Shown here one piece after another: positions 1 to 64,000 of a stretch of DNA of 64,000 bases (position 1 is its first letter; each line of letters begins with the position of its first letter). Source of the DNA: Candidatus Methylacidiphilales bacterium (GTDB taxonomy: Bacteria; Verrucomicrobiota; Verrucomicrobiia; Methylacidiphilales; UBA1321); contig JBGGNE010000021.1 of assembly GCA_041287705.1 (NCBI GenBank), positions 12,282 to 76,281 of the forward strand, in the 5' to 3' direction. Made by a program: the position numbers and the translations under genes. The notes beneath the pieces were generated by a model that saw only the letters and a list, made by a program, of their open reading frames with translations, made no database searches and was not told the origin of the DNA.

Positions 1-1242
1 AGCAGTGATCGTCAGCGTTGAGCTTTGATTCTCGGGGTGAGTCTGCGTAACGGAAACCACGATGGTCTTTTCCTCATCTGCTTTAAAGGCGGGAGAAGTT
101 CCATAGTCCAGATCCAGACGCATTTTGGGCGTAATCTCATACGAAACCTGCGTGGGCCGCAGAGCCACCAGCCGCTGGATCTCCTCATCGGCACACATCG
201 CGGCGATATCGGTCGGAGACGGTGCGGGACCAAAGTGCGCGGCCACTTTTGCCTGAAGCTTCAGGATGCGAGTTGTCAGTTCAGGGATCGTACGAGGCGC
301 GGGATTCGAGCCGTTGTACATGTTCTTTACACCAGTCGGATCGCTGGTCGCGATCGTGTCGCCAAGCGGCTTCGTCCAGCGTTCCGGCAGAGCGGCCGCC
401 CCGGCAATAATACCCAGGAAGGATCCCAGAGTCGCGCCGGTACAGTCGGTGTCGTAACCGCAGTTCACTGCTTTGCACAGCGCATCACCAAAGTCATTGC
501 CCCACAGCCATCCCACTACCTGGAAGCCAATGTTGGGCGGCGAGTACTGCGAATTGATACTGCCACCCACCGCAATGACGTCCTGGCGCGCTGTTTTCCA
601 GTCCTTGCCTGCATCGAAAGCGGCCACTGCGGCAAGCACGCATCGTGCTGTCAGGGAAGTCGACGGGAGATAGGTAAGCCCAATCTCGATGAGCTTGCGG
701 GGATCAGTGATACTGAAAGCCGCCGCCTCCACCGTTACGTTGAACAGCGAGCCATAAATGCTTTCGCCGCCCGCGTGATCCACTATGGAATCGAGATAGG
801 CATAGCGAGCCGCAACGCGAGGATTTCCGGGTGCGACACAGGCCCAGATCTCCGTACGGATTGGGCAGCCCATGCAGTCTTTAAAGTAATTGTTGTAGTA
901 TCCGGCCACCGGCGGCTTCAGACCCAGACGCAAATTCGTCATGCTGAAGCCGTACTCATCAAAATTGTAGTGGATATGATCCAGCCAGTAATGGGCCAGA
1001 TCTTCCGCCGTCAGGTCCACGCCAAGCTCTTCTAGGGCCTTCAGCCAGATGAGCTGGATCTCAAGGTCGTCGTTGGGGATTCCGCCTTCCTGAATTTGCG
1101 GATACCACCATACATCAAAGGGTTCAGCTTCCGAGAAACCGCGTTCCAGCGGTCCCCCGAGCGTCCCGCCGCAGTTCTTCCCCAGCCAGCAGCCGAGGAT
1201 CTTGGATTCCATGGAAAGTGATTGAGTAGTCGTTGATGGCAT
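1..1242 (-). CDS. ADP-ribosylglycohydrolase-family protein (C-terminus runs off the left edge of the window)
   Basis: Absent from the ORF track because there is no stop codon inside the window. My translation of the minus strand from ATG 1242 (alternative ATG 1212: MESKILGCWLGKNCGGTLGGPLE...) stays open for all 414 codons to position 1. It contains ...NCGYDTDCTGATLGSFLGIIAGAAALPERW..., a G-x-D-x-D...G...G metal-site motif of ARH/DraG-like enzymes. The opposite-strand ORF 25..1035 is Arg/His-rich antisense noise. Confidence 0.65.
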   Translation of the reverse strand, partial: MPSTTTQSLSMESKILGCWLGKNCGGTLGGPLERGFSEAEPFDVWWYPQIQEGGIPNDDLEIQLIWLKALEELGVDLTAEDLAHYWLDHIHYNFDEYGFSMTNLRLGLKPPVAGYYNNYFKDCMGCPIRTEIWACVAPGNPRVAARYAYLDSIVDHAGGESIYGSLFNVTVEAAAFSITDPRKLIEIGLTYLPSTSLTARCVLAAVAAFDAGKDWKTARQDVIAVGGSINSQYSPPNIGFQVVGWLWGNDFGDALCKAVNCGYDTDCTGATLGSFLGIIAGAAALPERWTKPLGDTIATSDPTGVKNMYNGSNPAPRTIPELTTRILKLQAKVAAHFGPAPSPTDIAAMCADEEIQRLVALRPTQVSYEITPKMRLDLDYGTSPAFKADEEKTIVVSVTQTHPENQSSTLTITA

Positions 1243-1289
1243 AGCTGTCATAGCGTCAATACTGGCAGATCCGACTAAAAACAGCTTGA

Positions 1290-2279
1290 ATGGATTACCG
1301 CCAATACTTGAATATATCGGCCATGCCGTCTCTTGTACCTCTCCTGAAACCGCTTTTCCGCATTAGCCAGGATTACGTACAGCTAAGCGCGCGCCGCCCG
1401 GTTCGGCTCAAGGATCAGACGCAGGGTGATTACGGCGCCCACGACCATGAGTTCGCCGAGCTGTGCATCATCTGGGGCGGCACCGGCCTGCACATTACCA
1501 GCGATGGCGCCCGCCCATTGCAGCGTGGCAGCATGATCGTGATGATGCCGGGGCAGGTCCATGCTTTTGATCAGACCCGCAATATGGTGACCACCAACAT
1601 ATACTATCTGAGCGAATGGCTGGTAGAGAACACTCGATTCTTTGCCGACAGCGGAGCCATAATTCCGCTCTTTCTGGCAGAATGTCTGTATCGACAACCC
1701 ACATGGCAGCAGCGAGTGCCGCAGTTCGAGCTCAATACTCGTGAACTACGCGGTGTGCGCCGCGATCTCCTGGAACTGATGGCCGAGCTGGAACAGCCTT
1801 CGCCTTCGCTATTCTTTCTTCGCGCCACATTCTTCCGGCTGCTGTATCGCTTTGCCAAAGCATTTGAACGCACTCCGGACCACGCGGCGATTCAGACACC
1901 GCCGGCCGACGTTGAGCGCCTGCTCAGTTCCGTCGAAATCGCCCTGTCGCAAAGGCGTGAGTTCAGCGTCGACGATGCAGCCCATGACGCCGGAATATCC
2001 CAGCGACATGCTTCACGCAGATTTCGCCAGCATGTGGGGATGAGTCTCGCCCGGTATTACCAGCGGCGCCGTATTCACCTGGCCTGCAATCTGTTGCTCG
2101 ACTCCGCGCACAGCGTCACCGACGTGGCCCACGAGCTGAATTTCTCCGATGGCGCGCACTTCTGCCGAGCGTTTGCCGCCGAACGCGGGATGTCGCCCCG
2201 GGAGTTCCGCAAAGTCTTTGTTAATGAAGGAGACGGCCAGAATCCATCTCCGTCGAAGCAAAGTCGGGAAATAGTCTAA
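1290..2279 (+). CDS. AraC-family transcriptional regulator (cupin-like N-domain + C-terminal HTH)
   Basis: The C-terminus DDAAHDAGISQRHASRRFRQHVGMSLARYYQRRRIHLACNLLLDSAHSVTDVAHELNFSDGAHFCRAFAAERGMSPREFRK is a typical double AraC HTH. The gene is divergent from the ARH gene, 47 bp away. Confidence 0.85.
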   Translation: MDYRQYLNISAMPSLVPLLKPLFRISQDYVQLSARRPVRLKDQTQGDYGAHDHEFAELCIIWGGTGLHITSDGARPLQRGSMIVMMPGQVHAFDQTRNMVTTNIYYLSEWLVENTRFFADSGAIIPLFLAECLYRQPTWQQRVPQFELNTRELRGVRRDLLELMAELEQPSPSLFFLRATFFRLLYRFAKAFERTPDHAAIQTPPADVERLLSSVEIALSQRREFSVDDAAHDAGISQRHASRRFRQHVGMSLARYYQRRRIHLACNLLLDSAHSVTDVAHELNFSDGAHFCRAFAAERGMSPREFRKVFVNEGDGQNPSPSKQSREIV

Positions 2280-2827
2280 AGCGGCAACTGCGTGAGGTAC
2301 TGCGGCGGCACGGTATGAACCAGCCACACGCCATTCTCGGAGTGATAAAAAAGGTGGCCTTCCTGATGCATCCTGCCCGTGGCCACACTGAGGATAAGGG
2401 GCTTTCCGTGACGCGCTCCCACCTTTTCAGCAGTGGCAATGTCGGGCGAAAGATGCACGTGGGTGCGCTTCATTTTCAATAGCCCGTGCTGCATAATTCC
2501 ATCCCAAAACTTGGCAATAGTGCCATGATACAGCGTATCGGGCGGCGTCTGAGGCTGAAGCCCCAGCTCAATCGGCACGGAGTGACCCTGACTCGCACGG
2601 ATACGCTCTCCGTCCTCGCTGAAGGCGAAGCGTTGCTTGTCATTAGTACGCACCAGTTCAGCCAGATCTTTCTCGCTGAGGTTGTGACCTTTGCGGTGTA
2701 ACGCCTCAAGAAGGATTTCCACCTTCACCCAGCCGTTGGCATCCAATCGAATACCAACGGAGTCGGGATTGTGACGCAGCACGCTGCTCATGAAGCGGCT
2801 GGTCTTCGTATATTTATCGTAGCCCAT
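2276..2827 (-). CDS. kptA: RNA 2'-phosphotransferase (Tpt1/KptA family)
   Basis: 183 aa with SRFMSSVLRHNPDSVGIRLDANGWVKVEILL...RFAFSEDGERIRASQGHSV...LYHGT...THVHLS, matching the KptA/Tpt1 R-H-R-R signature regions. Its stop codon overlaps the convergent AraC stop by 2 nt. Confidence 0.9.
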   Translation of the reverse strand: MGYDKYTKTSRFMSSVLRHNPDSVGIRLDANGWVKVEILLEALHRKGHNLSEKDLAELVRTNDKQRFAFSEDGERIRASQGHSVPIELGLQPQTPPDTLYHGTIAKFWDGIMQHGLLKMKRTHVHLSPDIATAEKVGARHGKPLILSVATGRMHQEGHLFYHSENGVWLVHTVPPQYLTQLPL

Positions 2828-2913
2828 GGTACTCCTGACGGAAAATGAACCTTACCGTTTCCAGAAACGCGGCACGGGCAACGCACCCTAAACAGGGTGC
2901 AGCGTCACGCTGC

Positions 2914-3948
2914 CTATTTCTTCTTCAGCTTAACGACGCCTTCGCCGGGAACGATTTCGCCAATAATCTTACCTTTAACGGTCTCCAGCGCAAGTTTGGC
3001 CTGATCTTCGCTCACGACAATCGTCATGCCGATACCCATGTTGAAAACCTGATAGAGTTCATCATCCGGCACGGCTGCCGTGCTGGCCAGGAACTTGAAC
3101 AGCGGGGAAATCGTCCAGCTGCCCAGCTTGATTTCCGCGTTCATGTCATCGGGAAGCACGCGCGGAATGTTATCAATAAGACCGCCGCCCGTGATGTGCG
3201 CGATGCCCTTGGCCACCACGCCCGCGGCCTGAAGCGCGCGAAGGTCAGGCAGATAGGAGACGTGCGTTGCCAGAAGCGCCTGCCCAACAGTCTCTTTCTT
3301 GCGCTGCCCGGGGATCAGGTCACCTATACGCATGGATAGCTTGTTGAAGATCAGATCGCGAGCCAGAGAGTAGCCGTTCGTGTGCAGACCGCTGCTTGGC
3401 AAACCGATAATCTTGTCGCCGACACGGATGTTGGCCTTGCCATCCACCATCTTCGCGCGGTCCACAATACCCACGATGCAGCCTACCAGATCATAGTCGC
3501 TGCCGTGATAGATGCCCGGCATCTGTGCAGTTTCACCACCTACGAGGGCGCAACCGGCAGCCTGACAGCCGCGGGTAAGGCCTGCCAGGATCTCCTTGAA
3601 CATGTGCGGATCCAGGCGGGAGGTGCCAATGTAATCCAGGAAAAAGATGGGCTCGGCACCAATACAGGCGATGTCGTTGACGCAATGGTTCACCAGATCC
3701 TCGCCGATAGTGTCGTGGCGGTTCAGCAGACCGGCGACTTTCAGCTTCGTGCCAACGCCATCCACACTGCTGACCAGTACGGGCTCCTTCATATTAGGGA
3801 AGTTGGCGAGGAAGAGGCCGCCGAATCCCCCGACGGAGCTAAGGACTTCCGGGCGACGGGTCTTGCTGACCATCGCTTCAATACCGGATTTGACCTTGTT
3901 GCCGAGGTCCACATCGACGCCGGCTTTGGCGTAGGCTTTCGTGTTCAT
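2914..3948 (-). CDS. purM: Phosphoribosylformylglycinamidine cyclo-ligase (AIR synthetase)
   Basis: MNTKAYAKAGVDVDLGNK...VSSVDGVGTKLK...DYIG... is classic PurM. I place the start at the internal ATG 3948 (MNTKAY), not the ORF-track start 4035, whose 29-aa extension has no PurM counterpart. Confidence 0.93.
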   Translation of the reverse strand: MNTKAYAKAGVDVDLGNKVKSGIEAMVSKTRRPEVLSSVGGFGGLFLANFPNMKEPVLVSSVDGVGTKLKVAGLLNRHDTIGEDLVNHCVNDIACIGAEPIFFLDYIGTSRLDPHMFKEILAGLTRGCQAAGCALVGGETAQMPGIYHGSDYDLVGCIVGIVDRAKMVDGKANIRVGDKIIGLPSSGLHTNGYSLARDLIFNKLSMRIGDLIPGQRKKETVGQALLATHVSYLPDLRALQAAGVVAKGIAHITGGGLIDNIPRVLPDDMNAEIKLGSWTISPLFKFLASTAAVPDDELYQVFNMGIGMTIVVSEDQAKLALETVKGKIIGEIVPGEGVVKLKKK

Positions 3949-4420
3949 GGAGGGGGGAGTCGTCAAGAATCGGGGAAGAGGAAGGAGAAGATGCTGAACG
4001 CGGATGCGCCGCGCAAACGGGCAGAGTGGCGTCAAGTTGGGAGAATCGCAAGAAATTGCAGAAAAAACATGCTTTAAAGTGCGCCAATGCCCGGAATTTC
4101 AGCCTGAATGAGTTTATCGCGGCCGATGCGATGCATGACTACTATTGTCATACCACAACCTTTCCTGCAAGCTAACTTTCATAAAATATCGCCAGCGTGT
4201 TCTATATTGGGCACCATTTTATCCAGGATGCAATATATTCCAAACAGGTGGCTTGAGAAATATCGGACAAAGAAACTGCTGCTGTCCATTAGATTAATAT
4301 TACTAAACGTAATTATATGAATCACCATTTAATCAATGTTTAACTGGACCCCGTTCGATACGTTACATCATAAAGGAATTTCGCTGGCTCCAAACCGCTC
4401 TTTCTGTACTATCTGGCCCC

Positions 4421-5173
4421 ATGATGTCCGGCATTGATTGGAAGCTGGCGGGTAACCTGGCGATCCGCGGCAAGTTTGCCACCATCCTGCGTATCGCCGG
4501 CAGCAAGCTGGAGGCGTACCGGGTGGAAGATCGCCCCGCCATGGAACGCATGAACGAGGTCTGCTTCGGCTTCTCCAAGCCGGTGCACTGGAACTTCTTT
4601 CGCTGGGTGATGCGTACCCATCCCTGCCCGCGCATTCTCAATCTGGGAGTATATCAGGGCCGCGACATTGCCTATATGGCCCACGCCAAACTGGCGGCTC
4701 TGACCAGCGAAACACCCAACGCCGCGTTCACTGATCCCGAGTGGAGCATCATCGGAGTGGATATTTTTGACGGAGATGAGTCTGCTTCAACCGCTCCCGG
4801 TGAACCGGCCTCCCCCGGTCAGCAATTTGAAGGAGTTGCGCGCCCGCGCCTTTCGCTGGCCGAGAATAATCTTCGCAAAGCCGGGGTGGAAGATGGGCGT
4901 GTTAAACTGCTGCGCGACACAGACGTCAATTATCTGCGCACCAGCCCGCGCCAGTACGACTTTATTTATGTGGATACGTCGCACTACTACAAGGATACGC
5001 TGGACCTGCTGGAGCTGGCGCGCGCGCGTCTGGCCCCTGGCGGCATGATTGCGGGGGACGACTACTTTGACCTGGGCCCATGGGGCGTGGAGTCCGCGGT
5101 GAAGAAGAGTTTTCGTCAGCACAAAGTCTTTGGCGGGTACATATGGTATGCCGCAAAAGAGGACTTTAATTAA
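4421..5173 (+). CDS. Class I SAM-dependent methyltransferase (Methyltransf_24/TylF-like)
   Basis: ILNLGVYQGRDIAYM (glycine-rich SAM loop analogue) and DFIYVDTSHYYKDTLDLLELARARLAPGGMIAGDDY. It has no CheR features. Confidence 0.6.
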   Translation: MMSGIDWKLAGNLAIRGKFATILRIAGSKLEAYRVEDRPAMERMNEVCFGFSKPVHWNFFRWVMRTHPCPRILNLGVYQGRDIAYMAHAKLAALTSETPNAAFTDPEWSIIGVDIFDGDESASTAPGEPASPGQQFEGVARPRLSLAENNLRKAGVEDGRVKLLRDTDVNYLRTSPRQYDFIYVDTSHYYKDTLDLLELARARLAPGGMIAGDDYFDLGPWGVESAVKKSFRQHKVFGGYIWYAAKEDFN

Positions 5174-5285
5174 GGCGGCGGCCAGGGAATCGAGAAATAA
5201 TTCAAGTTCCGATAAAATCTTTTGAACATTCGGCGCGCCGTTCGGTCTTACTTATTAGGTTTGGTATTCTCCTCCTGTTAGGCAG

Positions 5286-5321
5286 CAAGCGGCACCTTTG
5301 GTCGGGTGCCGCTTGTTTTTT
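5286..5321 (+). terminator. Rho-independent terminator after the methyltransferase gene
   Basis: caagcggcacc / tttggtcg / ggtgccgcttg forms an 11-bp perfect stem and is followed by tttttt. Confidence 0.75.
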
Positions 5322-5450
5322 GCCCATATGAGTAAGAAATTTCTGATAATGGGCAGAACCGCGAATGTTTTCACGCGAAATCTGTAAAAAATCCGCCCCA
5401 GAACGCCTTTTCTGCTGCCCATCGATCATTTTTGGGTGTATGCTCCCAAC

Positions 5451-6176
5451 ATGAGCCAGAGCGACAGCGATCTCTCCAACGATGCGGCGACCGGCGCACC
5501 CGTCTTTGTGCCACCGCCTTTTTGCTGGAGCAACATAGGGGTGGAAGGCGATGCCACCTGCCCCGAGCTCAACGCCATGTTGCACTGTCGCAACTGCCCC
5601 GTCTTTGCCAGGGCGGGCCGCGAACTCCTGGATCGCCCAGCCCCGGACGGCTACCTGCTGCAGTGGGTGACGCTGCTCTCCGAGCCCAAGGAAACGCGGG
5701 TACGTGCGCTTCGCCAGATCATGCTGTTCCGCCTGGGCAGCGAATGGCTGGCCATGTGCGCCACGGCGTTTCGCGAAGCGATGGACCGCACGGAAGTTCG
5801 CCGCATTCCGCACCGCACTACTGATGTACTGCTGGGACTGGTAAACGTGCGCGGTGAAGTCCAGATCTGCTTTTCCATGGCGCGGCTGCTCGGTATTGAG
5901 GAAGCGCCGGTGGATGAACGCAAGGTTAAGATGAGCTACACGATTTATAAGCGTCTGGCTGTCGCCAACAAAGAGGGCCATACGTGGGTGTTCCCGGTCG
6001 ATGAGTTTTACGGCGTGATGGAGCTGGATGAAGCTGAGGACCTGCGGCCTGTGCCTGTCACTGTCGCAAAGTCGCACGTCTCTTTCAGCCGTGGAATGTT
6101 TACGTATGAAAAGCAGAACGTGTCTCTGCTGGATGACGACCTTGTCTTTTATCAGTTGCGTAAGAATCACATGTAG
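5451..6176 (+). CDS. cheW: CheW-like coupling protein with Cys-rich N-terminal extension (WspD-like)
   Basis: The CheW domain is IMLFRLGSEWLAMCATAFREAMDRTEVRRIPH...LLGLVNVRGEVQICFSMARLLG. The N-terminus carries C-x11-C-x8-C-x2-C (FCWSNIGVEGDATCPELNAMLHCRNCPVF). The start is ATG 5451 or GTG 5436. Confidence 0.85.
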   Translation: MSQSDSDLSNDAATGAPVFVPPPFCWSNIGVEGDATCPELNAMLHCRNCPVFARAGRELLDRPAPDGYLLQWVTLLSEPKETRVRALRQIMLFRLGSEWLAMCATAFREAMDRTEVRRIPHRTTDVLLGLVNVRGEVQICFSMARLLGIEEAPVDERKVKMSYTIYKRLAVANKEGHTWVFPVDEFYGVMELDEAEDLRPVPVTVAKSHVSFSRGMFTYEKQNVSLLDDDLVFYQLRKNHM

Positions 6177-6246
6177 ACGCGTCTATCCTGTCCGGCTTTT
6201 GCCTCTTCCTTCGTTGTATTTAACTTTTACCTGAACTTTAACGGCA

Positions 6247-9200
6247 TTGAGCACCTACTCCTCATCCTCTTCTTCGTCCATGGGCGGTGATGACTCGTCC
6301 GGATTTTCCATGCTGGAGCTCTTTCGTGCCGAAGCAGAAGGCCAGACACAGACGCTGAGCGAGGGCCTGGTAGCGCTGGAGACAGATCCGAATCCCGGCG
6401 CTCTTCTTGCCGAAATGATGCGCGCGGCCCACTCTCTGAAAGGCGCCGCCCGCATTGTGGGGCTGTTGCCGGCGGAAAGCGTGGCTCACGTCATGGAGGA
6501 CGTGTTTGTTGCCGCACAGGATGGGGCTGTAACCCTGGGGCCGGCCCAGGTGGATGATCTGCTGGTTGCCGTGGATTTTCTGACCAAACTTCGCACACTA
6601 CAGGAGCACGAAATCGAAAGCTGGAAGGCGAGCGTCACGGGCGAAGTCGCTGTGTTGGAAGCCCGCCTGAAAGGCCTGCTGGAGTCCGATTCAGCCGCCA
6701 CATCTCAAAGCCAGCGTGTCCTGGCCAAACAGCGTGAAGCAATTCAGGCGAAGGAACACGCGGAGTCGGAAGTGCCGCCGGAGAATGCTGCGGATACAAC
6801 GTCTTGGGAACCAGTTCCGGAATCCCCCGTATCGCTGGCAACTCCCGCGATTGCCGGGGGAGATAATCGCGACAATGCGCTGGAGAGCGGTGAATTCTCT
6901 CTGATGGGGCTTTTCCGTGAAGAGCTGTTGAAGCACTCGACAAAGCTGGCGGAATGCATCCGCCTGTCGGATGAAGCGCACGATCCGTTGCATGCCGGCG
7001 ATCAAGGCCTGGGCAAACGGGATATCGCGCTGCAACAGGAGATGATTCATGCCGCAGCAGCCATAAAGGCCTCGGCCCAGATTGTGGAGTTTGTTGAAGT
7101 GCAGGAGCTTGCGGGATCCATGGAGCAGGGACTGACGCGCTGGAAGGCCGCGGGGCTGGATCTGGCTGCGCAACGAGCCACATTGGTTAGAATGGCGCTT
7201 CAGTTCCTCCAGGAGATCGCCAAATGCAAGGATGCCGACATGGGTGCGCTTGTGGAGAAGAAACGCGCTGCCATGACGGAAGTGGCCCATCGCCTGCGAA
7301 CGCCACAGACTGACTCCCGGCCGTCAGAGTCGAATCCTGCTTCCGCTAAAGCCCCCTCCAAAGTAGCAGCGCCTGCTTCTGCCACGACTTCCCCTGCTCC
7401 CATTCCCGTTCGCGCCCCGCCCTCCATAGTACAGGCATTAAAGGTAAAGGCAACCGCCGCCGCAGGCGCTCCCAGCAGACAGGAGGCAGTCGGATCCCAG
7501 CAGCATCCCCATCATGCGGCAGGCCCACAGTCGATTGCCGCACAGCATCTTAACCGAATCTCAACAGAGACGCGCGATACGCACTCACGGGAAGTCGCCG
7601 CTGCAATGGCCCCGCGTAACGAGGCTACAGTGCGCATTTCGGCGGATTTGCTGTCCAGCCTTACCGGTCTGGCAGCGGAAATACTGGTCGGTGCGCGGCA
7701 GTTGGAGCCTCTGGCAGCGCGGCTTACAGCTTTTCGCCAGGAGCAGATTCGCCTCGCTTCACTTCTGGCTCGCATTCAGTCCGGAATGGTGACGAGCGAA
7801 GGCGTGAAGATGGGGCTCACTCCGGGAGAACAGTCTGCCAACGGACTGGTCCAGGAAGCGAACGGTACGGAGGAGCAATCCTACTATTCAGGTCGTGAGA
7901 AAGGGACTTCATATGTCCCTTCATTCACTTCCGCGACATCAGCCCCCTCGCAAGGGACTTTTTCACCCGAATCCGCCGCATGGTTCGCCGCCGAAGGCAA
8001 AATGGATGGGGTGGGAGGCATGCCAGGCAATACCATCACCAGCATGGGTGAAGGAACCGCTTTTCTGCCTCCGTTGCCTGGTTTTCCAGGCTCGCATGAT
8101 TCAGGTTCCGCGCACAATTTCAGCTCAGGTGCATCAGCCAGTGCTTCGGTATCCTCAGTATCTACGGCCGCTTCCGCGGATTCAAGCGCGTTGGGGGCTC
8201 CCATTAACATGCGCGGGCCTCGCGGCTATCTGATCGCGGAGCTTACGCGGACCATGAACGCCAATAATGAGATTCTGGCGGCCTGGATGCAGGAGTTCCA
8301 GGTCTATATGCATCGTTTTGGCAATACGGCAGATCGCCTGTATCAGGACGCCCTGGCCACCCGTATGCGCCCCTTTGGTGATGGCACGCATGGTTTCCCC
8401 CGGCTGGTTCGCGACCTTGCCCGCCAGCTTGGGAAGAAAGTGCGCATGCAGATTCTGGGCGAGGAAACCAAGGTGGATCGCGAAATCCTGGAGAAACTGG
8501 AAGCTCCCCTCACCCATTTGATCCGTAACGCTCTGGATCACGGTTTTGAAACTCCTGAAGAACGCCTCGCTCTTGGCAAGTCCGAGGAAGGCATGTTGCG
8601 CCTGGAAGCCCGTCACAGAGGCGGCGTGCTTGTCGTCACCCTGACAGATGATGGCCATGGCATCAATATCAACAGCCTGCGCGCCAAGGTGGTAGAGCGC
8701 GGACTGGAGACAGCCGAGGTGGTCTCGCGTCTAAGCGAAGCCGAGGTCATGGAGTTTCTGTTCCTCCCGGGCTTTTCGACTGCCGAGAAGGTAACCGATG
8801 TCTCCGGGCGCGGCATTGGTCTGGATGTCGTCCGGCATGTAGTGCAGGTGGCGGGCGGTTCGGTCAATGTCCACGCCAAGGAAAACGCCGGCTGCACTTT
8901 CCAGATCAGCGTTCCGATTACGCGCTCGGTGATTAAAGCACTGCTGGTACGTGTGGCGGATGAACCTTACGCCCTGCCGCTGGCTCGTATAGATAAGACG
9001 GCGCGGGTACGACAGTCAGAGCTTGGCTCCATGGAAGGCCGCCTCTATCTGAACTGCGCTTATTACGGGAATGTAGGTCTCGTGTCTGCCCAGGAGATCT
9101 TCAAGCTGCCGGCCAATCTGCCGCCGCAGGCCAGCGCCGACGTCAACATCGTGGTAATCAGCGATCGCATGAACCGATACGGGCTGGTGGTGGACGAGTT

Positions 9201-9777
9201 TATCGGTGCCCGTGATCTGGTAGTCCGACCGCTGGACGCCCGACTGGGCAAGGTGCCGGATATCAGCGCAGCCAGCGTGATGGATGACGGCAAGATCGCA
9301 CTGGTGGTGGATGTGGACGACGTAGTGCGATCCATCGACAGCATGCTGAGCGGCGGCGGATTGCGCAAAGTACACCAGGCGGAGGCGATTGCGGCTCCCA
9401 AAGCTCGACGAATCCTGGTCGTCGATGACTCCTTTACGGTGCGGGAAGTGGAACGTCGTCTGCTGGAAAGTCATGGCTACACCGTGGAGGTGGCTGTCGA
9501 TGGAATGGAAGGCTGGAACGCGGTGCGCAGCTCAAATTTTGATCTGCTGATCACCGATGTGGATATGCCGCGCATGACGGGTATTGATTTAGTGCGCAAT
9601 ATAAAAGAGGATAACCGCCTGAAACAGCTCCCCGTCATGATTGTCAGCTACAAGGATCGCGATGCCGACCGCAAGGAAGGCTTCGAAGCGGGCGCTGATT
9701 ATTATTTCCCGAAGAGCAGCTTCCACGACGCCCGACTGGTCAATGCCGTGGAAGATCTGATAGGTAAGGCGGTATAA
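6247..9777 (+). CDS. cheA: Hybrid CheA-type histidine kinase with C-terminal receiver (WspE-like): HPt, second HPt-like segment, split dimerisation region, HATPase, CheW-like P5, REC
   Basis: HPt: MMRAAHSLKGAARIVGL. Second HPt-like segment: MIHAAAAIKASAQIVEF. ATPase: LTHLIRNALDHGFE, TDDGHGIN, FLPGFSTAEKVTDVSGRGIGLDVV. P5: IKALLVRVADEPYALPL. REC: RILVVDDSFTVRE...DLLITDVDMPRMTG...YFPKS. The start is TTG 6247 or ATG 6280. Confidence 0.9.
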   Translation: MSTYSSSSSSSMGGDDSSGFSMLELFRAEAEGQTQTLSEGLVALETDPNPGALLAEMMRAAHSLKGAARIVGLLPAESVAHVMEDVFVAAQDGAVTLGPAQVDDLLVAVDFLTKLRTLQEHEIESWKASVTGEVAVLEARLKGLLESDSAATSQSQRVLAKQREAIQAKEHAESEVPPENAADTTSWEPVPESPVSLATPAIAGGDNRDNALESGEFSLMGLFREELLKHSTKLAECIRLSDEAHDPLHAGDQGLGKRDIALQQEMIHAAAAIKASAQIVEFVEVQELAGSMEQGLTRWKAAGLDLAAQRATLVRMALQFLQEIAKCKDADMGALVEKKRAAMTEVAHRLRTPQTDSRPSESNPASAKAPSKVAAPASATTSPAPIPVRAPPSIVQALKVKATAAAGAPSRQEAVGSQQHPHHAAGPQSIAAQHLNRISTETRDTHSREVAAAMAPRNEATVRISADLLSSLTGLAAEILVGARQLEPLAARLTAFRQEQIRLASLLARIQSGMVTSEGVKMGLTPGEQSANGLVQEANGTEEQSYYSGREKGTSYVPSFTSATSAPSQGTFSPESAAWFAAEGKMDGVGGMPGNTITSMGEGTAFLPPLPGFPGSHDSGSAHNFSSGASASASVSSVSTAASADSSALGAPINMRGPRGYLIAELTRTMNANNEILAAWMQEFQVYMHRFGNTADRLYQDALATRMRPFGDGTHGFPRLVRDLARQLGKKVRMQILGEETKVDREILEKLEAPLTHLIRNALDHGFETPEERLALGKSEEGMLRLEARHRGGVLVVTLTDDGHGININSLRAKVVERGLETAEVVSRLSEAEVMEFLFLPGFSTAEKVTDVSGRGIGLDVVRHVVQVAGGSVNVHAKENAGCTFQISVPITRSVIKALLVRVADEPYALPLARIDKTARVRQSELGSMEGRLYLNCAYYGNVGLVSAQEIFKLPANLPPQASADVNIVVISDRMNRYGLVVDEFIGARDLVVRPLDARLGKVPDISAASVMDDGKIALVVDVDDVVRSIDSMLSGGGLRKVHQAEAIAAPKARRILVVDDSFTVREVERRLLESHGYTVEVAVDGMEGWNAVRSSNFDLLITDVDMPRMTGIDLVRNIKEDNRLKQLPVMIVSYKDRDADRKEGFEAGADYYFPKSSFHDARLVNAVEDLIGKAV

Positions 9778-9901
9778 GCTGCCCAGCCGCCAGGCGCCAC
9801 GGTTGCTGCTTCGGCAAAATCTGTCGCCCATTCGTTCCTTCACTTTCCACCATGCCCATGTTCTTCTCTCACCCGAAAGCGCCCCGCCCGCTCCGATCCG
9901 A

Positions 9902-10942
9902 ATGAAGGTAGCCATTGTAAATGACATGGCTTTTGCCGTCGAGGCACTGCGCCGCGTGGTGGCCGCCACACCGCACTACCGATTGATATGGACCGCCCAC
10001 GACGGTGCAGAAGCCGTGGAGAAATGCCGTGCCGAGCGGCCGGACATGATCCTGATGGACCTGATCATGCCGACCATGGACGGAGTGGAAGCCACGCGCC
10101 GCATCATGCGGGAGTCGCCTTGCACCATCCTGATTGTCACCGCCACCGTGGACCGTAATACAGCCCGCGTGTACGACGCGCTGGGGTACGGTGCCGCGGA
10201 CGCCGTTGATACACCCACGCTCGACTTTGATGGCAGCATGGAGGGGGCCGCGCAGCTCATCCGCAAAATGGACAGCCTGCGTATACTGGCCTCGAGCGGC
10301 GACGCGATTGCCCAGCGCACCCGCCTGATGAAAGGTTCTCGCCGCCTCAGCGCGGCGACACCGCAGTTCCCCATCCTTGTCGTGGGTTCTTCGACTGGCG
10401 GACCGCAGGCGCTCGCTTCGATCTTTTCGGCACTGCCGCGCGATTTCCCTGCTGCAATCGCTGTCACCCAGCATGTGGATCACCACTTTGTGGATGGACT
10501 GGTGCACTGGCTGCAGGATCAGTCACAGCTCCGTATTCAGATGGCCAACCCAGGTGACGCGCTTGAGCCGGGAAAGGTCCTGGTTGCGTCGCGCGAGGAG
10601 CACCTGGCTATTCGCTCGGACCGGACGGTCTATTATACCGGCGAGCCTTCAGAAACGCCATATCGACCCAGTGTCGATGTGCTTTTTCGCAGCGCTGCCT
10701 CCTGCCGCGGCACCCGGTTGTGCGGAGTGCTGCTGACCGGCATGGGCAAAGACGGCGCTGCCGGTCTGCTGGACCTGAAGCGCGCCAATGCCTTCACGAT
10801 AGCGCAGGACGAGGAAAGCTGTGTGGTGTACGGTATGCCGCGGGCAGCTGTGGAAATGGGCGCCGCGAAGGAAGTGCTGTCCCTCGACCGGATTTCCGCA
10901 CGCCTGATGCGTTGGGCGGAAAACACCCTTGTCGGGGAATAA
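9902..10942 (+). CDS. cheB: Protein-glutamate methylesterase with N-terminal receiver (CheB, WspF-like)
   Basis: MKVAIVNDMAFAVEALRRVV...DMILMDLIMPTMDGVEATRRIM is the REC domain. VVGSSTGGPQAL...VTQHV...LTGMGKDGA carries the methylesterase Ser/His/Asp regions. I chose the start at internal ATG 9902. Confidence 0.9.
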   Translation: MKVAIVNDMAFAVEALRRVVAATPHYRLIWTAHDGAEAVEKCRAERPDMILMDLIMPTMDGVEATRRIMRESPCTILIVTATVDRNTARVYDALGYGAADAVDTPTLDFDGSMEGAAQLIRKMDSLRILASSGDAIAQRTRLMKGSRRLSAATPQFPILVVGSSTGGPQALASIFSALPRDFPAAIAVTQHVDHHFVDGLVHWLQDQSQLRIQMANPGDALEPGKVLVASREEHLAIRSDRTVYYTGEPSETPYRPSVDVLFRSAASCRGTRLCGVLLTGMGKDGAAGLLDLKRANAFTIAQDEESCVVYGMPRAAVEMGAAKEVLSLDRISARLMRWAENTLVGE

Positions 10943-10991
10943 AAATTACGCTAAATGCTTTAGCAGCACCTATTTTATTACGATATTAAGT

Positions 10992-11160
10992 TTAGGAGTC
11001 GCTGCCGAATAACCTATAGAACTTGGAGTGATGATTTTGAGATGAGAGCAAGGCGGGATGAAGGGAGTGCATGAGAATAACGCTCGACCTGAATTCCAAC
11101 GAAGCTATCGCTCAAAAGCGACGCTCCAAGTCCTATAGGTTATTCGGCAGCGACTCCTTA
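10992..11160. mobile_element. MITE-like palindromic element, copy 1 (163-bp element 10995..11157 flanked by direct TTA/TTA)
   Basis: The arms are GGAGTCGCTGCCGAATAACCTATAGAACTTGGAG (10995..) and its complement CTCCAAGTCCTATAGGTTATTCGGCAGCGACTCC (..11157), pairing at 33 of 34 positions. The central ~105 nt is about 90% identical to the second copy at 46418..46582. TTA is present at 10992-10994 and 11158-11160. Confidence 0.7.
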
Positions 11161-11213
11161 GCGGCGTTAAATAGAATTATCTTTCTCACTGCAACATTAT
11201 CTCACAACAAACT

Positions 11214-12434
11214 GTGAAAACTGATCCTCTTCCCGCTACACCGCGCAGTGAGTTCCGCCAGCATGCCATTAAGGTATTTCTTATTGATGATCAGCTGCTG
11301 ATTGGCGAGGCGGTGCGCCGCATGCTGGCCGGAGAGCCAGGCATTGAGTTTAAATTCTGTAGCGACCCCGCCAAAGCAGAAGCCATGGCCGTAGAGTTTC
11401 AACCCACGCTTATCCTGCTGGATCTGGTAATGCCAGGCATTGATGGCCTGACCATGGTAAAGACATTTCGTGCCAATCCCGAAACACTGCAGATACCGCT
11501 CATTGTGCTCAGCGCCAAGGAAGAGCCCAAGATCAAAGCCGAAGCATTCGCCATCGGAGCTAACGACTACCTGGTGAAGCTGCCTGACAAGATTGAGCTG
11601 ATAGCGCGTATTCGATATCACTCCAATGCTTACATCACCCTTCTCCAGCGCAATGAAGCCTATGAGGCCCTGATGTGCAGCCAGCGCGCCCTTGCCGCGG
11701 AGCTTCAGGAAGCCGCCGAATACGTACGCTCGCTGTTGCCCGCGCCGATGATAGGGTCCATCACCACATCGTGGAAGTTTTTCTCCTCCACAAGCCTGGG
11801 TGGCGATGCTTTTGGCTACCATTGGCTGGATGATGACAATTTTGCAATTTTTCTTCTGGATGTGTGCGGACATGGCGTGGGCGCTGCCCTCCTCAGCGTT
11901 TCCATCATGAATTCCATCAAGACACGGCCTCTTCTGACCGTGGATTTTCATCAGCCCAATCAGGTGCTGAAGGCGTTAAATGCCGCCTACCCCATGGAAA
12001 AGAACAATAACATGTACTTTACCATGTGGTATGGAGTTTATAACAAGACGAGCCGCAAGCTGACCTACAGCACGGGCGGCCATCCACCCGCTGTGATGAT
12101 TTCAGGCAATCCGGGCACTCAGGGTGACGGCCCCAGCCATATCGAAATGCTTCGCACGAGGGGTATGATGATCGGCGCCCTGATGATCTCCGACTTTGAG
12201 AACGACGAGACGGAAATCCCGGCCGGCGCGCGTCTTTTTGTCTTTAGCGATGGGGCCTACGAAGTTAAACGTCCCGGTCGAGAGATGATGGAGCTGGATG
12301 AACTGGTCGAAATCCTGGTTCCGGACCCCGGCGACAGCACCAAACTGGACATGGTTGTCGACGAAGTAAGGCGCCAGCAGGGCCACGATAATTTTGTTGA
12401 CGACTTCTCTCTGCTCGAAATTCGATTCGAATAG
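11214..12434 (+). CDS. Response regulator with PP2C/SpoIIE-type Ser/Thr phosphatase output domain
   Basis: REC: KVFLIDDQLLIGE...LILLDLVMPGIDG...VLSAKEE...DYLVKLPD. PP2C/SpoIIE: GGDAFGYHWLDDDNFAIFLLDVCGHGVGAALLS...LFVFSDGAYE...DDFSLLEI. GTG start. Confidence 0.85.
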   Translation: MKTDPLPATPRSEFRQHAIKVFLIDDQLLIGEAVRRMLAGEPGIEFKFCSDPAKAEAMAVEFQPTLILLDLVMPGIDGLTMVKTFRANPETLQIPLIVLSAKEEPKIKAEAFAIGANDYLVKLPDKIELIARIRYHSNAYITLLQRNEAYEALMCSQRALAAELQEAAEYVRSLLPAPMIGSITTSWKFFSSTSLGGDAFGYHWLDDDNFAIFLLDVCGHGVGAALLSVSIMNSIKTRPLLTVDFHQPNQVLKALNAAYPMEKNNNMYFTMWYGVYNKTSRKLTYSTGGHPPAVMISGNPGTQGDGPSHIEMLRTRGMMIGALMISDFENDETEIPAGARLFVFSDGAYEVKRPGREMMELDELVEILVPDPGDSTKLDMVVDEVRRQQGHDNFVDDFSLLEIRFE

Positions 12435-12469
12435 TGAGATAGTAGTAGCAAAAATAGGGAGAAGATAAC

Positions 12470-12871
12470 ATGACCACAAATGACAATCAGTTTATCGATC
12501 TTATCCAGCTACTACTAAGTGATACAGAGAAAGAAGCCGCAGTCGTTTTATTAAAAGAACAACCAGAGCTGCTCGAAGCAAGGAACTCGCGTGGGATGAC
12601 GGCGCTTATGGAAGTGAGCCTGCTGGGAAATGCGGAAGCCGCTGAATTTCTCATCCAGAGCGGCGCGCAGGTGAACGCCAAATCGGACAAAGAAGGCCGC
12701 ACCGCGATGCACTTTGCCGCCGAGCATGGCCATGTGGATGCGTACTGCATCCTTAAAGACAATGGCGGCGATGATACGCAGCCGGATATCAAACGCGATA
12801 CGCCCCGCAATGTGCTGGATTGGTATTTCTCCCCCGTAGGCTCCGCCATGCGGGCCGCCAGGGAGAAATAG
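12470..12871 (+). CDS. Ankyrin-repeat protein
   Basis: RGMTALMEVSLLGNAEAAEFLIQSGAQVNAKSDKEGRTAMHFAAEHGHVDAYCILKDNGGD has the G-x-TALH...G...LL..GA motif repeated. It starts 35 nt after the REC-PP2C gene, with gggaga upstream of the ATG. Confidence 0.8.
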   Translation: MTTNDNQFIDLIQLLLSDTEKEAAVVLLKEQPELLEARNSRGMTALMEVSLLGNAEAAEFLIQSGAQVNAKSDKEGRTAMHFAAEHGHVDAYCILKDNGGDDTQPDIKRDTPRNVLDWYFSPVGSAMRAAREK

Positions 12872-12930
12872 CCTGCCGCCTTTCGCACGGTGACATACGC
12901 CACCGTTCTGCGCCTTCTGGATCATTTCGC

Positions 12931-13770
12931 TCAGTTCCTCGACCGATATCGCCCTGGCGCCATGTGATGTTCGCGACGGAAAACTGTAGAGAAATAGTAT
13001 TCGTCGTTAAACCCGCACTGACGCGCGACCTGCTTTAGCGGAACGCGGGAATTGACGAGCAGACTCCTCGCACGTTCCATACGCACATCGGTCAGATAGG
13101 CGATCATCGATTTGCCGTGCACTTCCTTGAAGAGATGGCGTAAGTGATTCGAGCTGAGACCTATGTGCCCGGCTACTTCTTCCAGCGAGGCGATAGTTTC
13201 GAAATTCCGGCGTATGTAGTTCTCCGCAAGCTTCACATACGCTTCCGCGGGTGAACACCTGCCAACATCCTCGCGGGTCGTGGCAGCCTGTATGGCATGC
13301 AATACCGCAGCCGTCGCGCGCATGTTCAGAATTCCCTGCTCCACCGGCCCTACGCGTGCATGGCCACGAGAAAGTGCCACGAATTCCGCGGCTACATCCG
13401 CATCGGCCAGCAAAGGCAGACAAAGTCCGCCGTGCACTATCGGCGGGGCACCCGGCGGAAGTTCAAGCTGAAGGCACAGATCATCGCCGGCGGTGACCAT
13501 GGTCTGGTCATGCATCTCCTCCGGAGCGTAAAGAATAACGCAGCCTTCCTGAAAAGGCATTTCGCGACCACTTGCAACCCGGGTAACGCCGTGCCCGGTA
13601 GGGTGATACACCGCCTCCAGCCCACGATGACTGTGCATGGGGCAGTAGCTGTTTCGGGGGATGGAATGACGTACGCTGGTGACGAACGACAACGGCGGCT
13701 GACTGATTTGATCCCGTAGAAACGAGCTCCAGCTTCGAGAGGCTTCAGAAGGAGCGATGCTGGTTGTCAT
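12931..13770 (-). CDS. AraC-family transcriptional regulator
   Basis: The C-terminal HTH is LEEVAGHIGLSSNHLRHLFKEVHGKSMIAYLTDVRMERARSLLVNSRVPLKQVARQCGFNDEYYFSTVFRREHHMAPGRYR. It is divergent from the dehydrogenase/isomerase pair. Confidence 0.85.
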   Translation of the reverse strand: MTTSIAPSEASRSWSSFLRDQISQPPLSFVTSVRHSIPRNSYCPMHSHRGLEAVYHPTGHGVTRVASGREMPFQEGCVILYAPEEMHDQTMVTAGDDLCLQLELPPGAPPIVHGGLCLPLLADADVAAEFVALSRGHARVGPVEQGILNMRATAAVLHAIQAATTREDVGRCSPAEAYVKLAENYIRRNFETIASLEEVAGHIGLSSNHLRHLFKEVHGKSMIAYLTDVRMERARSLLVNSRVPLKQVARQCGFNDEYYFSTVFRREHHMAPGRYRSRN

Positions 13771-13895
13771 CAGCGATATTTATAACGATTTCCCGTGGTA
13801 TTTTCACCCTGAAAATGGAGCTGATCCACGAAAACCACAAAAAGTGGCTATTTATTCGAATTGGATACAGCGTTTGCCATGCTTTACATAGTGGC

Positions 13896-14918
13896 ATGAC
13901 ACAACCCGTTTCTGCGGTCCCCGCACTGCATGCCAAACGCATCGTTTTTACCGGAAAGCAACAACTCCACCTGGAAGCCTTCGACCATGGTCAACCCGCC
14001 GAAGGTCAGGTTTTAATCCGTACCGAGTTCTCTCTGATGAGCACCGGCACGGAAAACATCGTCTTCAATCGCAATTTCGATGCCGGCACCCACTGGGATA
14101 ACTGGGTAAAGTATCCGTTCTACCCCGGCTACACCGCCGTGGGCACGATTGCCGCCATGGGTCCCGAAGTCACGACACGCACGGTCGGCCAGCGCGTGGC
14201 TTTCCGTATCGGCCATCGCTCACATGCGATTATGAAGGCCACGGATACATTCCCTATACCTGATGATGTGACGTGGGAGCAGGCAGCATGGTTCAGCCTG
14301 GTCAAGATCGCCTTCATGGGGGCGCGCGCCGCTGCCTATACGCTTGGCGATACGGTTCTTATCATCGGTGCCGGCCCGATCGGCCAAATGTCCGTGCGCT
14401 GGGCTCGTGCTGCCGGTGCCGCCAGCATTATTGTGGTGGATCCCGTCCCGGGACGCCTGAAGAACGCGACCGAAGGCGGCGCAACGGCCGTCATCTCGCT
14501 GCCGATCAGCGAAGCTCGCGAAGCCATTCTCGCCGCCAATGGCGGAAAGCTTCCCCGCGTCGTTATCGATGGCACGGGACACGCGGCGGTTTTCGCATCA
14601 GCTCTGACTCTCGCGGCACGTTTTGGCACCGTAGTTGTGCTTGGCGATACCGGCCAGCCGACGCAGCAGACGCTGACCACCGACGTTATCAATCGCGGTC
14701 TGCGCATCATTGGCGCGCATGACGGCCATGGCAATGAGGAATGGAACGATGCGACGATCACGGAGCTCTTCTTCAGTCTGAACCGCACAGACCGCTTCCC
14801 GATGCAGAACCTCACCTCGCACATCTTTACGCCGGAACAATGCGAAGAAGCGTACACAGTGGCCAATCGCGACCGCGCCAGCACGATGGGCATTCTGTTC
14901 GACTGGAGAAATAAATGA
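13896..14918 (+). CDS. Zinc-type/MDR-family alcohol (polyol) dehydrogenase
   Basis: PFYPGYTAVGTIAAMGPEV...VLIIGAGPIGQMSVRWARAAGAASIIVVDP (Rossmann GxGxxG). I chose the start at ATG 13896 (MTQPVS...). Confidence 0.8.
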   Translation: MTQPVSAVPALHAKRIVFTGKQQLHLEAFDHGQPAEGQVLIRTEFSLMSTGTENIVFNRNFDAGTHWDNWVKYPFYPGYTAVGTIAAMGPEVTTRTVGQRVAFRIGHRSHAIMKATDTFPIPDDVTWEQAAWFSLVKIAFMGARAAAYTLGDTVLIIGAGPIGQMSVRWARAAGAASIIVVDPVPGRLKNATEGGATAVISLPISEAREAILAANGGKLPRVVIDGTGHAAVFASALTLAARFGTVVVLGDTGQPTQQTLTTDVINRGLRIIGAHDGHGNEEWNDATITELFFSLNRTDRFPMQNLTSHIFTPEQCEEAYTVANRDRASTMGILFDWRNK

Positions 14919-15748
14919 GCGGCGCAACAGCACTGGAAGCGCAGCCTGCGGCCTCCTCCAGCTCGTCGGCGCAGAAGGGTCTGCGCCAAAGCTTCACCTG
15001 GTGGAGTTTCTCCAACCGCGGCGGTGTATCCGCTGAAGCCTTGCTAAGAGGCGCGGCGGAAATCGGCTACAAGGGCGTGGAGCTCCTGGACGAAGCACTC
15101 TGGCCTGTGGCCAAAGAATACGGTCTGCAGATCACAACGGAAAAAGGTCACGGCACCATCGAAAGTGGACTGAACCGTCAAGAAAACCGCATGCGCATTG
15201 TCGATGAGCTCCACGAACGCATCGCCAGGGCCAAAGAATGGGAAATCCCGATCCTGATCTGCTTCAGCGGCAACCGAGCGGAGGATCTTTCCGATTCCGC
15301 CGGTCTGGAAACCTCCGCTGAAACGCTGCGCCTGATTGCACCTGCTGCCGAAGCCGCCGGAGTAATACTGGCAGTTGAACTGCTTAACAGCCGGTTAGAC
15401 CACAAAGGCTACCAGTGTGATCATACAGAGTGGGGAGTTGCGCTATGCGATAAAGCAGGTTCCCCATCCGTAAAGCTGCTTTACGATATATATCACATGC
15501 AGATCATGGAAGGTGACCTGATTCGAACCATTCAAAAGCACCATTCATCTATAGCGCATTACCATACAGCTGGAAATCCCGGTCGCGGTCATCCCGATCT
15601 AAAACAGGAGATTTATTATCCTGCCATCTACCGCGCAATTGCGAAAACCGGGTACACCGGCTTTATCGGTCAGGAGTTTTTCCCCGAAGGAAATCCCCTT
15701 GAGGCGCTGCGACTTGCGTATGATGATTGCGCGGAAGCATTGGGCTAA
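14915..15748 (+). CDS. Xylose-isomerase-like TIM-barrel sugar (phosphate) isomerase/epimerase (hydroxypyruvate-isomerase-like)
   Basis: VELLNSRLDHKGYQCDH...KLLYDIYHMQIMEGDLI...IAHYHTAGNPGRGHPD...GFIGQEF. An ATGA start/stop overlap with the dehydrogenase suggests translational coupling. Confidence 0.8.
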   Translation: MSGATALEAQPAASSSSSAQKGLRQSFTWWSFSNRGGVSAEALLRGAAEIGYKGVELLDEALWPVAKEYGLQITTEKGHGTIESGLNRQENRMRIVDELHERIARAKEWEIPILICFSGNRAEDLSDSAGLETSAETLRLIAPAAEAAGVILAVELLNSRLDHKGYQCDHTEWGVALCDKAGSPSVKLLYDIYHMQIMEGDLIRTIQKHHSSIAHYHTAGNPGRGHPDLKQEIYYPAIYRAIAKTGYTGFIGQEFFPEGNPLEALRLAYDDCAEALG

Positions 15749-15800
15749 GTTATATAGCCTGGCTTATCACTTAGAAATCACAGGTTGTGTAACTCCATTA

Positions 15801-15837
15801 CCCGCAGCAGTATAGCGCCGACTTTCGGTGCTGCGGG
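15801..15837 (+). terminator. GC-rich hairpin downstream of the isomerase gene (possible terminator, no T-tract)
   Basis: cccgcagca ... tgctgcggg forms a 9-bp stem with an inner ccga/tcgg stem. The missing U-tract keeps confidence low. Confidence 0.35.
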
Positions 15838-15926
15838 TGCATGTAGACTCAGCAGTCGGGAATAATGTTGCATTTTCGCGGCGATGATGCAGATTTTATG
15901 CCAGAACTTTTTTCTGGATAACTGTT

Positions 15927-16577
15927 ATGCGCCTTCGCCGCCACCGTTCTTTAACCTGGAGTACCTCGCTGCCCTTGCTCCTGGCCTTTATGGCCTATGG
16001 GTCGCTATGGTGCCGGGCCAGCGGGGAAAGCCGGCTGGCTGCAGAAGCTCCCGAGGTGGCGCGGGAAGTCACTTTTCGTATCGAAGGTTCTGTTCCCAAG
16101 TCATCGCTGATTCAGACGCGGCTTAGTGTAGGAAGCAAGACGGCGCTGATTACGGTGCTGAGTGTCATGGTTTTTGGCATGCTGGTGCTGCTTCGCAAGT
16201 TTGATGCGACCTCTCATTTCGTACCGCAGAGCGCGTGTGTAGTTGGTCTGACCCTTCTGGCTTTTGGCGGCGTAGCCTCAGTCTGCACCCTGATGGGGCA
16301 TCCACGATTCAGACTGAATAGTATTGCAGGCGCCTCGCAACCAGCCAATGAGGTCAGCGACTCGAATTATAAGTCTGTTTACATTGCGGTGGTAGAGGGT
16401 GAAGGAAGCCCCTCGCATCACCTGAACCCGGGCAATTATTTTCTGCTGCACACTGCCCTGCCCAAGGATCAGGAACTCCCGCGCGGTTCCCGTCTCTCCA
16501 TCGCGGTGGATGTCGACATAACCGCTATAAAAGAGAATCTGGAAGATGCATCCTCTTCCACCGCAGCCGCCCATTAG
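15927..16577 (+). CDS. Hypothetical membrane/secreted protein
   Basis: The ORF has an N-terminal hydrophobic segment (LPLLLAFMAYGSLW) and two further hydrophobic stretches. No recognisable motifs. Confidence 0.35.
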   Translation: MRLRRHRSLTWSTSLPLLLAFMAYGSLWCRASGESRLAAEAPEVAREVTFRIEGSVPKSSLIQTRLSVGSKTALITVLSVMVFGMLVLLRKFDATSHFVPQSACVVGLTLLAFGGVASVCTLMGHPRFRLNSIAGASQPANEVSDSNYKSVYIAVVEGEGSPSHHLNPGNYFLLHTALPKDQELPRGSRLSIAVDVDITAIKENLEDASSSTAAAH

Positions 16578-16736
16578 GATGTGCGCCTCTTTGTCGAAAT
16601 AGTTGTAAAGGAAGGGCGAGTCTCCCGGTGTTTTTGATAGCCGGGCCCGCGCGCAGCCGAGCTTCTTCATCGCTGAAGAACAGAACGGTTTTCCTACCAA
16701 AGCGCGAAACAGGATTCACCTACGCAAGAAAACCAT

Positions 16737-17507
16737 ATGCACATGCCGACACTGGAAATGACTGAGGCCGAAGCTGGAGCCGAAACGGCCGAAGCCCTGG
16801 CCGCCGCCACTGAATCCTACAGCGACAACGATAACGACACCGACAGCATTGTTGCCGAGGAGACTACCGCGACCGTCATTTCCGAACCCCACCCTCTGGA
16901 AGGCGAAATCCGCCGCTGGGAGCGCATCACGCGCGACCTGCCCCCTCCCGCCAAGAATATTCTGTTTTACGGTAGCTCCACCATCCGCCTGTGGAACGAG
17001 ACGCTGGAGGGAGATTTTCCCGAGCTGCCCGTTGTATGCCGAGGCTTCGGCGGTTCCGATCTGGAAGAAGGCGTCCTGTTTTTCGATCGCCTGGTAATTC
17101 CCTGCCGTCCCAGCATGCTGGTAGTCTATGCAGGCGAAAATGATCTCGTCCATGGCCGTACCGCAGATCAGGTCGTTCAGAGCTGGCGCGAGATCGTGCG
17201 TCACACCCGCCTGCACCTGGGCAGCATTCCCGTCGTCTTCATTTCCCTGAAGCCCAGCCCCTCGCGCCTTCACCTTCGCGAAGCAGTACTGGAAGTAAAC
17301 CGCCGCATCAAAGCTATCTGCGCGGAATCTCCCCGCCTGCTGCGCTATGTGGACGTATACAACCCGATGCTTGACGATAACGGCAACGCCCGTCTGGAGA
17401 ACTTCAGCGAAGATCAGCTGCACCTCTCCCGCAAGGGCTACGAACTGTGGGCCACCCTGCTGCAGAAGCCGGTACGCGACGCGTATAATTACGCCATCGG
17501 CGTCTGA
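16737..17507 (+). CDS. SGNH/GDSL-family hydrolase
   Basis: Block I is ILFYGSSTIRLW. GFGGSD and VVYAGENDL are also present, and the C-terminal DQLHLSRKGYELW supplies the DxxH catalytic block. Confidence 0.75.
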   Translation: MHMPTLEMTEAEAGAETAEALAAATESYSDNDNDTDSIVAEETTATVISEPHPLEGEIRRWERITRDLPPPAKNILFYGSSTIRLWNETLEGDFPELPVVCRGFGGSDLEEGVLFFDRLVIPCRPSMLVVYAGENDLVHGRTADQVVQSWREIVRHTRLHLGSIPVVFISLKPSPSRLHLREAVLEVNRRIKAICAESPRLLRYVDVYNPMLDDNGNARLENFSEDQLHLSRKGYELWATLLQKPVRDAYNYAIGV

Positions 17508-17590
17508 GTAGGAATCACTGGCGGACGAGCAAAATGGTCTGGACTCCGCCTGTTTTCGATAGCGCTTTCTTGCTTCTGATTTTTTAAGCA

Positions 17591-17629
17591 TCCACCCCAT
17601 CGGGTTTCCGACGGGGTGGAACTGTTTTC
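17591..17629 (+). terminator. Rho-independent terminator between the convergent SGNH and bcsC genes
   Basis: tccaccccatcgg / gttt / ccgacggggtgga forms a 12-13 bp stem with one mismatch, followed by aactgtttt. Confidence 0.6.
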
Positions 17630-17668
17630 AGCTTTGGTCGCTCCGAGAATGACCCCGGTGCCAGTCGC

Positions 17669-20600
17669 TTACGGATTATCCGCAGGCAGATCTCGACGAT
17701 ACAAGCCTGTACGAGGCTCGAAGGTGTAGCGCAGGAACATGAACGCGTTCAGTTCGTCGTAAGAAGCGCTCTTGGCGTAGCTCAGCAAGCCGCCAAACTG
17801 CCAGTGATCGCTCAGCAGCATCACGCCCTTTACGCGGGTGGTCATGACGATTGAGGTCGATTCCACACCTTCATACGTGCGTCCGTCCGGATCCAGCGGC
17901 AGAACAGGGCTCTCGCTCTGCTTGTTTGTTTGCATACCTCCCGCCAGGTAACCTTTCACCAGGTAGCGCTTGCCTTCTTCCGTCAGGAAGTTAACAGACA
18001 TCACGCCCTGCAGAATGTAATCCGGGCTGAAGTAACCACCATGGCCCACCGTGTAGTGGCTCAGGTTTTTCTGAAAGACTTCACCCGATACACCCGGCCC
18101 GATGGAGAAGAACTTGAACCCGGGAATATTGAGATTCTTCGAGAGCCCAAGCGTGGCGCTGGCATGTGTGTTGTCGTCCACATCCACACCGGTCAGGTAA
18201 TCCGCCTGGCCGTTCATGTAGACGCCCCAGCCGCCGCCAAACTCGGTATAGCGCTCGCCGCGAACACCAACTCGAATCACACGGCCCCAGCCTTCGCCCG
18301 TGTAAGGATCCTGCATACCGGTGTACGACAACAGCGATTCCTTAACGGACTCCGAGAAGAGCTCCGCGGACCAGTAGCCATCCGGAATCTGCTGGATCAT
18401 GCCCAAATGCCATGTAAGTGCAGGCATTACCTCACCACCCAGCGGCGTCAGTCCCAGGTCGGCGTAGTACGTCGTCCAGCCTTCGCGACGCCAGCTGAGG
18501 CGGGGCTCCAGCACAGTATACTGCGTCTTGGGGCTTTCGAATTCGCCAGGTGGCGCAATGAGGGGCGCAGAGCCAATCAGAGCACTGTTCTCACGAAAAT
18601 TACCAGCGTCCAGATTAATAATCTTTGCCTCGAACATCACGTCATCCAGCCCGGGCAGTACCAGATTATACTGGGCCAGAGGAAAAGTCGTTGCGCTCAG
18701 TTTGCTGGTACCGGAGTCACCGGACTTCTCACGAATGCCCAGACCTCCAACAATGTTCTTCGTATCGACATTCTTCAGGCCGGGGATATTCGGATCGAGA
18801 TTATGACCTGCAATTGGCAGGCCGCGATCCACGTATTCCTTCGCGGTCTCGGTACGATACAGCTTGGCAAAAGGCCCGCCCAGTTCACGGGACAAAGTGC
18901 TTAGCTTGTCATACTCACCCAGATTCTTCAGGCTGTAATACAGACCTTCGGCCAGATCCGACCGAGGGTTCAGGCGGTACAGCTTCTCAAACATAGGCGC
19001 GGCTTCGGCGTAGCGCTGCAGGTGGAACAGATTCCACGCCTTCACGGTCATACCGCCGATATCCAGACGCGAGTAGCTCTGCGCTTTATCCAGCATGCTC
19101 AGGCTGTCCTTGTAGCGGTTCGATTTTTGCGCTTCTTCGGCCTGGCCTACCCAGTCGTCGGCAATTTTCCTTCGCGCCATTCCAGCACCCTTGCCGGCGT
19201 TATCGTTCTGGTGATCCCATTTCTGGGCTTTCTCGAACCAGACCAGGGACTCCTCGTAATGTTTGTCGTCGTAGAGACTCCACGCCAGAGGTAGTGCCGT
19301 GTTCAGATCCTTTTCCTTATCCACCGCGGCAGCCTGAGTGCGATCCTGCGACTGGCGGATTTTCGAGGCACGATCCTTGGAGTAGGTCGGCAAAAGCTTC
19401 TTGAGAGTGGGATCCAGTGTTTCATACTGGCGCACAGCGGCCTCCGCTGCAGGAAAGTCGCTCGACTTCACGTAGCTTAATACCAAACCCTTGGCGGCGA
19501 CAGCGTTGGTCGTATCCCACTCCAGCAGACGCTGAAACCACGTTGTGGAATCAGCGAAACGCTTTGCATCGTAGTAAGCCCACGCAAGGCGCAGTCCCAA
19601 GCCGATATCCTTGTTTTCCACCAGTTTGGCCAACAGTTCCTCCCCACCAGGCGCCATCATCTTGTTCACAAGCGCCGTCTGAGCGCTGGGCACCAGTCCG
19701 GCCAGTTGCGGATCCAGTGCACTGTACTTGGCAGCAGCAGCTTCCGCGCGGGTAATCAGATTCAGCTTCACCAGGCTGACAATAAGGCCCTTGGCCGCTA
19801 CAGCATTCTTGCTGTCGTACAGGAGCGCCTTCTCAAACCAGGGTAATGCATCGCTTGTCCGTTCGTCCTCAAAAAGAGCCCAGCCAAGCTGCGCAGCAAG
19901 TTCGGTGTCTTTATTATCTTCCACCTTTTTACGTGCGGCGGTACCGGCGGGAGTGTTCTTCTTCATCTCCTCCACCTGGCCCTTGTAGGCGGGCGGCACC
20001 AGCTTGATCAGCAACGGATCAAGCGCGGCATACTTCAGCGCATCCTTTTCGGCTTCGTCAAACTGGTTAAGCGCAACACGGCATACTACGACGCCCTTGG
20101 CTGCCACGGGATTCTGATCATCCCACGCCAAAATTTTCTGAAACCACGGCAGCGCCTCGGCGGGCCGCTTATCGTCGTAAAGACTCCACGCCAGCTTCAG
20201 GGCCATGCCCACGTTCTTGTCGATTTCAAGCTGCTTGCGCGCCATCTCTCCTTCGGGACGCATTAACTGCGATACCTGTTCTTCGGCGGAAATGGGTACC
20301 AGTTTTTCCAGCAAAGAATCCAGGCTGGCGTAACGCTGCGCCATGTCTTTGGCTTTTTTCAGCTCGCCCATGCCAACATGGCTAAGAACGACGCCCTTGG
20401 CCGCACCCGCGTTCTGCGCATCCCACACAAGAACACGTTCAAACCACGTCAGTGCATCGGCGTAGTGCTTGCCTTCGTACAAAAACCAGCCGTAACGCAT
20501 AGTCATCGTGACGTCCTGCGTATCTTCCAGTTGCTTGCGAGCCGAAGCTGCATCAGGCCCGGTCAACTGCTTCCACAGAGTGTCCTGGTACGCTTCTTCC

Positions 20601-20824
20601 GGTGTGCGCGGACGGTTCGAATTCTTATTGGTGGTGGGAGACGACGGGATTTCCGTGTCCTGGGCCTGCTGCACATAAAGATCCTGTGCCATCCCCTGTC
20701 CGCTGGTCATCAGCAGCCCCGCTAATGTGGCAAGACAAAGCGCAACACGACGCGCTCCGGCTTTGCGGCCGAGGCGCGATGTCATCTTCGTCCAGTGCAT
20801 AAGGGGAAGTGAATTCCGGGTCAT
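17669..20824 (-). CDS. bcsC: Cellulose synthase operon protein C-like: signal peptide, five ~100-aa TPR-like modules, C-terminal outer-membrane beta-barrel
   Basis: The N-terminal signal is VALCLATLAGLLMTSGQGMAQ. The repeated module is ...LAWSLYDDK...ALPWFEK.L.WD..N..AAKG... The C-terminus has alternating beta-strand character and ends ...NAFMFLRYTFEPR.... An ATGA overlap links it to the upstream GH8 gene. Confidence 0.75.
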   Translation of the reverse strand: MTRNSLPLMHWTKMTSRLGRKAGARRVALCLATLAGLLMTSGQGMAQDLYVQQAQDTEIPSSPTTNKNSNRPRTPEEAYQDTLWKQLTGPDAASARKQLEDTQDVTMTMRYGWFLYEGKHYADALTWFERVLVWDAQNAGAAKGVVLSHVGMGELKKAKDMAQRYASLDSLLEKLVPISAEEQVSQLMRPEGEMARKQLEIDKNVGMALKLAWSLYDDKRPAEALPWFQKILAWDDQNPVAAKGVVVCRVALNQFDEAEKDALKYAALDPLLIKLVPPAYKGQVEEMKKNTPAGTAARKKVEDNKDTELAAQLGWALFEDERTSDALPWFEKALLYDSKNAVAAKGLIVSLVKLNLITRAEAAAAKYSALDPQLAGLVPSAQTALVNKMMAPGGEELLAKLVENKDIGLGLRLAWAYYDAKRFADSTTWFQRLLEWDTTNAVAAKGLVLSYVKSSDFPAAEAAVRQYETLDPTLKKLLPTYSKDRASKIRQSQDRTQAAAVDKEKDLNTALPLAWSLYDDKHYEESLVWFEKAQKWDHQNDNAGKGAGMARRKIADDWVGQAEEAQKSNRYKDSLSMLDKAQSYSRLDIGGMTVKAWNLFHLQRYAEAAPMFEKLYRLNPRSDLAEGLYYSLKNLGEYDKLSTLSRELGGPFAKLYRTETAKEYVDRGLPIAGHNLDPNIPGLKNVDTKNIVGGLGIREKSGDSGTSKLSATTFPLAQYNLVLPGLDDVMFEAKIINLDAGNFRENSALIGSAPLIAPPGEFESPKTQYTVLEPRLSWRREGWTTYYADLGLTPLGGEVMPALTWHLGMIQQIPDGYWSAELFSESVKESLLSYTGMQDPYTGEGWGRVIRVGVRGERYTEFGGGWGVYMNGQADYLTGVDVDDNTHASATLGLSKNLNIPGFKFFSIGPGVSGEVFQKNLSHYTVGHGGYFSPDYILQGVMSVNFLTEEGKRYLVKGYLAGGMQTNKQSESPVLPLDPDGRTYEGVESTSIVMTTRVKGVMLLSDHWQFGGLLSYAKSASYDELNAFMFLRYTFEPRTGLYRRDLPADNP

Positions 20825-21963
20825 TTGGCAAGATCCGATGCGGCTGCCTTCGCTAAAAGGAGCAATGTTGCAGAGTAATAGCTATCTCCTTCGACCATTC
20901 CCGGCCATCTGATGGAAGCCAGCGGCCTCTTTTCCAGAACGGCCTGAGCCAGCAGGTAAATAGCCTCTTCCCCGGGAGGTGCGGCGTAATCAGCAGGTTC
21001 ATCGTCATCCAGGCCCACAGTGGCGACTGGTCGGCCTCCCACTTGCTTTTCCGACCAGAACTCCACAAACGGCTTCAGCAACGCCTCGTCGCTGGCCTGT
21101 CCGGCCCAGGCCAGGTAGAGTGGAATACGGAACGCGTTGTAGCCGAATTCCTGGGGAAACTGCTCTTTGGGCGGCATCCCTACCGCGCCGATTTCATCCA
21201 CGAAAAGCCAGTCCGGAGGCAGCTTCCACTTACCGTATTTCGCAATGCCTAACAGCCGGCGACCGCTGGAATCCAGCGCCGTCCACACTGTGTTGCCCGT
21301 CAGCTCCCTAAATTCATGAAACGCAGGGAAGATCCAGTACGAAAGATTCACGATCGTGCGCCCCCCTTCTTTCTGGAAACCGATCAGCCCAGGGACCAGC
21401 AGCATCCCGTGCGGCGACTGCACCGTCAGGCGCTCGGCCAGTGCAAGTGCAAACGGCTGAGCCTCAGCGGCATATTTGGAATCCGGCCAACGCTTCGAAG
21501 CGCGGATCAACGCCCATGCGACCAGCACTTCGCCATCGCTGGCGTTATTCGGGTCATCCACATGGCCACCCGTGCCGGAAACGTCGGGAATCCAGCTCCA
21601 GCTCAGCAGGCCATCCTGTCGAGCCAGGTGAGTCTTCGTCCAGCCCCACATTTCGTCAAAGGCGGCCCGGTCTCCATAGTGCTCTGCCAGCATCATGCCG
21701 TAGCCCTGACCTTCTGTATGGCTTTTATTACCGTTGCCGGTATCGACAATGCGACCTTCGGGGCGCAAATATCGGGCCTTATAGGTGGTCCATTCGCGAT
21801 CGGTAACCGTTCCGGCTTTCTCGCCGGAAAAACAGCCCCAGAAGAACGACGGAATGCCGAGAATGCACATCATAACAGGCAATCCCCAGACACGTCCGCG
21901 CCGAGGGCGCTGCCCAGGGTGGGAGGCGGGGATCGGGAAAGAGGTGGCGCTCTGATGAACCAT
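20821..21963 (-). CDS. bcsZ: Glycoside hydrolase family 8 endoglucanase (BcsZ-like)
   Basis: GNKSHTEGQGYGMMLAEHYGD (GH8 catalytic-Glu block), ...ASDGEVLVAWAL..., and the signal/TM segment WGLPVMMCILGIPSFFWGC. I chose the start at ATG 21963 (MVHQSAT). Confidence 0.85.
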   Translation of the reverse strand: MVHQSATSFPIPASHPGQRPRRGRVWGLPVMMCILGIPSFFWGCFSGEKAGTVTDREWTTYKARYLRPEGRIVDTGNGNKSHTEGQGYGMMLAEHYGDRAAFDEMWGWTKTHLARQDGLLSWSWIPDVSGTGGHVDDPNNASDGEVLVAWALIRASKRWPDSKYAAEAQPFALALAERLTVQSPHGMLLVPGLIGFQKEGGRTIVNLSYWIFPAFHEFRELTGNTVWTALDSSGRRLLGIAKYGKWKLPPDWLFVDEIGAVGMPPKEQFPQEFGYNAFRIPLYLAWAGQASDEALLKPFVEFWSEKQVGGRPVATVGLDDDEPADYAAPPGEEAIYLLAQAVLEKRPLASIRWPGMVEGDSYYSATLLLLAKAAASDLAK

Positions 21964-22472
21964 GACGCCGGGGTTTTTACGATTTAAAGCGTGAAAAGTA
22001 AAGAAAATGAGTAACCCTTTCAGACAAATAATGTTATGACACATGTATAAGAGCAAATGTATAAAAAGAAAACAAGACAGCTCCGCCGCCAACCTTCCGA
22101 CACTGAAAGGTCATGTCTACAACTGGCCCGAAATTGAGCTAAACTTTGGGCTAAAGGATACGACAACTCATCAAAGACACTCACAAAATATAGTATGAAT
22201 TACGATATTCCGCCCTTTAGATACAGTCCGATTGCTTCAATGGTACTGCATCTCAATGGAGGATGATCAACAACAACTCCTGCAAATGAAATCGGTTAAA
22301 TATCGACAAAAGCCGACTTCCAATTAATCTCATCATTGTCGTACCCAACACGAAACCTTTTCCGCGTCTCTGAGGAAGATCGTGCGTAAAGCCTTAGTCA
22401 AAAGATATTAGCCGATATTTTCCTTGACCCGACACCACTCCTTCCTGCTATTAACTCCGCACCCCTATCCCC
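21964..22472. promoter_or_regulatory. ~510-bp AT-rich divergent control region between bcsZ-bcsC and bcsA-bcsB
   Basis: There is no credible ORF, GC is markedly lower than in the flanks, and it lies between two divergently transcribed halves of the bcs locus. No specific promoter boxes could be assigned. Confidence 0.4.
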
Positions 22473-24734
22473 ATGAATTACTTTCAAGAGGCTTCCGCAT
22501 GGTGGACCAAATGGAATGAGAAGATCATTTTCTGGATGTGGGTAGCTGCGGCTGCGGCAATCGCCTGGCTGGCGATTATTCCAACTGATACGTACGCACA
22601 GCTCATTACGGCGTCGCTGATCATGACTGCGCTCATGGTAGCGCGCCGCTTTAATATCGCAGGTGCCATGCGCGAGGTGTTTCTGTTCCTCGCCGCTTAC
22701 CTTTCGCTGCGTTACTTCTTCTGGCGTACATTTAATACGCTCGTCTATTTCGATCCCATCAGCTTCGTGCTGGCCCTGATGCTCTATGGTGCGGAGATTT
22801 ACGGCATTGTCATTTACCTGCTGGGATTGTTCGTCAATATCTACCCCCTGGATCGCGTATCACCCAAGCTTCCCGATAATCCTGATGAATGGCCGGGCGT
22901 TGATATCTTCATTCCGACATATAATGAAGATCCCTCCATTATTGAGCTAACGCTTTTCGCAGTAGTCCAGCTGGATTATCCCAAGCATCGCTATACCGTT
23001 AATCTATGCGATGACGGCGGTACGGATCAGAAATGTAACGACGCCGTTCCTGCAAAAGCCGCAGCCGCACGTGCCCGGCGCAAAGAGCTTTCTGAGATGT
23101 GTGACCGCATTGGCGCCAAATACTGCACGCGCGCCAAGAATCTTCACGCTAAAGCCGGTAACGTAAACTCGGCCTTCAATGCAACCAGTAATGATCTCGT
23201 CCTCATTCTTGACGTGGATCACGTTCCTACCCGTGACATTCTTCGCCGGACTGTAGGGTTGTTTCTTGAAGATCCCAAACTCTTCCTCGTCCAGACACCG
23301 CACTTTTTCCTTAACCCGGATCCTATCGAAAAGAATCTTGATACGTTCAAGGTAATGCCGAATGAGAGCGAGATGTTCTATAGCGTCATCCAGCGCGGTC
23401 TCGACTTCTGGAATGCCGCGTTCTTTTGCGGCTCTGCGGCAGTACTACGACGTAAGTACCTAGCGGAAGTGGGCGGCATTAGCGGTGACACGATTACGGA
23501 AGATGCGGAAACGGCGCTGCTTCTGCATTCCCGAGGCTATACCAGCGCGTTTATTCGGCAGCCTATGGTGGCGGGTCTTTCTCCGGAAACGCTCGGCGGA
23601 TTCATGGTGCAGCGCAGTCGCTGGGCCATGGGTATGGTGCAGATCTTCCTGCTTAAGAATCCTATGCTGCTCAAAGGCTTAAACCTTGGCCAGCGATTGT
23701 GTTATCTTAACTGCTGCTTCTTCTGGTTCTTTGCGTACGGGCGGCTTGTGTACATGGTGGCCCCGCTGGGCTTCCTTATCCTGGGCCTTAAAGTCTATAA
23801 CGCTTCGGTAATGGAATTCTTTGCATACGCCATACCGCATATGCTGGCGGCCATGTTTATATCGGACTTTCTGTATGGAAGAGTCCGGTGGAGCTTCATT
23901 TCCGAGCTTTATGAACTGATTCAGGCGCCATACACAATGCCTTCCATCATTCAGGTGCTGATGAACCCAAGAGCGCCCACCTTTATTGTGACGCCTAAGG
24001 GTGAACAGCTGGATAAGGACTTTATATCGCCGTTAGGTACTCCATTTTATACACTGCTGTTCGGTACTATTATTGGTCTTTGCTTCGGTCTTTATAAATA
24101 CATCCATTACCCCATGGATAGATCAGTTATCGTTATTACGATGGCGTGGTGTACCCTTAACCTCGTCATGATTTTTGCCGCTATCGGGGTTATGTTTGAG
24201 CGAAGGCAGAGACGCGCCTGGCCGCGCATCCCGGAAAACCTTAAGGGCACGCTGGAAGTGAATGATCAGATAGAAAAAGTCACCGTGGATGAAGTTGCCA
24301 TGGGTGGTCTGCGTGTACTGATCAGTCTTCCGCTCTATCGCAAATTAAAGCCTGGCCAGGCCCTGATTCTTAATGTCGAATCCAGCCAGACGGATCCGCT
24401 GATGCTGACCTTCCACATGAAGATTCTGAAAAAGCGAATCGTCTACGGAGTTCCGCACCTCATTATCCAGTTTGATTACCAGAATGATGCCGAGCGCAAA
24501 TCAGCCGTGGTACTCATTTATGGCGACAGCGACCGCTGGCTTCGCTTCCAGGAAGTCCGCATGACCAAGCTGGGTATTACGGGCAGTCTGGGATTCATTA
24601 TCCTGCAGGGCGTAAAACATTCCTACGCACACTGGTCCTACGCTACCGTACTGTTCTTCAAATGGATTCTGGAAAGCATCAAGAATTATACCATGTCCTG
24701 GCTACGTTGGTTTGGCAGACTGGCGCTGGGTTAG
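22473..24734 (+). CDS. bcsA: Cellulose synthase catalytic subunit (GT2 + C-terminal PilZ domain)
   Basis: VDIFIPTYNED, LCDDGGTD, AKAGNVNSA, LDVDHVP, TITEDAETALLLH (TED) and QRSRWAMG (QxxRW) are all present. PilZ: RRQRRAWPR ... VDEVAMGGLRV. Confidence 0.92.
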   Translation: MNYFQEASAWWTKWNEKIIFWMWVAAAAAIAWLAIIPTDTYAQLITASLIMTALMVARRFNIAGAMREVFLFLAAYLSLRYFFWRTFNTLVYFDPISFVLALMLYGAEIYGIVIYLLGLFVNIYPLDRVSPKLPDNPDEWPGVDIFIPTYNEDPSIIELTLFAVVQLDYPKHRYTVNLCDDGGTDQKCNDAVPAKAAAARARRKELSEMCDRIGAKYCTRAKNLHAKAGNVNSAFNATSNDLVLILDVDHVPTRDILRRTVGLFLEDPKLFLVQTPHFFLNPDPIEKNLDTFKVMPNESEMFYSVIQRGLDFWNAAFFCGSAAVLRRKYLAEVGGISGDTITEDAETALLLHSRGYTSAFIRQPMVAGLSPETLGGFMVQRSRWAMGMVQIFLLKNPMLLKGLNLGQRLCYLNCCFFWFFAYGRLVYMVAPLGFLILGLKVYNASVMEFFAYAIPHMLAAMFISDFLYGRVRWSFISELYELIQAPYTMPSIIQVLMNPRAPTFIVTPKGEQLDKDFISPLGTPFYTLLFGTIIGLCFGLYKYIHYPMDRSVIVITMAWCTLNLVMIFAAIGVMFERRQRRAWPRIPENLKGTLEVNDQIEKVTVDEVAMGGLRVLISLPLYRKLKPGQALILNVESSQTDPLMLTFHMKILKKRIVYGVPHLIIQFDYQNDAERKSAVVLIYGDSDRWLRFQEVRMTKLGITGSLGFIILQGVKHSYAHWSYATVLFFKWILESIKNYTMSWLRWFGRLALG

Positions 24735-24777
24735 TATTCACTTTGCAATAGTAAACACACACTACTTCATACACGTT

Positions 24778-27138
24778 ATGCGATCGATTCTCATTGCACT
24801 GGCCATCTGCCTGCATATTACTGGTAATACATTTGCACAGGTAATACCCACGCCCAGCCCCACGCCTACACCGACTACCAGCGGCACGAATCCCCCTTCA
24901 GTTGTAACGCCAGGCGTTACCCCCAGTACCTCTGGCAATCTGCCGCCAGGCGCCCCGGCACCTGCCCCTGCAACATCCTCTGCTGCCGCACCTGTATTGG
25001 ATCCCAATACACGTACGCTTGCCTCCTTCATGGATAAGGACGGTCAGGTCATGCTGCGTCATGACGAAGCGCAGTACCGCTTCTCTATCCCCCTTAGCGC
25101 CCGTATGAATGTGACGGGCGGACAGGTTGTTCTTAACTACGTCAATTCGATCAGCCTTCTTGGTGAGCGCTCTCAGATCTACGTTACCTGGGATCAAAAG
25201 GTTCTCGGCCAGCTTCCTCTTCTCGGTACCAACCCCACGGGCCGCCTGATAGCCCCGCTGGATATTAAAGGCTATACCAAGCCTGGTTACCATGATTTGC
25301 ATATCAATGTTGCCCAGCACTATACCTTAAAGTGCGAAAACCCCTCGGCTCCCGAGCTCTGGACACAGGTTGATCCCCTTACCTCCACAGTAACGCTTCA
25401 GTATGAGCTAAAGCCTCTCAAGCCTCGTCTTTCTGAGCTTTCTGATCTTATTGATGACAAGCTCTGGCTTCCCTTCAAGCTGCACATTGTCACCACCTCT
25501 TCCAACAGCATGCAGGATCATCACCTGCAATGGGGCGCCCTGGTAACGCAACGCGCAAGCCTTCTTTTAAAATATCGTCCTCTCGAGTTAACCCACAGCG
25601 CCGGACTTATCGCCAATGGCGACCAGGTTGTTATCGGAACCCGGGATGAGCTCTCCGCTATTCTTCCTGCTTCTATCTCAGATTCTATTAACAACAGCTT
25701 CATTGGTATCTTCGCTAATCCCAAGGATCCCCGCTACTTCATTCTTGTTGTATCCGGGCGCGATATTGATGGCGTCACCAAAGCAGCAAAGGCATTCGCA
25801 GCCCTCAGCTTCCCACTGCCGGCAACTCCTACTATGGAAGTTGCCGACGTAGCACTGCCGGAGATCCCTGTCCGCGAAATGCCCTCCACTGCCCAGCCTT
25901 CCACTTCGTACAAGTTTTCGCAGTTTGGTTTCCGAAGCGGTACCCTGCAGGGCATGAATACGGGCGGCTTCCGTATTACGGTAAACATGCCGGCAGATAT
26001 CTATGCTGCTGAGCACGTCAATCTTCGCTTCCGTCTTCACTTTGCCCATGGCGCTCGTCTTCGCCCGGATTCCGTATTTAATGTCTTCCTCAATGGCCGA
26101 TTCGAAAACGTTATTTATCTGAACACCGATTCAGGATCGGTATATCGCGACTACTCACTGACGGTGCCTCTGCGCTCCTTTGATAAAGGCGCTAATCTTA
26201 TTGAGTTCGTACCTCAAATGGTGCCGCTGGTATCCGATCAGTGCGAAATTATTCAGACGGAAAATCTGCTGTTTACGCTGTTTGATGACTCCGTAATGGA
26301 TGTACCTGCGGCTACCCGCTACGTTCAGATGCCGAATCTTCGCCTGACAGGACGTACCGGCTTCCCTTACCTGGAAAAATCGACAGGAGCAACGTGCGCC
26401 ATCCAGGTTGCTGCGCCGGACAGCGGCTCAGTGGCCGCGGCCTGGATGATTCTGGCCAAGCTTACCCGCCTTGCGGGCGCTCCCCTTACCGATGCGATTA
26501 TCACCTTCCGCCGTCCTCCTGAGGATCGCGACTGGATCGTTGTTGGAGTTTACTCGCAGGTCGACCCCAAGCTGGCGGCGGCAGCACCGATTAAGTTCCT
26601 TACCGGCGGGCAAATCCCCAACGTGTTTAACAAACTGCCTGAAGGCACAGCTACCATCTCCCAGGGTTTCATGGGCTTCCTGAAGAGCCTCGGTCTGGAC
26701 ACCTCTGAACCCCCGGCTGATCCCGTCAAGAAGCTGGACACTGTCTCCGGGTCCAACTCGCCTGCTGATCTGGGAGTTCTGATGCAGTTTGAATCCCCCT
26801 ACGCAAGCGGCCGAACCATCACTCTGGCCACCGCCACCAGTGGCGAAATCCTCCAGGCTCGCGTGGCCAGCCTGGTTAAGGATGAATGGTGGAGCTCCAT
26901 CAACGGCGACTCGATGATCTGGGGAGAACCGCTGCGCAGCATCGCCAACGAAACGTTCGCGAAGCCTTACTATCTGGGCTCTTACAATCCGGGAACGGCC
27001 ATTCAATACCAGTTCTCCCAGCGTCCCTGGCTCTGGATCGTCTGCGTGTTCGCACTGGTGATCGTTTTTGCACTGTTGACCCGGAAAGTCCTGTTTGCGT
27101 TCCGTACACGCGTCCATGGCAAGGGCGGCAAGCACTAA
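24778..27138 (+). CDS. bcsB: Cellulose synthase periplasmic subunit BcsB-like (signal peptide, C-terminal TM anchor)
   Basis: It lies immediately downstream of bcsA and overlaps it. The signal is MRSILIALAICLHITGNTFAQ. It has a ~790-aa periplasmic body and the C-terminal anchor WLWIVCVFALVIVFALLT. I chose the start at ATG 24778. Confidence 0.75.
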   Translation: MRSILIALAICLHITGNTFAQVIPTPSPTPTPTTSGTNPPSVVTPGVTPSTSGNLPPGAPAPAPATSSAAAPVLDPNTRTLASFMDKDGQVMLRHDEAQYRFSIPLSARMNVTGGQVVLNYVNSISLLGERSQIYVTWDQKVLGQLPLLGTNPTGRLIAPLDIKGYTKPGYHDLHINVAQHYTLKCENPSAPELWTQVDPLTSTVTLQYELKPLKPRLSELSDLIDDKLWLPFKLHIVTTSSNSMQDHHLQWGALVTQRASLLLKYRPLELTHSAGLIANGDQVVIGTRDELSAILPASISDSINNSFIGIFANPKDPRYFILVVSGRDIDGVTKAAKAFAALSFPLPATPTMEVADVALPEIPVREMPSTAQPSTSYKFSQFGFRSGTLQGMNTGGFRITVNMPADIYAAEHVNLRFRLHFAHGARLRPDSVFNVFLNGRFENVIYLNTDSGSVYRDYSLTVPLRSFDKGANLIEFVPQMVPLVSDQCEIIQTENLLFTLFDDSVMDVPAATRYVQMPNLRLTGRTGFPYLEKSTGATCAIQVAAPDSGSVAAAWMILAKLTRLAGAPLTDAIITFRRPPEDRDWIVVGVYSQVDPKLAAAAPIKFLTGGQIPNVFNKLPEGTATISQGFMGFLKSLGLDTSEPPADPVKKLDTVSGSNSPADLGVLMQFESPYASGRTITLATATSGEILQARVASLVKDEWWSSINGDSMIWGEPLRSIANETFAKPYYLGSYNPGTAIQYQFSQRPWLWIVCVFALVIVFALLTRKVLFAFRTRVHGKGGKH

Positions 27139-27273
27139 CGCTGAAAGTGCGGTATTATTCGGAAGCGCTTCGCTATACCCTCACTGCCCAGCGGCAAGGG
27201 TTTAGCGAAGTGTCCGTGCCAGAAGCCAACAGAGGCTCAGGTTCCCAAAAGCTTGCACACCGCTGCCTGCTGA

Positions 27274-28638
27274 CTATTTGCTATCCAGTTCGGCTTCAGT
27301 CATTGGCTCCAGGTGCTCGTTCAGATCGAAGAGCAGGCCGCTGCCTTCGCGTCGAGCCAGAAATTCGCCCACCAGGAAGAGTGAACCTGCAACCAGCACC
27401 GGACGTTCCGCAGCGCTGACAATTTCCTGAATCTCCTCCCAGGCCGCGCCCAGATTCGCGAATGCGCGCGAGCGATGGCCGAACAGCCCCGCCACCTGAA
27501 ACGGATCCGAACTGCGAGCGCTGGAAACGCCAACAACAAACACCTCGTCCGCCAGAGTACCCAGCATTGGTGCCATGGTGTCCCAGCTTTTATCCTGTAA
27601 AAAGCCGCACACCAGTACGCAGCGGCGATCCCGATAAGCAGACTGCCACGTCTCCACCAAGCGCTGAACCGCGTCCGGATTGTGCGCCCCATCCACCACC
27701 ACTGGCGGATCCGCGCGCAGCACCTGAAAGCGACCTGGCCAGACCGCCTCGGCAAGACCATCCGTCATCATTGCGTCCGTTATAAAACAGCGCGCCCGCT
27801 TGCGCAGCAATTGCAGCGTCGCCAAAGCACATGCGGCATTGCGCACCTGATGCGGTCCCAGAAGGCCGAGCGAGTACTTCTTCTCCCCTATTCTAGTGCG
27901 CTGGCGACCACGAACAATTCCCAGATTTCGGGCATGATGCGGCGACACATGCTCAAACGGCGCATCCAGTTCATCTGCCTTGCGGCGGATGACTTCCAGA
28001 GCTTCGGGATCAAGAACGCCGGACACAACGGGAACTCCCGGCTTGATGATCCCGGCCTTTTCGCCTGCGATCAACGCCAGAGTGTTGCCCAGATGCGTGG
28101 CGTGATCCATTGCGATGGACGTAATGACCGAGCACTCCGGCGTCACGATGTTTGTGGCGTCAAAGCGACCGCCAAGCCCAGTTTCCCAGACAACCCAGTC
28201 CGCCTTACTGCGCTCAAAGTACCACAGTGCAAGGGCCGTCATTACTTCAAAGAATGTCGGATGCCCCAGGAAGACATTACCGCCATCATCCGAGGCAGAA
28301 GCAGGCGCGGCCATTTGGGCCAGAATAGGTTGAAGAGTTTCAACACCTTCTGTCAGCTCCTCCATCGAAATGGGGACGCCGTTGATCTGAATACGTTCGC
28401 AGATGGAGATAAGGTGCGGGCTGGTAAACATACCAACCCGATAGCCCGCTTTGCGAAGGCACGATGCCAGAAACGCCGAAGTGGAGCCCTTGCCGTTGGT
28501 ACCGGCTATGTGGATAAACCGCATGCGCTCATGCGGACCGCCGATGCGTTCGGCCAGATCGCGCATGTTCTCCAGACCGAGCTTCATGCCCATCATTCGC
28601 AATCTGCCGAGAAATTCGAGAGCCTCCTGGCCGGTCAT
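27274..28638 (-). CDS. folC: Bifunctional folylpolyglutamate synthase / dihydrofolate synthase
   Basis: Mur-ligase P-loop FIHIAGTNGKGSTSAFLASCL, plus WETGLGGRFDATN and DGAHNPDA. The start is ATG 28638 (MTGQEALEFL) or 28674. Confidence 0.88.
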   Translation of the reverse strand: MTGQEALEFLGRLRMMGMKLGLENMRDLAERIGGPHERMRFIHIAGTNGKGSTSAFLASCLRKAGYRVGMFTSPHLISICERIQINGVPISMEELTEGVETLQPILAQMAAPASASDDGGNVFLGHPTFFEVMTALALWYFERSKADWVVWETGLGGRFDATNIVTPECSVITSIAMDHATHLGNTLALIAGEKAGIIKPGVPVVSGVLDPEALEVIRRKADELDAPFEHVSPHHARNLGIVRGRQRTRIGEKKYSLGLLGPHQVRNAACALATLQLLRKRARCFITDAMMTDGLAEAVWPGRFQVLRADPPVVVDGAHNPDAVQRLVETWQSAYRDRRCVLVCGFLQDKSWDTMAPMLGTLADEVFVVGVSSARSSDPFQVAGLFGHRSRAFANLGAAWEEIQEIVSAAERPVLVAGSLFLVGEFLARREGSGLLFDLNEHLEPMTEAELDSK

Positions 28639-28715
28639 AACGTCACAATAGCGAGTGCTGCCGTTGCGTGGCAAGCAATGGCAACAGCTTGATGCTTAAA
28701 GATGCACAATCTGTA

Positions 28716-29189
28716 TCAGGATTGCGGAGCAACCGCGCCGGAACCCGCCTCGGGTCCGCCAGACGTAAGCCTGTGCCAGGCTTTAAGATAGCGGTGCATG
28801 CGCTCCACGTCCTTGTCGCCAATCGCCTTGTTTCGGCGGATATCCATATTGTCTTCCAGATCGCCCAGCTTCACTTCCTTGCTCAACTCGCTGCCGGCGC
28901 TGCGCTCAACAAACTCTTCGTATGTCTCGTCATCGCGCCGGGTCACGCGATCAATCGCCGCGAGAATATGCTCCGCAAAACCTTCGCGACGAAGATCTTC
29001 CAGACCCCAGCGATGCGGGGGAACGCTGTCTTCCACCACATCGTGCAGAATGGCCACGATCCGAGCGTCGTCGGACCTCATCTTATGCATGATACGGAGC
29101 GGATGCAGAATATAGGGCTGGCCGGACTTATCCTTAAAGCCCTTGTGTGCCTGCACTGCAATCTCTAACGCGCGTTCAAGAGTGGCCAT
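28716..29189 (-). CDS. HD-domain protein resembling the RelA/SpoT hydrolase domain (small alarmone hydrolase-like)
   Basis: ALEIAVQAHKGFKDKSGQPYILHPLRIM...IVAILHDVVEDS shows the H...HD...DVVED pattern of (p)ppGpp hydrolase HD domains. It is 157 aa with no synthetase part. Confidence 0.65.
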   Translation of the reverse strand: MATLERALEIAVQAHKGFKDKSGQPYILHPLRIMHKMRSDDARIVAILHDVVEDSVPPHRWGLEDLRREGFAEHILAAIDRVTRRDDETYEEFVERSAGSELSKEVKLGDLEDNMDIRRNKAIGDKDVERMHRYLKAWHRLTSGGPEAGSGAVAPQS

Positions 29190-29243
29190 ATGAAGTAAGA
29201 TAAATAGAGTACCGGGGATGCTGTCCGTTAAATCGACGGCAGC

Positions 29244-30500
29244 TTACTTTGCCGGGATGCCCGCATTCGGCTCGAACGGCTTGCCCTGTTTCTCAAGGCC
29301 GAAAGCGTCGTGCACAGCCTGCGCAGCCTTCTGGGCCAGATCCTGGTCCACTACCACGCTGATCTTGATTTCGCTCGTACTGATCATCTGGACGTTTACA
29401 CCCGCGTGGGACAGCGCACCGAAAAGCTTGGCCGCGACACCGCTGTGAGAGCGCATACCGATGCCGACGACGGACAGCTTGCTGATACCATCCTGCGACA
29501 GGAATTCACGCGCGCCAATTTCCGTGACCACGGGGTCGATCACCTTGCGAGCCTTCGGCAGATCGTCCTTGTTCAGCGTGAAAGTGATGTCGGTTGTGCC
29601 CTGCAGGGAGACGTTCTGCACAATCATGTCGATATTCAGCTGCGCCTCGGCAATAGCCGAGAATACGCGCGCGGCCACACCGGGCTTATCCGGCACACCT
29701 GCAATCGTTACCTTGGCCTGATTCTTTTCGACACTTACGCCGCGCAATACTACATGTTCCATCGATTTGTTTTCCTCTCGGATGATCGTACCTTCGTTAT
29801 CGTTAAAGCTGGAGCGCACCTCAAAAACCACTCCAAACTTCTTGGCAAACTCCACAGAGCGCGCCTGCATTACCTTTGCGCCCAGGCTGGCCAGTTCCAG
29901 CATTTCGTCGTAGGACAGCTCTGTAATCTTGCTGGCGTTCGGCACGAGCCGTGGATCTGCCGTATAAACGCCGTCCACGTCCGTGTAGATCTGGCAGACA
30001 TCCGCCTTCACTACGGCAGCCAGCGCTATCGCCGTAAGATCCGAGCCGCCGCGGCCCAGCGTGGTGATATGGCCGCTTTCGGTCTCCCCCTGAAAACCCG
30101 CAACGATGACGACATTGCCTGCATCCAGATGCTCATGAACGCGCTTCGGCGTGATGTTCTGGATCTTGGCCTTGGTATGGATGCCATCCGTCTGGATACC
30201 CGCCTGAGCACCGGTCAGCGATACAGCAGGAATTCCCAGACCGTGCAGAGCCATGGCGGTAAGCGCGATGGTCGTCTGCTCCCCTGTCGCGAGAAGCATA
30301 TCCATTTCGCGCTCAGAGGGTTCGGTGGTCACTTCACGCGCCAGTTTGATAAGTTTATCGGTAACGCCGGACATCGCGGAAACGACGACCACTACCTTAT
30401 GGCCCTCTTTGTGCCAACGGGCAACGCGACGGGCGACATTGCGAATGCGTTCGGCATCGCCGACGGATGTGCCCCCGTATTTCTGAACAATAAGCGACAT
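29244..30500 (-). CDS. lysC: Aspartate kinase with two C-terminal ACT domains
   Basis: MSLIVQKYGGTSVGDAERI..., VVVVSAMSGVTD and LGRGGSDLTA, with ACT regions at the C-terminus. Confidence 0.95.
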   Translation of the reverse strand: MSLIVQKYGGTSVGDAERIRNVARRVARWHKEGHKVVVVVSAMSGVTDKLIKLAREVTTEPSEREMDMLLATGEQTTIALTAMALHGLGIPAVSLTGAQAGIQTDGIHTKAKIQNITPKRVHEHLDAGNVVIVAGFQGETESGHITTLGRGGSDLTAIALAAVVKADVCQIYTDVDGVYTADPRLVPNASKITELSYDEMLELASLGAKVMQARSVEFAKKFGVVFEVRSSFNDNEGTIIREENKSMEHVVLRGVSVEKNQAKVTIAGVPDKPGVAARVFSAIAEAQLNIDMIVQNVSLQGTTDITFTLNKDDLPKARKVIDPVVTEIGAREFLSQDGISKLSVVGIGMRSHSGVAAKLFGALSHAGVNVQMISTSEIKISVVVDQDLAQKAAQAVHDAFGLEKQGKPFEPNAGIPAK

Positions 30501-30904
30501 GGGAAGTTAAAAGGAAAGCGATCAGACATAGCAGCCTGTACGCGGAACGCAAGCATTCTGCAAAAAATGGGCACCATTGCGAATCGTGGCTTATCCCGAA
30601 GGCGCAGCAACATGACAGAAAAAGATCGCAATGTTGCACCCGCGGAATGCTGATCTTCTTTGCCCGCTTCCTGCACTTTCTTAAGTGCAGTTCATACGTT
30701 TTGAAGAAATAAAGTTCGAATTGACCACTCATCACTTTGTCTCTAAACATAACTACTTCATCCCACCTGGAGGATATATGAACAAAAATAACAACACATC
30801 TATCAGCGCACTGCAGTTCGAAAACATCTCCTTTTTTCGAGCCGACAAGTAAGAGACGCCGCGGTTACCCGTCCGAGACACGCGTCCGGAAAGGCATCAG
30901 GATC

Positions 30905-31040
30905 GTGCACGGCGACAAAGAGTTGCACGAGAAGTTGGGCCGCAAAGATTTATGCCCGTGCGGCTCCGGGAGGAAATTTCCGCAAATGCTGCCTGCAGAC
31001 CGGGCGGCACGACGGCTCCCTCCGTGACCACTACTTTTAG
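30905..31040 (+). pseudogene. Small SEC-C-motif ORF interrupted by a 1-nt frameshift
   Basis: Frame A reads ...[24 protein letters not shown] then PQMLPAD.... Shifting by one nucleotide at tttccgc gives ...[19 protein letters not shown], restoring a perfect C-P-C-G-S-G-x-K-F-x-K-C-C SecA-type zinc motif. The start codon is uncertain (GTG 30905). Confidence 0.35.
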
Positions 31041-31065
31041 AGAATAAGTAGGTATCAATATTCAC

Positions 31066-31103
31066 AACGCCGCGCCCTTTATCCGGGCGCGGCGTTGCTT
31101 TTT
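31066..31103 (+). terminator. Rho-independent (probably bidirectional) terminator
   Basis: aacgccgcgccc / tttatcc / gggcgcggcgtt forms a 12-bp perfect stem followed by gcttttt. It lies between convergent units and ends 12 nt before the GH2 stop. Confidence 0.75.
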
Positions 31104-31114
31104 CTGGAATCAGA

Positions 31115-32926
31115 CTATTCCTCTATCGCTGCTTTAAGTATCTGCGCGGCTCGAATGCGGGCCATATCAAACTTCAGGCTGCGATCGAATCCGTAAATGC
31201 CGTTCTGCTCCTGAAAGACGTCGGTAAGCTGCGTGTAGCAGTAGCCAAACATGCCTGCGTTATCCAGAAGAGCCGCGCACAGCCCTTCGAACCGCGCGTA
31301 AAACTCCTCAATACTCACAGGACGTTTTCCATATCCCCACGAAGCGTCACCAGGCCGCGCGGCAGGATTCCACCAGATGCCGCCAAACTCGCTGACAAAA
31401 TACGGCTGCCCGTGATAAGGCACACACCAGGCCGACCCGTTCTCGTTATTGATAAACGGATTGCCTGCGGCGGCACCTGCATGGCGCGCACGGAAAGACT
31501 CAGGATCCTGGTCGTAATCGTGCGAGTCGTAGATATCGGTATCCGGCACGCGATGAGAGTAACCTGAGGCGTCGAGCACTGGTCGTGTTTTATCCAGTGC
31601 CTTCGTGGCAAAGAACATCGCGCGAGCGGCATCTTCCAGCGCCGAAATCCGACCCTGTGTCCGTTCGTACGATTCATTCATAGGGCACCAGCCAATGATG
31701 CTGGGGTGGGAGTAATCGCGCTCCACGGCTTCAAGCCACTCGCCCACATAGCTGGTGCTGAACTTCTGGTGATGGTCATGGTGCGGTCCCTGGACACAAT
31801 CCCAGTCCGGAAACTCGCCCCATACCAGGTAGCCCATCTTATCCGCATGATACAGAAAGCGCTCCTCAAAGACTTTCTGGTGGAGACGCGCGCCATTAAA
31901 TCCTGCCTCCAGGCTCAGCTGAATATCGCGCTTTAAAGCCTCGTCGGATGGTGCCGTAAGCAATCCGTCTTCATACCACCCCTGATCCAGCACCAGCCGC
32001 TGGAAGACGCTTCGGCCATTGATCTTAACCATGTAACCATCAATGGAAACAGAGCGCAGTCCACCATAAGTCCGAATCTTATCTATGACATTCCCGTCCA
32101 CTCCAACCAGCTCCACGTCGATGTCGTGCAGAAACGGATCTTCAGGGCTCCACAATCGCCGTCTGTCTGCGGGTAGCTGTAAATCCAGAGATACCGAAAA
32201 GCCCTCCGCCGGTTGTGTCGCTTCCGCGATAACTGAGCCGTCTTCATCCTTCACTGTAGCGTGCACGGATACGCCTCCGCCGACTGCAAAGGACTTGCGA
32301 TTGCCACTTAACGGCAACTCCAGAAGAAAGATGCCCCGCGAAATATTCGGCGAAACGCGAGGACGTCCCAGCCATGCCTCATTTACTGGCTCCAGCCATA
32401 CGCTCTGCCAAATGCCCGTGACTCGCGTGTACAGGCAGCCGTACTTGCCGAACGAGGAAGTCTGCTTGCCACGCGGTTGTGAATCCGTGGCGTTATCCCG
32501 CGCGCGAACCACTATTTCGGCCTTCTGCCCAGCCTCAGCCACACCTGTCAGGTTACATGCGAAAGGAGTGAATCCTCCCCGGTGGCTGCCGACCTGTGTT
32601 CCATTTACCCAAACTGTTGCATCATAATCCACCGCCTGAAAGTGAAGCAACACAGAGCGTCCCTCCCATGCGGAGGGAATCTGCACGGTGCGCCGATACC
32701 AAACCGCATTGAGAAAATCTGTATTGGCGATGCCGGATAAAACGGATTCCGGGCAAAATGGCACCGTAATCTGGCTAACCAGCGGACGGGTAAGCAGACC
32801 TCGCTCTTCTCCGGAATCTCCCTGATCTGTCTCGAATTCCCATTGGCCATTCAGACAGAGCCAGTCAGTACGGACACACTGAGGACGAGGATATTCCAGA
32901 CGCGGAATAACAGTAGTGGATTGCAT
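31115..32926 (-). CDS. Glycoside hydrolase family 2 (beta-galactosidase/beta-glucuronidase-like), ~604 aa
   Basis: NAVWYRRTVQIPSAWEGRSVLLHFQAVDYDATVWVNGTQVGSHRGGFTPF is the GH2 sugar-binding domain, and NGARLHQKV...WCPMNES contains the acid/base NE. The start is at ATG 32926 (MQSTTVIPRLEYPRPQ). The 258-aa upstream extension in the ORF track overlaps the AraC gene and is Arg-rich. Confidence 0.85.
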   Translation of the reverse strand: MQSTTVIPRLEYPRPQCVRTDWLCLNGQWEFETDQGDSGEERGLLTRPLVSQITVPFCPESVLSGIANTDFLNAVWYRRTVQIPSAWEGRSVLLHFQAVDYDATVWVNGTQVGSHRGGFTPFACNLTGVAEAGQKAEIVVRARDNATDSQPRGKQTSSFGKYGCLYTRVTGIWQSVWLEPVNEAWLGRPRVSPNISRGIFLLELPLSGNRKSFAVGGGVSVHATVKDEDGSVIAEATQPAEGFSVSLDLQLPADRRRLWSPEDPFLHDIDVELVGVDGNVIDKIRTYGGLRSVSIDGYMVKINGRSVFQRLVLDQGWYEDGLLTAPSDEALKRDIQLSLEAGFNGARLHQKVFEERFLYHADKMGYLVWGEFPDWDCVQGPHHDHHQKFSTSYVGEWLEAVERDYSHPSIIGWCPMNESYERTQGRISALEDAARAMFFATKALDKTRPVLDASGYSHRVPDTDIYDSHDYDQDPESFRARHAGAAAGNPFINNENGSAWCVPYHGQPYFVSEFGGIWWNPAARPGDASWGYGKRPVSIEEFYARFEGLCAALLDNAGMFGYCYTQLTDVFQEQNGIYGFDRSLKFDMARIRAAQILKAAIEE

Positions 32927-33001
32927 ATATATGAAGTAAAATTCTGCACTGGAATCACCAGCAAAGTCCCGATATCGTGCCAAAATTTCAATAAATGCGC
33001 T

Positions 33002-33877
33002 ATGGGTGAAATCCTGAAAACCATTGGTGAAATCCACTCCATCGGTGCATCCACTAAAGAAACGATTGTATCGCCCGCGCAATGCCCTGCGCTTCTTCAG
33101 CACCACATTCTTCTCGCCGGCATCTCGGAGGCTGGCCCGGACTTCTCGTTCATCCGATTCCGCCCCGGCAAGAGTCAGATTCTGGCCTGTACCCATGGTC
33201 GCGGCGAAGTATGGCTGCCAAATGAGGAGACAGATCACAACTCGATCGAAACCCAGGGCAAATGGCATCCATGCACGGCAGGCGAGACATACGTTACCTC
33301 GGCCACGGCAGCGCATGGGTATCACGCCAGACGCCGGCAACCGTGGCGAGTGTGCTGGGTGGTGTATGATTTGCCGGCCATGGATCAGGCTCGCCCGCAA
33401 CCTTTTCTTGCACAATCTGATACGCGGTTGCTCCAGAGTGCGCTCACCGGGCTTTGTCAGGAAGCATCCGGCGTTGCCGATCCCGCGCTGCTGGAGGACT
33501 GGGCGCGGCTGGTGCATATTTATGCCATGCGCACGATTCAGCGCCCGCCGGATCCCCGACGTCTTCGAGCGCTCTGGGAAACTGCCGGCGCCTCGCTGGC
33601 TCGTCCCTGGAGTCTGGATGATCTGGCAAAGGCAGCTGGAATGGGTGCCGAACAGCTCCGTCGAGTATGTCTTCGCGAAACGGGCCGCAGCCCCATGCAG
33701 CATCTTACCAGTTTGCGAATAACACGCGCCACCGCGTTGCTGGCCACCGGCCGCAGCGTTAAAGAAGTCGCGCCTGCCGTTGGCTATCAGAATGAGTTCG
33801 CCTTTTCCAGCACTTACAGCCGCTGGACCGGGCGCAGCCCTTCAAGTGTTCCCAAACCACAGCCGATGCCTGAGTAG
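33002..33877 (+). CDS. AraC-family transcriptional regulator
   Basis: The C-terminal HTH is LDDLAKAAGMGAEQLRRVCLRETGRSPMQHLTSLRITRATALLATGRSVKEVAPAVGYQNEFAFSSTYSRWTGRSP. The start at ATG 33002 leaves a 75-bp divergent spacer to the GH2 gene. Confidence 0.8.
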   Translation: MGEILKTIGEIHSIGASTKETIVSPAQCPALLQHHILLAGISEAGPDFSFIRFRPGKSQILACTHGRGEVWLPNEETDHNSIETQGKWHPCTAGETYVTSATAAHGYHARRRQPWRVCWVVYDLPAMDQARPQPFLAQSDTRLLQSALTGLCQEASGVADPALLEDWARLVHIYAMRTIQRPPDPRRLRALWETAGASLARPWSLDDLAKAAGMGAEQLRRVCLRETGRSPMQHLTSLRITRATALLATGRSVKEVAPAVGYQNEFAFSSTYSRWTGRSPSSVPKPQPMPE

Positions 33878-34147
33878 ATAAACCTGAGCCGTGCCGGCAT
33901 TGCAGATGTAAAGCTTAACATTAATCTTCATACGTTGAAGCGCCCAAGCTTCTTAAATAAGAGCCATGCACACAATGACACCATCGGCACGACAGATTAC
34001 ATGAAGTGACGGAAAATATATTTCATTTAGCCAGTTAATTTTTGCACGATAAAGTCGAGGTGGTTTAGATAACCAGGTAAAACTTTCTTTGATAGAGTTG
34101 ATTTAAGCACATTATTGAACAACTCTTGAATTTTCTATGTTCTTTGA

Positions 34148-34177
34148 CAAGAACATTGATTTTGAAAAATGTTCTTG
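34148..34177. promoter_or_regulatory. Perfect 10-bp inverted repeat (candidate operator) overlapping a TTGACA box upstream of the LacI-family gene
   Basis: caagaacatt-N10-aatgttcttg. ttgaca lies at 34144-34149, and the repeat ends 18 bp before the LacI-family start codon. Confidence 0.3.
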
Positions 34178-34194
34178 GTACTATAGGGCTAGAA

Positions 34195-35325
34195 ATGAGC
34201 GAGACCGATAGTCCCGTTACACTAAAGATGATTGCTCAGGTGGCAGGTGTCACCCATCCTACAGTGTCACGCGCGTTGCGCAACGATTCGCGCAATATCA
34301 GCGAGGCCACGTGCAAGCGTATTCAGGAGATTGCCCGATCCCTGGGATATCGCCCCGATCCCGCAATGTCCGCACTCATCGCCCACCGCACACGTGTACG
34401 GCATCAGGGCGAGTATAACAAAATCGTGGTGCTCAACGCCTGGGGTACTCAGCCTTTACCGCCCTATTTTCAGGAACAGCTGCACGGGATGACGACCAAG
34501 GCTGCGGCCCTTGGCTATCAGATCGACCTGCTTCCCGTGCCTGTAGACACTTCCGCCCAGGCGCATCTTTCCCGCACTCTGGTGTCGCGTGGTATCCGCG
34601 GAATCATTGTGGGGCCGCTGCCCGTTTCGCGACCCCACGTGCAGCTAGAGTGGAAACACTTCTCCGCGGTAACTACCGGCTACAGCCTCGCTTCTCCCTC
34701 CCTGCCCTATGTGGCGTCCAATCACCTTCAGTCCATAGAAACGATCTACGAGCAGTTGCGTTTGCTGGGTTATCGCAAGATAGGCTTCTTTCATCACCGC
34801 GATTCCGAACGGCGCAACCGCCACCTTTACCTGGCCTCGTACCTTAAATGTCTGGTGCTGGATGGAATGACGCATGACGAAGCGCCACCTCTCCTGACAA
34901 GCGACGCCCATAATCCCAATCCTCTGGACTGGATCACACGGCATGGTTTCGAGGCGGTCATCTGCGGGTGGCACGAGTCCCAACACCTGATGTCGAACAT
35001 GGAGAGCAAAGGTCTCCGCGTTCCCGACGATTTGGGCATCGCCTCTTTCGGTATCTCACACGATACTCTTACCAAGATGTCCGGCCTTGCCGAGGACTGG
35101 GTCAACATTGGCACTGAAGCCGTGGCTCTCCTGCAATCGCTAATTCTGGCAGGCAAGCGCGGTCTGCCGGAACAGCGCACGGCCATCCTGATCGACGGCA
35201 AATGGAAACAGGGTGAGACCGTGCGTGGAGAGACAATCTCCACAGCAGTTGCTCCGTCAAAAAAAGAAGACTCATGCGCCGCCGCATGGATTGAAGCGCC
35301 GGAACCGCTCGCGGAGCGCTCGTGA
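34195..35325 (+). CDS. LacI-family transcriptional regulator
   Basis: The N-terminal HTH is VTLKMIAQVAGVTHPTVSRALRND, followed by a periplasmic-binding-protein-like fold. The start is ATG 34195. Confidence 0.85.
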   Translation: MSETDSPVTLKMIAQVAGVTHPTVSRALRNDSRNISEATCKRIQEIARSLGYRPDPAMSALIAHRTRVRHQGEYNKIVVLNAWGTQPLPPYFQEQLHGMTTKAAALGYQIDLLPVPVDTSAQAHLSRTLVSRGIRGIIVGPLPVSRPHVQLEWKHFSAVTTGYSLASPSLPYVASNHLQSIETIYEQLRLLGYRKIGFFHHRDSERRNRHLYLASYLKCLVLDGMTHDEAPPLLTSDAHNPNPLDWITRHGFEAVICGWHESQHLMSNMESKGLRVPDDLGIASFGISHDTLTKMSGLAEDWVNIGTEAVALLQSLILAGKRGLPEQRTAILIDGKWKQGETVRGETISTAVAPSKKEDSCAAAWIEAPEPLAERS

Positions 35326-35354
35326 TTAATGATCGGTTATTGGTTTCGTTCCCG

Positions 35355-35693
35355 TTAAGGCCAACAGATAAAGAAGTACCACGTCCAGACTATCAGCATT
35401 AACTGAACGGGCGTGCGTACATACAAATAGCGCAGCCCACCTTCATGGCCTCCCAGTGGTATATGTTTTAAAGCGGCATGGACATTGATGGGGAATACCG
35501 CTGCACAGAACAGGATGATACCTACGCCATACCATGCCATCCAGGGCTCCAGGTTGCTTAACTGATTCAGCGCTATTATGCCAAGCCCTATAGCAAATTC
35601 CATAATGCCGGAGATCCAGACTATCTCTTTACGATAAGGATAGCCGGGGGCCAGCACAAAATGCAGGCACGCAAAGCCACACTGCCAGAGCAA
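35355..35693 (-). CDS. Small integral membrane protein (DoxX-like?)
   Basis: 112 aa with three or four hydrophobic helices and a TTG start. The family assignment is tentative. Confidence 0.4.
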   Translation of the reverse strand: MLWQCGFACLHFVLAPGYPYRKEIVWISGIMEFAIGLGIIALNQLSNLEPWMAWYGVGIILFCAAVFPINVHAALKHIPLGGHEGGLRYLYVRTPVQLMLIVWTWYFFICWP

Positions 35694-35910
35694 CTTTCAG
35701 AATTTGTGGAATCAGCATTATCGGCAAATTTCGTCCGACTTATTCGGTCTCTGCATCGGCATCATTCCAGCACAACTCTCTGAAACGGGCTTTTCCCGGA
35801 TCATAGGGACAGTCCAGCTTCCTTGTCTGCACAGACCCAAAGCCGATAAAACAAAGCTGATTCCCAAGATAAACAAAGACAGGGAAAACCTGAAAACTGG
35901 AAAACCAAAG

Positions 35911-35934
35911 CAAAAATCCCTTCGTGAAAAAGGG
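35911..35934 (-). terminator. Terminator hairpin directly after tRNA-Gly copy 1
   Basis: The minus strand reads tccctt-tttcacg-aaggga-ttttt immediately after the discriminator base. Confidence 0.55.
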
Positions 35935-36007
<73 letters not shown>

Positions 36008-36230
36008 ATGGGTAACTTCATCTGAGTCGCTTAAGATGCACGAACCGCCTGAACTTGGCAAGCGATTCCTGAAAGAAATTTACGAATTCTTTTCGCGGCC
36101 GTTTTTCCCGGCAAAACAATCAGCTAATCTTCCAGGCAGGGATGTGGACATGCAAATCAGGACGCAGGAAAGCATTCGGACGCCCGTAATCCTACGTGAA
36201 GCTAATAGCACAAAACCAAAAGACTGCGAC

Positions 36231-36253
36231 AAAATCCCTTTGTGAAAAAAGGG
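36231..36253 (-). terminator. Terminator hairpin directly after tRNA-Gly copy 2
   Basis: The minus strand reads tcccttt-tttcac-aaaggga-ttttg. Confidence 0.55.
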
Positions 36254-36326
<73 letters not shown>

Positions 36327-36746
36327 ATGGGTAACTTCGACTGAGGCGAACAACATGCACTATCAGGCGAATTTTGCCAAGCGCTTTTTTGAAAAAAGTT
36401 TCAGGAAAGGCAATTCAGGACATATAACACTGAATTTAAATAACTGGCTATAAGACGCTTAGAAGATCACCACAAAATCCGGAAGCTCGCGAAAACGACT
36501 GGAACCGCAGGAGCCCTTCATTCGATTCGCCGCCGAATTATGCCACAGTTGTCACCCACGGCATGCTCTACAAGTCCTCTTTCGGCCCGTGCATCTGTGT
36601 CGATAGCCATAGTGAACGATACTCGCCTATTTTCAGCATTGCACGCAGGGTGCTCACACCGCTAGGATGGCGCCTTCTTATTCAGGCGTTCCAGCGCGAT
36701 CATAACAAAATCCTTGCAGCCACATCCCTTTAGGTAGCCAAGACCG

Positions 36747-37802
<1,056 letters not shown>

Positions 37803-37883
37803 ACAGCGGTGCAGCAGCAACCCTCGCATCTGCTCCTCCCATAATATCCAGTGCAACGCCAATTCTGCCCGGACGAACCCGAG

Positions 37884-38567
37884 ATGATGGATCGCGACGG
37901 GAACGATCCCATTGAGCTGGAGCAGGATCTGCAAAATCTCGAGATCATCAACCGGTGGTTCGGCGGGCGTCCGGCGGTGATCAGCATGCTACGACAGTTT
38001 GTGGAAGCCCTTCACCTGCGGGAAGTCACCGTCATCGACCTGTGTACAGGCTATGGCGATCACCCGCGGGCGATGACGGAATGGGCGTCGCAACAAAGCC
38101 CGCCCATTCCCATCCGCATTATGGCCGTTGATAAGCAATGGGATACACTCGTTTCCGCCCGCAGGGCCACGCCTGCGGACAGGCCCATCTTCTTTGTGCA
38201 GGCCGACGCCCGACACCTGCCCTTCCGCGATGCGGCGGCCGATATCAGTCTGTGCTCACTGGCGCTTCACCACTTCTCCGAGGATGACGCAGCGCTGATT
38301 CTTACCGAAGCACGGCGGGTAGCAGCCCGTGGAGTGGGCTGTATGGACCTGATGCGCGGCCGACTCGCTTATGCGGCCGTATGGCTTCTGACAGCGATGA
38401 TTCTTCGCGCCCGCATGACCAGGCACGATGCACGCGTCTCCGTACTGCGTGCATTTAGTAAGGACGAATTTCAGGATATTGCAAATCGTGCGGGCTGGCA
38501 GAAGGTCTGGTATAACAAACTGCCCTGGTTTCGGCAGTCAATGCTCTACCTGAAAGACGAGGCATAG
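37884..38567 (+). CDS. Class I SAM-dependent methyltransferase
   Basis: VIDLCTGYGDH (motif I), FVQADARHLPF and DISLCSLALHHF. The start is ATG 37884 (MMDRDGNDP...) or GTG 37851. Confidence 0.7.
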   Translation: MMDRDGNDPIELEQDLQNLEIINRWFGGRPAVISMLRQFVEALHLREVTVIDLCTGYGDHPRAMTEWASQQSPPIPIRIMAVDKQWDTLVSARRATPADRPIFFVQADARHLPFRDAAADISLCSLALHHFSEDDAALILTEARRVAARGVGCMDLMRGRLAYAAVWLLTAMILRARMTRHDARVSVLRAFSKDEFQDIANRAGWQKVWYNKLPWFRQSMLYLKDEA

Positions 38568-38729
38568 CTCTGATTCGGCTTGGGCATTGGCATTCTCACG
38601 ATAGGATGGCACGTGCCATGCTTTTCCGCGAAACACCTCAGACCAATTCGCATGGTTATTTACACATTGGTGTGTTGATCTGCCCCATTTTTGCTCTTTA
38701 TTCAAGCGGTACATAGCCGATTCCATTTT

Positions 38730-39533
38730 ATGCACCCAGCACTTCAGAATCCCACCGCCGACACAGCAGCGGTCACGGACTCTCTTCCCGCCGTTGTAGT
38801 TGCCACCGATTCCGCTACAACTTCCCCAGTTCCCGCTGATGCCGGTAAGGAGAATCTGCTTCACAAGGCAGTACTAAAAGGCTTGGCCGCTGCATGGGAA
38901 AACCGTCTCCCTGGAACAGTTCTCCCGCTGGCAATGGCAGCGCTGGTGTGCAGCTATTACATCTGGCCGGAGAGCGGCTTTCTGCTGGAGATTCTGTCCA
39001 AGTGGAAGCAGGCAGGCGGTCTGTTCTTCGCATTTTTTGCGACCGGCTTTGCGGGCGGGGTCTTGTCGCAGGCCGTTAAAGTAGCTTTTACGCAAGGCTT
39101 TAAGTGGAAGCGGCACAATTCGATCGATGCGCTGTTCACCTTCCTGCTCTTCGGTTTTAACGGCATCATCGTGTTCTACTTCTACCGCTGGCAGGCCGAT
39201 TTTTTTGGTCACGAGGCCCACTGGCATATTGTCGCCAGGAAGGTGATGTTCGACCAGTTTGTCTTCAGCGTCCTCTGGTCCACGCCCATGCAAAGCACGC
39301 TTTTTGCCTGGAAGGAGTGCGGATTCAAGTGGCAGCGACTGCGCCCTCAACTGACGAGTGCGTTTGTCGCCAATAATATGGTGCCTATGGTCATCGCGAA
39401 CTGGTTTTTCTGGATTCCGATGGTTTCCCTGGTGTACTCCCTGCCGACTCCGCTGCAGTTCCCGCTTTTCTTAATTGCTAATGCTTTGTGGTCGTTAATT
39501 TTAGCTACAGTGGCCAGAACTGAGCCTGCGTGA
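38730..39533 (+). CDS. Hypothetical polytopic membrane protein
   Basis: Six or so hydrophobic segments, for example LPLAMAALVCSYYIW, LFFAFFATGFAGGVL and FTFLLFGFNGIIVFYFY. The family was not recognised. The start is ATG 38730. Confidence 0.5.
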   Translation: MHPALQNPTADTAAVTDSLPAVVVATDSATTSPVPADAGKENLLHKAVLKGLAAAWENRLPGTVLPLAMAALVCSYYIWPESGFLLEILSKWKQAGGLFFAFFATGFAGGVLSQAVKVAFTQGFKWKRHNSIDALFTFLLFGFNGIIVFYFYRWQADFFGHEAHWHIVARKVMFDQFVFSVLWSTPMQSTLFAWKECGFKWQRLRPQLTSAFVANNMVPMVIANWFFWIPMVSLVYSLPTPLQFPLFLIANALWSLILATVARTEPA

Positions 39534-39609
39534 CCGCGCAGGTCAGAATTCTTGCTTTCCTTACGGCGAGGGATGTCTTAGAGTCTACGATTCTGTTTTT
39601 CCCTTCCCG

Positions 39610-40425
39610 ATGAAACTGGCTTTTTCGAAAATGAGCGGTGCGGGCAACGATTTCGTTGTCATCGACAACCGTGACGCGGCTCTGAATCTTAGCAATGATC
39701 AGATCGCCAAACTGTGCGACCGGCACTTTGGCATAGGCGCGGACGGCCTTCTGGCCGTGGAACTTACGCCCGATGCGGATTTTCGCATGCGCTATTATAA
39801 CGCCGATGGCGGCGAGGCGGAAATGTGCGGCAACGGAGCTCGCTGCTTCGCCCGCTTCGTGGAACCGTTGCGCTCGCATAACGGCAATCTCGTAACATTC
39901 ACCACGCCCGCCGGACTCATCCGCGGCGAGTATGTGGGCAGCGATGTTGCGGTGAATCTGACCTCGCCAACCGGCCTGGCAATCGGTCAGAAGTTGACGC
40001 TGCCTACAGCCGGCGAACCGGAACTGCTGGTGCACAGTCTCAACACCGGCGTGCCACATGCCGTCGTGTTTGTGGAAGACGTGGAAAAAACGCCAATAGT
40101 GGAGTGGGGCCGCGCCCTGCGTCGTCATACCGCCTTTGCTCCCAGGGGCACGAATGCCAATTTCGCCCAGATTCTGGACGGCTCGACCATTCGCGTTCGC
40201 ACTTATGAGCGTGGCGTGGAAGACGAAACGCTGGCTTGCGGCACAGGCGTAACTGCGGCGGCCATTCTGGCGCATGTGGTCCATGGTGTCAGCCTGCCGG
40301 TGCGAGTGAAGGTACAGGGCGGCGATTTCCTGGCGGTCCGCTTTAAATCGGATGCAGATAAATTCAGCGATGTAACGCTGCAAGGTCCTGCAACCGTCGT
40401 GTTTAAAGGCGAAATCGAAATCTAG
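39610..40425 (+). CDS. dapF: Diaminopimelate epimerase
   Basis: MKLAFSKMSGAGNDFVVIDNR, MCGNGARCFARF and ETLACGTGVTAAA include both catalytic Cys motifs. Confidence 0.95.
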   Translation: MKLAFSKMSGAGNDFVVIDNRDAALNLSNDQIAKLCDRHFGIGADGLLAVELTPDADFRMRYYNADGGEAEMCGNGARCFARFVEPLRSHNGNLVTFTTPAGLIRGEYVGSDVAVNLTSPTGLAIGQKLTLPTAGEPELLVHSLNTGVPHAVVFVEDVEKTPIVEWGRALRRHTAFAPRGTNANFAQILDGSTIRVRTYERGVEDETLACGTGVTAAAILAHVVHGVSLPVRVKVQGGDFLAVRFKSDADKFSDVTLQGPATVVFKGEIEI

Positions 40426-40573
40426 TTGCAGTTACGGGGCCGTTTTAGTCTGGCTTTAGCTGTTACATTCCAGGCTAAATCCTCCCGGCCCCGGCCGTAT
40501 CGCCCACGACTGACCGTTTTCCCGGTTTCTTCATTTCCCTTCCCCTTTCCTTCCCCCACCTACGCGCCTTCCT

Positions 40574-41491
40574 ATGACAGCTTCCGATTCCTCAACGCCT
40601 GCCACTACGGCAAGCCCTCTATTTTACGGCACTTATACCGCACTCGTTACGCCATTCCGTAACGACGAGGTGGATGAAAAAGCGCTTCTCGATCTCATTG
40701 AACGCCAGATCGCGGGCGGCGTAGAGGGGGTAATACCGGTTGGCACAACGGGGGAATCGCCGACTCTTTCCCAGGAGGAACATCTTCGCGTCATCGATTT
40801 GACGATCAAGGCCGCGAAGGGCCGCGTTAAGGTCATTGCAGGTACGGGCTCCAACTCTACTCGCGAAGCGATTGAGTACACCCAGGAAGCCGAAGCTATG
40901 GGCGCTGACGGCACGCTGCTGGTGGCTCCCTATTATAATAAGCCGAGCCAGGCCGGCCTGATTGCACACTTTGGCGCAATCGCCGAAGCAACCAGACTCC
41001 CGATTATCCTGTACAGCATCCCCGGTCGTTGTGGCATCGAGATCGGAGTTGATACGACTGCCACTCTGGCAGCGAATCACAGCACTATTGTCGGCATTAA
41101 AGAGGCGGGCGGCACAGTAGACCGCGTCAGCCAGCTTCGGCAGGCTCTGCCGGAATCCTTTCTGATCTTCTCCGGTGATGATTCATTAACTCTGCCGTTC
41201 ATGTCGGTGGGTGCCGTGGGCGTCATCAGCGTCGCATCGAATCTGGCACCCGCGGAAGTATCCGCGCTGGTAAATGCCGCGCGGAGCGGCAATTTCGCGG
41301 AGGCAGAGCGTCTGCATCGCCGTCTCTATCCCCTGTTCCGCGATCTCTTTATCGAGCCTAATCCCGTGCCGGTAAAGACCGCTATGGCGCGCCGCGACTG
41401 GATGACCGATGACGTTCGCCTGCCCCTGGTAGGCATGCAGCCAAAGAACCGCGAACGTCTCGAAATCGTGCTGTCGGCGTTGGATCTCTAA
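40574..41491 (+). CDS. dapA: 4-hydroxy-tetrahydrodipicolinate synthase
   Basis: YTALVTPFRNDEVDEKAL, PVGTTGESPTLS, YYNKP and IVGIKEAGG (the Schiff-base Lys region). Confidence 0.95.
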   Translation: MTASDSSTPATTASPLFYGTYTALVTPFRNDEVDEKALLDLIERQIAGGVEGVIPVGTTGESPTLSQEEHLRVIDLTIKAAKGRVKVIAGTGSNSTREAIEYTQEAEAMGADGTLLVAPYYNKPSQAGLIAHFGAIAEATRLPIILYSIPGRCGIEIGVDTTATLAANHSTIVGIKEAGGTVDRVSQLRQALPESFLIFSGDDSLTLPFMSVGAVGVISVASNLAPAEVSALVNAARSGNFAEAERLHRRLYPLFRDLFIEPNPVPVKTAMARRDWMTDDVRLPLVGMQPKNRERLEIVLSALDL

Positions 41492-41557
41492 GCCAGAGTT
41501 AAAGCGACACGCTTCACCCTTTCCCAGGACTCAACTCTCCACACCTTCTCTCTTCCC

Positions 41558-42295
41558 ATGTTACGCACCATTATTGTCGGATCCAAAGGCCGTATGGGTC
41601 AGGCTCTCATCCGCCTTATCGAAGCGGATCCTGAAACCCAACTGGCGGGCGGCATTGATGCCGGTGACGACATCGATTCTATTCTGCCCGAGGCAGACGC
41701 CATTATCGAGTTCAGCCATCACTCGGTAACCGTGCCACTGCTCGAGAAGGCGAAGAAGTTCAAGGTGCCCGTTGTCATTGGAACGACAGGACATTCCGCA
41801 GAAGAAAAAGCTGCGATTCAGGCCGCCGGCCTTGACCTGCCAATCGTTTTTGCGCCCAACTATTCCGTGGGGGTCAACGTGTTGTTCCACATCGTCAAGA
41901 AGACCGCGCAAATCCTCGGGCCGCATTTCGACCAGGAGATTTTTGAGATGCATCACCGTCTGAAAGTGGACGCTCCCAGCGGCACCGCACGCCGCCTGGG
42001 CGAAATTCTGGCCGAAGTAAAGGGCCGCGACTACGACGACGTGATTGTCAACGGCCGAGTGGGTGAGCCCGGCAAGCGTACAAAGCACGAAGTAGGCATG
42101 CATGCCTTCCGCGGCGGCGACGTTGTTGGCGATCACACGGTTTTCTTCGCAGCTATGGGGGAGCGCCTTGAACTGACGCACCGCGCCTCCAGCCGCGACA
42201 CATTTGCCGGCGGAGCTATCCGCGCTGCAAAGTGGCTGAAGAACCAGGGTGACGGCGTTTTCACGATGCAGGATGTTCTTGGTCTGAACGACTAG
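41558..42295 (+). CDS. dapB: 4-hydroxy-tetrahydrodipicolinate reductase
   Basis: VGSKGRMG, VIGTTG, APNYSVGVN and EMHHRLKVDAPSGTA. Confidence 0.95.
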   Translation: MLRTIIVGSKGRMGQALIRLIEADPETQLAGGIDAGDDIDSILPEADAIIEFSHHSVTVPLLEKAKKFKVPVVIGTTGHSAEEKAAIQAAGLDLPIVFAPNYSVGVNVLFHIVKKTAQILGPHFDQEIFEMHHRLKVDAPSGTARRLGEILAEVKGRDYDDVIVNGRVGEPGKRTKHEVGMHAFRGGDVVGDHTVFFAAMGERLELTHRASSRDTFAGGAIRAAKWLKNQGDGVFTMQDVLGLND

Positions 42296-42784
42296 GCGCC
42301 GGGATCTTTGTACCCATTCTGAGGGAGACACTGGAGTTCGATCCCGGATTGCGGTGTCTTCAACGTTTCGATCTTCCAGGGGTGTACCTCTTTGGGGGAC
42401 AAAAGTTAAGCCCGATCATTAGTCAATAGTTCATATGTAACGGGCAAATGATTTTTCAGAAACTATAGATTTGCATGGCATTGGCGGCCATTTTCTGGCA
42501 CAAATAGGGCGTAAGGGTTAACTTTAAAGTTATTACTATAAGCGGGACACGAGAATCGCTTTGGGCTATGCCGCAGCACTTGAAGGCCCACTCTAAGGTG
42601 TTGAGGTATAGGTCCTTAGACGGGTCAATATTGCGCGGAAAGGTAAAGCCGATTCCGACTATTTAATCATAACACCAGCATCTATTCCAGGTTGTAAACA
42701 TTTGCGATAGATGCTAATTACTTTAGCTTCTACACAAAAGCCACCTTAGCGCCCGGCATTATCTGCCGATAGACAACACTACTT

Positions 42785-45700
42785 ATGGCGATGGCTCCCC
42801 TGCCCCCAGATGAGTCGCAGAGACTGGCTTCCCTGCGCTCGCTCATCGAATACGGCGTTACCAGCGAGGAGCGGCTGGGACGTATCACGCGGTTGGCCAA
42901 ACGACTCTTTAAAGTTCCGGCCGGCGCCATCACCCTCGTAGAGCGGGAGCAGCAACGTTTCTACGGTGCCTTTGGCAGTGAGCTTATTCATGGTGAAAGA
43001 GAAAACAGCTTCAACAGCTACGCCATCCTTCAGGACGCGCCCCTCATCGTCCCCGATGCTCTTCAGGATTCCCGGTTCTGCGATATTCCGCAGGTTGTAA
43101 AAGGCGGAGTCCGCTCTTATGCCGGTTGCGCCCTGCATACGCCAGATGGAAGCCGCGTAGGCGCCCTGTTTGTGTTGGATGTTGAGCCGCACGCTTTTGC
43201 GGACGATGACGTACGCGAGCTTGTTGATCTGGCCCGCCTGGCGGAAGACGAACTCTGCCTGCGTATGTGGCAGACGGCCTGGGATGAGCGCGAGCGTACG
43301 GAAGCCAATTACCTTCTCAGCCAGCGCCGATTTCAGGATGTCGCGGACGCCATGGGCGAGTACATCTGGGAAATCGACAGTCAGGCCAGATACACATATC
43401 TAAGCGATCGTTTCTGCGACATGCTGGGCTACACGCGCGAGGAAGCGCTGGGCCGTGCCATGTTCGATTTTATGATCGCGGGCGATGCGGAGGCCGTGCG
43501 GTACTGGTTCTTCGAGCAGGTGGCCGCCCATCGGCACCCATTCCGCAGCCTGGAATTCCGCAGTGTCAGCAAGCAGGGCTATCTTATCTGGCAGTCGGTC
43601 AGCGGCGTGCCTGTTGTCGATAATTCCGGGGAACTGACCGGCTACCGTGGCGCCGGTCTGGATGTAACGGATCGCAAGCGCTCCGAGGAGCGGACCCGGC
43701 TGCTGGAGCAGGCCGTCAATGACGCGATGGAAAGTGTGCTGATCACCGACACAACGCTCAATCATCCGGGCCCAACGATCATTTATGCCAATCGCGCGGC
43801 TGAGCGCATGACCGGCTATCTTCGCGACGAACTCGTTGGCAAAAGCCCTCGCCTTCTGCAGGGACCCAAAACCAACAAGGACATGCTGCGCCATTTGCGT
43901 ATGGCGCTGGACCAGGGCCGCGGTTTTCAGGCGGAAAGCGTCAATTACCGCAAGGATGGCTCCGAGTATGTCGTGGAGCTTCATATCTCCCCGATCCGCG
44001 ATTCGCATGGCGTTATTACGCACTGGCTTTCCGTGCAGCGCGATATCAGCGAACGCCAACAGGCCGAGCAGGCGCTGCGCGACGCCGAAGAGTCGTACCG
44101 CACGATCTACGAGAACGTAAAGGAAGGTATCTTCCAGACCACGGTGGACGGCCGCTTTTGCAGCGCCAACCCCGCGCTCGCCCATATCTACGGCTACGAA
44201 TCTCCCGAAGATTTACTCGAGTGCGTCGAAGACGTTTCGACCCAGCTATATTGCGAGCCAAGCCGGCGGGAGGAAATCTGTATCTTCATTGACCGCGAAG
44301 GCGAAGTGCACGGACTGGAGTCCCGTGTGTATCGAAAGGACGGCTCGTCGATCTGGATTTCAGAGACATCGCGCGCGGTCCGCGATGAAGACGGGCAGCT
44401 TCTTTATTACGAAGGAACTGTTCAGGACATCACCGACCGCAAGAAGGCGGACGATGAACTGCGACGCGCGAAGGAAGCCGCCGAAACGGCAAATCAGGCG
44501 AAATCGGAATTTCTGGCGAACATGAGCCACGAAATCCGCACGCCCATGAACGCAATTGTGGGTCTTACGGGTCTCCTTCTCGATACAGAGCTGACATCCG
44601 AGCAGCGCGAATACGTGGAAACCGTACGTCAGAGCGGCGACGCGCTTCTTACGATCATCAACGACATTCTGGACTTCTCCAAGATCGAGAGCGGCAAGCT
44701 GGAAATTGAGCACGCGCCGTTCAACCTCCGTCTCATGCTGGAGGAAGCCGTGGACTACGTCAGCTCTCGCGCCAGCGAAAAGAAGCTGGATCTGGCAAGC
44801 CTGGTGGATCCCGGAGTGCCCCAGCAGTTTCTGGGTGATGTTACCCGTTTACGCCAGATCATTGCGAATCTGCTCAGCAACGCGGTGAAGTTCACCGAAA
44901 AGGGCGAAGTTTCCGTCACTGTTACCACCTCACGCCACGACGAGGGCGGCTGGTACTCGGTCACATTTGCCGTGCGCGATTCCGGCGTGGGCATTCCGCA
45001 GAACAAGATGGACCGGCTTTTCCGCTCGTTCAGCCAGGTGGATGCCTCCACCACACGCAAATACGGCGGCAGCGGACTGGGCCTCGCCATCAGCAAGAAG
45101 CTGAGCGAACTGATGGGCGGGGAAATTCATGTGGAAAGCAAAGTGGGCATTGGCTCCGTCTTTACCATCACCGTTCCGCTGGAAGGCGGCAGTGTGCAGA
45201 ACAGCCAGTTGCCCCTGCCCGCAGTGCGCCCCAACCTGAACGGCAAGACACTACTGGTAGTCGACGATAATGCCAGCGTGCGCCAGATGATCTCCAATCT
45301 GGGCGAAATGTGGAATATGAATGTGGTGCAATCGACCGACAGCCGCCATGCCCTGCAACTGGTGCAGCGCGGCCTGACGTTTGATGTAGCGCTTATTGAA
45401 CTCGAACTGCCCACCATTGACGGTGTGCGTCTTGGCCAGGAAATCGCCCGGCATCGCGGTCCGGAAACGCCGCCTCTCATTCTGCTGACCAGCATTTCCA
45501 ATCAGGCCGAACTTGTGAAGCGCATGCCACAGGGCTTCATCGCCAGCGTGGCGAAGCCAGTGCATATGGAGCAGCTACAGGAGATGCTGGATCAAAGCGT
45601 CACAGGACGCCGCGTCACCAAGAAATCATTGCGCTCTACCGGCAAAATCGATCCGCTGTTCGGCAAACGCCGCCCGATGAAGATACTGCTGGCCGAAGAT

Positions 45701-46417
45701 AATCCGGTCAACCAGAAGGTGGCGATGCGTATTCTCTCGCAAATGAGTTATCGCCCGGACGTTGCCCAGAATGGTCTGGAAGCACTTCAGGCGGTTGAGC
45801 GTCAAAACTATGACGTGATTCTCATGGACGTGCAGATGCCGGAAATGGACGGCCTGGAATCAACGCGCCAGATCCGCAAGCTGAAGAATAAGAAACAGCC
45901 CTACATCATCGCCATGACGGCCAACGCCATGCCCGGCGACAGCGACCGCTGTCTGGCCGCCGGCATGGACGCCTACATGAGTAAGCCGGTGCGCGTGGAG
46001 CAGCTTCAGACAGAACTGGCCAAATGCAGCGACAGTATGAAGCAGGTCGTCGATCTTTCCGCACTGGAACACTTTAGCCATCTTGGCGGCGAAAGTGATG
46101 AGGAAGGCCTGCTGGAAATCATCAACCTCTTCCTTGTCGACAGCCCCCGCACTGTCCACGCGCTGAATACCTCCCTGCAAAAGGAGGATGCAAACGCGAT
46201 CTACTATCACGCCCACACGTTAAAGGGCAGCTGCAGCAACTTCGGCGCAAAGCAGATGCAGATGGTCTGCACCAATATCGAAGAATTCGCCCGAAAACAG
46301 GATTTCAGCAGCGTCAGTGACTTACTCGAAGCCCTTCAGGCAGAGTTTGTCGAAGTGAAGAAAGCGCTGGAGTTGAAGCGGATGGATATCAAGAGCCGGC
46401 TGGCTTCCAGTCGGTAA
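42785..46417 (+). CDS. Hybrid sensor histidine kinase: GAF - three PAS - HisKA - HATPase - two REC - HPt
   Basis: The H-box is FLANMSHEIRTPMNAIVG. The ATPase is NLLSNAVKFT, RDSGVGIP and GGSGLGLAI. REC1 is LLVVDDNASV...ALIELELPTIDG. REC2 is ILLAEDNPVNQ...VILMDVQMPEMDG...MSKP. The C-terminal HPt is YYHAHTLKGSCSNFGA. PAS/GAF segments lie N-terminal to these. Confidence 0.9.
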   Translation: MAMAPLPPDESQRLASLRSLIEYGVTSEERLGRITRLAKRLFKVPAGAITLVEREQQRFYGAFGSELIHGERENSFNSYAILQDAPLIVPDALQDSRFCDIPQVVKGGVRSYAGCALHTPDGSRVGALFVLDVEPHAFADDDVRELVDLARLAEDELCLRMWQTAWDERERTEANYLLSQRRFQDVADAMGEYIWEIDSQARYTYLSDRFCDMLGYTREEALGRAMFDFMIAGDAEAVRYWFFEQVAAHRHPFRSLEFRSVSKQGYLIWQSVSGVPVVDNSGELTGYRGAGLDVTDRKRSEERTRLLEQAVNDAMESVLITDTTLNHPGPTIIYANRAAERMTGYLRDELVGKSPRLLQGPKTNKDMLRHLRMALDQGRGFQAESVNYRKDGSEYVVELHISPIRDSHGVITHWLSVQRDISERQQAEQALRDAEESYRTIYENVKEGIFQTTVDGRFCSANPALAHIYGYESPEDLLECVEDVSTQLYCEPSRREEICIFIDREGEVHGLESRVYRKDGSSIWISETSRAVRDEDGQLLYYEGTVQDITDRKKADDELRRAKEAAETANQAKSEFLANMSHEIRTPMNAIVGLTGLLLDTELTSEQREYVETVRQSGDALLTIINDILDFSKIESGKLEIEHAPFNLRLMLEEAVDYVSSRASEKKLDLASLVDPGVPQQFLGDVTRLRQIIANLLSNAVKFTEKGEVSVTVTTSRHDEGGWYSVTFAVRDSGVGIPQNKMDRLFRSFSQVDASTTRKYGGSGLGLAISKKLSELMGGEIHVESKVGIGSVFTITVPLEGGSVQNSQLPLPAVRPNLNGKTLLVVDDNASVRQMISNLGEMWNMNVVQSTDSRHALQLVQRGLTFDVALIELELPTIDGVRLGQEIARHRGPETPPLILLTSISNQAELVKRMPQGFIASVAKPVHMEQLQEMLDQSVTGRRVTKKSLRSTGKIDPLFGKRRPMKILLAEDNPVNQKVAMRILSQMSYRPDVAQNGLEALQAVERQNYDVILMDVQMPEMDGLESTRQIRKLKNKKQPYIIAMTANAMPGDSDRCLAAGMDAYMSKPVRVEQLQTELAKCSDSMKQVVDLSALEHFSHLGGESDEEGLLEIINLFLVDSPRTVHALNTSLQKEDANAIYYHAHTLKGSCSNFGAKQMQMVCTNIEEFARKQDFSSVSDLLEALQAEFVEVKKALELKRMDIKSRLASSR

Positions 46418-46585
46418 GGAGTCTCCGGAAAATAAACGGTGCAACTTAAGTCGTCGATTTTGAGATGAGAGCAAGGCGGAATGAAGGGAGTGCATTAGAA
46501 TAAGGCGCTGACCGGAATTCCAACGCTGCTCTCGCTCAAAAGCGGAGGCTCAAGTTGCGCAGGTTATTTCTCCGGAGACTCCTAA
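46415..46585. mobile_element. MITE-like palindromic element, copy 2 (165-bp element 46418..46582 flanked by direct TAA/TAA; the left TAA is the kinase stop codon)
   Basis: The termini GGAGTC...GACTCC are the same as in copy 1. The core GATTTTGAGATGAGAGCAAGGCGGAATGAAGGGAGTGCATTAGAATAA...GAATTCCAACG...TCGCTCAAAAGCG is about 90% identical to copy 1. The arms are about 55% identical to copy 1 but still mutually complementary. Confidence 0.7.
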
Positions 46586-46669
46586 GCCGACACCAAAGAC
46601 ATTTCGTGTCCCAGGGACATCTAAAGTCCTCGAAAGACAGAATTCTACACAGAGTGGCCTGACAACGAG

Positions 46670-46715
46670 CAACTCTATCCGTTCAACCGCGGACGCAGTT
46701 GAATGGATAGAGTTG
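46670..46715. terminator. 46-nt hairpin downstream of the NTF2-like gene (possible bidirectional terminator)
   Basis: caactctatcc gttcaac ... gttgaa t ggatagagttg forms 11 + 6 bp stems. There is no clear U-tract. Confidence 0.35.
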
Positions 46716-46773
46716 GAATGGTTTGAGAATAGGCCCTAATTTCGAAGTCAGGCCAGTTCTGAGCTATCGACCT

Positions 46774-47232
46774 TTAGCTCTTAGCCTGGTCGCAGGACTT
46801 CTCTGCATCGGCCCCGGGGCAGTCCATGGGCACGGAGTGATGTTCGTGCGTTACGGTCCAGGCCCCGTCGACTTTCTTGAAGCCCAGTGTAGTGCGGGCG
46901 TCGCAATCCATGGGAGAGCCGTCGGGCATGTTGCCCTTCACGTTCATAATGAGGTGACAGAACGCGACGTCTTCGCCGGCAGTAATGCGGACTTCCCTGG
47001 TGGAGAAAGCCCATGAACCCTGCATCTGCCCCAGGCAATTCAGCCAGTGGGCGCGGTAATCGGCGGCGGATTTGAACTGAAAGGGCTTCGGCACATCGAA
47101 GGCAACCAGGTCTTCAGAGCGGCCGGCCATAATGGCGTCAATGTCTTTGCGTTCAATGGCGGCAAACCACGAGGTCAGCAGTGCCTGGATTTCGGATTCA
47201 TTCTTCGTAGGTGTGGCAGGTGTGGCAGTCAT
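46774..47232 (-). CDS. NTF2-like / SnoaL / DUF4440-type small protein
   Basis: 152 aa. EIQALLTSWFAAIERKDIDAIMAG...AFCHLIMNV...KKVDGAWTVTHEHHS is typical of the ketosteroid-isomerase-like fold. Confidence 0.6.
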   Translation of the reverse strand: MTATPATPTKNESEIQALLTSWFAAIERKDIDAIMAGRSEDLVAFDVPKPFQFKSAADYRAHWLNCLGQMQGSWAFSTREVRITAGEDVAFCHLIMNVKGNMPDGSPMDCDARTTLGFKKVDGAWTVTHEHHSVPMDCPGADAEKSCDQAKS

Positions 47233-47654
47233 GATGCGAATCTGGGTTAGTATTGTGGTTGTAGTAGTCCGGGGAAGAAAATCAGGGAAGAAATACTGCC
47301 CTGTATATAATCATGACGAACGGCGTCGAACCGCCAGGACATCGTCGTGAACATTTTCTCAAAAATGATTCGGCCGACGTTAGATCCGTCAGTGAGCGCC
47401 GAAAAGTCGTGGTTGTTTTCATTGCAATATATCACTGCGACAGTCTTTGCACACGTTACGTTTCTGGGGTAAAGTGCTCTTTTCCGCACATTACTGCGAA
47501 TCGGTCCGAAGCCATTTCTCCTCATTATCAACCAAGAGGGAGAAATGGTCCCCATAGCCACAAAATCTTCTCATCACCTGCTACCTGCGGGTGATTCTGC
47601 GTCTTATCCGGGTCAACCCATTTCGGAGTCAGTGTAAGTTAAGATTTCCCCATT

Positions 47655-48911
47655 ATGAAAGGCCTCAACGATAACCCCATCTTCCAGATGGCGTGCCAGC
47701 AATTCGACGGCGCCGCGGATTACCTTCAGATCCCGCAGGCGGAACGTGAGCGCACCAAGTGGCCCAAGCGCCTCATCACCGTCACCGTGCCAGTCAAAAT
47801 GGACACCGGCGAAGTCAAAGTCTTCTACGGTTACCGCGTTCAGCATCACCTGACTCTGGGACCCACCAAGGGCGGTCTGCGATTTCACCCTGCAGTGGAT
47901 ATAGGCGAAGTGGCAGCACTGGCCATGTGGATGAGCTGGAAATGCGCTCTTGTGGGACTGCCCTATGGCGGCGCAAAAGGCGGAATTACATGCGACCCCT
48001 ACAAGCTCAGCATTGGCGAACTGGAGCGCGTTACCCGGCGCTATACCATGGAAATGATCCCCTTCATCGGCTCGCACATCGACGTGATGGCGCCGGATAT
48101 GGGCACCAATGAGCAGACAATGGCCTGGATGATGGACACTTATTCCGCCCAGGTAGGTCGCGCGGAGCCCAGCATTGTGACAGGCAAGCCCGTCAGTATT
48201 GGCGGCAGCCTGGGTCGCCGGGAAAGCACCGGTCGCGGCGTCTCCTTTCTCGCGGATCGCGCTGCGGATATTCTGAAACTTCCCAACGACAGCCGCGTTA
48301 TTATCCAGGGATTCGGCAACGTCGGCAGTGTGGCGGCTTACTCGCTGGCCAAATATGGCAACAGGATCATCGGCATTGGCGATCGCTCGGGAGCCGTCTA
48401 TAATCCCAAGGGCATCGAAGTCGTTGCGCTGCACGCGCACTTTCAGACTCACGGCACGCTTGAAGGCTTTGGCGAGGGCGATTTCATCACAAACGAAGAG
48501 TTGCTTATCCAGGAATGCGAAATCCTCGTCCCGGCTGCTTTGGAACGGGTCATAACTGAAGAGAACGCCGGGAAGCTGAAGTGCCGCATTCTTGCCGAAG
48601 GCGCAAACGGCCCCACCACGCCTGCCGCCGACGCCATCCTTCGCCAGCGTGACGATATCTTCCTCATTCCAGACATTCTTTGCAACGCGGGCGGTGTGAT
48701 CGTCTCCTACTTCGAGTGGGTGCAGGATCTTCAGAACTTCTTCTGGAGCGAGGTTGAAGTGTTCGACAAACTCTATCGCATCCTCACTCACTCCTTCGAC
48801 CAGGTCATAAAGGAATCCAAGCTGCGCAAGATCGATCACCGCACCGCCGCTCTGGCACTCGGTATCCAGAAGGTTGTGGAAGCCAAGAAGATACGAGGTC
48901 TCTTCCCGTAA
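47655..48911 (+). CDS. gdhA: NAD(P)-dependent glutamate dehydrogenase
   Basis: GPTKGGLRFHP, LPYGGAKGG (catalytic Lys), VIIQGFGNVGS and EGANGPTT. Confidence 0.95.
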   Translation: MKGLNDNPIFQMACQQFDGAADYLQIPQAERERTKWPKRLITVTVPVKMDTGEVKVFYGYRVQHHLTLGPTKGGLRFHPAVDIGEVAALAMWMSWKCALVGLPYGGAKGGITCDPYKLSIGELERVTRRYTMEMIPFIGSHIDVMAPDMGTNEQTMAWMMDTYSAQVGRAEPSIVTGKPVSIGGSLGRRESTGRGVSFLADRAADILKLPNDSRVIIQGFGNVGSVAAYSLAKYGNRIIGIGDRSGAVYNPKGIEVVALHAHFQTHGTLEGFGEGDFITNEELLIQECEILVPAALERVITEENAGKLKCRILAEGANGPTTPAADAILRQRDDIFLIPDILCNAGGVIVSYFEWVQDLQNFFWSEVEVFDKLYRILTHSFDQVIKESKLRKIDHRTAALALGIQKVVEAKKIRGLFP

Positions 48912-48946
48912 GAGAGAATCCTCCTCGGTTCAAGTTGATTGCATTA

Positions 48947-48988
48947 TTTTCCATTACAGGCCACAAATGGGTGGTCTGTAATGGAAAA
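48947..48988 (+). terminator. Long hairpin after gdhA (possible terminator)
   Basis: ttttccattacaggccac / aaatgg / gtggtctgtaatggaaaa gives about 17 bp of pairing with one bulged t. No downstream U-tract. Confidence 0.35.
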
Positions 48989-49052
48989 GTTATGTACACA
49001 GTGATACCACGTCATTACTAGTGTATACACTTTAGAACAACCTATCGCCCGT

Positions 49053-50294
49053 ATGTCGCAATCCGCCTGGCCGCGAATAATTCCTCAGCTCTATCCGGAG
49101 CTATCCCCGGAGGAGTATACCCAATTTTTGGATGATAAAGAGTTCGAGCGTGTCAAAGGTCTGCGTCAGATTCTGATTCTGCCCTTTTTTGACGAGAAAT
49201 CGACGTTTGAAGAGCGCGTCTTTGCCATAGGTTTTCAGAAGCTGATGATTCGGGATATACGGCTCCACCCCGAGCTTAGTGTTCTTGGTCCTGAAGATTC
49301 CGCTATGCTGGCACTCTCAGAAGTCGACACCAATCTCCTCCGCTTTGCGAACAAGATACTGATTGGTGGGGCTTTAGGTCTTGGGCCAAATCGCTTCACA
49401 TGCAAGATAGCCCTTGGAAAAAAAGGGCTGGCAAAGCCAGTGCTTATTGACTGCAACAATCTTGACGACTTTACGCTGCAGTGCAGACACGGCATTCTCT
49501 CCCTCCTTGGTCTTGAGGAAGACGAATTGCTGGCCAGCCGATGCAAGAAGGGCAGACCTCAGCAGCCTTATGACATATTCGCGCTGGGCCAGTTGCAACT
49601 GGAATCTACCAAGTACGTAACCCAGGAAGATATTGATGAAGTAAAGGCTCATTTTAAAGAGACCTGTTACTTCACGTTGCCGGCTTCGATAATCGAGGAT
49701 GAGCTAAGTGATTTTGATCTGGTAAAGGCCTATTATCACGATGAGTACGATGTTCAGCTTCTCTGCACTCTCGCCCGCACTTTGAGTAAAGGAGACGAGC
49801 CCGACCTCATTGCTCTGCAGTTTCTTCGCAAAGCCATTGAACTGGCGCCTGGCTTTGGCAAAGCATACATGTTCGTTATTACCTTTGCTCCTCAGGACCC
49901 GGGCCTTGAGAAGCACGCTTTCCTGGCTCAGCATCTGTTGCCGTCCAACTCTTTCGCCATCAGTCGTTACCTGGGCTATATGATCCGGCACGAACTCCCG
50001 CTTCCGGACGAGCATCTGATCTACAGAGCTATTGAGCTCGATCCGGAAAACAGTGCGACTTACTGGCAGGGAATCAATCTGTTCGCAACACTGGATCGTC
50101 CACGCAAAGCTCTGGAGCTTGCCTATCAGCTCAAGAAATTACTCACACCCCCACTTTCCGAGCGGACGATCTATTGCCTTCGGGTAACTCCTGCCGGCGC
50201 CGCCGATTTCGACAAAGGTTTGGAGGAGCTGATGAAGCCCGTAGACAAAATCATTGCGACCCTTACCGACATGGTAAAGCTGATCGGAGGATAG
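49053..50294 (+). CDS. Hypothetical protein, helical-repeat (TPR-like) C-terminal half
   Basis: A long ORF with protein-like composition. Its GC is visibly lower (about 45-48%) than its neighbours. LRKAIELAPGFGKAY and YRAIELDPENSATYW resemble TPR helices. Confidence 0.5.
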   Translation: MSQSAWPRIIPQLYPELSPEEYTQFLDDKEFERVKGLRQILILPFFDEKSTFEERVFAIGFQKLMIRDIRLHPELSVLGPEDSAMLALSEVDTNLLRFANKILIGGALGLGPNRFTCKIALGKKGLAKPVLIDCNNLDDFTLQCRHGILSLLGLEEDELLASRCKKGRPQQPYDIFALGQLQLESTKYVTQEDIDEVKAHFKETCYFTLPASIIEDELSDFDLVKAYYHDEYDVQLLCTLARTLSKGDEPDLIALQFLRKAIELAPGFGKAYMFVITFAPQDPGLEKHAFLAQHLLPSNSFAISRYLGYMIRHELPLPDEHLIYRAIELDPENSATYWQGINLFATLDRPRKALELAYQLKKLLTPPLSERTIYCLRVTPAGAADFDKGLEELMKPVDKIIATLTDMVKLIGG

Positions 50295-50341
50295 ACTGCG
50301 GAAGTAGCCAGCCGTCTTAAGCCACCTCCGGTCTCGCGTGC

Positions 50342-51310
50342 TTACGCTCGCTGTCGCAACTCCAGTTTCATTCCGTCGAAGGCAGGCGCGGCATTTGGCG
50401 GAAGTTCGGAGAGCAACTGCTCATGGGGCTTTTCGTGGGTCAGGTGCGTCAGGTAGATCTGCTTTGCCTGCATCACACGGCCCGCCTCCAGAGCTTCCGC
50501 CACAGACATGTGCGTGGGGTGCGGTTTCTCTCTCAGGCCGTCCACAATAAGGACATCCGCGCCAAATGCCGCCTCATTGGCGGGCTCGGGGACGGCTTTG
50601 CAGTCGCTCATGTAGGCAAGGCGCGGGCTGTTAGGCATGTCGGCGCGCTCAAAGATAAACCCGAGCGATCCTGAGCGACCGTGCGGCAGCTCGACTGCTG
50701 TAATCCGCAGATCTCCCAGCACGAAGGGCTTCAGCGGCTGGATGACATAGGGCGTTACGTTAACGTAGGTGATGTACTCAGGAAACGTGAATGCCCAGGG
50801 AAAGCACCGGTTGAGCGCATCCAGCGTCTGCTGGCGACTGTAAATGGGCATGGGTGCTGCCGTAGTTTCACAAAAGCGGCGCAGGTCGTCAAAGCCCATG
50901 ATGTGATCCGCGTGATCATGCGTGAAAAGCACAGCATCGATACGCCTTAATCCTTCCCGGCATCCCTGCAATCGAAGCTCTGGCGTCGTATCAACCAGGA
51001 TATTTGTCGTGGGTGACTCCACGTAAATGGAGGAACGCGTGCGCTTGTCCCGCGGGTCTTTCGAGTGGCAGACCTCGCAGTCACACGCGATCATTGGCAC
51101 TCCCTGCGATGTGCCCGATCCCATGACAATCACCTTAAAGGCGAAGCCAGGATCCGCCTTTGAGGCTGCCGAGTCAGAGACATGCCATGTACCTGCTTGC
51201 TCCACGGGGACAGGGACAGTAAATGTCCCCGCAGCGGCAGGTGTGCCGGGGATTGGCAGTTTGCCCGTTTCAGGTGTCGGCGGATCAAATGGACCGGTGG
51301 GATTACTCAT
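50342..51310 (-). CDS. MBL-fold metallo-hydrolase (PhnP/beta-CASP-unrelated small type)
   Basis: VMGSGTSQGVP...CDCEVC..., the zinc motif LFTHDHADHIMG and ...LTHLTH. The start is ATG 51310 (MSNPTGP). Confidence 0.8.
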   Translation of the reverse strand: MSNPTGPFDPPTPETGKLPIPGTPAAAGTFTVPVPVEQAGTWHVSDSAASKADPGFAFKVIVMGSGTSQGVPMIACDCEVCHSKDPRDKRTRSSIYVESPTTNILVDTTPELRLQGCREGLRRIDAVLFTHDHADHIMGFDDLRRFCETTAAPMPIYSRQQTLDALNRCFPWAFTFPEYITYVNVTPYVIQPLKPFVLGDLRITAVELPHGRSGSLGFIFERADMPNSPRLAYMSDCKAVPEPANEAAFGADVLIVDGLREKPHPTHMSVAEALEAGRVMQAKQIYLTHLTHEKPHEQLLSELPPNAAPAFDGMKLELRQRA

Positions 51311-51508
51311 ATAAACTCGACCTGCGAGAATGCCCGCGAATCCAGAGCCAATCCAGTGCAAAACCGCATATCGGGGGCTTTTATTCGCTTCAACACAGGA
51401 TTGGTCTTTTACAGTTCGCAGACTGGATTGCAGGTGAATGTTTAGATCTGGAGAATTCTTAAAATTACACTTTATCTATCACATCCAAGGCATACAGTAA
51501 TGTCCTGA

Positions 51509-52837
51509 TTGACTACATCACTGACTTTTCCACCTTACGAAAGTACGATTAAGAATGGTCCGGCCAAAGGCTCTCCAGAGTTCGAAGCAGCTTTTGACCG
51601 TTACGAAACTCTTATCGAGAATCAGTCCTTTACTCTTGCGCTCGATGTATTGAATGACCTTCTTGTCAAATGGCCCGGGGCGCGGTTTGAGTATAGTGTA
51701 ATAGAACTGGCAGTAGTGGCGCAGTTGTTCCGTATTAATTCCGAAACTGACCACAACTCCGTATCGCGCCCTTTTCCTCATTTTCCGGGTAAGGCAGCCG
51801 CGTTACAGGCCATTCGAAACTGCTGCCTTATGCCATATGAGGCTGAACACGTAGAAATGTCACTTGCGGCAGGTATCCTGTGGATGGGACGAATAGGCTG
51901 GGACCGGGAAGCGGCTGCTATATTAACTCAGGCTCTGGGAAATCCCACATCACATTATACCGTTGGCCGCGTCTGGTACGAAGTGGTGTTTGAAGGCGGA
52001 TTTGCCATTCCGCAACGCTTTAGTCTCTTTGAGGCAGGCTATACGGAAGCGGCACGACTGGCATTTACCAGGCATCTTTATACACTCGCAGACCGCGGCA
52101 GCCGTTGGGAGGTCGCGCTTATTCTTAAATATCGCGGCCCCTGGCTGGCCGAACATCCTTTTAGCTGGAGTACTGTTGGTAATTGTCTTCACCATGCGGG
52201 AAGGCACCGTGAATGCATCGAATGGATGAAAGACTGGAAACGCCCTGGCGCAACCGCCGCGGCTCTCGGTAACTTAGCAGAATCTCTGCGCATTGAGAAA
52301 CGCTATAGTGAAGCCTATGAGGTGAACAACTACAGTATTCATCACATACATGATCCAGAGAACAACCAGATACACCATGCAATACTAGCGGCGCAGGATG
52401 CCGTAGAAGGACGCTTCACCAGCGCTCAGCATTACTACGACAAAACGCATTCCAGCGAATATATTGATACAAGCAGAAGCTTTGAAGGACAGATAGCAGA
52501 GCAGCTTTTGCGCGTACACCACGCACCCCCGGGAGATGAAAGAGAGCAACTTGCCAAGGCAGCAATAAACCGCCTCACAGAACAATGGCGAAAGATACAG
52601 TATAAAAGCTGGAACGTGCAGACGAGCACCAACATGCTTCTTGATCAGGCCGTTGCGCAGCTAAGCATCCTGACGGGAAACAGGATCAGCAAGTCTGGGA
52701 TGCATCTGGAACGCTGCCTCTATTTTGGTGCCAGACTGGTTGTAGCATTGCTCCTTGGGATGGTAATACTGGTTGTTGTTTGCGCCGGCGTCCTGCTTGT
52801 GTATAGCGTTTTCAAGGCCGCCCTGCACATTTCCTGA
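51509..52837 (+). CDS. Hypothetical helical-repeat protein with C-terminal transmembrane anchor
   Basis: 442-aa ORF with a TTG start and low GC (about 42-48%). The C-terminal hydrophobic segment is LVVALLLGMVILVVVCAGVLLVY. No catalytic motifs were recognised. Confidence 0.45.
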   Translation: MTTSLTFPPYESTIKNGPAKGSPEFEAAFDRYETLIENQSFTLALDVLNDLLVKWPGARFEYSVIELAVVAQLFRINSETDHNSVSRPFPHFPGKAAALQAIRNCCLMPYEAEHVEMSLAAGILWMGRIGWDREAAAILTQALGNPTSHYTVGRVWYEVVFEGGFAIPQRFSLFEAGYTEAARLAFTRHLYTLADRGSRWEVALILKYRGPWLAEHPFSWSTVGNCLHHAGRHRECIEWMKDWKRPGATAAALGNLAESLRIEKRYSEAYEVNNYSIHHIHDPENNQIHHAILAAQDAVEGRFTSAQHYYDKTHSSEYIDTSRSFEGQIAEQLLRVHHAPPGDEREQLAKAAINRLTEQWRKIQYKSWNVQTSTNMLLDQAVAQLSILTGNRISKSGMHLERCLYFGARLVVALLLGMVILVVVCAGVLLVYSVFKAALHIS

Positions 52838-52994
52838 ACCGGAAAATTGGCGTCAAAGTTGAACTTGTCGTAACTGCTTGCCGCACAGGACAGCGCGTCG
52901 TTGCCGATTCTTTGCGCTTGCCGATCGCGGTCAGGATGCGAATCTAACCCTCCCATCCGGGCTCGATTACGACCAAGACGACGACACGAACGGC

Positions 52995-55166
52995 ATGCAT
53001 CTCAATCCCTCCCAACAGAATGTAGTAAACTCGCACGATAAGCGCCTGCTGGTACTGGCTGGCGCCGGTACGGGCAAGACGGCGACAAGCGTGCACTGGG
53101 TGGCAGCGCGGATTAAGGCGGGCGCGGCAGCGCGGTCGCAGGTGCTCATGATCACCTTTACTCGCAAGGCGGCGAATGAAATGGCCTCCCGCGTGGAGCG
53201 ACTTATCGCCGGAGTACCTAAGCAGTGGGAGAAGGAGCAGTTGATGGTGGGCACCTATCACGCCGTGGCCAGCCAGTTGCTTCGCGAGGATCCGGAACCC
53301 TTTGGGCTGCGAAACCGCTATTTTACGACGCTGGACGAATCACAGGGCAAGAGCGTGTGGAAGAGCGCACTGCGTCAGGCTCAGGTGGAGCCGGACGATT
53401 TTCTGCATAATCCCGCCAAGCTCTCAGCGCTCTACAGCCTTGCGCGCAACAAGCGTCAGGATCTGCACGCTGTGTATGAGGAAGTCTTTGGGGAGGGCGC
53501 CGCGGAAGCGGTTTCGATGGCAAAGATGTATGAGAAGCTGAAGAAGGCCGCCAACGCGGTGGATTATGACGATCTGCTGGTGCTGTGGGCCGACCGCCTG
53601 GCCGCGGACGAAGCCTATGCAGCCAAGCTTCGCAATCGCTGGCGCTATGTGCTGGTGGATGAGATGCAGGACAACAATCAGCTGAATTCGGCGATCATCG
53701 AAGGACTGAGCCCGGAAAATCTTCTGGTTGTGGGAGATGCGAATCAGTCCATCTACGGTTTTCGCGGTTCGGACGTGACTCTCATCAACGATTTTCCCAA
53801 GCGGCACCTCGGCGCCAGAGTGCTGAAGCTGGAGAGCAACTACCGAAGCGGCCAGAAGATTCTGGATCTGGCCAACCGCATTGTGGCGGGAACGGACTCC
53901 GCCCTGCGCCTGCAAAGCGCAAAGACCGACACGCCCAGCGACATCAAGTTCCTGGCCTGCCCCACTTCAGACGATGAAGCCGCCTGCGTGGTGCAGTGGA
54001 TCAAAACGAAGAAGAATCGCCATAACTACGCGGTGCTGTCTCGCGGATCGCGATCGCTCTACGCCGTCGAGAGCAAGCTGATGGCGGAGGGCATCCGCTA
54101 TAAGAAATACGGCGGCATGTCGTTCGCGCGCGCTGCGGAGATTCAGGACTTTCTGAGTTTTCTGGTTGTATCGCTGAATCACGCGGACGGCGTTTCCTCG
54201 CTGCGCGTGCTGACTCAGTTCCCGGGCGTGGGTGAAAAGAAGGCCGCGAAGCTGGTAGAAGAAGAGGCGGATACCGGTGCGCATCAGTTCGATCTCTTTG
54301 CACGCAGCCGTGAGCCCTTCTCCGCATGGCCGCGACAGGCGCAGGAAGTTATGCAGAAGCTGACCAGCGAACGCGGCATGGCCGCCAAGGTTAAGTATCT
54401 GCAGAACGCCATTGAGCCGCTGATCAAGGCGAACTATCCGAAGGATTACGACCAGCGCATGAACCGGATCGGTACGATGTCCGACGACATCGGAAATCTG
54501 GAGGAACAGGCCTTTCTCGATAAGTACTCGCTGGGCGGAGAGCCGAATGACAATCACCCCGAAGACTATGCAGTGCTCAGCACAGTGCACAGCGCGAAAG
54601 GTCTCGAATGGGACGGTGTGTGGGTAATGGGTGCAGGCAACCTGCAGGTGCCGCATCCCCGCACCCGCGACGACTCCGCGCAGATTGCCGAAGAACGCCG
54701 CCTCTTTTACGTGGCCGTGACTCGCGCGCGCCAGAATCTGATCATTTCTTACCCGACAATTCTGGAGACTCCCGACAAATTCTCCGCCAGCGGCGCCGAA
54801 GATGACGAGGAAGCCACCACAGAAGCAGGCGAAGAGAAGAAGAAAAAGGTGGCGCCTGAGCGCCCCCCCGGCAAGGAACAGTTACCGACACCATTTCTGG
54901 AAGCAGATACTCCCTGGCGTATGGCCGTGCCTCCGCCACCAGGCGCGATCGCGGGCGGTCGCCCCGTGGGACGGTTTGGCCCTGGCCCGGTTGGTGCTGG
55001 GGCCGGCACGGGGACAAGCGGAAACTCGGCCTGGGGCAAGCGCCGCGATGGAGACGGAACAGCTCAGCATGGCGCGGGCTCGGGCGGCGCGAACCGAGTA
55101 CGCGGCGGAGATAAGAAGTTCCAGGGCAAGAATTTCAAATCACCGGGCCAGCGCGGGTTATTCTAA
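52995..55166 (+). CDS. UvrD/Rep/PcrA-family superfamily-1 DNA helicase with Gly/Arg/Pro-rich C-terminal tail
   Basis: LNPSQQNVV...LVLAGAGTGKT (Ia/Walker A), VLVDEMQDNNQ (DEXQ), VGDANQSIYGFRG, TVHSAKGLEWDGVWV and FYVAVTRAR. The start is ATG 52995. Confidence 0.9.
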   Translation: MHLNPSQQNVVNSHDKRLLVLAGAGTGKTATSVHWVAARIKAGAAARSQVLMITFTRKAANEMASRVERLIAGVPKQWEKEQLMVGTYHAVASQLLREDPEPFGLRNRYFTTLDESQGKSVWKSALRQAQVEPDDFLHNPAKLSALYSLARNKRQDLHAVYEEVFGEGAAEAVSMAKMYEKLKKAANAVDYDDLLVLWADRLAADEAYAAKLRNRWRYVLVDEMQDNNQLNSAIIEGLSPENLLVVGDANQSIYGFRGSDVTLINDFPKRHLGARVLKLESNYRSGQKILDLANRIVAGTDSALRLQSAKTDTPSDIKFLACPTSDDEAACVVQWIKTKKNRHNYAVLSRGSRSLYAVESKLMAEGIRYKKYGGMSFARAAEIQDFLSFLVVSLNHADGVSSLRVLTQFPGVGEKKAAKLVEEEADTGAHQFDLFARSREPFSAWPRQAQEVMQKLTSERGMAAKVKYLQNAIEPLIKANYPKDYDQRMNRIGTMSDDIGNLEEQAFLDKYSLGGEPNDNHPEDYAVLSTVHSAKGLEWDGVWVMGAGNLQVPHPRTRDDSAQIAEERRLFYVAVTRARQNLIISYPTILETPDKFSASGAEDDEEATTEAGEEKKKKVAPERPPGKEQLPTPFLEADTPWRMAVPPPPGAIAGGRPVGRFGPGPVGAGAGTGTSGNSAWGKRRDGDGTAQHGAGSGGANRVRGGDKKFQGKNFKSPGQRGLF

Positions 55167-55216
55167 GACGTGACCATAAATTTTCTCTCCATGAACTATT
55201 TGTTTTCGCTTACAGA

Positions 55217-56164
55217 CTAGCGGTTATATTCCAGTCCTGCGACTTCCATTGTGGCACGCAGAATTGTTTCCCAGAGTACGGGGTCTTTGATTGCAGCGTT
55301 CTGATCGATCAGGCTGAGCTTACCCACACCTGCGGCTTTCAGCAGGTCGCTCGGCACCTTAAGGAAAACGCGATAGACCGCGAGCTGGCCTTTGGTGCCT
55401 CCACCGGCCTTGTTGACAATGGCATCAACCAGCGGCTTCAGCTTCTGACCATCGACAGGGAAAGTGGCAGGGACGGACGCATCATCTGCGGAATCGCTCA
55501 TGGGAGCAGAATTGGGTGTGCGGGCAGAGCCCTGCGGACCAAAACCAGGGGAAATCGGCGCGGCAGGAGAAGGAGGGCGCATTGAAGTAACGCCAGCGCG
55601 TGGAACAAAAGAGGGCTTCACAGGTGCCTGTTTGGGAGGAGGTGGCGCCAGAGAAGCAGCCGCCGGAGGAAGTGGCACAGTCTGCTGGCCGGCAGCCGAC
55701 TGCGCTTGAGGGTGGCCCTGAGGAGGATGAGCGCCGGAGGGCGGCGGCGCCATGAGGGAAGGTGCCTGGATTTTCTCCAGCGCTGCGAGCAGGGATTTCT
55801 CCAGCTGCTCCACGCTGGTGGAAATGCTGGACGCTATTGTGGAGGAAATGCCGGATGCCATCGCCTCCATGGCGACCAGCTGTTCGCGAGAAGCTGTCTG
55901 CACCTTATAATTCTGTGACGCGTGCCAGAACTCCCCGTAGCTGATCGGTTCAGCGCGGACCAGACCGTGCTCCAGAAGGCGCTCCAGAGCCTGGGTAACG
56001 GCGGCTTCGGTAATGCCCAGAGAGCTGCCGATCGAACTGCCCGGTTTTATTCCATCACACTGCTCCAGCACTTGCCAGTCATGGTAGTAGAGGAGAGGTT
56101 CTTCGCCAACGTGACTGCATGCAGCGGTTCGGCGGTAGGGCAGATGCGGATTCATAGCCATCAA
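55217..56164 (-). CDS. Hypothetical protein: N-terminal winged-helix-like segment, long Pro/Ala-rich linker, unknown C-terminal domain
   Basis: SSIGSSLGITEAAVTQALERLLEHGLVRAEP resembles a MarR/wHTH recognition helix. About 100 aa of low-complexity P/A/S follows. The gene is co-oriented with the second CheX-like gene and starts 24 nt downstream of it. Confidence 0.5.
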   Translation of the reverse strand: MMAMNPHLPYRRTAACSHVGEEPLLYYHDWQVLEQCDGIKPGSSIGSSLGITEAAVTQALERLLEHGLVRAEPISYGEFWHASQNYKVQTASREQLVAMEAMASGISSTIASSISTSVEQLEKSLLAALEKIQAPSLMAPPPSGAHPPQGHPQAQSAAGQQTVPLPPAAASLAPPPPKQAPVKPSFVPRAGVTSMRPPSPAAPISPGFGPQGSARTPNSAPMSDSADDASVPATFPVDGQKLKPLVDAIVNKAGGGTKGQLAVYRVFLKVPSDLLKAAGVGKLSLIDQNAAIKDPVLWETILRATMEVAGLEYNR

Positions 56165-56188
56165 TCTATCCGGCAGGCTGACGGTGGT

Positions 56189-56653
56189 TTAAGACTGAAG
56201 AGCAGGCACGTCGGGGCCCAGCACAATGCCCAGGATTCCCTTATGGGATTCCCAGTTGATGTCATAGGCAAACTGCGGCATACCGTCGGGGATGGGAAGG
56301 TCTTCGCCTTTTGATATGGCGATGGGAAGCGACACGCGGAAGCTGCTTCCAAAGTGCTCACGCGCATTGCTGGTCACGATGCTGGCGATTTCTCCCACGG
56401 CATCGCGGATCATCTCCGAGTCCTGCTGCTGCTCGCCAAGGCGGGTCAGCAGAGTCTTGGCCATTGGCCGTGTAAAGGAGATGTAGATCCAGCCGGGGGA
56501 GCTGCCGCTAAAACGGATAAAGCCGGTGTAGTCGAGCAGGCGCGGCGTGCCGAACTCGATGGATGGGCTTCCCAACTGGGGAGAGCAGCGCGTGGAATGC
56601 GTGAAGTAATTGCAGATGAGTTGTACGAAAACCGCAAGTTGGCCGTCGTCCAT
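56189..56653 (-). CDS. CheX-like protein, paralog 2 (catalytic Asn replaced by Ser)
   Basis: YTGFIRFSGSSPGWIYISF...DAVGEIASIVTSNAREHFGSSFRVSLP fits D-x3-E-x2-S-x18-P. I place the start at ATG 56653 (MDDGQLAV). The ORF-track GTG 56860 would add a Cys-rich, low-GC 69-aa extension. Confidence 0.6.
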   Translation of the reverse strand: MDDGQLAVFVQLICNYFTHSTRCSPQLGSPSIEFGTPRLLDYTGFIRFSGSSPGWIYISFTRPMAKTLLTRLGEQQQDSEMIRDAVGEIASIVTSNAREHFGSSFRVSLPIAISKGEDLPIPDGMPQFAYDINWESHKGILGIVLGPDVPALQS

Positions 56654-56881
56654 AAGAGTGTCCTCCGCTGGTAAGTGAGTAATACTATACAGGCTTGGTC
56701 TGATATTGCCAGCCGGCACGAGCCCGGAGAGCCTGCATTTTTCAGACTCCGGATTCCGGAATATGCCGGCGCAATAGTTCAACTGCCCAATAGAGGATCG
56801 ACACTTCGGTTGATAAACGTAAGCATTTGTGCAACAAAACAACACGATTTGAGTACCCACTTCAGCTAAATCATACTCCCC

Positions 56882-57337
56882 TTATTTGCTGCTAATAGCA
56901 ATAACGATGTATGACTTATAGTTTTGCCATTTAATGGGAATAATGAAATGGGGAATTTCGCGCGGCAGGCGGACGGTGGAAATTCCCTGAATGACGACCG
57001 GCACGGAAATCAGGAAGCCGGCCCCGAGATCGCGCTGGGCGTTACCAGCAATCGTATTGGCGATTTCGCCGACGAAATCAAGCGCCAGATCTGGCGCGCC
57101 ATAATCTTCGCCGGAAAGCTTCATCAGCGCCTCCAGCATCTGGCGGCTGGCGCTGTAGTACACGCAGCCGCGGTAAGAGCCGGAAATGCCGATAACAGCG
57201 GCGCAATCAAGCAGAAAGTCATCCTTCTCCGTGTCTTTTAAATAGGGCATGCCGACTTCGGCGGAGCGTCCCGCAACCGTCTCGAAGTAATTGACAGCGC
57301 CGTTAACGAAGGTTTTCAGTTGGGTTTCCATAGACAT
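56882..57337 (-). CDS. cheX: CheX-like CheY-P phosphatase, paralog 1
   Basis: DCAAVIGISGSYRGCVYYSA...DFVGEIANTIAGNAQRDLGAGFLISVP has the D-x3-E-x2-N...P motif of the CheC/CheX/FliY family. Confidence 0.7.
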   Translation of the reverse strand: MSMETQLKTFVNGAVNYFETVAGRSAEVGMPYLKDTEKDDFLLDCAAVIGISGSYRGCVYYSASRQMLEALMKLSGEDYGAPDLALDFVGEIANTIAGNAQRDLGAGFLISVPVVIQGISTVRLPREIPHFIIPIKWQNYKSYIVIAISSK

Positions 57338-57367
57338 AGGGGCGTCTTCTTAAGGGGTGGCGATCAA

Positions 57368-57727
57368 TTAGTCTTCGAGCACATCCACCACGGCTTCGCG
57401 CAGGGACTCTTCGTTAAAGGGTTTCAGTAGAAAACCATTGGCGCCTCGCTTCAGGGCTTCAACCGCCATGGAGCGATCGGATAGCGCGGAGATGACCAGG
57501 ATACGGGAGGTGGTATTGACGCGGCGGATCGCTTCCACGCATGTCAGGCCGTCCATCTCGGGCATCGTGATGTCCATGGTAATAAGGTCCGGCGCGAATT
57601 CGTTCAGGGTTCGCAGGGCCGCCTTGCCGGTGTTGGCGGTGCGGATTTCCTTGATCTGGAACGACTCCGCGTGGCGCTCAATAGCGCGGCGGATGAAGTT
57701 GGAGTCATCAACAATGAGAAGTTTCAC
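57368..57727 (-). CDS. cheY: Single-domain CheY-like response regulator
   Basis: MKLLIVDDSNFIRR...DLITMDITMPEMDG...VISAL...FLLKPF. 119 aa with a GTG start. Confidence 0.9.
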   Translation of the reverse strand: MKLLIVDDSNFIRRAIERHAESFQIKEIRTANTGKAALRTLNEFAPDLITMDITMPEMDGLTCVEAIRRVNTTSRILVISALSDRSMAVEALKRGANGFLLKPFNEESLREAVVDVLED

Positions 57728-57887
57728 AGGAGGATGGTGATGGGAATAATGAAATTATTTTGGGAGGCAGAATCGGGCCGGAACAGGCGCCGTTTGTGAT
57801 CGACCCGCCCCGGGTACAGCGGGCAGGCCTGCGATGACAGGGAGCAGCGTGGCTCGGGCGTCACGCTGCGGTAGAGAGCTTGGTTCG

Positions 57888-60224
57888 TCAGTTATTGAGT
57901 GCTTCGGCTGCAACACGGGAAGCGCCAGCCAGGGAATCGGCACCCATCTTGAAGTAGTATTCGCAGTTCTGGCGCGGTTCCGAGCAAACCGCGATTTCGC
58001 CGCCGCATTTCTCCACGATAGCGGTATAGACGAAGTCCATGCCAACCCCGCGTCCGGCGTCCACCGTTACGTCCTCCGCAGTGCTGAATCCAGGCTGGAA
58101 GATGAGGCCGGCCAGATCGTCCGGGCCATACTTGGGAGCATCGGCTTCAGAGACAAGCTCCAGATCGACAGCCCGCTTCAGAATCTTCTCGTAGTCCAGG
58201 CCGCGGCCATTATCGTGGAAGTGAATGCCGGCCACGCCGCCATCGTCGTTGTAACACAGCGCCAGAGTGATCGTGCCGAACTTTTCCTTGCCGTTCTTAA
58301 CACGTTCGTCGGGCGCTTCGATGCCGTGTGTTACCGCATTGCGCACCAGTTGAATCAGCACGTCCTTAAGCAGATTGTGGATCTCTGCGCTAAAGGCGTT
58401 GATATCGAAGTCCGCAGTCTCCAGCCGCACCTGTTTGCCCTGACGGGAAGCGATGGTATTGACCAGCTTGCCCAGACCGGTGATCAGCTCGTCACCCGCG
58501 GGAATGACATCTTTCTTCTCACCAGATTTTCCGTTTCCGTTGCTGTTGCCATTAGAGGTACTGGATTTCCCCTTACCTTTGCTCTTTGAATCGTCTGCAT
58601 CATCGCGAATGCTCAATTCGGCACCGCCGCGGAGATTACCCAGGCTCAGGGACTGACCGCGGATACCTACGAGACGCTGGCTGATGTCCTGAAGTTCGGC
58701 CAGATCGTTGCGAAGATCAGACTGGCAGATGACCAGGGAGAGGAAGTCGTCACCCGTAAGTGCGGGGCGATTGCGCAGCAGATGGATCTTCTCTTCAAAT
58801 TCACCCACTACACGCTCAAAATAGGAGAGCTGCAGGTAGGACGCACGGCCTTTCACGTTGTGCACGTGGCGGAACACTGTATCCAGGCACTTGCGAAGGT
58901 GATCGCTCTTGGCGCCACCGGCGCTGGCCGCTGCAAAGTCCTCCGCCTTCAGCACACTGTTCAGAGAGGCGAGCTCCTGGTTGGTCGTATCGATAAACTC
59001 GCGGACCTGAGCGGGCTCGACATGCAGGATACCCAGCAGAAGGTCGAACTGGCGTTCCTTGCGCTTTTCCGATGCGCGCAGTTCTTGTTCCAGTTGAACG
59101 CGTTGTGTAACGTCGTTCACCGTCACCAGCACCTGTTCAATTTCACCTTTACGCACAATGCGGCGGAAGGAGAAACCGAGATAGCGGGTAATGAAGCCAC
59201 CTTCCGGCTTGGAGAAGTTTACTTCCAGCTCCTCCAGCGGATTGACCTTCAGCACCTGGCGTTCCTTGAGCGCTCTATTAAAAAGCAGGTCGAAGTAATC
59301 GCGGGTCGTATTGTACATCTTTTCCGTCAGCAGGCGCTGCAGAAGGTTCAGCAGATTCATGCCTGCCAGATTATTGATGCGGAAGATGCCTTCCACTTCT
59401 CGCGAGTACTTGTCACCAATCAGACCCTTGCCGTCGATCAGGATCAGACCTTCGGCCACCGTATCGAGAATGAGCTCCGACTGCTGCTTGGACCGGCTAA
59501 GTTCCGCCGAGGAGGTTTCAAGATCCTGCGTAGTCTTCTGAAGCTGATCTACCGTTGCGCTGAGTGCAGTTGCAGATGCACGCTCACGGTTCAGGTAATA
59601 CATAATCGGAATGGACGAACCTGCCGCAATAGCAAGCAGGAAGCCGAGCACGATGCGCGGCCATTCCAGACTCGCTATACGCTGTTGGTTATATTTGTCT
59701 TCTTCCGACGTCAGAATTTCGGAAGCATCGTCGAAGCGTTTGGCGTTGGCATCAAAGTAGGCGATCGCCTTATCCAGCACGGCCAGATTGACTTTGCCCT
59801 GCTCTGCCACGATCTCCTTAACCATGTAGTCCAGTGGATTCCAGACTTCCTGCACCTCGCGAACGGTGTCGCGTGCCTTGGCAGTTTCGATCGGACGCAG
59901 ACGGGCGGTGTGACCCGTTACCGAAACGATACTATCGCCGCTTACAAAACCCTTAATGAGGGCATTCATACGACCGCGGGATGCTTCCAGCGAATCCAGT
60001 TCAGCGGCAGTAGGCTGAGTACCAGCACGCACTTCTTCGCGCAGCTTGGTAAGCGAGCGATAGACACGCAGCGGAATGATACGTTCGCGCAAAGAATTAT
60101 ACGTAACTTCCTTGGTCACGATACTCTCTTCCGTCAGCGCGTTATTAAGGTAAATAAGCGCGTAGACCATGGAACCCAACACGGTCAGCAGCACCGCGAC
60201 CACGATGACAAATACATTTCGCAT
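57888..60224 (-). CDS. Membrane-bound sensor kinase with CheA-type core: TM - periplasmic domain - TM - coiled coil/PAS - HPt - CheA-like HATPase (no P3, no P5)
   Basis: TM1 is VFVIVVAVLLTVLGSMVYALIYL and TM2 is IVLGFLLAIAAGSSIPIMYYL. PAS-like: ILDTVAEGLILIDGKGLIGDKYS. HPt: FRHVHNVKGRASYLQL. CheA-type ATPase: LIQLVRNAVTHGIE, HDNGRGLD, IFQPGFSTAED, AGRGVGMDFV. The protein ends about 40 aa later. Confidence 0.8.
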   Translation of the reverse strand: MRNVFVIVVAVLLTVLGSMVYALIYLNNALTEESIVTKEVTYNSLRERIIPLRVYRSLTKLREEVRAGTQPTAAELDSLEASRGRMNALIKGFVSGDSIVSVTGHTARLRPIETAKARDTVREVQEVWNPLDYMVKEIVAEQGKVNLAVLDKAIAYFDANAKRFDDASEILTSEEDKYNQQRIASLEWPRIVLGFLLAIAAGSSIPIMYYLNRERASATALSATVDQLQKTTQDLETSSAELSRSKQQSELILDTVAEGLILIDGKGLIGDKYSREVEGIFRINNLAGMNLLNLLQRLLTEKMYNTTRDYFDLLFNRALKERQVLKVNPLEELEVNFSKPEGGFITRYLGFSFRRIVRKGEIEQVLVTVNDVTQRVQLEQELRASEKRKERQFDLLLGILHVEPAQVREFIDTTNQELASLNSVLKAEDFAAASAGGAKSDHLRKCLDTVFRHVHNVKGRASYLQLSYFERVVGEFEEKIHLLRNRPALTGDDFLSLVICQSDLRNDLAELQDISQRLVGIRGQSLSLGNLRGGAELSIRDDADDSKSKGKGKSSTSNGNSNGNGKSGEKKDVIPAGDELITGLGKLVNTIASRQGKQVRLETADFDINAFSAEIHNLLKDVLIQLVRNAVTHGIEAPDERVKNGKEKFGTITLALCYNDDGGVAGIHFHDNGRGLDYEKILKRAVDLELVSEADAPKYGPDDLAGLIFQPGFSTAEDVTVDAGRGVGMDFVYTAIVEKCGGEIAVCSEPRQNCEYYFKMGADSLAGASRVAAEALNN

Positions 60225-60333
60225 AGTAATTACCTCAATCGAGTCCTAAGCAGATGTTAAGGGATGTTTGTTCCCCAGACAATCCTTTAATTGAATATTT
60301 AACCAAACCTTACGACTATCAGGAGCCTGATTT

Positions 60334-61035
60334 CTACCAGGCACCTCCCTGTCCAAAACTCATCCCCTCGTCCACGGCTTGGGAGAAATTGAGTAAAAGT
60401 TCCGTTACGCCGACATCCAGATTAGTAGAGGTGACAACCTCTCCCTCATACGAGCGGATCTGGATAGCTTCGGCACGACAAAGATCATAAAACGCATCAA
60501 CGCCCTGGTGGCCTGCGAAATCGGCAAAAACCAGACGCCCGCTCTTCAGCGACAGTGTCCCCTGCCCTTCCGAGGTCATGACCTCCAGGAAGCAGCTTTT
60601 GCGCTCCATCTGCAAAACCTGTACGAAGGTAATGAGAGGGATGCCGCTGAGGATCGAGTCCGGCGTAGCAGTCCACACGTCGGCAACACGATGAAGAAAA
60701 GTATTAAGATCAAGAGGCTTGGAAAGAAAAGTAAACCGGCGGGAATCCAGACCCAGGTTCTGCAGATCATCCGCCACATGGGGATCGCACAGCAAAATGA
60801 AGCGAAGGGCAGATGCGCTGTCTTCCAGGTTTTCCGTTACCAGCTCCAGCGCGTCTCCATCAGCCAGTTCCATATCGCAGATGATAATTCCCGATGCCAT
60901 GCCAGCCATACGCGAACGGATGCCCGCCAGTGTGGCAACGCGGTGCGAAGGCCATGTGGGAAACCGCTTCTCTACGGACTGGTGCAACCAAAAACCCTGC
61001 TCGGGCTCTGAACTGGCTATGAGGATGGATTTCAT
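60334..61035 (-). CDS. Degenerate receiver domain fused to a DUF4388/PATAN-like domain
   Basis: The REC-like part is ILIASSEPE (acidic pair missing), IIICDMELADGD (phospho-Asp position present) and FLSKPLD (conserved Lys). The C-terminal LSGIPLITFVQVLQMERKSCFLEVMTSEGQGTLSLKSGRLVFADFAGHQGVDAFYDL matches the DUF4388 pattern. Confidence 0.6.
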   Translation of the reverse strand: MKSILIASSEPEQGFWLHQSVEKRFPTWPSHRVATLAGIRSRMAGMASGIIICDMELADGDALELVTENLEDSASALRFILLCDPHVADDLQNLGLDSRRFTFLSKPLDLNTFLHRVADVWTATPDSILSGIPLITFVQVLQMERKSCFLEVMTSEGQGTLSLKSGRLVFADFAGHQGVDAFYDLCRAEAIQIRSYEGEVVTSTNLDVGVTELLLNFSQAVDEGMSFGQGGAW

Positions 61036-61695
61036 GGGTTATGGTGTCCTGCAAGCGGAGGCTTCTTACCTGCTGACCCGGCTAATGCGGCGTGGACAAA
61101 TCAGCAGTGGCGGTGGCGGGGGAGATCAGTGGAAATAGGAAGGCCTGGATAGCGATGCGATTAATTTTGGGCTGTTTAATCAGGAGTCGGCAGAATTGTG
61201 ACTCAAGTTTAGACCCTTCTTTCGCGAGAATAGCTACTATCTATGTGCGTTTCTTTCGACAGGTTTTAAAAAAAATGAAGTGTCAAAAAAAATGAAAATG
61301 TAGGCAATTTATTCCCGGAAGAATTTAACCATCGATTGTGATCTTACCGGAAGCGTGCACTGTTGTGCAAGTATTTCGAAAGTTAAACTGGCAACTAAAG
61401 CTGGCCGATCTCCGCGAAAAAAACGTCTTCCAGAGAGTGAAACTACTCCCAGAGACGCAAACCGATCAATTATTGTCTAATATTTATAGTTAGCAGCCAT
61501 CTACTCAAGCGTTATTTTATATTATTGCGGGGCTCATTGCACAAATGGATCATAATTACCTAGCTGAAAAGACCTCCTAAATACGGTCTTTGCGTCATCA
61601 ATACCCATAGTATCTGTGGCTTAGGCCTGTTCTTCCCATTATTTTGGGGAAAAATTCGTGATTAACTTTTTTGCCTGGCTTATGCCGTAACAAAA

Positions 61696-61727
61696 GAAAC
61701 CCGCTCTGCCTTCGCAAAGCGGGTTTT
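61696..61727 (-). terminator. Rho-independent terminator after the BNR-repeat gene
   Basis: The minus strand reads aaacccgct-ttgcgaaggcag-agcgggttt followed by cttttgtt. A smaller hairpin, ccaccgaaacggtgg, lies at 61786-61800. Confidence 0.65.
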
Positions 61728-61806
61728 CGACTACATGTATCAGAAGGCGGCAGCGCGATAGCCGGCGCGTAGCTACATCGTGATTCCACCGTTTCGGTGG
61801 TAATGA

Positions 61807-64000
61807 TTACTGCTTCACTTTGAACATACCCGGGCCGGCAGCCCATAGATCGCCGGTAGTGTCGTTGTAACGCAGCACCAGAGGGCGTACGATGGGACAG
61901 TCACCGGTGATCTCCGTCCAGTTGGCGCCGCCGTCAGTGGTCTTGTAAATGCCACCAATTGCGTTACCGCTCCAGACAACGCTTGTGATCCAGATATTGT
62001 TGGGATCCTTGGGATGCACGGCGAAGCCCATTACCGTCTGGCCATTGTTGAATTTAGTAATGGCCTTCCAGGTGGCACCGTGATCCGTGCTGCGCCAGAG
62101 TTCCTTGCCACAGGCATAGATGGTGCCGTCGCCGCCGACTTCCAGATTGAAGATCCAGGCGTCGTTGCTGAACACGCGTTTCCAGGTCTGGCCGCCGTCA
62201 TCACTGCGATGAACACCGCCGTTGTCGCCACAGGCACCCCAGAAGAGGCGCTTGCTGTCGGTCGGATCAACCGCGAGGCCGTAGTACATGCGACGGCTTG
62301 TCGGCTGACTGGCCAGCTGCTTCCAGCTGTAACCGCCGTTTTCGGACTTAAAGATACCGCCGCCATTCTGACCGGGGGAAACATCGCCGTCGATGCCCAT
62401 GTAGACCACCTTGGGATTAGCGGGATCCACGGCAAGAGCGCGGGCATAACCCTGGCCCCACATGGTATTGGCACGCGGCACGTAAGTGGGGAGGCCAGCC
62501 ATGCTGGGGTTGTACGAATTGCCACCGTCTTCGCTGATCGCCACTTTGTTGGGGCTGTTATCCCAGGGGCTGACCGTTGAGATGATGCGCTCGACCGAGC
62601 TGCCGTCGTCAATAATCGCTATACGCCAGTTGTGGCCGCTGAAATCGGCTTTGTAGCTGATAGGCCACAGCTGCTTCCAGGTTTTGCCATCATCGGGGCT
62701 CATCAGAGTGCCTTCGTCCATGGCGGTGACGTAGGTATTACCCTTGTGGAAACGGATATCGGTGATGCACGAGATATCCGCCCCGCGAACCTTTTCCGTC
62801 CAGGTCTTGCCAAAATCGTCGCTGAGGCATGGACGCCAGTTAGCGCTCTGGTAGATCTGCTTTGGGTTATTAGGATTGATGACAACGTTTGTGGGTGCGC
62901 TCAGCGGAGTCAGACCATCCTTACCTGCCAGCATCAGCGTGGGATCCGCCGTATGGTCGGTCATGACGCTGTTGGAGCCCGTCCAGGTAGTGCCGCCGTC
63001 GTTGCTGTAATAGAAGTAGCCACCCCAGCCGACCACGCCGATGAGGCACATGTCCTTGGGATTGGTAGGGCTGATCGCGATGTCGCGGGCCGTCAGCTTG
63101 GGATTGAGCCCGGCGCTTAGAGCGGTCCATGTCTTGCCCAGATCAGTGGACTTCATAACGCCGTCGGTAAAGAACGTGGCGTAAAGGGTATTGGCATCCA
63201 GGGGATCCCAGGCAACGCTGGACGCCTTGGGGGGAGTCTTGAGCGCCGTCCACGTGGCACCCTTGTCGGTGCTGAGAATCAGGCCGCTGTCGGCCGTGGC
63301 TGCTGCTACCTGAGAGGTGTTCTTCGTGCTGACCGCAACAGTATAGATGGGGCCGCCCACGGGATCGCCAAAGCGGATGTTACCATAGCTGGCCATCGGC
63401 TTCTTCTCGCCCATATCTATCACTTTGACGGCAATGGGCTTATCTGCTGTGCCGGTCTGGCCGTCGGGGGTCTTGGTAACGGCGAAAAAGAACTTGCCGA
63501 ATTTGGCCACAACCGCGTTGTCCGGCAGTGGTCCGGAAACGGCATAGTCGAAACGATTTACCGTCGCCCAGTCCGGAGTCTGAGGAAGGGTCTTGGCCTT
63601 TTCCGGGTCTTTCTTGACGAGATCTGGATCTAGCGCAAAGTCTTCGGCACGAAGGATGATGTCCTGCTTCTCGGTGCCCTTGTAGATTTCCTTGAGATTC
63701 TTGCTGCGATAAGTCAGACCTGTGCTCGTCTTCAACATCAGGAAGGAATCCTGTACCGTGCTGCCATCGCCCTGAAATTCGAAGCCGACACCCACCGTGT
63801 CCGCACCCGTGATACCATCAGGGAACTTGAACGGAGTCCACCAGCCGCCGAAGAAAGCGCCGTTGATCTTGCCGAACTGAACCCGCCACATGCCGGAGGT
63901 ATCCGCAGAGATATCCTTGGTGTAGCTGGGTTTCCAGGTCTGGCCGCCGTCCGTGGTCTTGAAGAGCTTGCCGCCGGGACTGCCGGCATAGACCGTGTTG
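61807..64000 (-). CDS. BNR/Asp-box repeat beta-propeller protein (GH74/sortilin-like), N-terminus off the right edge
   Basis: More than 10 Asp-boxes (S/T-x-D-x-G-x-T/S-W) are present: STDKGATWT, STDLGKTWT, SNDGGTTWT, SDDFGKTWT, SPDDGKTWK, SENGGYSWK, SDDGGQTWK, STDHGATWK, TTDGGANWT. The frame stays open upstream of the track's Met (63891) to the window edge and encodes a further box, KTTDGGQTWK. Confidence 0.8.
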   Translation of the reverse strand, partial: NTVYAGSPGGKLFKTTDGGQTWKPSYTKDISADTSGMWRVQFGKINGAFFGGWWTPFKFPDGITGADTVGVGFEFQGDGSTVQDSFLMLKTSTGLTYRSKNLKEIYKGTEKQDIILRAEDFALDPDLVKKDPEKAKTLPQTPDWATVNRFDYAVSGPLPDNAVVAKFGKFFFAVTKTPDGQTGTADKPIAVKVIDMGEKKPMASYGNIRFGDPVGGPIYTVAVSTKNTSQVAAATADSGLILSTDKGATWTALKTPPKASSVAWDPLDANTLYATFFTDGVMKSTDLGKTWTALSAGLNPKLTARDIAISPTNPKDMCLIGVVGWGGYFYYSNDGGTTWTGSNSVMTDHTADPTLMLAGKDGLTPLSAPTNVVINPNNPKQIYQSANWRPCLSDDFGKTWTEKVRGADISCITDIRFHKGNTYVTAMDEGTLMSPDDGKTWKQLWPISYKADFSGHNWRIAIIDDGSSVERIISTVSPWDNSPNKVAISEDGGNSYNPSMAGLPTYVPRANTMWGQGYARALAVDPANPKVVYMGIDGDVSPGQNGGGIFKSENGGYSWKQLASQPTSRRMYYGLAVDPTDSKRLFWGACGDNGGVHRSDDGGQTWKRVFSNDAWIFNLEVGGDGTIYACGKELWRSTDHGATWKAITKFNNGQTVMGFAVHPKDPNNIWITSVVWSGNAIGGIYKTTDGGANWTEITGDCPIVRPLVLRYNDTTGDLWAAGPGMFKVKQ

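Follow-up and report, generated by a model that had tools for sequence, protein, structure and literature searches.

Wsp is the textbook route from surface sensing to c-di-GMP and biofilm formation, and nearly all work on it has been done in Pseudomonas and Burkholderia. Pseudomonas Wsp, which is the model ACF-class pathway, is encoded by wspABCDEFR and ends in the diguanylate cyclase WspR. The terminal output protein can be exchanged: in the H-system of Burkholderia, WspR is replaced by WspH, a hybrid histidine kinase/receiver, and every wsp operon that was found kept both WspB and WspD (PMC8552884). Also, ACF clusters with Ser/Thr phosphatase response regulators have been catalogued (PMC3447774, which cites Wuichet & Zhulin 2010), and reviews of 2010–2012 list phosphatase outputs.

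In F7 "stage 1" systems and in Shewanella Che1 with CrsR/CrsA, a chemosensory cluster is coupled genetically to a serine phosphatase and anti-sigma antagonists, and the coupled partner switch controls RpoS (PMC7184735, PMC9855816). SiaABCD is an example of how a diguanylate cyclase can be controlled through PP2C, kinase, and STAS modules (PMC9239204). Finally, coiled-coil linkers are common and exchangeable regulators of both PPM phosphatases and GGDEF cyclases (PMC12143880).

We analyzed a 64,000-nucleotide stretch of DNA from a Candidatus Methylacidiphilales bacterium (GCA_041287705.1), which is a verrucomicrobium; we will call this stretch the window. It contains an operon (Table 1) that, in our judgement, probably encodes the cytoplasmic core of a Wsp-family (ACF-type) phosphorelay with a PP2C phosphatase, not a diguanylate cyclase, as its output, and with the missing parts encoded elsewhere. 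As in Pseudomonas, the gene order is D-E-F-output, and the locus shares the cysteine motif of WspD, the hybrid WspE, WspF, and the receiver and stalk of WspR. Unlike in Pseudomonas, WspA, WspB, and WspC are missing from the operon and from about 70 kb of sequence, PP2C takes the place of GGDEF, and an ankyrin gene has been added. The exchange of the terminal protein on a Wsp core is reminiscent of the Burkholderia H-system, but the output here is a phosphatase, and the locus lacks the WspB that those operons kept. The coupling to a phosphatase resembles F7 and Che1, but those systems belong to the F7 class, with a separate CheY, with receptors in the cluster, and with a REC-PP2C-kinase protein (CrsR).

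Table 1. Features of the locus and of its surroundings in the window.
Feature	Position	Strand	Details
Methyltransf_24 protein	4421-5173		Upstream of operon; Pfam
Intrinsic terminator	5281..5324	+	13+4-bp GC-rich hairpin, -29.7 kcal/mol, then T6; z = -5.9; 0/200 shuffles fold as well
WspD-type CheW coupling protein, 241 aa	5451..6176	+	Pfam CheW, E 6e-15
WspE-type hybrid CheA-REC kinase, 1155 aa	6310..9777	+	Pfam Hpt, HATPase_c, CheW, Response_reg
WspF-type REC-CheB methylesterase, 346 aa	9902..10942	+	Pfam Response_reg, CheB_methylest, E 3e-60
Inverted-repeat element, 165 nt	10994..11158	none	48-nt arms, 10994-11041 and 11111-11158, 90% complementary
REC-PP2C output response regulator, 406 aa	11214..12434	+	Pfam Response_reg and SpoIIE/PP2C
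Small cytoplasmic ankyrin-repeat protein, 133 aa, 3 repeats	12470..12871	+	Pfam Ank_2, E 1e-12
BcsC, GH8, BcsA, BcsB cluster	17.7-27.1 kb		5 kb downstream of operon
Second, unrelated chemosensory-like cluster	55-61 kb	-	CheA-like, CheY, two CheX, DUF4388

The proteins of the Wsp-type core

All five genes have the same orientation, and their Pfam domains agree with the order that an earlier note on this DNA had given: WspD-type CheW, hybrid CheA-REC, REC-CheB, REC-PP2C, and the small ankyrin protein. The note's strong terminator is real, and the SAM methyltransferase that it placed upstream is the Methyltransf_24 protein. The terminator closes the Methyltransf_24 gene and is the 5' limit of the operon. 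We rejected this methyltransferase as a substitute for CheR because the strong terminator lies between them and because the gene is absent from all related loci, including that of the relative LW23 (see below).

In the WspD-type protein, the CheW domain is preceded by an N-terminal extension of about 90 amino acids with the motif C-x11-C-x8-C-x2-C (C25, C37, C46, and C49). Over 215 amino acids, the protein and Pseudomonas WspD share 32% identity (E 1e-34) as well as the cysteine motif; the protein does not match Pseudomonas WspB. We found over 1384 homologues of this protein, and many of them carry the JGI name WspD. The cysteine motif is present in 117/120 homologues and is invariant in one alignment (A2). 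In the AF2 model, the CheW domain is confident, while the cysteine-motif region has a pLDDT of only 58–64 and no confident fold.

For WspE, Table 1 gives the start that gene callers pick (6310, for 1155 amino acids); the open reading frame begins at a TTG codon at 6247. The protein contains, in order, an Hpt domain (HSLKG), a degenerate second Hpt domain that lacks the histidine, low-complexity linkers, a dimerisation region, HATPase, CheW/P5, and REC. The second Hpt-like segment scores 68, as compared to a mean of 31 (sd 5) for shuffled sequences. The kinase-CheW-REC portion is 49% identical to Pseudomonas WspE, and the Hpt domain is 57% identical. Several Hpt domains together with REC are the typical architecture of CheA from ACF/Tfp systems (PMC10782961). 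The second Hpt domain, without its histidine, might have been an adaptation to the loss of the receptor, but we rejected this idea because WspE proteins from complete operons often have several Hpt-like repeats too.

The N-terminus of WspF reads MKVAIVNDMAFAVEALRR. WspF scores 437 bits against the NCBIfam model NF009206 (cutoff 342) and is 48% identical to Pseudomonas WspF. The Ser-His-Asp triad of the methylesterase is intact (motifs GSSTGG, QHV, and GMGKDG).

Together, WspD, WspE, and WspF are 32–57% identical to their counterparts in the canonical wspABCDEFR system. These homology comparisons argue for the Wsp-class core that had been proposed, and the alignments of CheA and CheB favour Wsp and not another class.

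The output regulator is predicted, from its motifs, to be a phosphoserine/threonine phosphatase. It has a WspR-type receiver and helical stalk (up to about residue 160–173), followed by a PP2C domain of the RsbU/SpoIIE type. Residues 6–160 and the receiver and stalk of WspR share 60–66% identity, and structures of WspR (PDB 3i5a and 3bre) match residues 15–160 with 64% identity (E 3e-56). The stalk was thus conserved while the output domain on it was exchanged. The proposed rewiring of the output in the WspR position is supported: a PP2C domain with all of its aspartate motifs stands in place of GGDEF, and the check on its metal-binding aspartates came out in its favour. The receiver residues D25, D26, D70, S100, and K122 and the PP2C motifs GGD198, D216-VCGHG, SD346G, and D396-D397 are invariant among 20 orthologues. 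The latter motifs (GD, DxxGHG, SDG, and DD) line up with those of RssB and Rv1364c.

The AF2 model of REC-PP2C (pLDDT 86) has a PP2C fold and a helix at residues 126–173, that is, a stalk of 48 residues. Foldseek with this model found WspR, as well as RssB, SiaA, SpoIIE, RsbX, and Rv1364c at E values of 1e-12 to 1e-25. The PP2C domain superposes well on SiaA (TM 0.81–0.83, normalised to the target). RssB from P. aeruginosa (PDB 3eq2 and 3f7a; E 1e-24) is the best full-length structural match. Like RssB, and like RsbU, SpoIIE, and SiaA, the protein combines a helical linker with a PP2C domain that has the four motifs, and RssB has the receiver too. However, it is just 24–25% identical to RssB, its receiver and stalk are WspR-like, and the gene for RssB lies outside of chemosensory operons.

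Distribution of Wsp operons with a phosphatase output

The REC-PP2C family has 7977 proteins at E ≤ 1e-10. Orthologues with 45–64% identity are found in at least 587 genome stretches from many phyla. Our REC-PP2C is 45–81% identical to members of the family. We compared 80 loci, and in most of them, REC-PP2C comes last, after WspD-WspE-WspF. MCP and CheR accompany this core in at least 47/80 loci, with an extra small CheW between them in 45. REC-PP2C usually closes an MCP-CheW-CheR-WspD-WspE-WspF operon. These operons are found in PVC bacteria (including environmental chlamydiae), Acidobacteria, Delta-, Gamma-, and Alphaproteobacteria, Elusimicrobia, and Ignavibacteria. Across the 80 loci, no GGDEF or bcs gene is linked to the operon in a conserved way.

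The nearest outgroup, Verrucomicrobia bacterium Tous-C9LFEB (L088), has a single block with two HATPase_c_2 genes, STAS, MCP, CheW, CheR, WspD, WspE, WspF, and REC-PP2C. In 22/80 loci, an RsbW-like kinase gene, a STAS gene, or both are found within 10 kb. Our locus resembles the full-length operons of L088, Desulfoferrobacter suflitae (L022), and Zavarzinella formosa (L074) in that an orthologous REC-PP2C follows WspD, WspE, and WspF. In contrast to our locus and to LW23, the full-length operons have MCP, CheW, and CheR upstream (the CheR is often CheR-TPR), and some have an RsbW-like kinase and STAS.

LW23 is a cultured isolate (GCA_003054695.1) with the same truncated operon of four genes in a different neighbourhood. 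At both loci, the operon begins at WspD, behind a terminator, and about five genes that would precede WspD are missing. What sets this lineage apart is that its operon has lost the receptor half. The four genes are 68–81% identical to those of LW23 at the amino-acid level, with dS of 1.1–1.7 and dN/dS of 0.09–0.15 (0.12 for WspD, which is 79% identical, 0.15 for WspE, 0.13 for WspF, and 0.09 for REC-PP2C). Purifying selection acts on the four retained genes, all of them intact, and because LW23 shares the truncation, selection has acted since the receptor half was lost. Reduced sets occur elsewhere as well: WspD-CheA-PP2C in the locus L032 and CheW-CheA-PP2C in L067. A scan of metagenomes for relatives of REC-PP2C found none above 63% identity, and no more members of the truncated lineage or ankyrin associations.

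The earlier note had implied that this combination is new. The combination is in fact widespread and, as mentioned above, catalogued; the part that stands is that our literature searches found no experimental study of a Wsp/ACF system with a PP2C output, and only catalogue-level mentions. The distribution suggests that there is a second major and widespread output of Wsp, in which the receiver and stalk of WspR drive a PP2C domain, often beside RsbW/STAS, so that a chemoreceptor array would be linked to partner switching. It also suggests a natural domain swap, as GGDEF, PP2C, and class III cyclase domains are all found on one conserved stalk. Such swaps illustrate the idea of an exchangeable coiled-coil linker for PPM phosphatases and cyclases.

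The missing receptor half and the proposed phosphatase substrate

The note's claim that the 64 kb lack MCP and CheR agrees with each of our searches. Pfam scans found neither among the open reading frames of at least 150 amino acids, tblastn with Wsp-type MCP and CheR queries found nothing in the window, and family-specific MCP and CheR HMMs had no match in any of the six frames, even at E ≤ 10. There is also no second CheW gene (WspB) in the window. An MCP-CheW-CheR block might have lain upstream of the terminator, but a second assembly of this organism, which reaches about 9 kb beyond the upstream end of the window, has no MCP, CheR, or other chemosensory genes there. STAS and RsbW-like kinases, whose absence had also been claimed, were not found in any of the six frames of the window with HMMs and jackhmmer. 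Overall, the absence of MCP, CheR, STAS, and RsbW holds across the 64 kb and the roughly 9 kb upstream, or about 70 kb. Since the nearest relatives of REC-PP2C have MCP-CheW-CheR directly upstream, the description of a Wsp core severed from its receptor half is apt.

With the WspC-type CheR of the nearest outgroup as the query, no protein from LW23 or from Methylacidiphilales was among the best 120 matches. A close orthologue should have been among the top ten, so this is a soft negative. It suggests that the CheR of this system may be truly lost, which would leave the retained CheB without an obvious partner. It is puzzling that selection still maintains CheB in the truncated operon, where neither a receptor nor CheR is linked to it. 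Because LW23 is cultured, this puzzle is accessible to experiment.

We propose that WspE autophosphorylates on the Hpt histidine under the control of a receptor-WspD complex. The phosphoryl group would pass to D70 of REC-PP2C and also to WspF, for feedback. Phosphorylation would rearrange the dimeric stalk and turn the phosphatase on, and the phosphatase would then dephosphorylate a phospho-STAS protein of a partner-switching module that acts on a sigma factor or another effector. We infer this substrate, as STAS or RsbW genes are close by in only about a quarter of the related loci. By analogy to the L088 operon and to the 22 loci mentioned above, the partner-switching style of output that had been suggested is plausible. 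Genes for the receptor, for any CheR, and for the STAS/kinase pair would have to lie elsewhere in the genome, or the input would have to come from the receptors of another system. The ankyrin protein would be a lineage-specific addition to the locus.

Alternatively, after the loss of MCP, CheW, and CheR, WspD-WspE could have become a soluble sensor kinase, with the four-cysteine motif perhaps as a redox or metal sensor and with WspF as a phosphate sink or acting on a non-receptor substrate. The absence of MCP and CheR from about 70 kb, the lack of a WspC-type CheR from LW23 or from our genome among the best 120 matches, the purifying selection on the four genes, the retention of the cysteine motif, and the smaller subsets in L032 and L067 are all consistent with this. 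However, the cysteine motif is also invariant in WspD proteins that have receptors, including that of Pseudomonas, so it is not an adaptation to receptor loss, and AF2 does not give its region a confident fold. Also, the complete CheB triad and the conserved methylesterase domain would be needless in a pure phosphate sink. To our knowledge, the CheA kinases that have been characterised so far all depend on receptor arrays. We consider this alternative to be unlikely. A bolder version seems quite unlikely to us: the Wsp core would be free of any chemoreceptor, with WspD (and its four cysteines), WspE, and WspF as a self-contained cytoplasmic sensor that drives PP2C, and with CheB kept for a role besides receptor demethylation. 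This arrangement would have been stable since before the split from LW23.

The earlier note had proposed the ankyrin protein as an adaptor or target, and it could have replaced the STAS partner as the target of the phosphatase. Its gene has a ribosome-binding site (AGGGAGAAG) before the ATG, the 35-bp gap from the REC-PP2C gene contains no terminator, and no STAS gene is nearby. From this arrangement, the ankyrin gene is probably co-transcribed with the operon. But it is absent from LW23, despite the same truncated operon, and from all of the other related loci (80 genomic and 32 metagenomic). Because the gene is specific to this organism among the loci that we compared, the proposed role is unsupported. 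Moreover, the ankyrin repeat is a generic module for interactions, and the sequence offers no argument for a phospho-acceptor motif. We therefore give a role as the target little credence.

We are similarly doubtful that the phosphatase feeds back on c-di-GMP or cellulose via a SiaABCD-like STAS switch that acts on a cyclase or on the bcs cluster, in which case the output of Wsp would be rewired only indirectly. The bcs cluster in the window, the superposition of the PP2C domain on SiaA, and the precedent of cyclase control by SiaABCD (PMC9239204) fit this idea. The absence of any conserved GGDEF or bcs linkage (0/80 loci) argues against it, and we rejected a conserved linkage between the operon and bcs because the operon of LW23 lies in a different neighbourhood without bcs genes. 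Finally, the missing receptor half, the MITE-like insertion between cheB and the output gene, and the range of reduced versions in other lineages might suggest a half-operon left by a deletion and decaying without signalling, but this is very improbable. The four full-length reading frames with intact catalytic motifs argue against it, as does LW23, which is truncated alike at 68–81% identity with dS of 1.1–1.7, and the low dN/dS values largely refute it.

The second chemosensory-like cluster and the spacer element

The window contains a second, unrelated chemosensory-like cluster (Table 1), which the earlier note omitted. It also lacks an MCP.

The spacer between cheB and the REC-PP2C gene is 271 bp, while in most related loci, the two genes abut or overlap. 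The spacer contains the palindromic element that had been reported at 10992..11160. This element is real: its arms are largely complementary, and it folds at -105.8 kcal/mol (z = -9). The window has a single copy of it, no Rfam family matches it, and a search of metagenome contigs found no exact copy of its arm. Its appearance is that of a MITE, or of a large RNA hairpin, inserted into the spacer. With such a stable hairpin, the spacer could uncouple the REC-PP2C gene from the genes upstream.

The Wsp-like operon and its output protein

The earlier note placed five genes in this operon, and Pfam domains match them at the same positions (see table). The gene callers of the public assemblies start WspE at 6310 (1155 amino acids). 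The hairpin after the upstream Methyltransf_24 gene is stable (-29.7 kcal/mol; z = -5.9) and is followed by T6. Identical proteins are found in a metagenome-assembled Candidatus Methylacidiphilales bacterium (GCA_035460925.1; also an ENA assembly), and the closest relative is the isolate Verrucomicrobia bacterium LW23 (GCA_003054695.1).

Features of the window, with amino-acid identities to Pseudomonas Wsp proteins and to LW23
Feature	Position	Strand	Pfam domains or content	Identity to Pseudomonas	Identity to LW23	dN/dS to LW23
Methyltransf_24 protein, upstream of operon	4421-5173
Hairpin	5281-5324
WspD	5451-6176		CheW, N-terminal extension of ~90 residues	32% to WspD over 215 aa; no match to WspB	79%	0.12
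WspE	6247-9777		Hpt, HATPase_c, CheW, Response_reg	WspE: 49% (kinase-CheW-REC part), 57% (Hpt)	68%	0.15
WspF	9902-10942		Response_reg, CheB_methylest	48% to WspF	78%	0.13
165-nt spacer element	10994-11158
REC-PP2C	11214-12434		Response_reg, SpoIIE/PP2C	60% to WspR (residues 6-160)	81%	0.09
Ankyrin gene	12470-12871		three ankyrin repeats
BcsC	17669-20824	minus
GH8 endoglucanase	20821-22092	minus
BcsA-like GT2	22473-24734	plus
BcsB	24712-27138	plus
Hybrid histidine kinase (1210 aa)	42785-46417	plus	GAF, three PAS, HisKA, HATPase, two REC, Hpt
Weak HTH protein	55217-56164	minus
CheX-like protein	56189-56860	minus
CheX-like protein	56882-57337	minus
CheY-like receiver	57368-57727	minus
CheA-like kinase	57888-60224	minus	Hpt, HATPase; without CheW domain
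DUF4388 protein	60334-61035	minus

We compared the operon, protein by protein, with the canonical Pseudomonas WspA-B-C-D-E-F-R operon. WspD, WspE and WspF match their Pseudomonas partners at 32-57% identity, which supports the earlier assignment to the Wsp class. The family of the window's WspD has more than 1384 proteins and is annotated as WspD by JGI. When REC-PP2C was searched against solved structures, the top matches, at 64% identity (E about 1e-56), were to WspR (3i5a and 3bre); they align to residues 15-160 only, which are the receiver and the helical stalk. The next match was to full-length RssB from P. aeruginosa (E 1e-24). Judging from these alignments, REC-PP2C is, quite literally, WspR with its catalytic domain exchanged. 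Because the identity to WspR (60-64%) is limited to the receiver and stalk, and PP2C is the catalytic domain, the earlier note was right to infer a rewired output.

In a cyanobacterial locus (L006, 14800-15939), a class III nucleotide cyclase (Guanylate_cyc) is attached to the same receiver and stalk, so the stalk bears at least three alternative outputs. The cyclase gene ends an operon of CheR-TPR, MCP, WspD, WspE and WspF, in which cheB is split into two ORFs.

Across an alignment of 20 REC-PP2C orthologues, the receiver residues D25, D26, D70, S100 and K122 are invariant, as are the PP2C motifs GGD198, D216-VCGHG, SD346G and D396-D397. Lack of the metal-binding Asp residues had been named as evidence against a phosphatase output; they are present and invariant. 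The PP2C motifs align with those of RssB and of the RsbU-like Rv1364c from M. tuberculosis. In the AlphaFold model (pLDDT 86), the receiver is joined by one 48-residue helix (126-173) to a PPM fold, and Foldseek matches the model to RssB, WspR, SiaA, SpoIIE, RsbX and Rv1364c. From its conserved residues and its predicted fold, the phosphatase looks active. WspF retains its Ser-His-Asp motifs (GSSTGG, QHV and GMGKDG), and WspE retains its phospho-acceptor motif HSLKG.

WspE also contains a second, degenerate Hpt-like domain (residues ~186-335; window 6865-7315), which has Ala instead of the phospho-accepting His (AAAAIKA vs. AAHSLKG). The degenerate domain is kept in LW23, and additional Hpt-like repeats are common among WspE proteins of the wider family. 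In WspD, residues 25-49 (window 5523-5597) form the motif C-W-x2-I-G-V-x-G-D-x2-C-P-x-L-x5-H-C-x-N-C, which 117 of 120 WspD homologues share. The motif is fully conserved across 31 aligned sequences, Pseudomonas WspD among them, and WspB-type CheW proteins lack it. It looks like a metal-binding or Fe-S-binding knuckle. A 2021 survey of Wsp systems described conserved WspD motifs without known function (PMC8552884).

A widespread family with a putative partner-switching output

At E <= 1e-10, the databases contain 7977 relatives of REC-PP2C; the best-scoring of these span several phyla and share 55-64% identity with it. Scanning one genome per species gave at least 587 stretches with relatives. 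We annotated the gene order in the 80 best loci. The commonest order is MCP - small CheW - CheR - WspD - CheA-REC - CheB - REC-PP2C, in which the phosphatase stands where WspR does in an otherwise complete Wsp order. MCP and CheR accompany the core in at least 47 of the 80 loci, and a WspB-like CheW lies between MCP and CheR in 45; contig ends truncate many of the remaining loci. Among the hosts are Verrucomicrobiota, Planctomycetota, environmental Chlamydiales, Lentisphaerae, Kiritimatiellia, Acidobacteriota, Delta-, Gamma- and Alphaproteobacteria, Elusimicrobia and Ignavibacteria.

The outputs described for CheR-TPR/ACF clusters include response regulators that carry a fused "Ser/Thr phosphatase family 2C" (Muñoz-Martínez et al. 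2012, PMC3447774), and that paper credits Table S1 of Wuichet & Zhulin 2010 with the same phosphatase outputs. Given this and the 587 or more stretches, the combination of Wsp core and phosphatase is neither rare nor uncatalogued, contrary to the novelty that the earlier note implied. WspH from Burkholderia is another swap of the Wsp output (Kessler et al. 2021, PMC8552884). In the literature we found no experimental study of PP2C outputs in Wsp or ACF systems. The locus is a reduced variant of a widespread and experimentally unexplored Wsp-PP2C family.

Clustering of the neighbouring genes identified two small proteins that recur beside REC-PP2C: an RsbW-like HATPase_c_2 Ser kinase and a STAS protein. 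By iterated searches, one or both are encoded within 10 kb in 22 of the 80 loci; they also occur at several metagenomic loci. The nearest outgroup, Verrucomicrobia bacterium Tous-C9LFEB (L088), has a REC-PP2C that is 64% identical to the window's, in a co-oriented block of HATPase_c_2, HATPase_c_2, STAS, MCP (dCache), CheW, CheR, WspD, WspE, WspF and REC-PP2C. These neighbours, with the complete set in the outgroup, support partner switching as the output, so that proposal gains comparative support. F7 "stage 1" clusters encode anti-sigma antagonists and a serine phosphatase (PMC7184735), and Shewanella Che1 with CrsR/CrsA controls RpoS (PMC9855816). Both are precedents for a partner switch, but they belong to another chemosensory class. 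Partner switches can also act on targets other than sigma factors, the cyclase SiaD being one (PMC9239204), so the final effector need not be a sigma factor.

In the proposed mechanism, WspE would autophosphorylate and then pass phosphate to D70 of REC-PP2C and to WspF. As modelled for WspR and for RsbU/RssB-type PPM phosphatases (PMC12143880), the phosphorylated receiver would act through a dimeric stalk to turn the phosphatase on. REC-PP2C would then dephosphorylate a phospho-STAS protein.

Loss of the receptor half from the operon

The earlier observation that the 64 kb contain no MCP or CheR was confirmed by Pfam on all large ORFs, by tblastn with Wsp-type MCP and CheR queries, and by six-frame searches (E <= 10) with HMMs trained on 55 MCPs and about 60 CheRs from this system family. 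Nor did we find STAS or RsbW-like genes in any frame of the window. A second assembly of the same organism adds ~9 kb upstream, which codes for an ADP-ribosylglycohydrolase, an acetyltransferase and a Ser/Thr kinase with HDOD, and for no chemosensory genes. With the outgroup's WspC-type CheR as the query, five close orthologues (55-68% identity) are followed by a fall to 40% or below. The best 120 matches include no protein from LW23 or Methylacidiphilales, which is soft evidence that the cognate CheR was truly lost rather than relocated.

In both the window and LW23, the reduced operon starts at WspD, preceded by different genes in each. The 5' half is complete in the closest outgroups (L088 and L089). 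The simplest reading of this distribution is a single loss before the two lineages parted.

In this lineage, input and target would be encoded unlinked from the operon. That the core now works independently of a receptor is less likely. The retention of a CheB with intact catalytic motifs speaks for a methylated receptor somewhere, and the apparent absence of the cognate CheR speaks against one. Decay of the four remaining genes is largely excluded by dN/dS of 0.09-0.15 against LW23; dS is 1.1-1.7, which puts synonymous sites near saturation.

Other reduced forms are found among the relatives, so truncation is a recurring theme of the family. Four Chlamydiales/Parachlamydiaceae MAGs (L010, L019, L025 and L053) have CheW-CheR-WspD-CheA-REC-CheB-REC-PP2C, with no detectable MCP in the upstream flank. 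There are also WspD-CheA-REC-PP2C (L032, Chlamydiae), CheW-CheA-PP2C (L067), CheB-PP2C pairs and solitary REC-PP2C genes. Among the loci examined, the exact WspD-E-F-PP2C form was seen only in the window/LW23 lineage. The chlamydial operons are a case of a Wsp-like pathway with phosphatase output in bacteria that live obligately inside cells.

The ankyrin gene, the spacer and nearby loci

The ankyrin gene has a ribosome-binding site (AGGGAGAAG) and follows the REC-PP2C gene after a 35-bp gap with no terminator, so it is probably real and co-transcribed. The idea that its product is an adaptor or target has no support beyond adjacency and does not hold: neither LW23 nor any of the 112 other related loci has the gene.

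The cheB and REC-PP2C genes abut or overlap in most related loci and are 271 bp apart in the window. The spacer is also 271 bp in both other assemblies of the same organism that span the gap, and it folds at -105.8 kcal/mol. It contains a 165-nt element whose 48-nt inverted arms are 90% complementary, with no T-run after it. The element has no match in Rfam and no second copy in the window, and its arm has no exact match in metagenome contigs. It may be a MITE-like insertion, or else a hairpin for RNA processing or stability.

A second chemosensory-like cluster (55217-61035, minus strand) contains no MCP or CheW. The window also has a cellulose synthase cluster (17669-27138), which is unlinked to the Wsp-like operon in LW23. 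Its BcsA has no Pfam match to PilZ (E <= 0.001), and the C-terminus shows no more than a degenerate RRxxRR ... DxVxxGG pattern.

A gene for a Hanks-type Ser/Thr kinase with HDOD (L090, 14260-16212) lies beyond the window, about 9 kb upstream of the operon and on the strand opposite the wsp-like genes. No conserved linkage of this gene was seen; its product could be a source of phospho-Ser/Thr substrates. The hybrid histidine kinase within the window is a possible alternative phosphodonor to the orphan receivers of the region.

What the first reader, a model, noticed from the sequence alone, without database searches (positions are those of the whole stretch)
10992..11160. Palindromic ~165-bp element (copy 1) with conserved core and copy-specific self-complementary arms, inserted between the CheB and REC-PP2C genes
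Seen: the 163-bp element begins GGAGTC and ends GACTCC, and its 34-nt arms pair at 33 of 34 positions. The central ~105 nt is about 90% identical to a second copy at 46418..46582 (GATTTTGAGATGAGAGCAAGGCGGGATGAAGGGAGTGCATGAGAATAA...GAATTCCAACG...TCGCTCAAAAGCG). The arms are only about 55% identical between copies, yet each copy keeps its own arms complementary. An inner stem (TTTTGAG/CTCAAAA, GAGAGC/GCTMTC) is also shared. The element is flanked by direct TTA...TTA. Established: 3-bp TWA duplications are typical of IS5/PIF-Harbinger-type transposition, and MITEs normally conserve their termini rather than their centre. Inference: this is a non-autonomous mobile element or a structured RNA/DNA hairpin whose long stem is under selection through compensatory change. 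Its position splits the Wsp-like operon from its output gene, so it may act as a terminator or insulator. No transposase is present in this window.
Basis: partly seen in the sequence, partly recalled or inferred. Interest (0 to 1): 0.65.

Follow-up and report, generated by a model that had tools for sequence, protein, structure and literature searches.

The report
New palindromic mobile repeat in Verrucomicrobia
The 163-bp palindrome between the CheB and REC-PP2C genes is one copy of a high-copy, non-coding, transposon-like repeat of an uncultured soil verrucomicrobium; that is an ordinary kind of element, but its conserved core also occurs, inside quite different stems, in gammaproteobacteria.

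Summary
Copy 1 (10995-11157) and copy 2 (46418-46582) are near-perfect hairpins. They share a core that is 90% identical, and each is flanked by a 3-bp direct repeat (TTA/TTA and TAA/TAA). The arms are not copy-specific. In the soil metagenome that holds the window, copy-2-type sequence is about 200-350 times deeper than its flanks, and copy-1-type arms are about 5-15 times deeper. So the two copies belong to two subfamilies of a repeat present in hundreds of copies. The CheB/REC-PP2C site has no element in the two nearest relatives. No ORF, Rfam family, plasmid match, phage match or ERIC similarity was found.

Best reading (confidence 0.6): this is a new family of palindromic, MITE-like elements. 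It inserts at TWA and folds into a roughly 75-bp RNA hairpin inside host transcripts. The transposase is unknown.

One result was unexpected. The bipartite core (GAGAUGAGAGCAAGGCGG ... UUCCAACGNNGCUAUCGCUC) recurs between rplI and dnaB in gammaproteobacterial contigs, at low copy. There the outer and apical stems have different sequences that still pair, and the same A·G mismatch is kept. The core may therefore be a structured module in its own right.

A terminator or insulator role is not supported by the sequence and remains untested.

The parts
10992..10994 (.). Left flanking direct repeat TTA of copy 1 (putative target-site duplication)
   Evidence: Read from the sequence. It matches 11158-11160.
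10995..11157 (+). Copy 1 of the palindromic repeat (163 bp, GGAGTC...GACTCC). It belongs to the minor, 'typical-arm' subfamily.
   Evidence: Word depth on its arms is 40-130 against 8.5 on the flanks in run X1. The same arm type appears in other runs.
10994..11038 (+). Left arm (outer stem, 5' strand) of copy 1. The conserved blocks are AGGAGTC, GAATAA and AACTT.
11039..11056 (+). Core block A, GAGATGAGAGCAAGGCGG. It is identical in copy 1, copy 2, L001, L002, L019 and L024.
11057..11093 (+). Apical hairpin (P2) of copy 1. It is conserved among the verrucomicrobial copies and replaced by an unrelated, longer hairpin in the gammaproteobacterial version.
11094..11113 (+). Core block B, TTCCAACGAAGCTATCGCTC. 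It pairs with block A.
11114..11158 (+). Right arm (outer stem, 3' strand) of copy 1
11158..11160 (.). Right flanking direct repeat TTA of copy 1
9803..10942 (+). CheB (REC + methylesterase), the upstream neighbour of copy 1. The database gene call starts at about 9902.
   Evidence: Pfam; gene calls.
11214..12434 (+). REC-PP2C (SpoIIE) response regulator, the downstream neighbour of copy 1
46415..46417 (.). Left direct repeat TAA of copy 2. It is also the stop codon of the hybrid histidine kinase gene 42785-46417.
46418..46582 (+). Copy 2 (165 bp). It belongs to the major subfamily. Block A is 46462-46479 and block B is 46518-46537.
   Evidence: Depth is 1300-2650 against about 7 on the flanks in run X1. 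Model R1 hits it at E = 6e-11.
46583..46585 (.). Right direct repeat TAA of copy 2

Best explanation
Both copies belong to a previously undescribed family of ~165-bp palindromic, non-coding, MITE-like repeats of an uncultured soil verrucomicrobium. Its closest named relative is 'Verrucomicrobia bacterium LW23'.

Proposed mechanism:
- The element is bounded by GGAGTC...GACTCC terminal inverted repeats.
- It inserts at T(T/A)A and duplicates those 3 bp.
- It cannot move on its own, so a transposase encoded elsewhere must mobilise it. This step is inferred; an IS5/PIF-like DDE enzyme is only a guess from the TWA duplication.
- It has amplified to the order of 100 or more copies, in subfamilies that keep a common core while the arms differ.

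Copy 1 is a lineage-specific insertion into the CheB/REC-PP2C junction of a Wsp-like operon. Copy 2 inserted exactly at the stop codon of a histidine kinase gene, and the duplication regenerated that stop codon.

When read through by host transcription, the element folds into a ~75-bp rod-like hairpin. Its most likely local effect is as an RNA processing or stability determinant: a double-strand RNase target or a 3'-exonuclease barrier. That would uncouple the upstream and downstream cistrons. This effect is inferred by analogy with ERIC, YPAL and Correia elements and was not shown here.
For: 1. High copy number with many flanks. Logan contigs of the source metagenome give word depth 1300-2650 over copy 2 against 6-8 on its flanks, from 136 contig pieces. 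Copy-1 arms give 40-130 against 8.5. Loose-end consensus flanks have low agreement, which indicates many different insertion sites.
2. The public MAG of this organism is broken into ~4.6-kb contigs, and a Logan contig ends inside the element. This is expected for a dispersed repeat.
3. The element is absent at the orthologous site. In LW23 (81% amino-acid identity) the gap between CheB and REC-PP2C is ~100 nt and holds no element. In Tous-C9LFEB the two genes overlap by 4 nt.
4. Terminal inverted repeats and 3-bp direct repeats are present: TTA/TTA, TAA/TAA and TTA/TTC in L002. The consensus flanks in the metagenome are ...CTT|AGGAGTC and GACTCCT|TAG.
5. There is no coding capacity. Only short ORFs are present, and peptide searches gave one unrelated weak hit and nothing else.
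6. A decayed half copy in LW23 (L001) and full copies in a Chthoniobacter MAG (L002) and in other runs show an old family with lineage-specific expansion.
7. The hairpin is very stable (z = -12 and -10). An element contig is present in a soil metatranscriptome.
Against: - No autonomous element or transposase with matching ends was found, either in the window or anywhere I could search.
- The target-site duplication rests on only three complete copies plus a consensus. No base-exact empty site was found, because the flanks in relatives are too diverged.
- The centre is better conserved than the arms. The same core occurs in gammaproteobacteria at low copy with unrelated stems. A plain transposase-binding-TIR model does not predict this.
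- The copy number is inferred from metagenome k-mer depth and could be spread over several related genomes.
- The RNA-level effect is entirely inferred.
Confidence: 0.6

Rival explanations
1. The functional unit is the conserved bipartite core, acting as a structured RNA. It could be a cis-acting element, a small RNA gene, a protein-binding platform or a ribozyme. On this view the long arms are only a closing stem, and the many verrucomicrobial copies are a secondary spread of that RNA module.
For: - Block A (18/18) and block B (19/21 against L002) are kept between Verrucomicrobiota and gammaproteobacterial contigs, while P1 and P2 have unrelated sequences that still pair.
- 13 of 31 pairs show changes on both sides. 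84.5% of cells are paired, against 38-46% when the partners are slid.
- An A·G mismatch at a fixed distance from the core is present in all five sequences.
- The orthologous loci L019 and L024 differ by 3 compensatory pairs and have no broken pair.
- A further variant in run X11 changes G to A together with C to U at a predicted pair, and another copy has a third P1 sequence.
- A covariance model built only from the two gammaproteobacterial loci finds exactly the two window copies, on the + strand only, at E about 1e-10; the next best hit is 0.19.
- The forward strand folds better than the reverse complement in all five sequences.
Against: - Orientation relative to transcription is inconsistent. 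The element is sense to the upstream gene in copy 1, copy 2 and L002, but antisense to rplI/dnaB in L019/L024 and to both neighbours in L001.
- The excess of G·U over A·C mismatches is not significant (9:4).
- No Rfam family matches, and no convincing promoter or terminator was found.
- Only five full sequences were available. L019 and L024 were found with the block-A word itself, so block A identity and part of the score come from how they were found.
- The terminal repeats, TWA flanks and hundreds of copies still require a DNA mobility mechanism.
Confidence: 0.25
2. The element is mobilised as a folded single strand of DNA by an enzyme that recognises the hairpin. Candidates are a RAYT/TIRYT-type HUH tyrosine transposase, as for REP/REPIN elements, or a tyrosine recombinase, as for integron attC sites. 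The conserved bulges and mismatches of the core would be the recognition features.
For: - The architecture resembles folded attC or IS200/IS605 ends in logic: a conserved stem with fixed bulges (AU/G, AA, AAC) and fixed mismatches (A·G, G·A), plus an apical structure of variable length and sequence.
- The arms co-vary, as expected if hairpin formation is needed for mobility.
- The core is strand-asymmetric.
- Verrucomicrobia are known to be rich in REPs (PMC3733652).
Against: - The element is 165 bp and has no terminal GTAG or CGTC tag. REPs are 20-40 bp (PMC3733652).
- HUH single-strand transposition makes no target duplication, yet the left and right flanks co-vary here (TTA/TTA, TAA/TAA).
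- The attC R'' and R' boxes (RYYYAAC / GTTRRRY) are absent in the verrucomicrobial copies, and GTT is broken in L024.
- No RAYT or integrase gene was seen next to any copy.
Confidence: 0.1
3. The elements are locally evolved transcription terminators or insulators, rather than inserted mobile DNA.
For: - All complete copies lie just after a gene end.
- The hairpin is very strong.
Against: - No U-run follows the stem, and the + strand terminator scan found nothing.
- Hundreds of near-identical copies with different flanks cannot arise in situ.
- Copy 1 sits inside an operon whose two genes are translationally coupled in a relative.
Confidence: 0.04

Closest known systems
ERIC / IRU elements of Enterobacteriaceae and Vibrionaceae (127-bp imperfect palindromes)
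   Same: - It is an intergenic, non-coding, whole-length imperfect palindrome that is transcribed with its neighbours.
- It has a conserved central part.
- It is low copy in some hosts and very high copy in others.
- Orthologous copies evolve with compensatory changes.
The ERIC properties are from my own knowledge; the parallels in this element are.
   Different: - There is no sequence similarity. An E. coli ERIC fetched for comparison (L052) does not share the core.
- The phylum and the length (163-165 bp) differ.
- The flanking repeat is 3-bp TWA.
YPAL (Yersinia, ~167 bp) and Correia/NEMIS (Neisseria) MITEs
   Same: - The size class is the same.
- Terminal inverted repeats are present.
- It folds into a long RNA hairpin inside mRNAs, where those elements act as RNase targets or stability determinants.
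The properties of those families are from my own knowledge; they are listed as MITEs in PMC3733652.
   Different: - The sequence is unrelated.
- Correia elements duplicate TA, not TWA.
- No RNA processing data exist for this element.
MITEs of the IS5 / PIF-Harbinger type (3-bp TNA/TWA duplications)
   Same: - A 3-bp TTA or TAA direct repeat flanks the element.
- The termini start with GG, and a GAATAA block lies 13-18 nt in. This is reminiscent of IS5 and IS903 ends as I recall them, which is a lead and not a test.
   Different: - No matching transposase or full-length IS was found.
- The arms are less conserved than the centre.
REP / REPIN elements with RAYT transposases
   Same: - It is a high-copy extragenic palindrome.
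- Its arms co-evolve to keep a hairpin.
- The family has subfamilies.
   Different: - REPs are 20-40 bp with a GTAG or CGTC tag, and the conserved part is the arm rather than the centre (PMC3733652).
- This element has no tag at its ends, has TWA flanks, and has no RAYT nearby.
Integron attC sites (folded single-strand recombination sites)
   Same: The structural logic is shared: a conserved stem with fixed unpaired bases, topped by a variable terminal structure.
   Different: - The R''/R' consensus is absent.
- There is no integron integrase or cassette array.
- The copies are dispersed and carry TWA flanks.

Membership tests
Bacterial MITE | Small (about 70-300 bp) with no coding capacity | tested here: met
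   The copies are 163 and 165 bp. Only short ORFs are present. Peptide searches found no family: one returned nothing and the other gave a single weak hit in an unrelated 847-aa protein.
Bacterial MITE | Terminal inverted repeats | tested here: met
   AGGAGTC.../...GACTCCT termini. The inverted repeat is 48 nt at 90% in copy 1 and 21 + 35 nt in copy 2. The same termini occur in L002 and L001.
Bacterial MITE | Target-site duplication of fixed length | tested here: inconclusive
   The flanks are TTA/TTA, TAA/TAA and TTA/TTC in three complete copies, and TTA on both sides in the metagenome consensus. The sample is too small, and no base-exact empty site is available.
Bacterial MITE | Many dispersed copies with unrelated flanks | tested here: met
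   Depth is about 200-350 times the flank depth, and 136 contig pieces have divergent flanks in run X1. There are two copies 35 kb apart in the window.
Bacterial MITE | Presence/absence at orthologous sites | tested here: met
   The element is absent between CheB and REC-PP2C in LW23 and Tous-C9LFEB. The comparison is between species, not base-exact.
Bacterial MITE | A related autonomous IS with the same ends supplies the transposase | not testable with these tools
   No whole genome of the host was accessible. No transposase lies next to any copy seen. The arm has no match in plasmids.
REP / REPIN | 20-40-bp stem-loop tagged by a terminal GTAG or CGTC, with an associated RAYT | tested here: not met
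   The element is 163-165 bp and its ends are GGAGTC/GACTCC. CGTC occurs only sporadically inside some arms (definition from PMC3733652).
ERIC | Sequence similarity to the ERIC consensus | tested here: not met
   A genuine E. coli ERIC was retrieved and read. It does not share the core.
Any Rfam RNA family | Covariance-model score at or above the gathering threshold | tested here: not met
   Only two tRNAs pass in the window. Low-threshold scans of both copies, L001, L002, L019 and L024 give only sub-threshold generic long-hairpin (miRNA-precursor) matches.
Integron attC | R'' RYYYAAC and R' GTTRRRY boxes at the base of the folded stem | tested here: not met
   The verrucomicrobial copies have GATTTTGAG/CTCAAAAGC. 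L019 fits R' (GTTAGAT), but L024 has GTCAGAT.
Intrinsic terminator | GC-rich stem followed directly by a U-run | tested here: not met
   There is no terminator-like site on the + strand at either copy. The only site found, on the - strand inside copy 2's apical hairpin, is no more than shuffled sequence gives (1 found, 0.8 expected). The tails are TTAGCGG and TAAGCCG.

The most novel reading that the evidence does not exclude
The ~45-nt bipartite core is a new, widely distributed structured nucleic-acid motif shared by Verrucomicrobiota and Gammaproteobacteria. It reads GAG-AU-GAGAGC-AA-GGC-GG ... CC-AAC-GNN-GCUAUC-G-CUC, and it has a conserved A·G mismatch four base pairs beyond the conserved GAG/CUC. 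On this reading the core is itself the selected, functional unit. It could be the recognition module of a hairpin-dependent mobility system, or an RNA with its own activity (protein-binding, regulatory or catalytic). The verrucomicrobial repeat would then be that module captured and amplified between transposon-like arms.
Probability: 0.3. Interest if true: 0.75.

Novelty: new member of a known kind. Interest (0 to 1): 0.45.

Why it matters
- For annotation: this one repeat family explains why assemblies of this lineage fragment. It should be masked or annotated rather than read as a regulatory site of the Wsp-like operon.
- For biology: copy 1 places a hairpin of about -95 kcal/mol between two genes that are translationally coupled in a relative. 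It is therefore a natural experiment in operon uncoupling.
- More broadly: a core kept nearly base-for-base between two phyla, inside stems that co-vary, is the signature of a structured RNA or single-stranded DNA module that is not in Rfam. If confirmed, it would add either a new RNA motif or a new type of hairpin-recognising mobility system. It would also give a case where the centre of a MITE, not its ends, is the conserved part.

Tried and rejected
- Rfam, at gathering thresholds and at permissive thresholds, on both copies and on the related loci gave nothing real.
- The genome-collection scan with a 20-mer of the core gave only LW23 (a half copy) and a Chthoniobacter MAG.
- The metagenome scan with the 18-mer gave 24 loci. 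Twenty-two were chance or coding matches; L019 and L024 were real.
- The viral-contig scan with a two-block pattern gave chance matches in coding DNA only.
- blastn of the element, the core and the arm against plasmids and phages gave nothing, or single chance words.
- I tried to harvest more copies through spurious ORFs called inside the element, using the minus-strand peptide MHSLHSALLSSQN... There were no hits in the 5.8-billion protein index and one irrelevant hit among 1.84 billion representatives. This spent one capped protein search for nothing.
- ERIC homology, which I suspected from memory because of a 'CCAACGC' word, was rejected after reading a real ERIC.
- Look-ups of window-edge ORFs, meant to extend the contig, failed because the start codons did not match the recorded products.
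- A base-exact empty site could not be obtained, because the LW23 intergenic region is unalignable.
- Strand bias of wobble pairs was 9 G·U against 4 A·C, which is not significant.
- No RNA runs were found for the gammaproteobacterial locus.
- A literature search for the core word and for an rplI-dnaB RNA motif found nothing relevant.

Full report
**1. The observation**

- Copy 1 is 10995-11157, 163 bp, running GGAGTC...GACTCC. Its first 34 nt pair with its last 34 nt at 33 positions.
- The inverted repeat extends to 48 nt at 90% complementarity.
- Copy 2 is 46418-46582, 165 bp. Its arms pair at 77-86% with one single-base indel.
- The 88/89-nt cores are 90% identical. The arms are 62-67% identical.
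- The flanks are TTA/TTA and TAA/TAA. The left TAA of copy 2 is the stop codon of the hybrid histidine kinase gene 42785-46417.

Chance is excluded. The folds have z = -12.3 and -10.1 against shuffles. Zero chance matches of the core words are expected in the window. These are the two longest inverted repeats in the 64 kb.

**2. Where the window comes from**

The window comes from a soil metagenome. The same locus is in an ENA assembly, in a Logan contig, and on a 4.6-kb contig of MAG GCA_035460925.1. The closest named organism, judged by the REC-PP2C protein, is 'Verrucomicrobia bacterium LW23' at 81% identity. NCBI lists it as unclassified Verrucomicrobiota.

**3. It is a high-copy dispersed repeat, and the arms are subfamily-specific**

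I laid the assembled contigs of the source run on copy 2. Word depth was 1300-2650 across the element against 6-8 on the flanks. There were 136 contig pieces, and the loose-end consensus for the flanks had low agreement, which indicates many different flanks. Copy 2's arms are therefore the consensus of a major subfamily present at about 200-350 genome-equivalents.

Laid on copy 1, only the shared core is that deep. The copy-1 arms reach 40-130 against 8.5 on the flanks, so copy 1 belongs to a minor subfamily.

Partial copies from a soil metatranscriptome and from runs of four other coded organisms carry copy-1-like arms (...GAATAAACTATAGAACTT, then 6-8 variable bases, then GATTTTGAG). The arm skeleton AGGAGTC-n-CCGCn-GAATAA-n-TATAGAACTT is therefore widespread. 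Copy-2-type arms are a diverged form that expanded in this lineage.

Some stem mismatches recur in many copies. Examples are left AATAAAC against right AATAACC, and the A·G next to UUUU. They are inherited from master copies. Against that, copy 2 differs from copy 1 at many arm positions on both sides in parallel. Pairing has therefore been kept through a large divergence.

The copy number per genome is an inference, because k-mer depth could be shared among related genomes. Two observations agree with it: the density of two copies in 64 kb, and the fragmentation of the MAG.

**4. It is an insertion**

In LW23 the orthologous CheB and REC-PP2C genes are about 100 nt apart with no element. In Tous-C9LFEB (64% identity) they overlap by 4 nt. 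The window's gap is 271 nt, which is about 106 nt plus the 163-bp element and a 3-bp repeat.

The LW23 spacer cannot be aligned base for base. The target duplication is therefore supported only by the following:
- three complete copies (TTA/TTA, TAA/TAA, and TTA/TTC in the Chthoniobacter MAG locus L002);
- the left flank TAA of the LW23 half copy;
- the consensus flanks in the metagenome.

The element has no coding capacity. No transposase lies beside any copy that I could read. LW23 keeps only a decayed left half between a deoC-like gene and a GntR-type gene. The family therefore predates the split from LW23 and expanded later.

**5. The unexpected part: the core exists outside the phylum**

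Two contigs from one metagenome project (the Ga0316207 records, L019 and L024) were different. Block A is followed by an unrelated 57-nt hairpin and then by TTCCAACGCCGCCATCGCTC. That is block B, at 19 of 21 positions against L002. The whole is closed by a stem of different sequence (ATATAACGAG/CTCGTTAGAT).

Block B was not part of the search pattern. Finding it at the right distance and in pairing register has a chance probability of about 1e-6 by my estimate.

These loci lie between rplI and dnaB. The gene order is rpsF-rpsR-membrane protein-rplI-[element]-terminator-dnaB-alr. I recognise that order as Pseudomonas-like, from my own knowledge. The 'forward' strand of the motif is antisense to those genes.

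L019 was traced to a microbial mat metagenome (run X11). There its depth is only 1-2.5 times the flanks. The element is therefore low copy in that setting. Other contigs in that run carry the same core with other flanks. One has a third P1 sequence (GUGAAUAUU-GAG...CUC-AAUAGUCGC). Another has a G-to-A change together with a C-to-U change at a predicted pair.

**6. Structure**

I cut out the P2 interior and made a gap-free alignment of copy 1, copy 2, L002, L019 and L024. On my proposed structure:
- 84.5% of cells are paired, against 38-46% for slid partners;
- 13 of 31 pairs show changes on both sides;
- none of 500 shuffles reached the observed covariation score.

Invariant features in all five sequences are:
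- GAG/CUC;
- a 2x1 internal loop AU/G;
- GAGAGC/GCUAUC with a G·A mismatch in four of the five sequences;
- an AA bulge;
- GGC/GNN;
- an AAC bulge;
- GG/CC;
- an A·G mismatch four pairs below GAG.

The orthologues L019 and L024 differ by three compensatory pairs and have no broken pair.

A covariance model built only from L019 and L024 finds exactly the two window copies, on the + strand only, with E about 6e-11 and 2e-10. The next best hit is 0.19. One caveat applies. L019 and L024 were found with block A itself, so part of that score comes from how they were found. Block B and the helices are the independent part.

The forward strand folds better than its complement in all five sequences. 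The G·U to A·C bias (9:4) is not significant.

**7. What it is not**

- No Rfam family matches. Only sub-threshold generic long-hairpin matches appear.
- It is not ERIC. A real copy was retrieved and compared.
- It is not a REP or REPIN by size and tag (PMC3733652).
- It is not attC, because the R boxes are absent.
- It is not an intrinsic terminator, because there is no U-run.
- It has no relative in the plasmid or phage collections.

**8. Most likely mechanism**

Shown:
- it is a non-coding, TIR-bounded, dispersed, high-copy palindrome;
- it is absent from the orthologous site in relatives;
- it has 3-bp TWA direct repeats in the few cases that can be read;
- a contig of it is present in one metatranscriptome.

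Inferred:
- it is mobilised in trans by an unidentified transposase; the TWA repeat points towards IS5/PIF-like enzymes, but nothing else does;
- in read-through transcripts it forms a ~75-bp duplex that is a plausible RNase III substrate or exonuclease barrier, as described for ERIC, YPAL and Correia elements (my own knowledge);
- at copy 1 this would uncouple REC-PP2C from CheB.

I put 0.6 on this MITE reading. The main rival, at 0.25, is that the core is a functional structured RNA in its own right. A smaller rival, at 0.1, is mobility through a folded single strand of DNA. These readings are not fully exclusive. A mobile element whose recognition or fitness depends on a structured core would satisfy both, and would explain why the centre is more conserved than the arms.

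**9. Verdict**

This is a real feature, correctly observed, and a new family within a known kind (bacterial palindromic MITE-like repeats). The 'copy-specific arms' claim and the terminator idea are not upheld. The cross-phylum core with co-varying stems is the part worth following up.

Noticed in passing
window 35933-36007 and 36252-36326 (- strand): Two tRNA-Gly(GCC) genes with identical Rfam scores lie 319 nt apart, forming a tandem duplicate.
   Followed up: partly
window 46670-46715: A 22-bp, 91% complementary hairpin with a 2-nt loop lies about 85 nt after copy 2, between the convergent histidine kinase and SnoaL-like genes. No U-run follows it. It may be a terminator or another small repeat.
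   Followed up: no
window 48947-48988: Another near-perfect 18-bp hairpin (TTTTCCATTACAGGCCAC / GTGGTCTGTAATGGAAAA) of unknown nature.
   Followed up: no
L001 (Verrucomicrobia bacterium LW23) 2385-2492 and 2569-2654: Two adjacent long, near-perfect hairpins are unrelated to this element. The second contains CCGTGTAATCTGTGTAATCCGTGGTTAA, and a similar word seems to recur near L001 1250-1330, judging from ORF translations. LW23 therefore carries other palindromic repeat families.
   Followed up: partly
window 46470-46509 (variant seen in run X1): One metagenome contig carries a copy-2-type element that lacks these 40 nt (most of block A and the left half of P2). It is an internal-deletion variant.
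   Followed up: no
window 10951-10985: Just upstream of copy 1 there is a small AT-rich hairpin (GCTAAATGCTTTAGC) followed by a T-rich stretch. It may be the original weak end of the CheB transcript or a spacer structure.
   Followed up: no
window ~5400-12900; L045 and L047: The Wsp-like cluster (CheW, hybrid CheA, CheB, REC-PP2C, then an ankyrin-repeat gene in the window) is conserved in LW23 and Tous-C9LFEB. CheB and REC-PP2C are spaced differently in each: a 4-nt overlap, about 100 nt, and 271 nt with the element.
   Followed up: partly

Follow-up and report, generated by a model that had tools for sequence, protein, structure and literature searches.

CheA-type histidine kinases are described in textbooks and surveys as sensor-less enzymes that act only through receptors and CheW. 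A gene cluster at positions 55217-61035 of the analyzed window (the whole stretch of DNA studied, 64,000 nucleotides long) raises the question of whether the catalytic core of such a kinase can also be placed directly behind a membrane sensor. Six co-oriented genes on the minus strand, with ORF coordinates that were confirmed, encode a pseudo-receiver-DUF4388 protein, a 778-aa membrane kinase, CheY, two CheX paralogs (CheX1 and CheX2) and a wHTH-like/Pro-rich protein, called the fifth protein below. As the earlier note had stated, this gene content includes no MCP, CheW, CheR or CheB. The features of the cluster are as follows.

61697..61726, minus strand: terminator-like hairpin with a 13 bp stem, after the upstream BNR-repeat gene
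60334..61035, minus strand: pseudo-receiver + DUF4388/PATAN protein, 233 aa (DUF4388 PF14332, E 2e-10, residues 129-223)
57888..60224, minus strand: membrane sensor kinase, 778 aa, with CheA-type P1 + P4 core (Pfam, NCBIfam, family alignment, AlphaFold, Foldseek)
59595..60215, minus strand: TM1 (residues 4-26), periplasmic PilJ-like four-helix sensor (27-188) and TM2 (189-210) of the kinase (hydropathy, AlphaFold, profile)
59109..59456, minus strand: cytoplasmic PAS-like domain of the kinase, residues 257-372 (AlphaFold, weak PAS matches, Foldseek, invariant columns)
58638..59027, minus strand: CheA-P1-type HPt four-helix bundle of the kinase, residues 400-529, with the His455 codon at 58860-58862 (Pfam Hpt, profile)
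58503..58637, minus strand: K/S/G/N-rich linker of the kinase, residues 530-574, where CheA has P2 and P3 (AlphaFold disorder)
57945..58502, minus strand: CheA-P4-type ATP-binding catalytic domain of the kinase, residues 575-760 (profile, Foldseek)
57368..57727, minus strand: CheY-like single-domain response regulator, 119 aa (Response_reg, E 7e-30)
56882..57337, minus strand: CheX1, 151 aa, D87-FVG-E-IA-N94 (CheX PF13690, E 1e-16)
56189..56653, minus strand: CheX2, 154 aa, corrected start, D84-AVG-E-IA-S91 (CheX PF13690, E 2e-13)
55217..56164, minus strand: fifth protein, wHTH-like/Pro-rich, 315 aa (AlphaFold, weak wHTH matches)

The common orientation of the genes was described correctly before, but the gaps between them are not all short, measuring 109, 160, 30, 228 and 24 nt. 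This set of distances results from moving the start of CheX2 from the GTG at 56860 to the ATG at 56653, which is preceded by GGAGGA; in the comparison with the LW23 ortholog, conservation begins only from residue 62 of the long CheX2 ORF. Synteny in relatives, on which the reading of the cluster as a module depended, was borne out, all six genes being collinear in four related loci, three from Verrucomicrobia genomes (L001-L003) and one on a near-identical metagenome contig (L009). The hairpin at 61697..61726 gives a positional hint to the upstream limit of the cluster, the number of terminator-like sites in the region being not above chance.

The kinase is 100% identical in sequence to the NCBI entry 'MAG: ATP-binding protein [Candidatus Methylacidiphilales bacterium]' and is composed, from the amino end, of TM1, a PilJ-like four-helix periplasmic domain, TM2, a coiled coil, a PAS-like domain, an HPt domain carrying His455, a disordered linker and a CheA-P4-type ATPase (AlphaFold model, pLDDT 80). 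The two transmembrane helices reported around a periplasmic segment of ~170 aa appear as hydropathy peaks at residues ~4-26 and 189-210 with ~160 aa between them. The N-terminal part is modelled as helices 2-66, 73-95, 115-140 and 147-235, and a comparison of the family profile with solved structures gives PilJ (7zjr/8wdf) at E 1e-4, no single stretch being significant on its own. The PAS-like domain is the most conserved family-specific region, with invariant columns within residues 252-383 of the family alignment. It has a β2-α4-β3 order in the AlphaFold model and NCBIfam gives a weak TIGR00229 PAS match (E 0.024) as well as PnpS/AtoS matches, while Foldseek aligns the whole kinase model to PAS/LOV-histidine kinases, e.g. 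4gcz.

The phospho-acceptor and ATPase regions are of a different kind. Pfam Hpt matches the kinase at E 5e-5, with 23.9 bits just under the gathering score of 24.6. When the profile of the HPt region is compared with solved structures, the top match is the engineered protein BRIC1 (6ff6, E 3.5e-6), followed by CheA P1 domains (best 1tqg, E 1.5e-3; also 1i5n and 3kyi), and DHp structures are absent from the matches. In the alignment to CheA P1, H455 corresponds to CheA His48 and 'GDDFL' to P1 helix D; H455, whose codon was checked, is invariant in a 23-sequence family alignment and in 60 sequences. The HPt and ATPase motifs quoted in the earlier note are real and fall on invariant columns of the 23-sequence alignment, which include H455/G459 in HNVKG, the N box, D671/G673/G675 of the G1 box, F709/F713 of the F box and G724-R-G-x-G728 of the G2 box. 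For the ATPase, Pfam HATPase_c gives E 4e-11, and NCBIfam CheA models match the P4 part only (CheA_Halo, E 5e-38, model positions 360-527 of 666). The family profile reaches E 1e-45 against CheA structures vs. 2e-5 against the best class-I kinase, Foldseek TM scores to CheA P4 are 0.74-0.87, and all 590 matches in a plasmid tblastn search are CheA-type. The domain is 32% identical to the canonical CheA in the same window.

The stated lack of a HisKA/DHp H-box, P3 and P5 held in all three approaches, Pfam, structure-profile search and the AlphaFold model. No Pfam match of the kinase to HisKA, H-kinase_dim or CheW was found even at E<=1, H-kinase_dim being an insensitive model that at E<=1e-5 does not detect the window's canonical CheA either. 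Independent evidence against P3 is that the linker directly before P4 is disordered (pLDDT < 50 for residues 529-574) and that the helix ahead of it aligns to P1 helix D. The linker varies in length within the family and has ~12-20 residues in relatives such as P0040, and is therefore too short for a P3 hairpin. Since the protein ends 18 residues past P4, there is no P5. The CheA core has been defined as P1-P3-P4-P5 by Berry, Andrianova & Zhulin 2023 (PMC10782961), with the CheW-like P5 domain in 100% of 13,673 CheA sequences and both P3 and P5 in every CheA, so that proteins like this kinase fall outside their census.

The kinase belongs to a family of considerable size. A search with the family-specific PAS-HPt core alone, clustered at 50% identity, yielded 438 clusters at E<=1e-30 and 1,101 at E<=1e-10. 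Its named members are from Verrucomicrobiota, Eremiobacterota and Binatus MAGs, with many further ones on unassigned metagenome contigs. Among 60 diverse representatives, 53 have Hpt and 57 have HATPase_c, and the input domains comprise PilJ (21), HAMP (10), dCache_1 (6), Reg_prop β-propellers (3), CHASE4 (2), GAF (2) and an ammonium transporter (1), besides PAS; the 25 families listed for these representatives include neither CheW nor H-kinase_dim nor HisKA. Such swapping of classical sensor domains fits direct sensing without receptors. The P4 domains of the family form their own clade, monophyletic in 99/100 bootstraps. This is apparently a large family of "array-free" chemotaxis-type signalling systems undescribed so far.

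Gene linkage was assessed in 87 related loci, a set that is not dereplicated, so that the counts given here overstate the number of independent observations. CheY, in which the acidic pair (D7, D8), the phospho-acceptor Asp (D52), Ser (S80) and Lys (K102) were all verified, lies directly downstream of the kinase in 68/72 family copies. CheX is present in 52/67 loci, and the remaining 15 have neither CheX nor the fifth protein, which are therefore not obligatory kinase partners. The fifth protein is found in 43/44 loci with CheX and in 0/14 without. Its C-domain goes together with a second CheX paralog, occurring in 20/20 loci with two CheX vs. 1/24 with one.

The two CheX were previously taken to be a dedicated phosphatase pair, a view in need of revision: they are not equivalent. 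The D/E-x3-E-x2-N motif occurs in every first-position and every single CheX with a complete CheX domain in the related loci, and CheX1 is predicted to be an active CheY-P phosphatase; the roles of Glu and Asn in this active-site motif are described in PMC12887009. The CheX active-site consensus, D/S-x3-E-x2-N, is matched by CheX1 and not by CheX2. Of the paired CheX2 copies, 22/24 have Ser, Gly or Gln where the catalytic Asn would be, with L058 and L064/L086 as exceptions or variants, and this paralog is probably a pseudo-phosphatase or CheY-P binder. The co-occurrence of an Asn-less CheX2 with the C-domain of the fifth protein suggests either a CheX1/CheX2 heterodimer or a CheY-P-binding pseudo-enzyme; we found no report of such an arrangement in the literature.

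The fifth protein consists of a wHTH-like N-domain (residues 27-73), a long helix (76-133), a disordered Pro-rich linker (136-235) and a small helical C-domain (242-309), as seen in an AlphaFold model of only moderate confidence (pLDDT 61). Matches to wHTH families in Pfam/NCBIfam are weak (E 0.003-0.1), Foldseek returns only weak MarR/ArsR similarities (E>=0.06) and nothing significant, and its homologs are all annotated as 'hypothetical' and match no Pfam family. The N-domain is acidic in 9/12 members, which makes DNA binding unlikely. The protein had been put forward as a possible output of the pathway, and it remains a candidate output or scaffold; it tracks CheX instead of behaving like a generic transcription factor.

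The pseudo-receiver-DUF4388 protein, also proposed as a possible target of the kinase, is unlikely to be one. Its receiver part is matched at E 0.03, with 15 bits against a cutoff of 30.2, SS or EP stands where the acidic pair would be, and the position of Asp54 is occupied by Glu in the orthologs L002/L003. The gene precedes that of the kinase in only 4/61 loci and is a lineage-specific accessory of the module.

The membrane sensor, PAS domain, His-bearing helices and ATPase follow the overall logic of a class-I kinase, and Foldseek places the helical region of the whole model at the DHp position of 4gcz, 8a6x and 4i5s, though at rmsd > 20 Å. One could therefore suppose that the "HPt" is a divergent dimeric DHp and the protein a PAS-DHp-CA kinase whose CA domain resembles that of CheA. 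We consider this very improbable. Each chain has four helices, the second of which bears the His inside an HxxKG motif, the HPt-region profile finds CheA P1 and not DHp, HisKA families give no match at E<=1, and 45 disordered residues precede the ATPase where a DHp would be joined directly; the ATPase itself matches CheA better than class-I kinases by ~40 orders of magnitude. Scarcely credible is the idea of a decaying chemotaxis operon, in which a CheA that lost P3 and P5 was accidentally fused to a membrane protein and retained little or no function. Reduced che clusters are indeed frequent in verrucomicrobial and metagenome-assembled genomes, and both the lost catalytic residue of CheX2 and the degenerate receiver of the DUF4388 protein could be taken as signs of decay. 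Against this, the phospho-acceptor His and all ATP-binding boxes are invariant across hundreds of family clusters, gene order is kept between two phyla (Verrucomicrobiota and Eremiobacterota), two complete modules occur on a single contig (L052/L053), and the substitution in CheX2 is conserved too and so speaks for a new function more than for decay.

A further alternative arises from the surroundings of the cluster. The window also contains a canonical CheW-CheA-CheB cluster at 5436-10939, 45 kb from the six-gene module; the proteins encoded at 5436-12431 are CheW, CheA-REC (Hpt, HATPase_c, CheW, REC), CheB and REC-PP2C. The description of the module as a circuit without an array thus holds for the six-gene cluster but cannot be extended to the genome. 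It might be that the canonical CheA P4 phosphorylates the P1 of this kinase, or that the two systems share a CheY. Taken further, the kinase could, like CheA3/CheA4 of Cereibacter sphaeroides, work in or alongside an array encoded elsewhere, the canonical CheA phosphorylating this P1 or this P4 the canonical P1. Both P1 and P4 are CheA-type and complementing bipartite CheAs are documented (PMC10782961), but we regard such a division of labour as improbable. The kinase unites a conserved His with a complete ATP-binding domain, so that no partner is needed; it has its own transmembrane sensor, in a family that exchanges sensor domains as one-protein sensor kinases do; and without P5 there is no known docking route to CheW or receptors. 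The MCP hairpin-tip motif was found in none of the 87 related loci, nor anywhere in the 1.01 Mb formed by these loci and the window, where the canonical CheA is the only other P4-type ORF found. The halves of split CheAs moreover share one operon (PMC10782961), whereas the two clusters here are well separated.

The reading that we favour as the probable one is that of a self-contained pathway that has a CheA-derived kinase core at its centre and needs neither receptors nor CheW. Shown by the analysis are the arrangement of domains, the lack of HisKA, P3 and P5, the family size, the diverse inputs and the gene linkage, from which we infer direct sensing, trans-phosphorylation and phosphatase activity. 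The membrane kinase probably dimerises through its periplasmic four-helix bundle, TM helices, coiled coil and PAS domain, as sensor kinases do, and a signal would be perceived by the PilJ-like domain, the PAS domain or both. This would alter the reach of the flexibly tethered P4 to the adjacent P1-type HPt and thereby set the rate of His455 phosphorylation. Judging from the near-universal synteny, the phosphoryl group would then pass to Asp52 of the CheY encoded downstream. CheX1, with its Glu/Asn pair kept, may hydrolyse CheY-P and render the signal short-lived. In the least secure step of the scheme, CheX2, with its catalytic Asn lost, and the fifth protein, with its strict co-occurrence with CheX, would most likely form a CheY-P-binding output or scaffold that acts through protein contacts and not DNA binding. 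As a speculation, the pseudo-receiver-DUF4388 protein may be a Methylacidiphilales-like add-on that links the pathway with an ATPase of the pilus or secretion type, comparable to cyanobacterial PATAN proteins. A bolder proposal, which we hold to be rather unlikely, is that the P1 + P4 core directly under a transmembrane sensor represents a third histidine-kinase design, either a surviving relative of the ancestor that gave rise to receptor-coupled CheA, from a time before sensing and kinase activity were parted by the CheW-like domain, or an independent escape from the array, and that the catalytically dead CheX and the wHTH-like/Pro-rich protein constitute a device for reading out CheY-P for something other than flagella.

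Should the favoured reading hold, the P1 + P4 catalytic core would appear to be drivable directly by ordinary sensor domains, in at least several hundred 50%-identity clusters. This bears on the origin of chemotaxis pathways from two-component systems; the clade may be sister to CheA or nested within it. It also offers a minimal system for the regulation of P1 phosphorylation by P4 without a megadalton array. The trio of CheX1, Asn-less CheX2 and fifth protein suggests an uncharacterised mechanism by which CheY-P signals are read or shaped.

Compared with known systems, the kinase shares with CheA a P1-type HPt with a match to His48, a P4-type ATPase in which the N, G1, F and G2 boxes are those specific to CheA and the GK insert is present, a His on a separate domain connected by a flexible linker, and the partners CheY and CheX. 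It differs from CheA in having no P2, P3 hairpin or P5, in an operon without MCP or CheW, in a P4 that falls in a separate clade, and in its own TM and PAS sensor, CheA being described as a protein without an input domain that is controlled by MCPs through CheW. With class I sensor kinases (NarX/NarQ, PAS-HisKA-HATPase_c) it has in common a periplasmic four-helix sensor of PilJ/NarX type, a coiled coil and PAS, modular N-terminal inputs that are swapped (HAMP, dCache, CHASE4, GAF), and the pairing of one protein with one cognate regulator. Unlike in that class, the His resides on a monomeric HPt bundle and not on a DHp, the ATPase is CheA-type, and a stand-alone CheY with a dedicated CheX stands in place of the kinase's own phosphatase activity.

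Known CheX proteins act as homodimers. Both paralogs described here match Pfam CheX, and CheX1 has the D-x3-E-x2-N helix, as in the CheX/CheC/FliY proteins of Thermotoga, Borrelia and Vibrio (CheX), from which the system departs by an adjacent second paralog systematically lacking the catalytic Asn. In the PatA-type (PATAN-REC) regulators of the cyanobacterial Tax/Pix systems, a DUF4388/PATAN domain is likewise combined with a receiver-like domain and encoded beside a CheA-type kinase, and the PATAN domain of Synechocystis serves as the output by binding PilB1 and PilC (bioRxiv 10.1101/2021.06.11.447907). In the present case the order is reversed, with DUF4388 after the REC-like domain, and the degenerate receiver can probably not be phosphorylated; only a small sub-lineage of the family has the gene, and the window shows no pilus genes in its vicinity. 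The MAC (methyl-accepting coiled-coil) kinases of Wuichet & Zhulin, as described in a secondary source (bioRxiv 10.1101/2022.05.07.491037), combine chemoreceptor-like and kinase domains and have links to CheB- and CheR-related domains. They too are chemotaxis-related systems that unite receptor and kinase functions in one protein, and they may be precursors or remnants of chemotaxis systems; the present family, in contrast, has no MCP-like module, CheB or CheR and is built of a P1 + P4 core together with CheY and CheX.

Six head-to-tail ORFs lie on the minus strand at 55217-61035. Profile searches gave the following assignments:

REC-DUF4388 protein, minus strand, 233 aa: DUF4388/PATAN (E 2e-10) behind a very weak receiver match (E 0.03)
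57888-60224, minus strand, kinase, 778 aa: HATPase_c (E 4e-11) and Hpt (E 5e-5; 23.9 bits against a gathering score of 24.6)
CheY, minus strand, 119 aa: receiver (E 7e-30)
56882-57337, minus strand, CheX1: CheX (E 1e-16)
56189-56653, minus strand, CheX2: CheX (E 2e-13)
55217-56164, minus strand, fifth protein, 315 aa: sub-threshold wHTH matches only

The start of CheX2 was corrected to the ATG at 56653, giving 154 aa, as this is where similarity to the closest ortholog sets in, with GGAGGA ahead of the ATG; the intergenic gaps are therefore 109, 160, 30, 228 and 24 nt. Of the co-oriented genes with short gaps described in the earlier note, the co-orientation stands, but only some of the gaps are short. 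The unusually long 228-nt gap that separates CheX1 from CheX2 holds a sigma-70-like match (CTGGCA-17-TATAGT; 56684-56712, minus strand), a hint that CheX2 and the fifth gene may have a transcript of their own as well, although a promoter and terminator scan of the region gave sites, sigma-70-like matches included, in numbers not above chance. Immediately upstream of the module is a gene for a 694-aa BNR/Asp-box protein (Sortilin-Vps10-like β-propeller; 61807-63891, minus strand). A strong terminator-like hairpin comes after this gene, whose synteny with the module is kept in Verrucomicrobia bacterium LW23 (66% identity).

The kinase is 100% identical to a Candidatus Methylacidiphilales MAG protein annotated merely as 'ATP-binding protein', and all motifs quoted for it previously are present. 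Hydropathy places membrane segments at residues ~4-26 and 189-210. AlphaFold, run with an alignment of 23 sequences (pLDDT 80), models a four-helix periplasmic bundle and a long helix that passes through TM2 and continues as a coiled coil. A PAS-like α/β domain (257-372) with a connector helix follows, then a four-helix bundle (400-529) whose second helix bears His455, a disordered K/S/G/N-rich linker (529-574) and an α/β ATPase domain (575-760) that ends 18 residues before the C-terminus. The periplasmic domain resembles PilJ: the family profile reaches E 1e-4 with PilJ structures, although no one stretch is significant by itself, and many relatives have a Pfam PilJ match.

Over the ATPase (P4) region, the profile of the family, i.e. 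the relatives sharing the PAS-HPt core, reaches E 1e-45 with CheA structures, whereas the best class-I kinase gives only 2e-5. Foldseek aligns this domain with CheA P4 at TM 0.74-0.87, and the CheA models of NCBIfam match the kinase only by their P4 segment (model positions 360-527 of 666). For residues 400-530 the best natural-protein matches are P1 (HPt) domains of CheA (T. maritima 1tqg, E 1.5e-3; Salmonella 1i5n; C. sphaeroides CheA3-P1 3kyi), the sole higher scorer being the engineered protein BRIC1 (6ff6); in the P1 alignments H455 pairs with His48 and the 'GDDFL' helix with P1 helix D.

The kinase had been described as lacking HisKA, the P3 dimerisation hairpin and the CheW-like P5 domain, and indeed the HisKA-type, H-kinase_dim and CheW families are all absent even at E<=1. 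The Pfam H-kinase_dim model is insensitive, since it also missed the bona fide CheA of the window at E<=1e-5, the same point having been made by Berry et al. (PMC10782961); the absence of P3 therefore rests on structure and alignment, not on a missing Pfam hit. Because the first family-profile alignment extended back into E. coli CheA residues 281-330, inside P3, a P3 remnant was tested for. That search had put the 'GDDFLS-VIAQ' helix on the end of P3 helix 1 of E. coli CheA, whereas a profile of the HPt region only places it on P1 helix D (1tqg, 3kyi), and the candidate was dropped. The linker after the HPt bundle shrinks to ~12-20 residues in relatives, leaving no room for a second P3 helix.

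A search of 1.84 billion cluster representatives with the PAS-HPt core only (residues 236-522), and hence without P4 signal, returned proteins between 290 and 1,691 aa long, of which 438 pass E<=1e-30 and 1,101 pass E<=1e-10. The kinase thus belongs to a sizeable unrecognised family and is not a single-genome oddity. Named members come from Verrucomicrobiota, Eremiobacterota (Baltobacteraceae, Vulcanimicrobiaceae), Binatus and others, many of them labelled 'CheA' by JGI. In a Pfam census of 60 diverse representatives, HATPase_c was found in 57 and Hpt in 53, and the N-terminal inputs (PilJ in 21, HAMP in 10, dCache_1 in 6, Reg_prop/Y_Y_Y in 3, CHASE4 in 2, GAF in 2, and several PAS) form the repertoire usual for one-protein sensor kinases. 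CheW, H-kinase_dim, HisKA and Response_reg were not among the 25 families listed for these representatives. These census results are the strongest indirect argument that the family kinases may sense directly. One member carries an ammonium-transporter (Amt) domain N-terminal to the PAS-HPt-P4 core and another a ROK domain. In such proteins the kinase would be coupled to a transporter or a metabolite.

The relationship to CheA was examined in a neighbour-joining tree of P4 domains from 23 family members and 13 CheAs (plasmids and window), with the CA domain of a class-I hybrid kinase as outgroup. The outgroup protein (1210 aa; 42785-46417, plus strand) comprises GAF, three PAS, HisKA, HATPase_c, two REC and a C-terminal Hpt. 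The family P4 domains form a clade in 99/100 bootstraps, and the tree does not separate a placement sister to CheA from one nested within it, CheA monophyly being recovered in 24/100.

Gene neighbourhoods were compared over 87 loci with 89 kinase copies, redundant loci included; 3 loci were retrieved by a single-protein query of a genome collection and 79 by an alignment query of metagenomes. The six-gene block is syntenic in relatives: all six genes are collinear in LW23 (67% kinase identity), two further Verrucomicrobia genomes (44%) and one metagenome contig (near-identical). CheY directly follows the kinase in 68 of the 72 copies with enough downstream sequence. Where at least 1.5 kb of downstream sequence is available (67 copies), two CheX genes occur in 23 cases, a single one in 29 and none in 15. 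The fifth protein accompanies CheX at 43/44 loci and is encoded at 0/14 loci without it, and its C-terminal domain is present at 20/20 two-CheX loci and at only 1/24 one-CheX loci. One contig (L052/L053) carries the five-gene module (kinase, CheY, CheX, CheX, fifth protein) in two complete tandem copies at ~930-5200 and 6300-10700, which indicates duplication and diversification of the whole module.

Upstream of the kinase, a divergently transcribed MFS transporter occurs at 29/61 loci, mostly of the one-CheX type (20/25 loci of that subtype; examples L004, L006, L010-L014, L027-L029, L033-L051). It comes closest to the SfMCT L-lactate / oxalate-formate family, with E 1e-80 to 1e-94, a little short of the NCBIfam cutoff. 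Nitrate sensing, hinted at by the PilJ/NarX-type domain and the conserved MFS, was rejected, as the transporter is of this type rather than NarK and is absent from the window locus. It is possible that the MFS is a clue to the sensed ligand (monocarboxylates), in MFS-bearing lineages only. Three loci with a short kinase followed by CheY only, without CheX (L078, L081, L085), have co-oriented Calvin-cycle genes upstream (RuBisCO large subunit, fructose-1,6-bisphosphatase, phosphoribulokinase); upstream of L065/L066 are instead a molybdopterin dehydrogenase large subunit and XdhC- and CoxE-like accessory genes.

CheY has D7, D8, D52, S80 and K102. CheX1 carries D-FVG-E-IA-N, corresponding to the active site D/S-x3-E-x2-N, in which Glu serves to bind CheY-P and Asn to position the attacking water (PMC12887009). 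In CheX2 (D-AVG-E-IA-S) Ser occupies the catalytic Asn position. Paired CheX proteins keep Asn in the first and have Ser, Gly or Gln in the second in 22/24 copies, and single-CheX loci retain Asn. The two are therefore not the equivalent phosphatase pair envisaged earlier; judged by its motif, CheX2 is a conserved paralog without the catalytic Asn. This loss, together with co-occurrence with the fifth-protein C-domain, suggests that CheX2 either pairs with CheX1 in a heterodimer or acts as a CheY-P binder or adaptor; from the co-occurrence a contact between CheX2 and this C-domain would also be expected.

The fifth protein has no Pfam family and all homologs found are 'hypothetical'. In its model (pLDDT 61) an N-domain of three helices plus a wing is followed by a long helix, a disordered Pro-rich stretch and a small C-domain made of helices; Foldseek gave weak MarR/ArsR-type matches only (E>=0.06). 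The predicted fold agrees with the wHTH noted before. DNA binding is unlikely because the N-domain is acidic in 9/12 members, and on this count and on the sub-threshold wHTH matches a DNA-binding MarR-type regulator was considered unlikely. Kinship to DUF4388/PATAN was discarded (hhalign probability 0.2%).

REC-DUF4388 lies upstream of the kinase at only 4/61 loci and is a lineage-specific accessory of the module. Its receiver lacks the acidic pair and has Asp at the phospho-acceptor position in two orthologs and Glu in two. It is a pseudo-receiver and an unlikely target of phosphorylation, which the earlier note had thought possible. In Synechocystis the PATAN domain is an output module binding PilB1 and PilC (bioRxiv 10.1101/2021.06.11.447907), which may serve as a lead to its role; no pilus genes were found near the REC-DUF4388 gene.

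The six-gene cluster contains no MCP, CheW, CheR or CheB, as stated in the earlier note. The window, however, is not without array-type genes, since it holds a canonical chemosensory-type cluster, with cellulose synthase genes in two divergent units (17669-27138) a few kb downstream:

5436-6173, plus strand, CheW
6247-9774, plus strand, CheA-REC hybrid, 1176 aa (Hpt, HATPase_c, CheW, REC)
9803-10939, plus strand, CheB
11214-12431, plus strand, REC-PP2C/SpoIIE phosphatase
17669-20824, minus strand, BcsC-like TPR/outer-membrane protein
20821-22092, minus strand, GH8 endoglucanase
22473-24734, plus strand, BcsA-like glycosyltransferase
24712-27138, plus strand, BcsB

No MCP or CheR was seen adjoining the che cluster, which resembles an 'alternative cellular function' pathway with partner-switching-type output and, given the nearby cellulose block, may regulate exopolysaccharide.

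Cooperation of the kinase with a canonical array encoded elsewhere is improbable in our view: the window's own canonical CheA is the only other P4-type ORF in 1.01 Mb of related loci plus window, and the highly conserved MCP hairpin-tip motif was not found in that sequence. That the kinase is a disguised class-I DHp kinase we regard as very improbable; lacking DHp/HisKA, it falls outside the definition of that class. Hardly credible is a decaying remnant, as the phospho-acceptor His and the cores of the N, G1, F and G2 boxes are invariant or nearly so in 23- and 60-member alignments.

Beyond the observed anatomy, conservation, input diversity and gene linkage, we infer a dimeric membrane sensor that would control ATP-dependent phosphorylation of His455 on its own P1-type bundle, the P4 domain acting across the flexible tether. 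The phosphoryl group would pass to the adjacent CheY, which would be reset by CheX1, and CheY-P may be read or scaffolded by CheX2 and the fifth protein. The earlier interpretation is thus partly supported, with four corrections: the inequality of the CheX proteins, the accessory status of REC-DUF4388, a wHTH protein unlikely to bind DNA, and the canonical che cluster in the window.

In full-text literature searches of incomplete coverage, we came upon no account of a CheA without P5 or fused to a sensor, of a sensor-bearing P1+P4 kinase, of CheX linked with DUF4388, or of a CheX paralog without the Asn. A family of sensor-fused P1+P4 kinases would probably be a moderate surprise to chemotaxis and two-component specialists, and through it the origin and minimal regulation of CheA-type kinases can be put to the test. 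In the latest census all 13,673 CheAs have P1, P3, P4 and P5, and CheA is described as being without a sensor domain (PMC10782961). The kinase shares P1 and P4 with CheA and differs in P3, P5 and the possession of a sensor; it would work partly like CheA, yet it is not a CheA by the census definition (PMC10782961).
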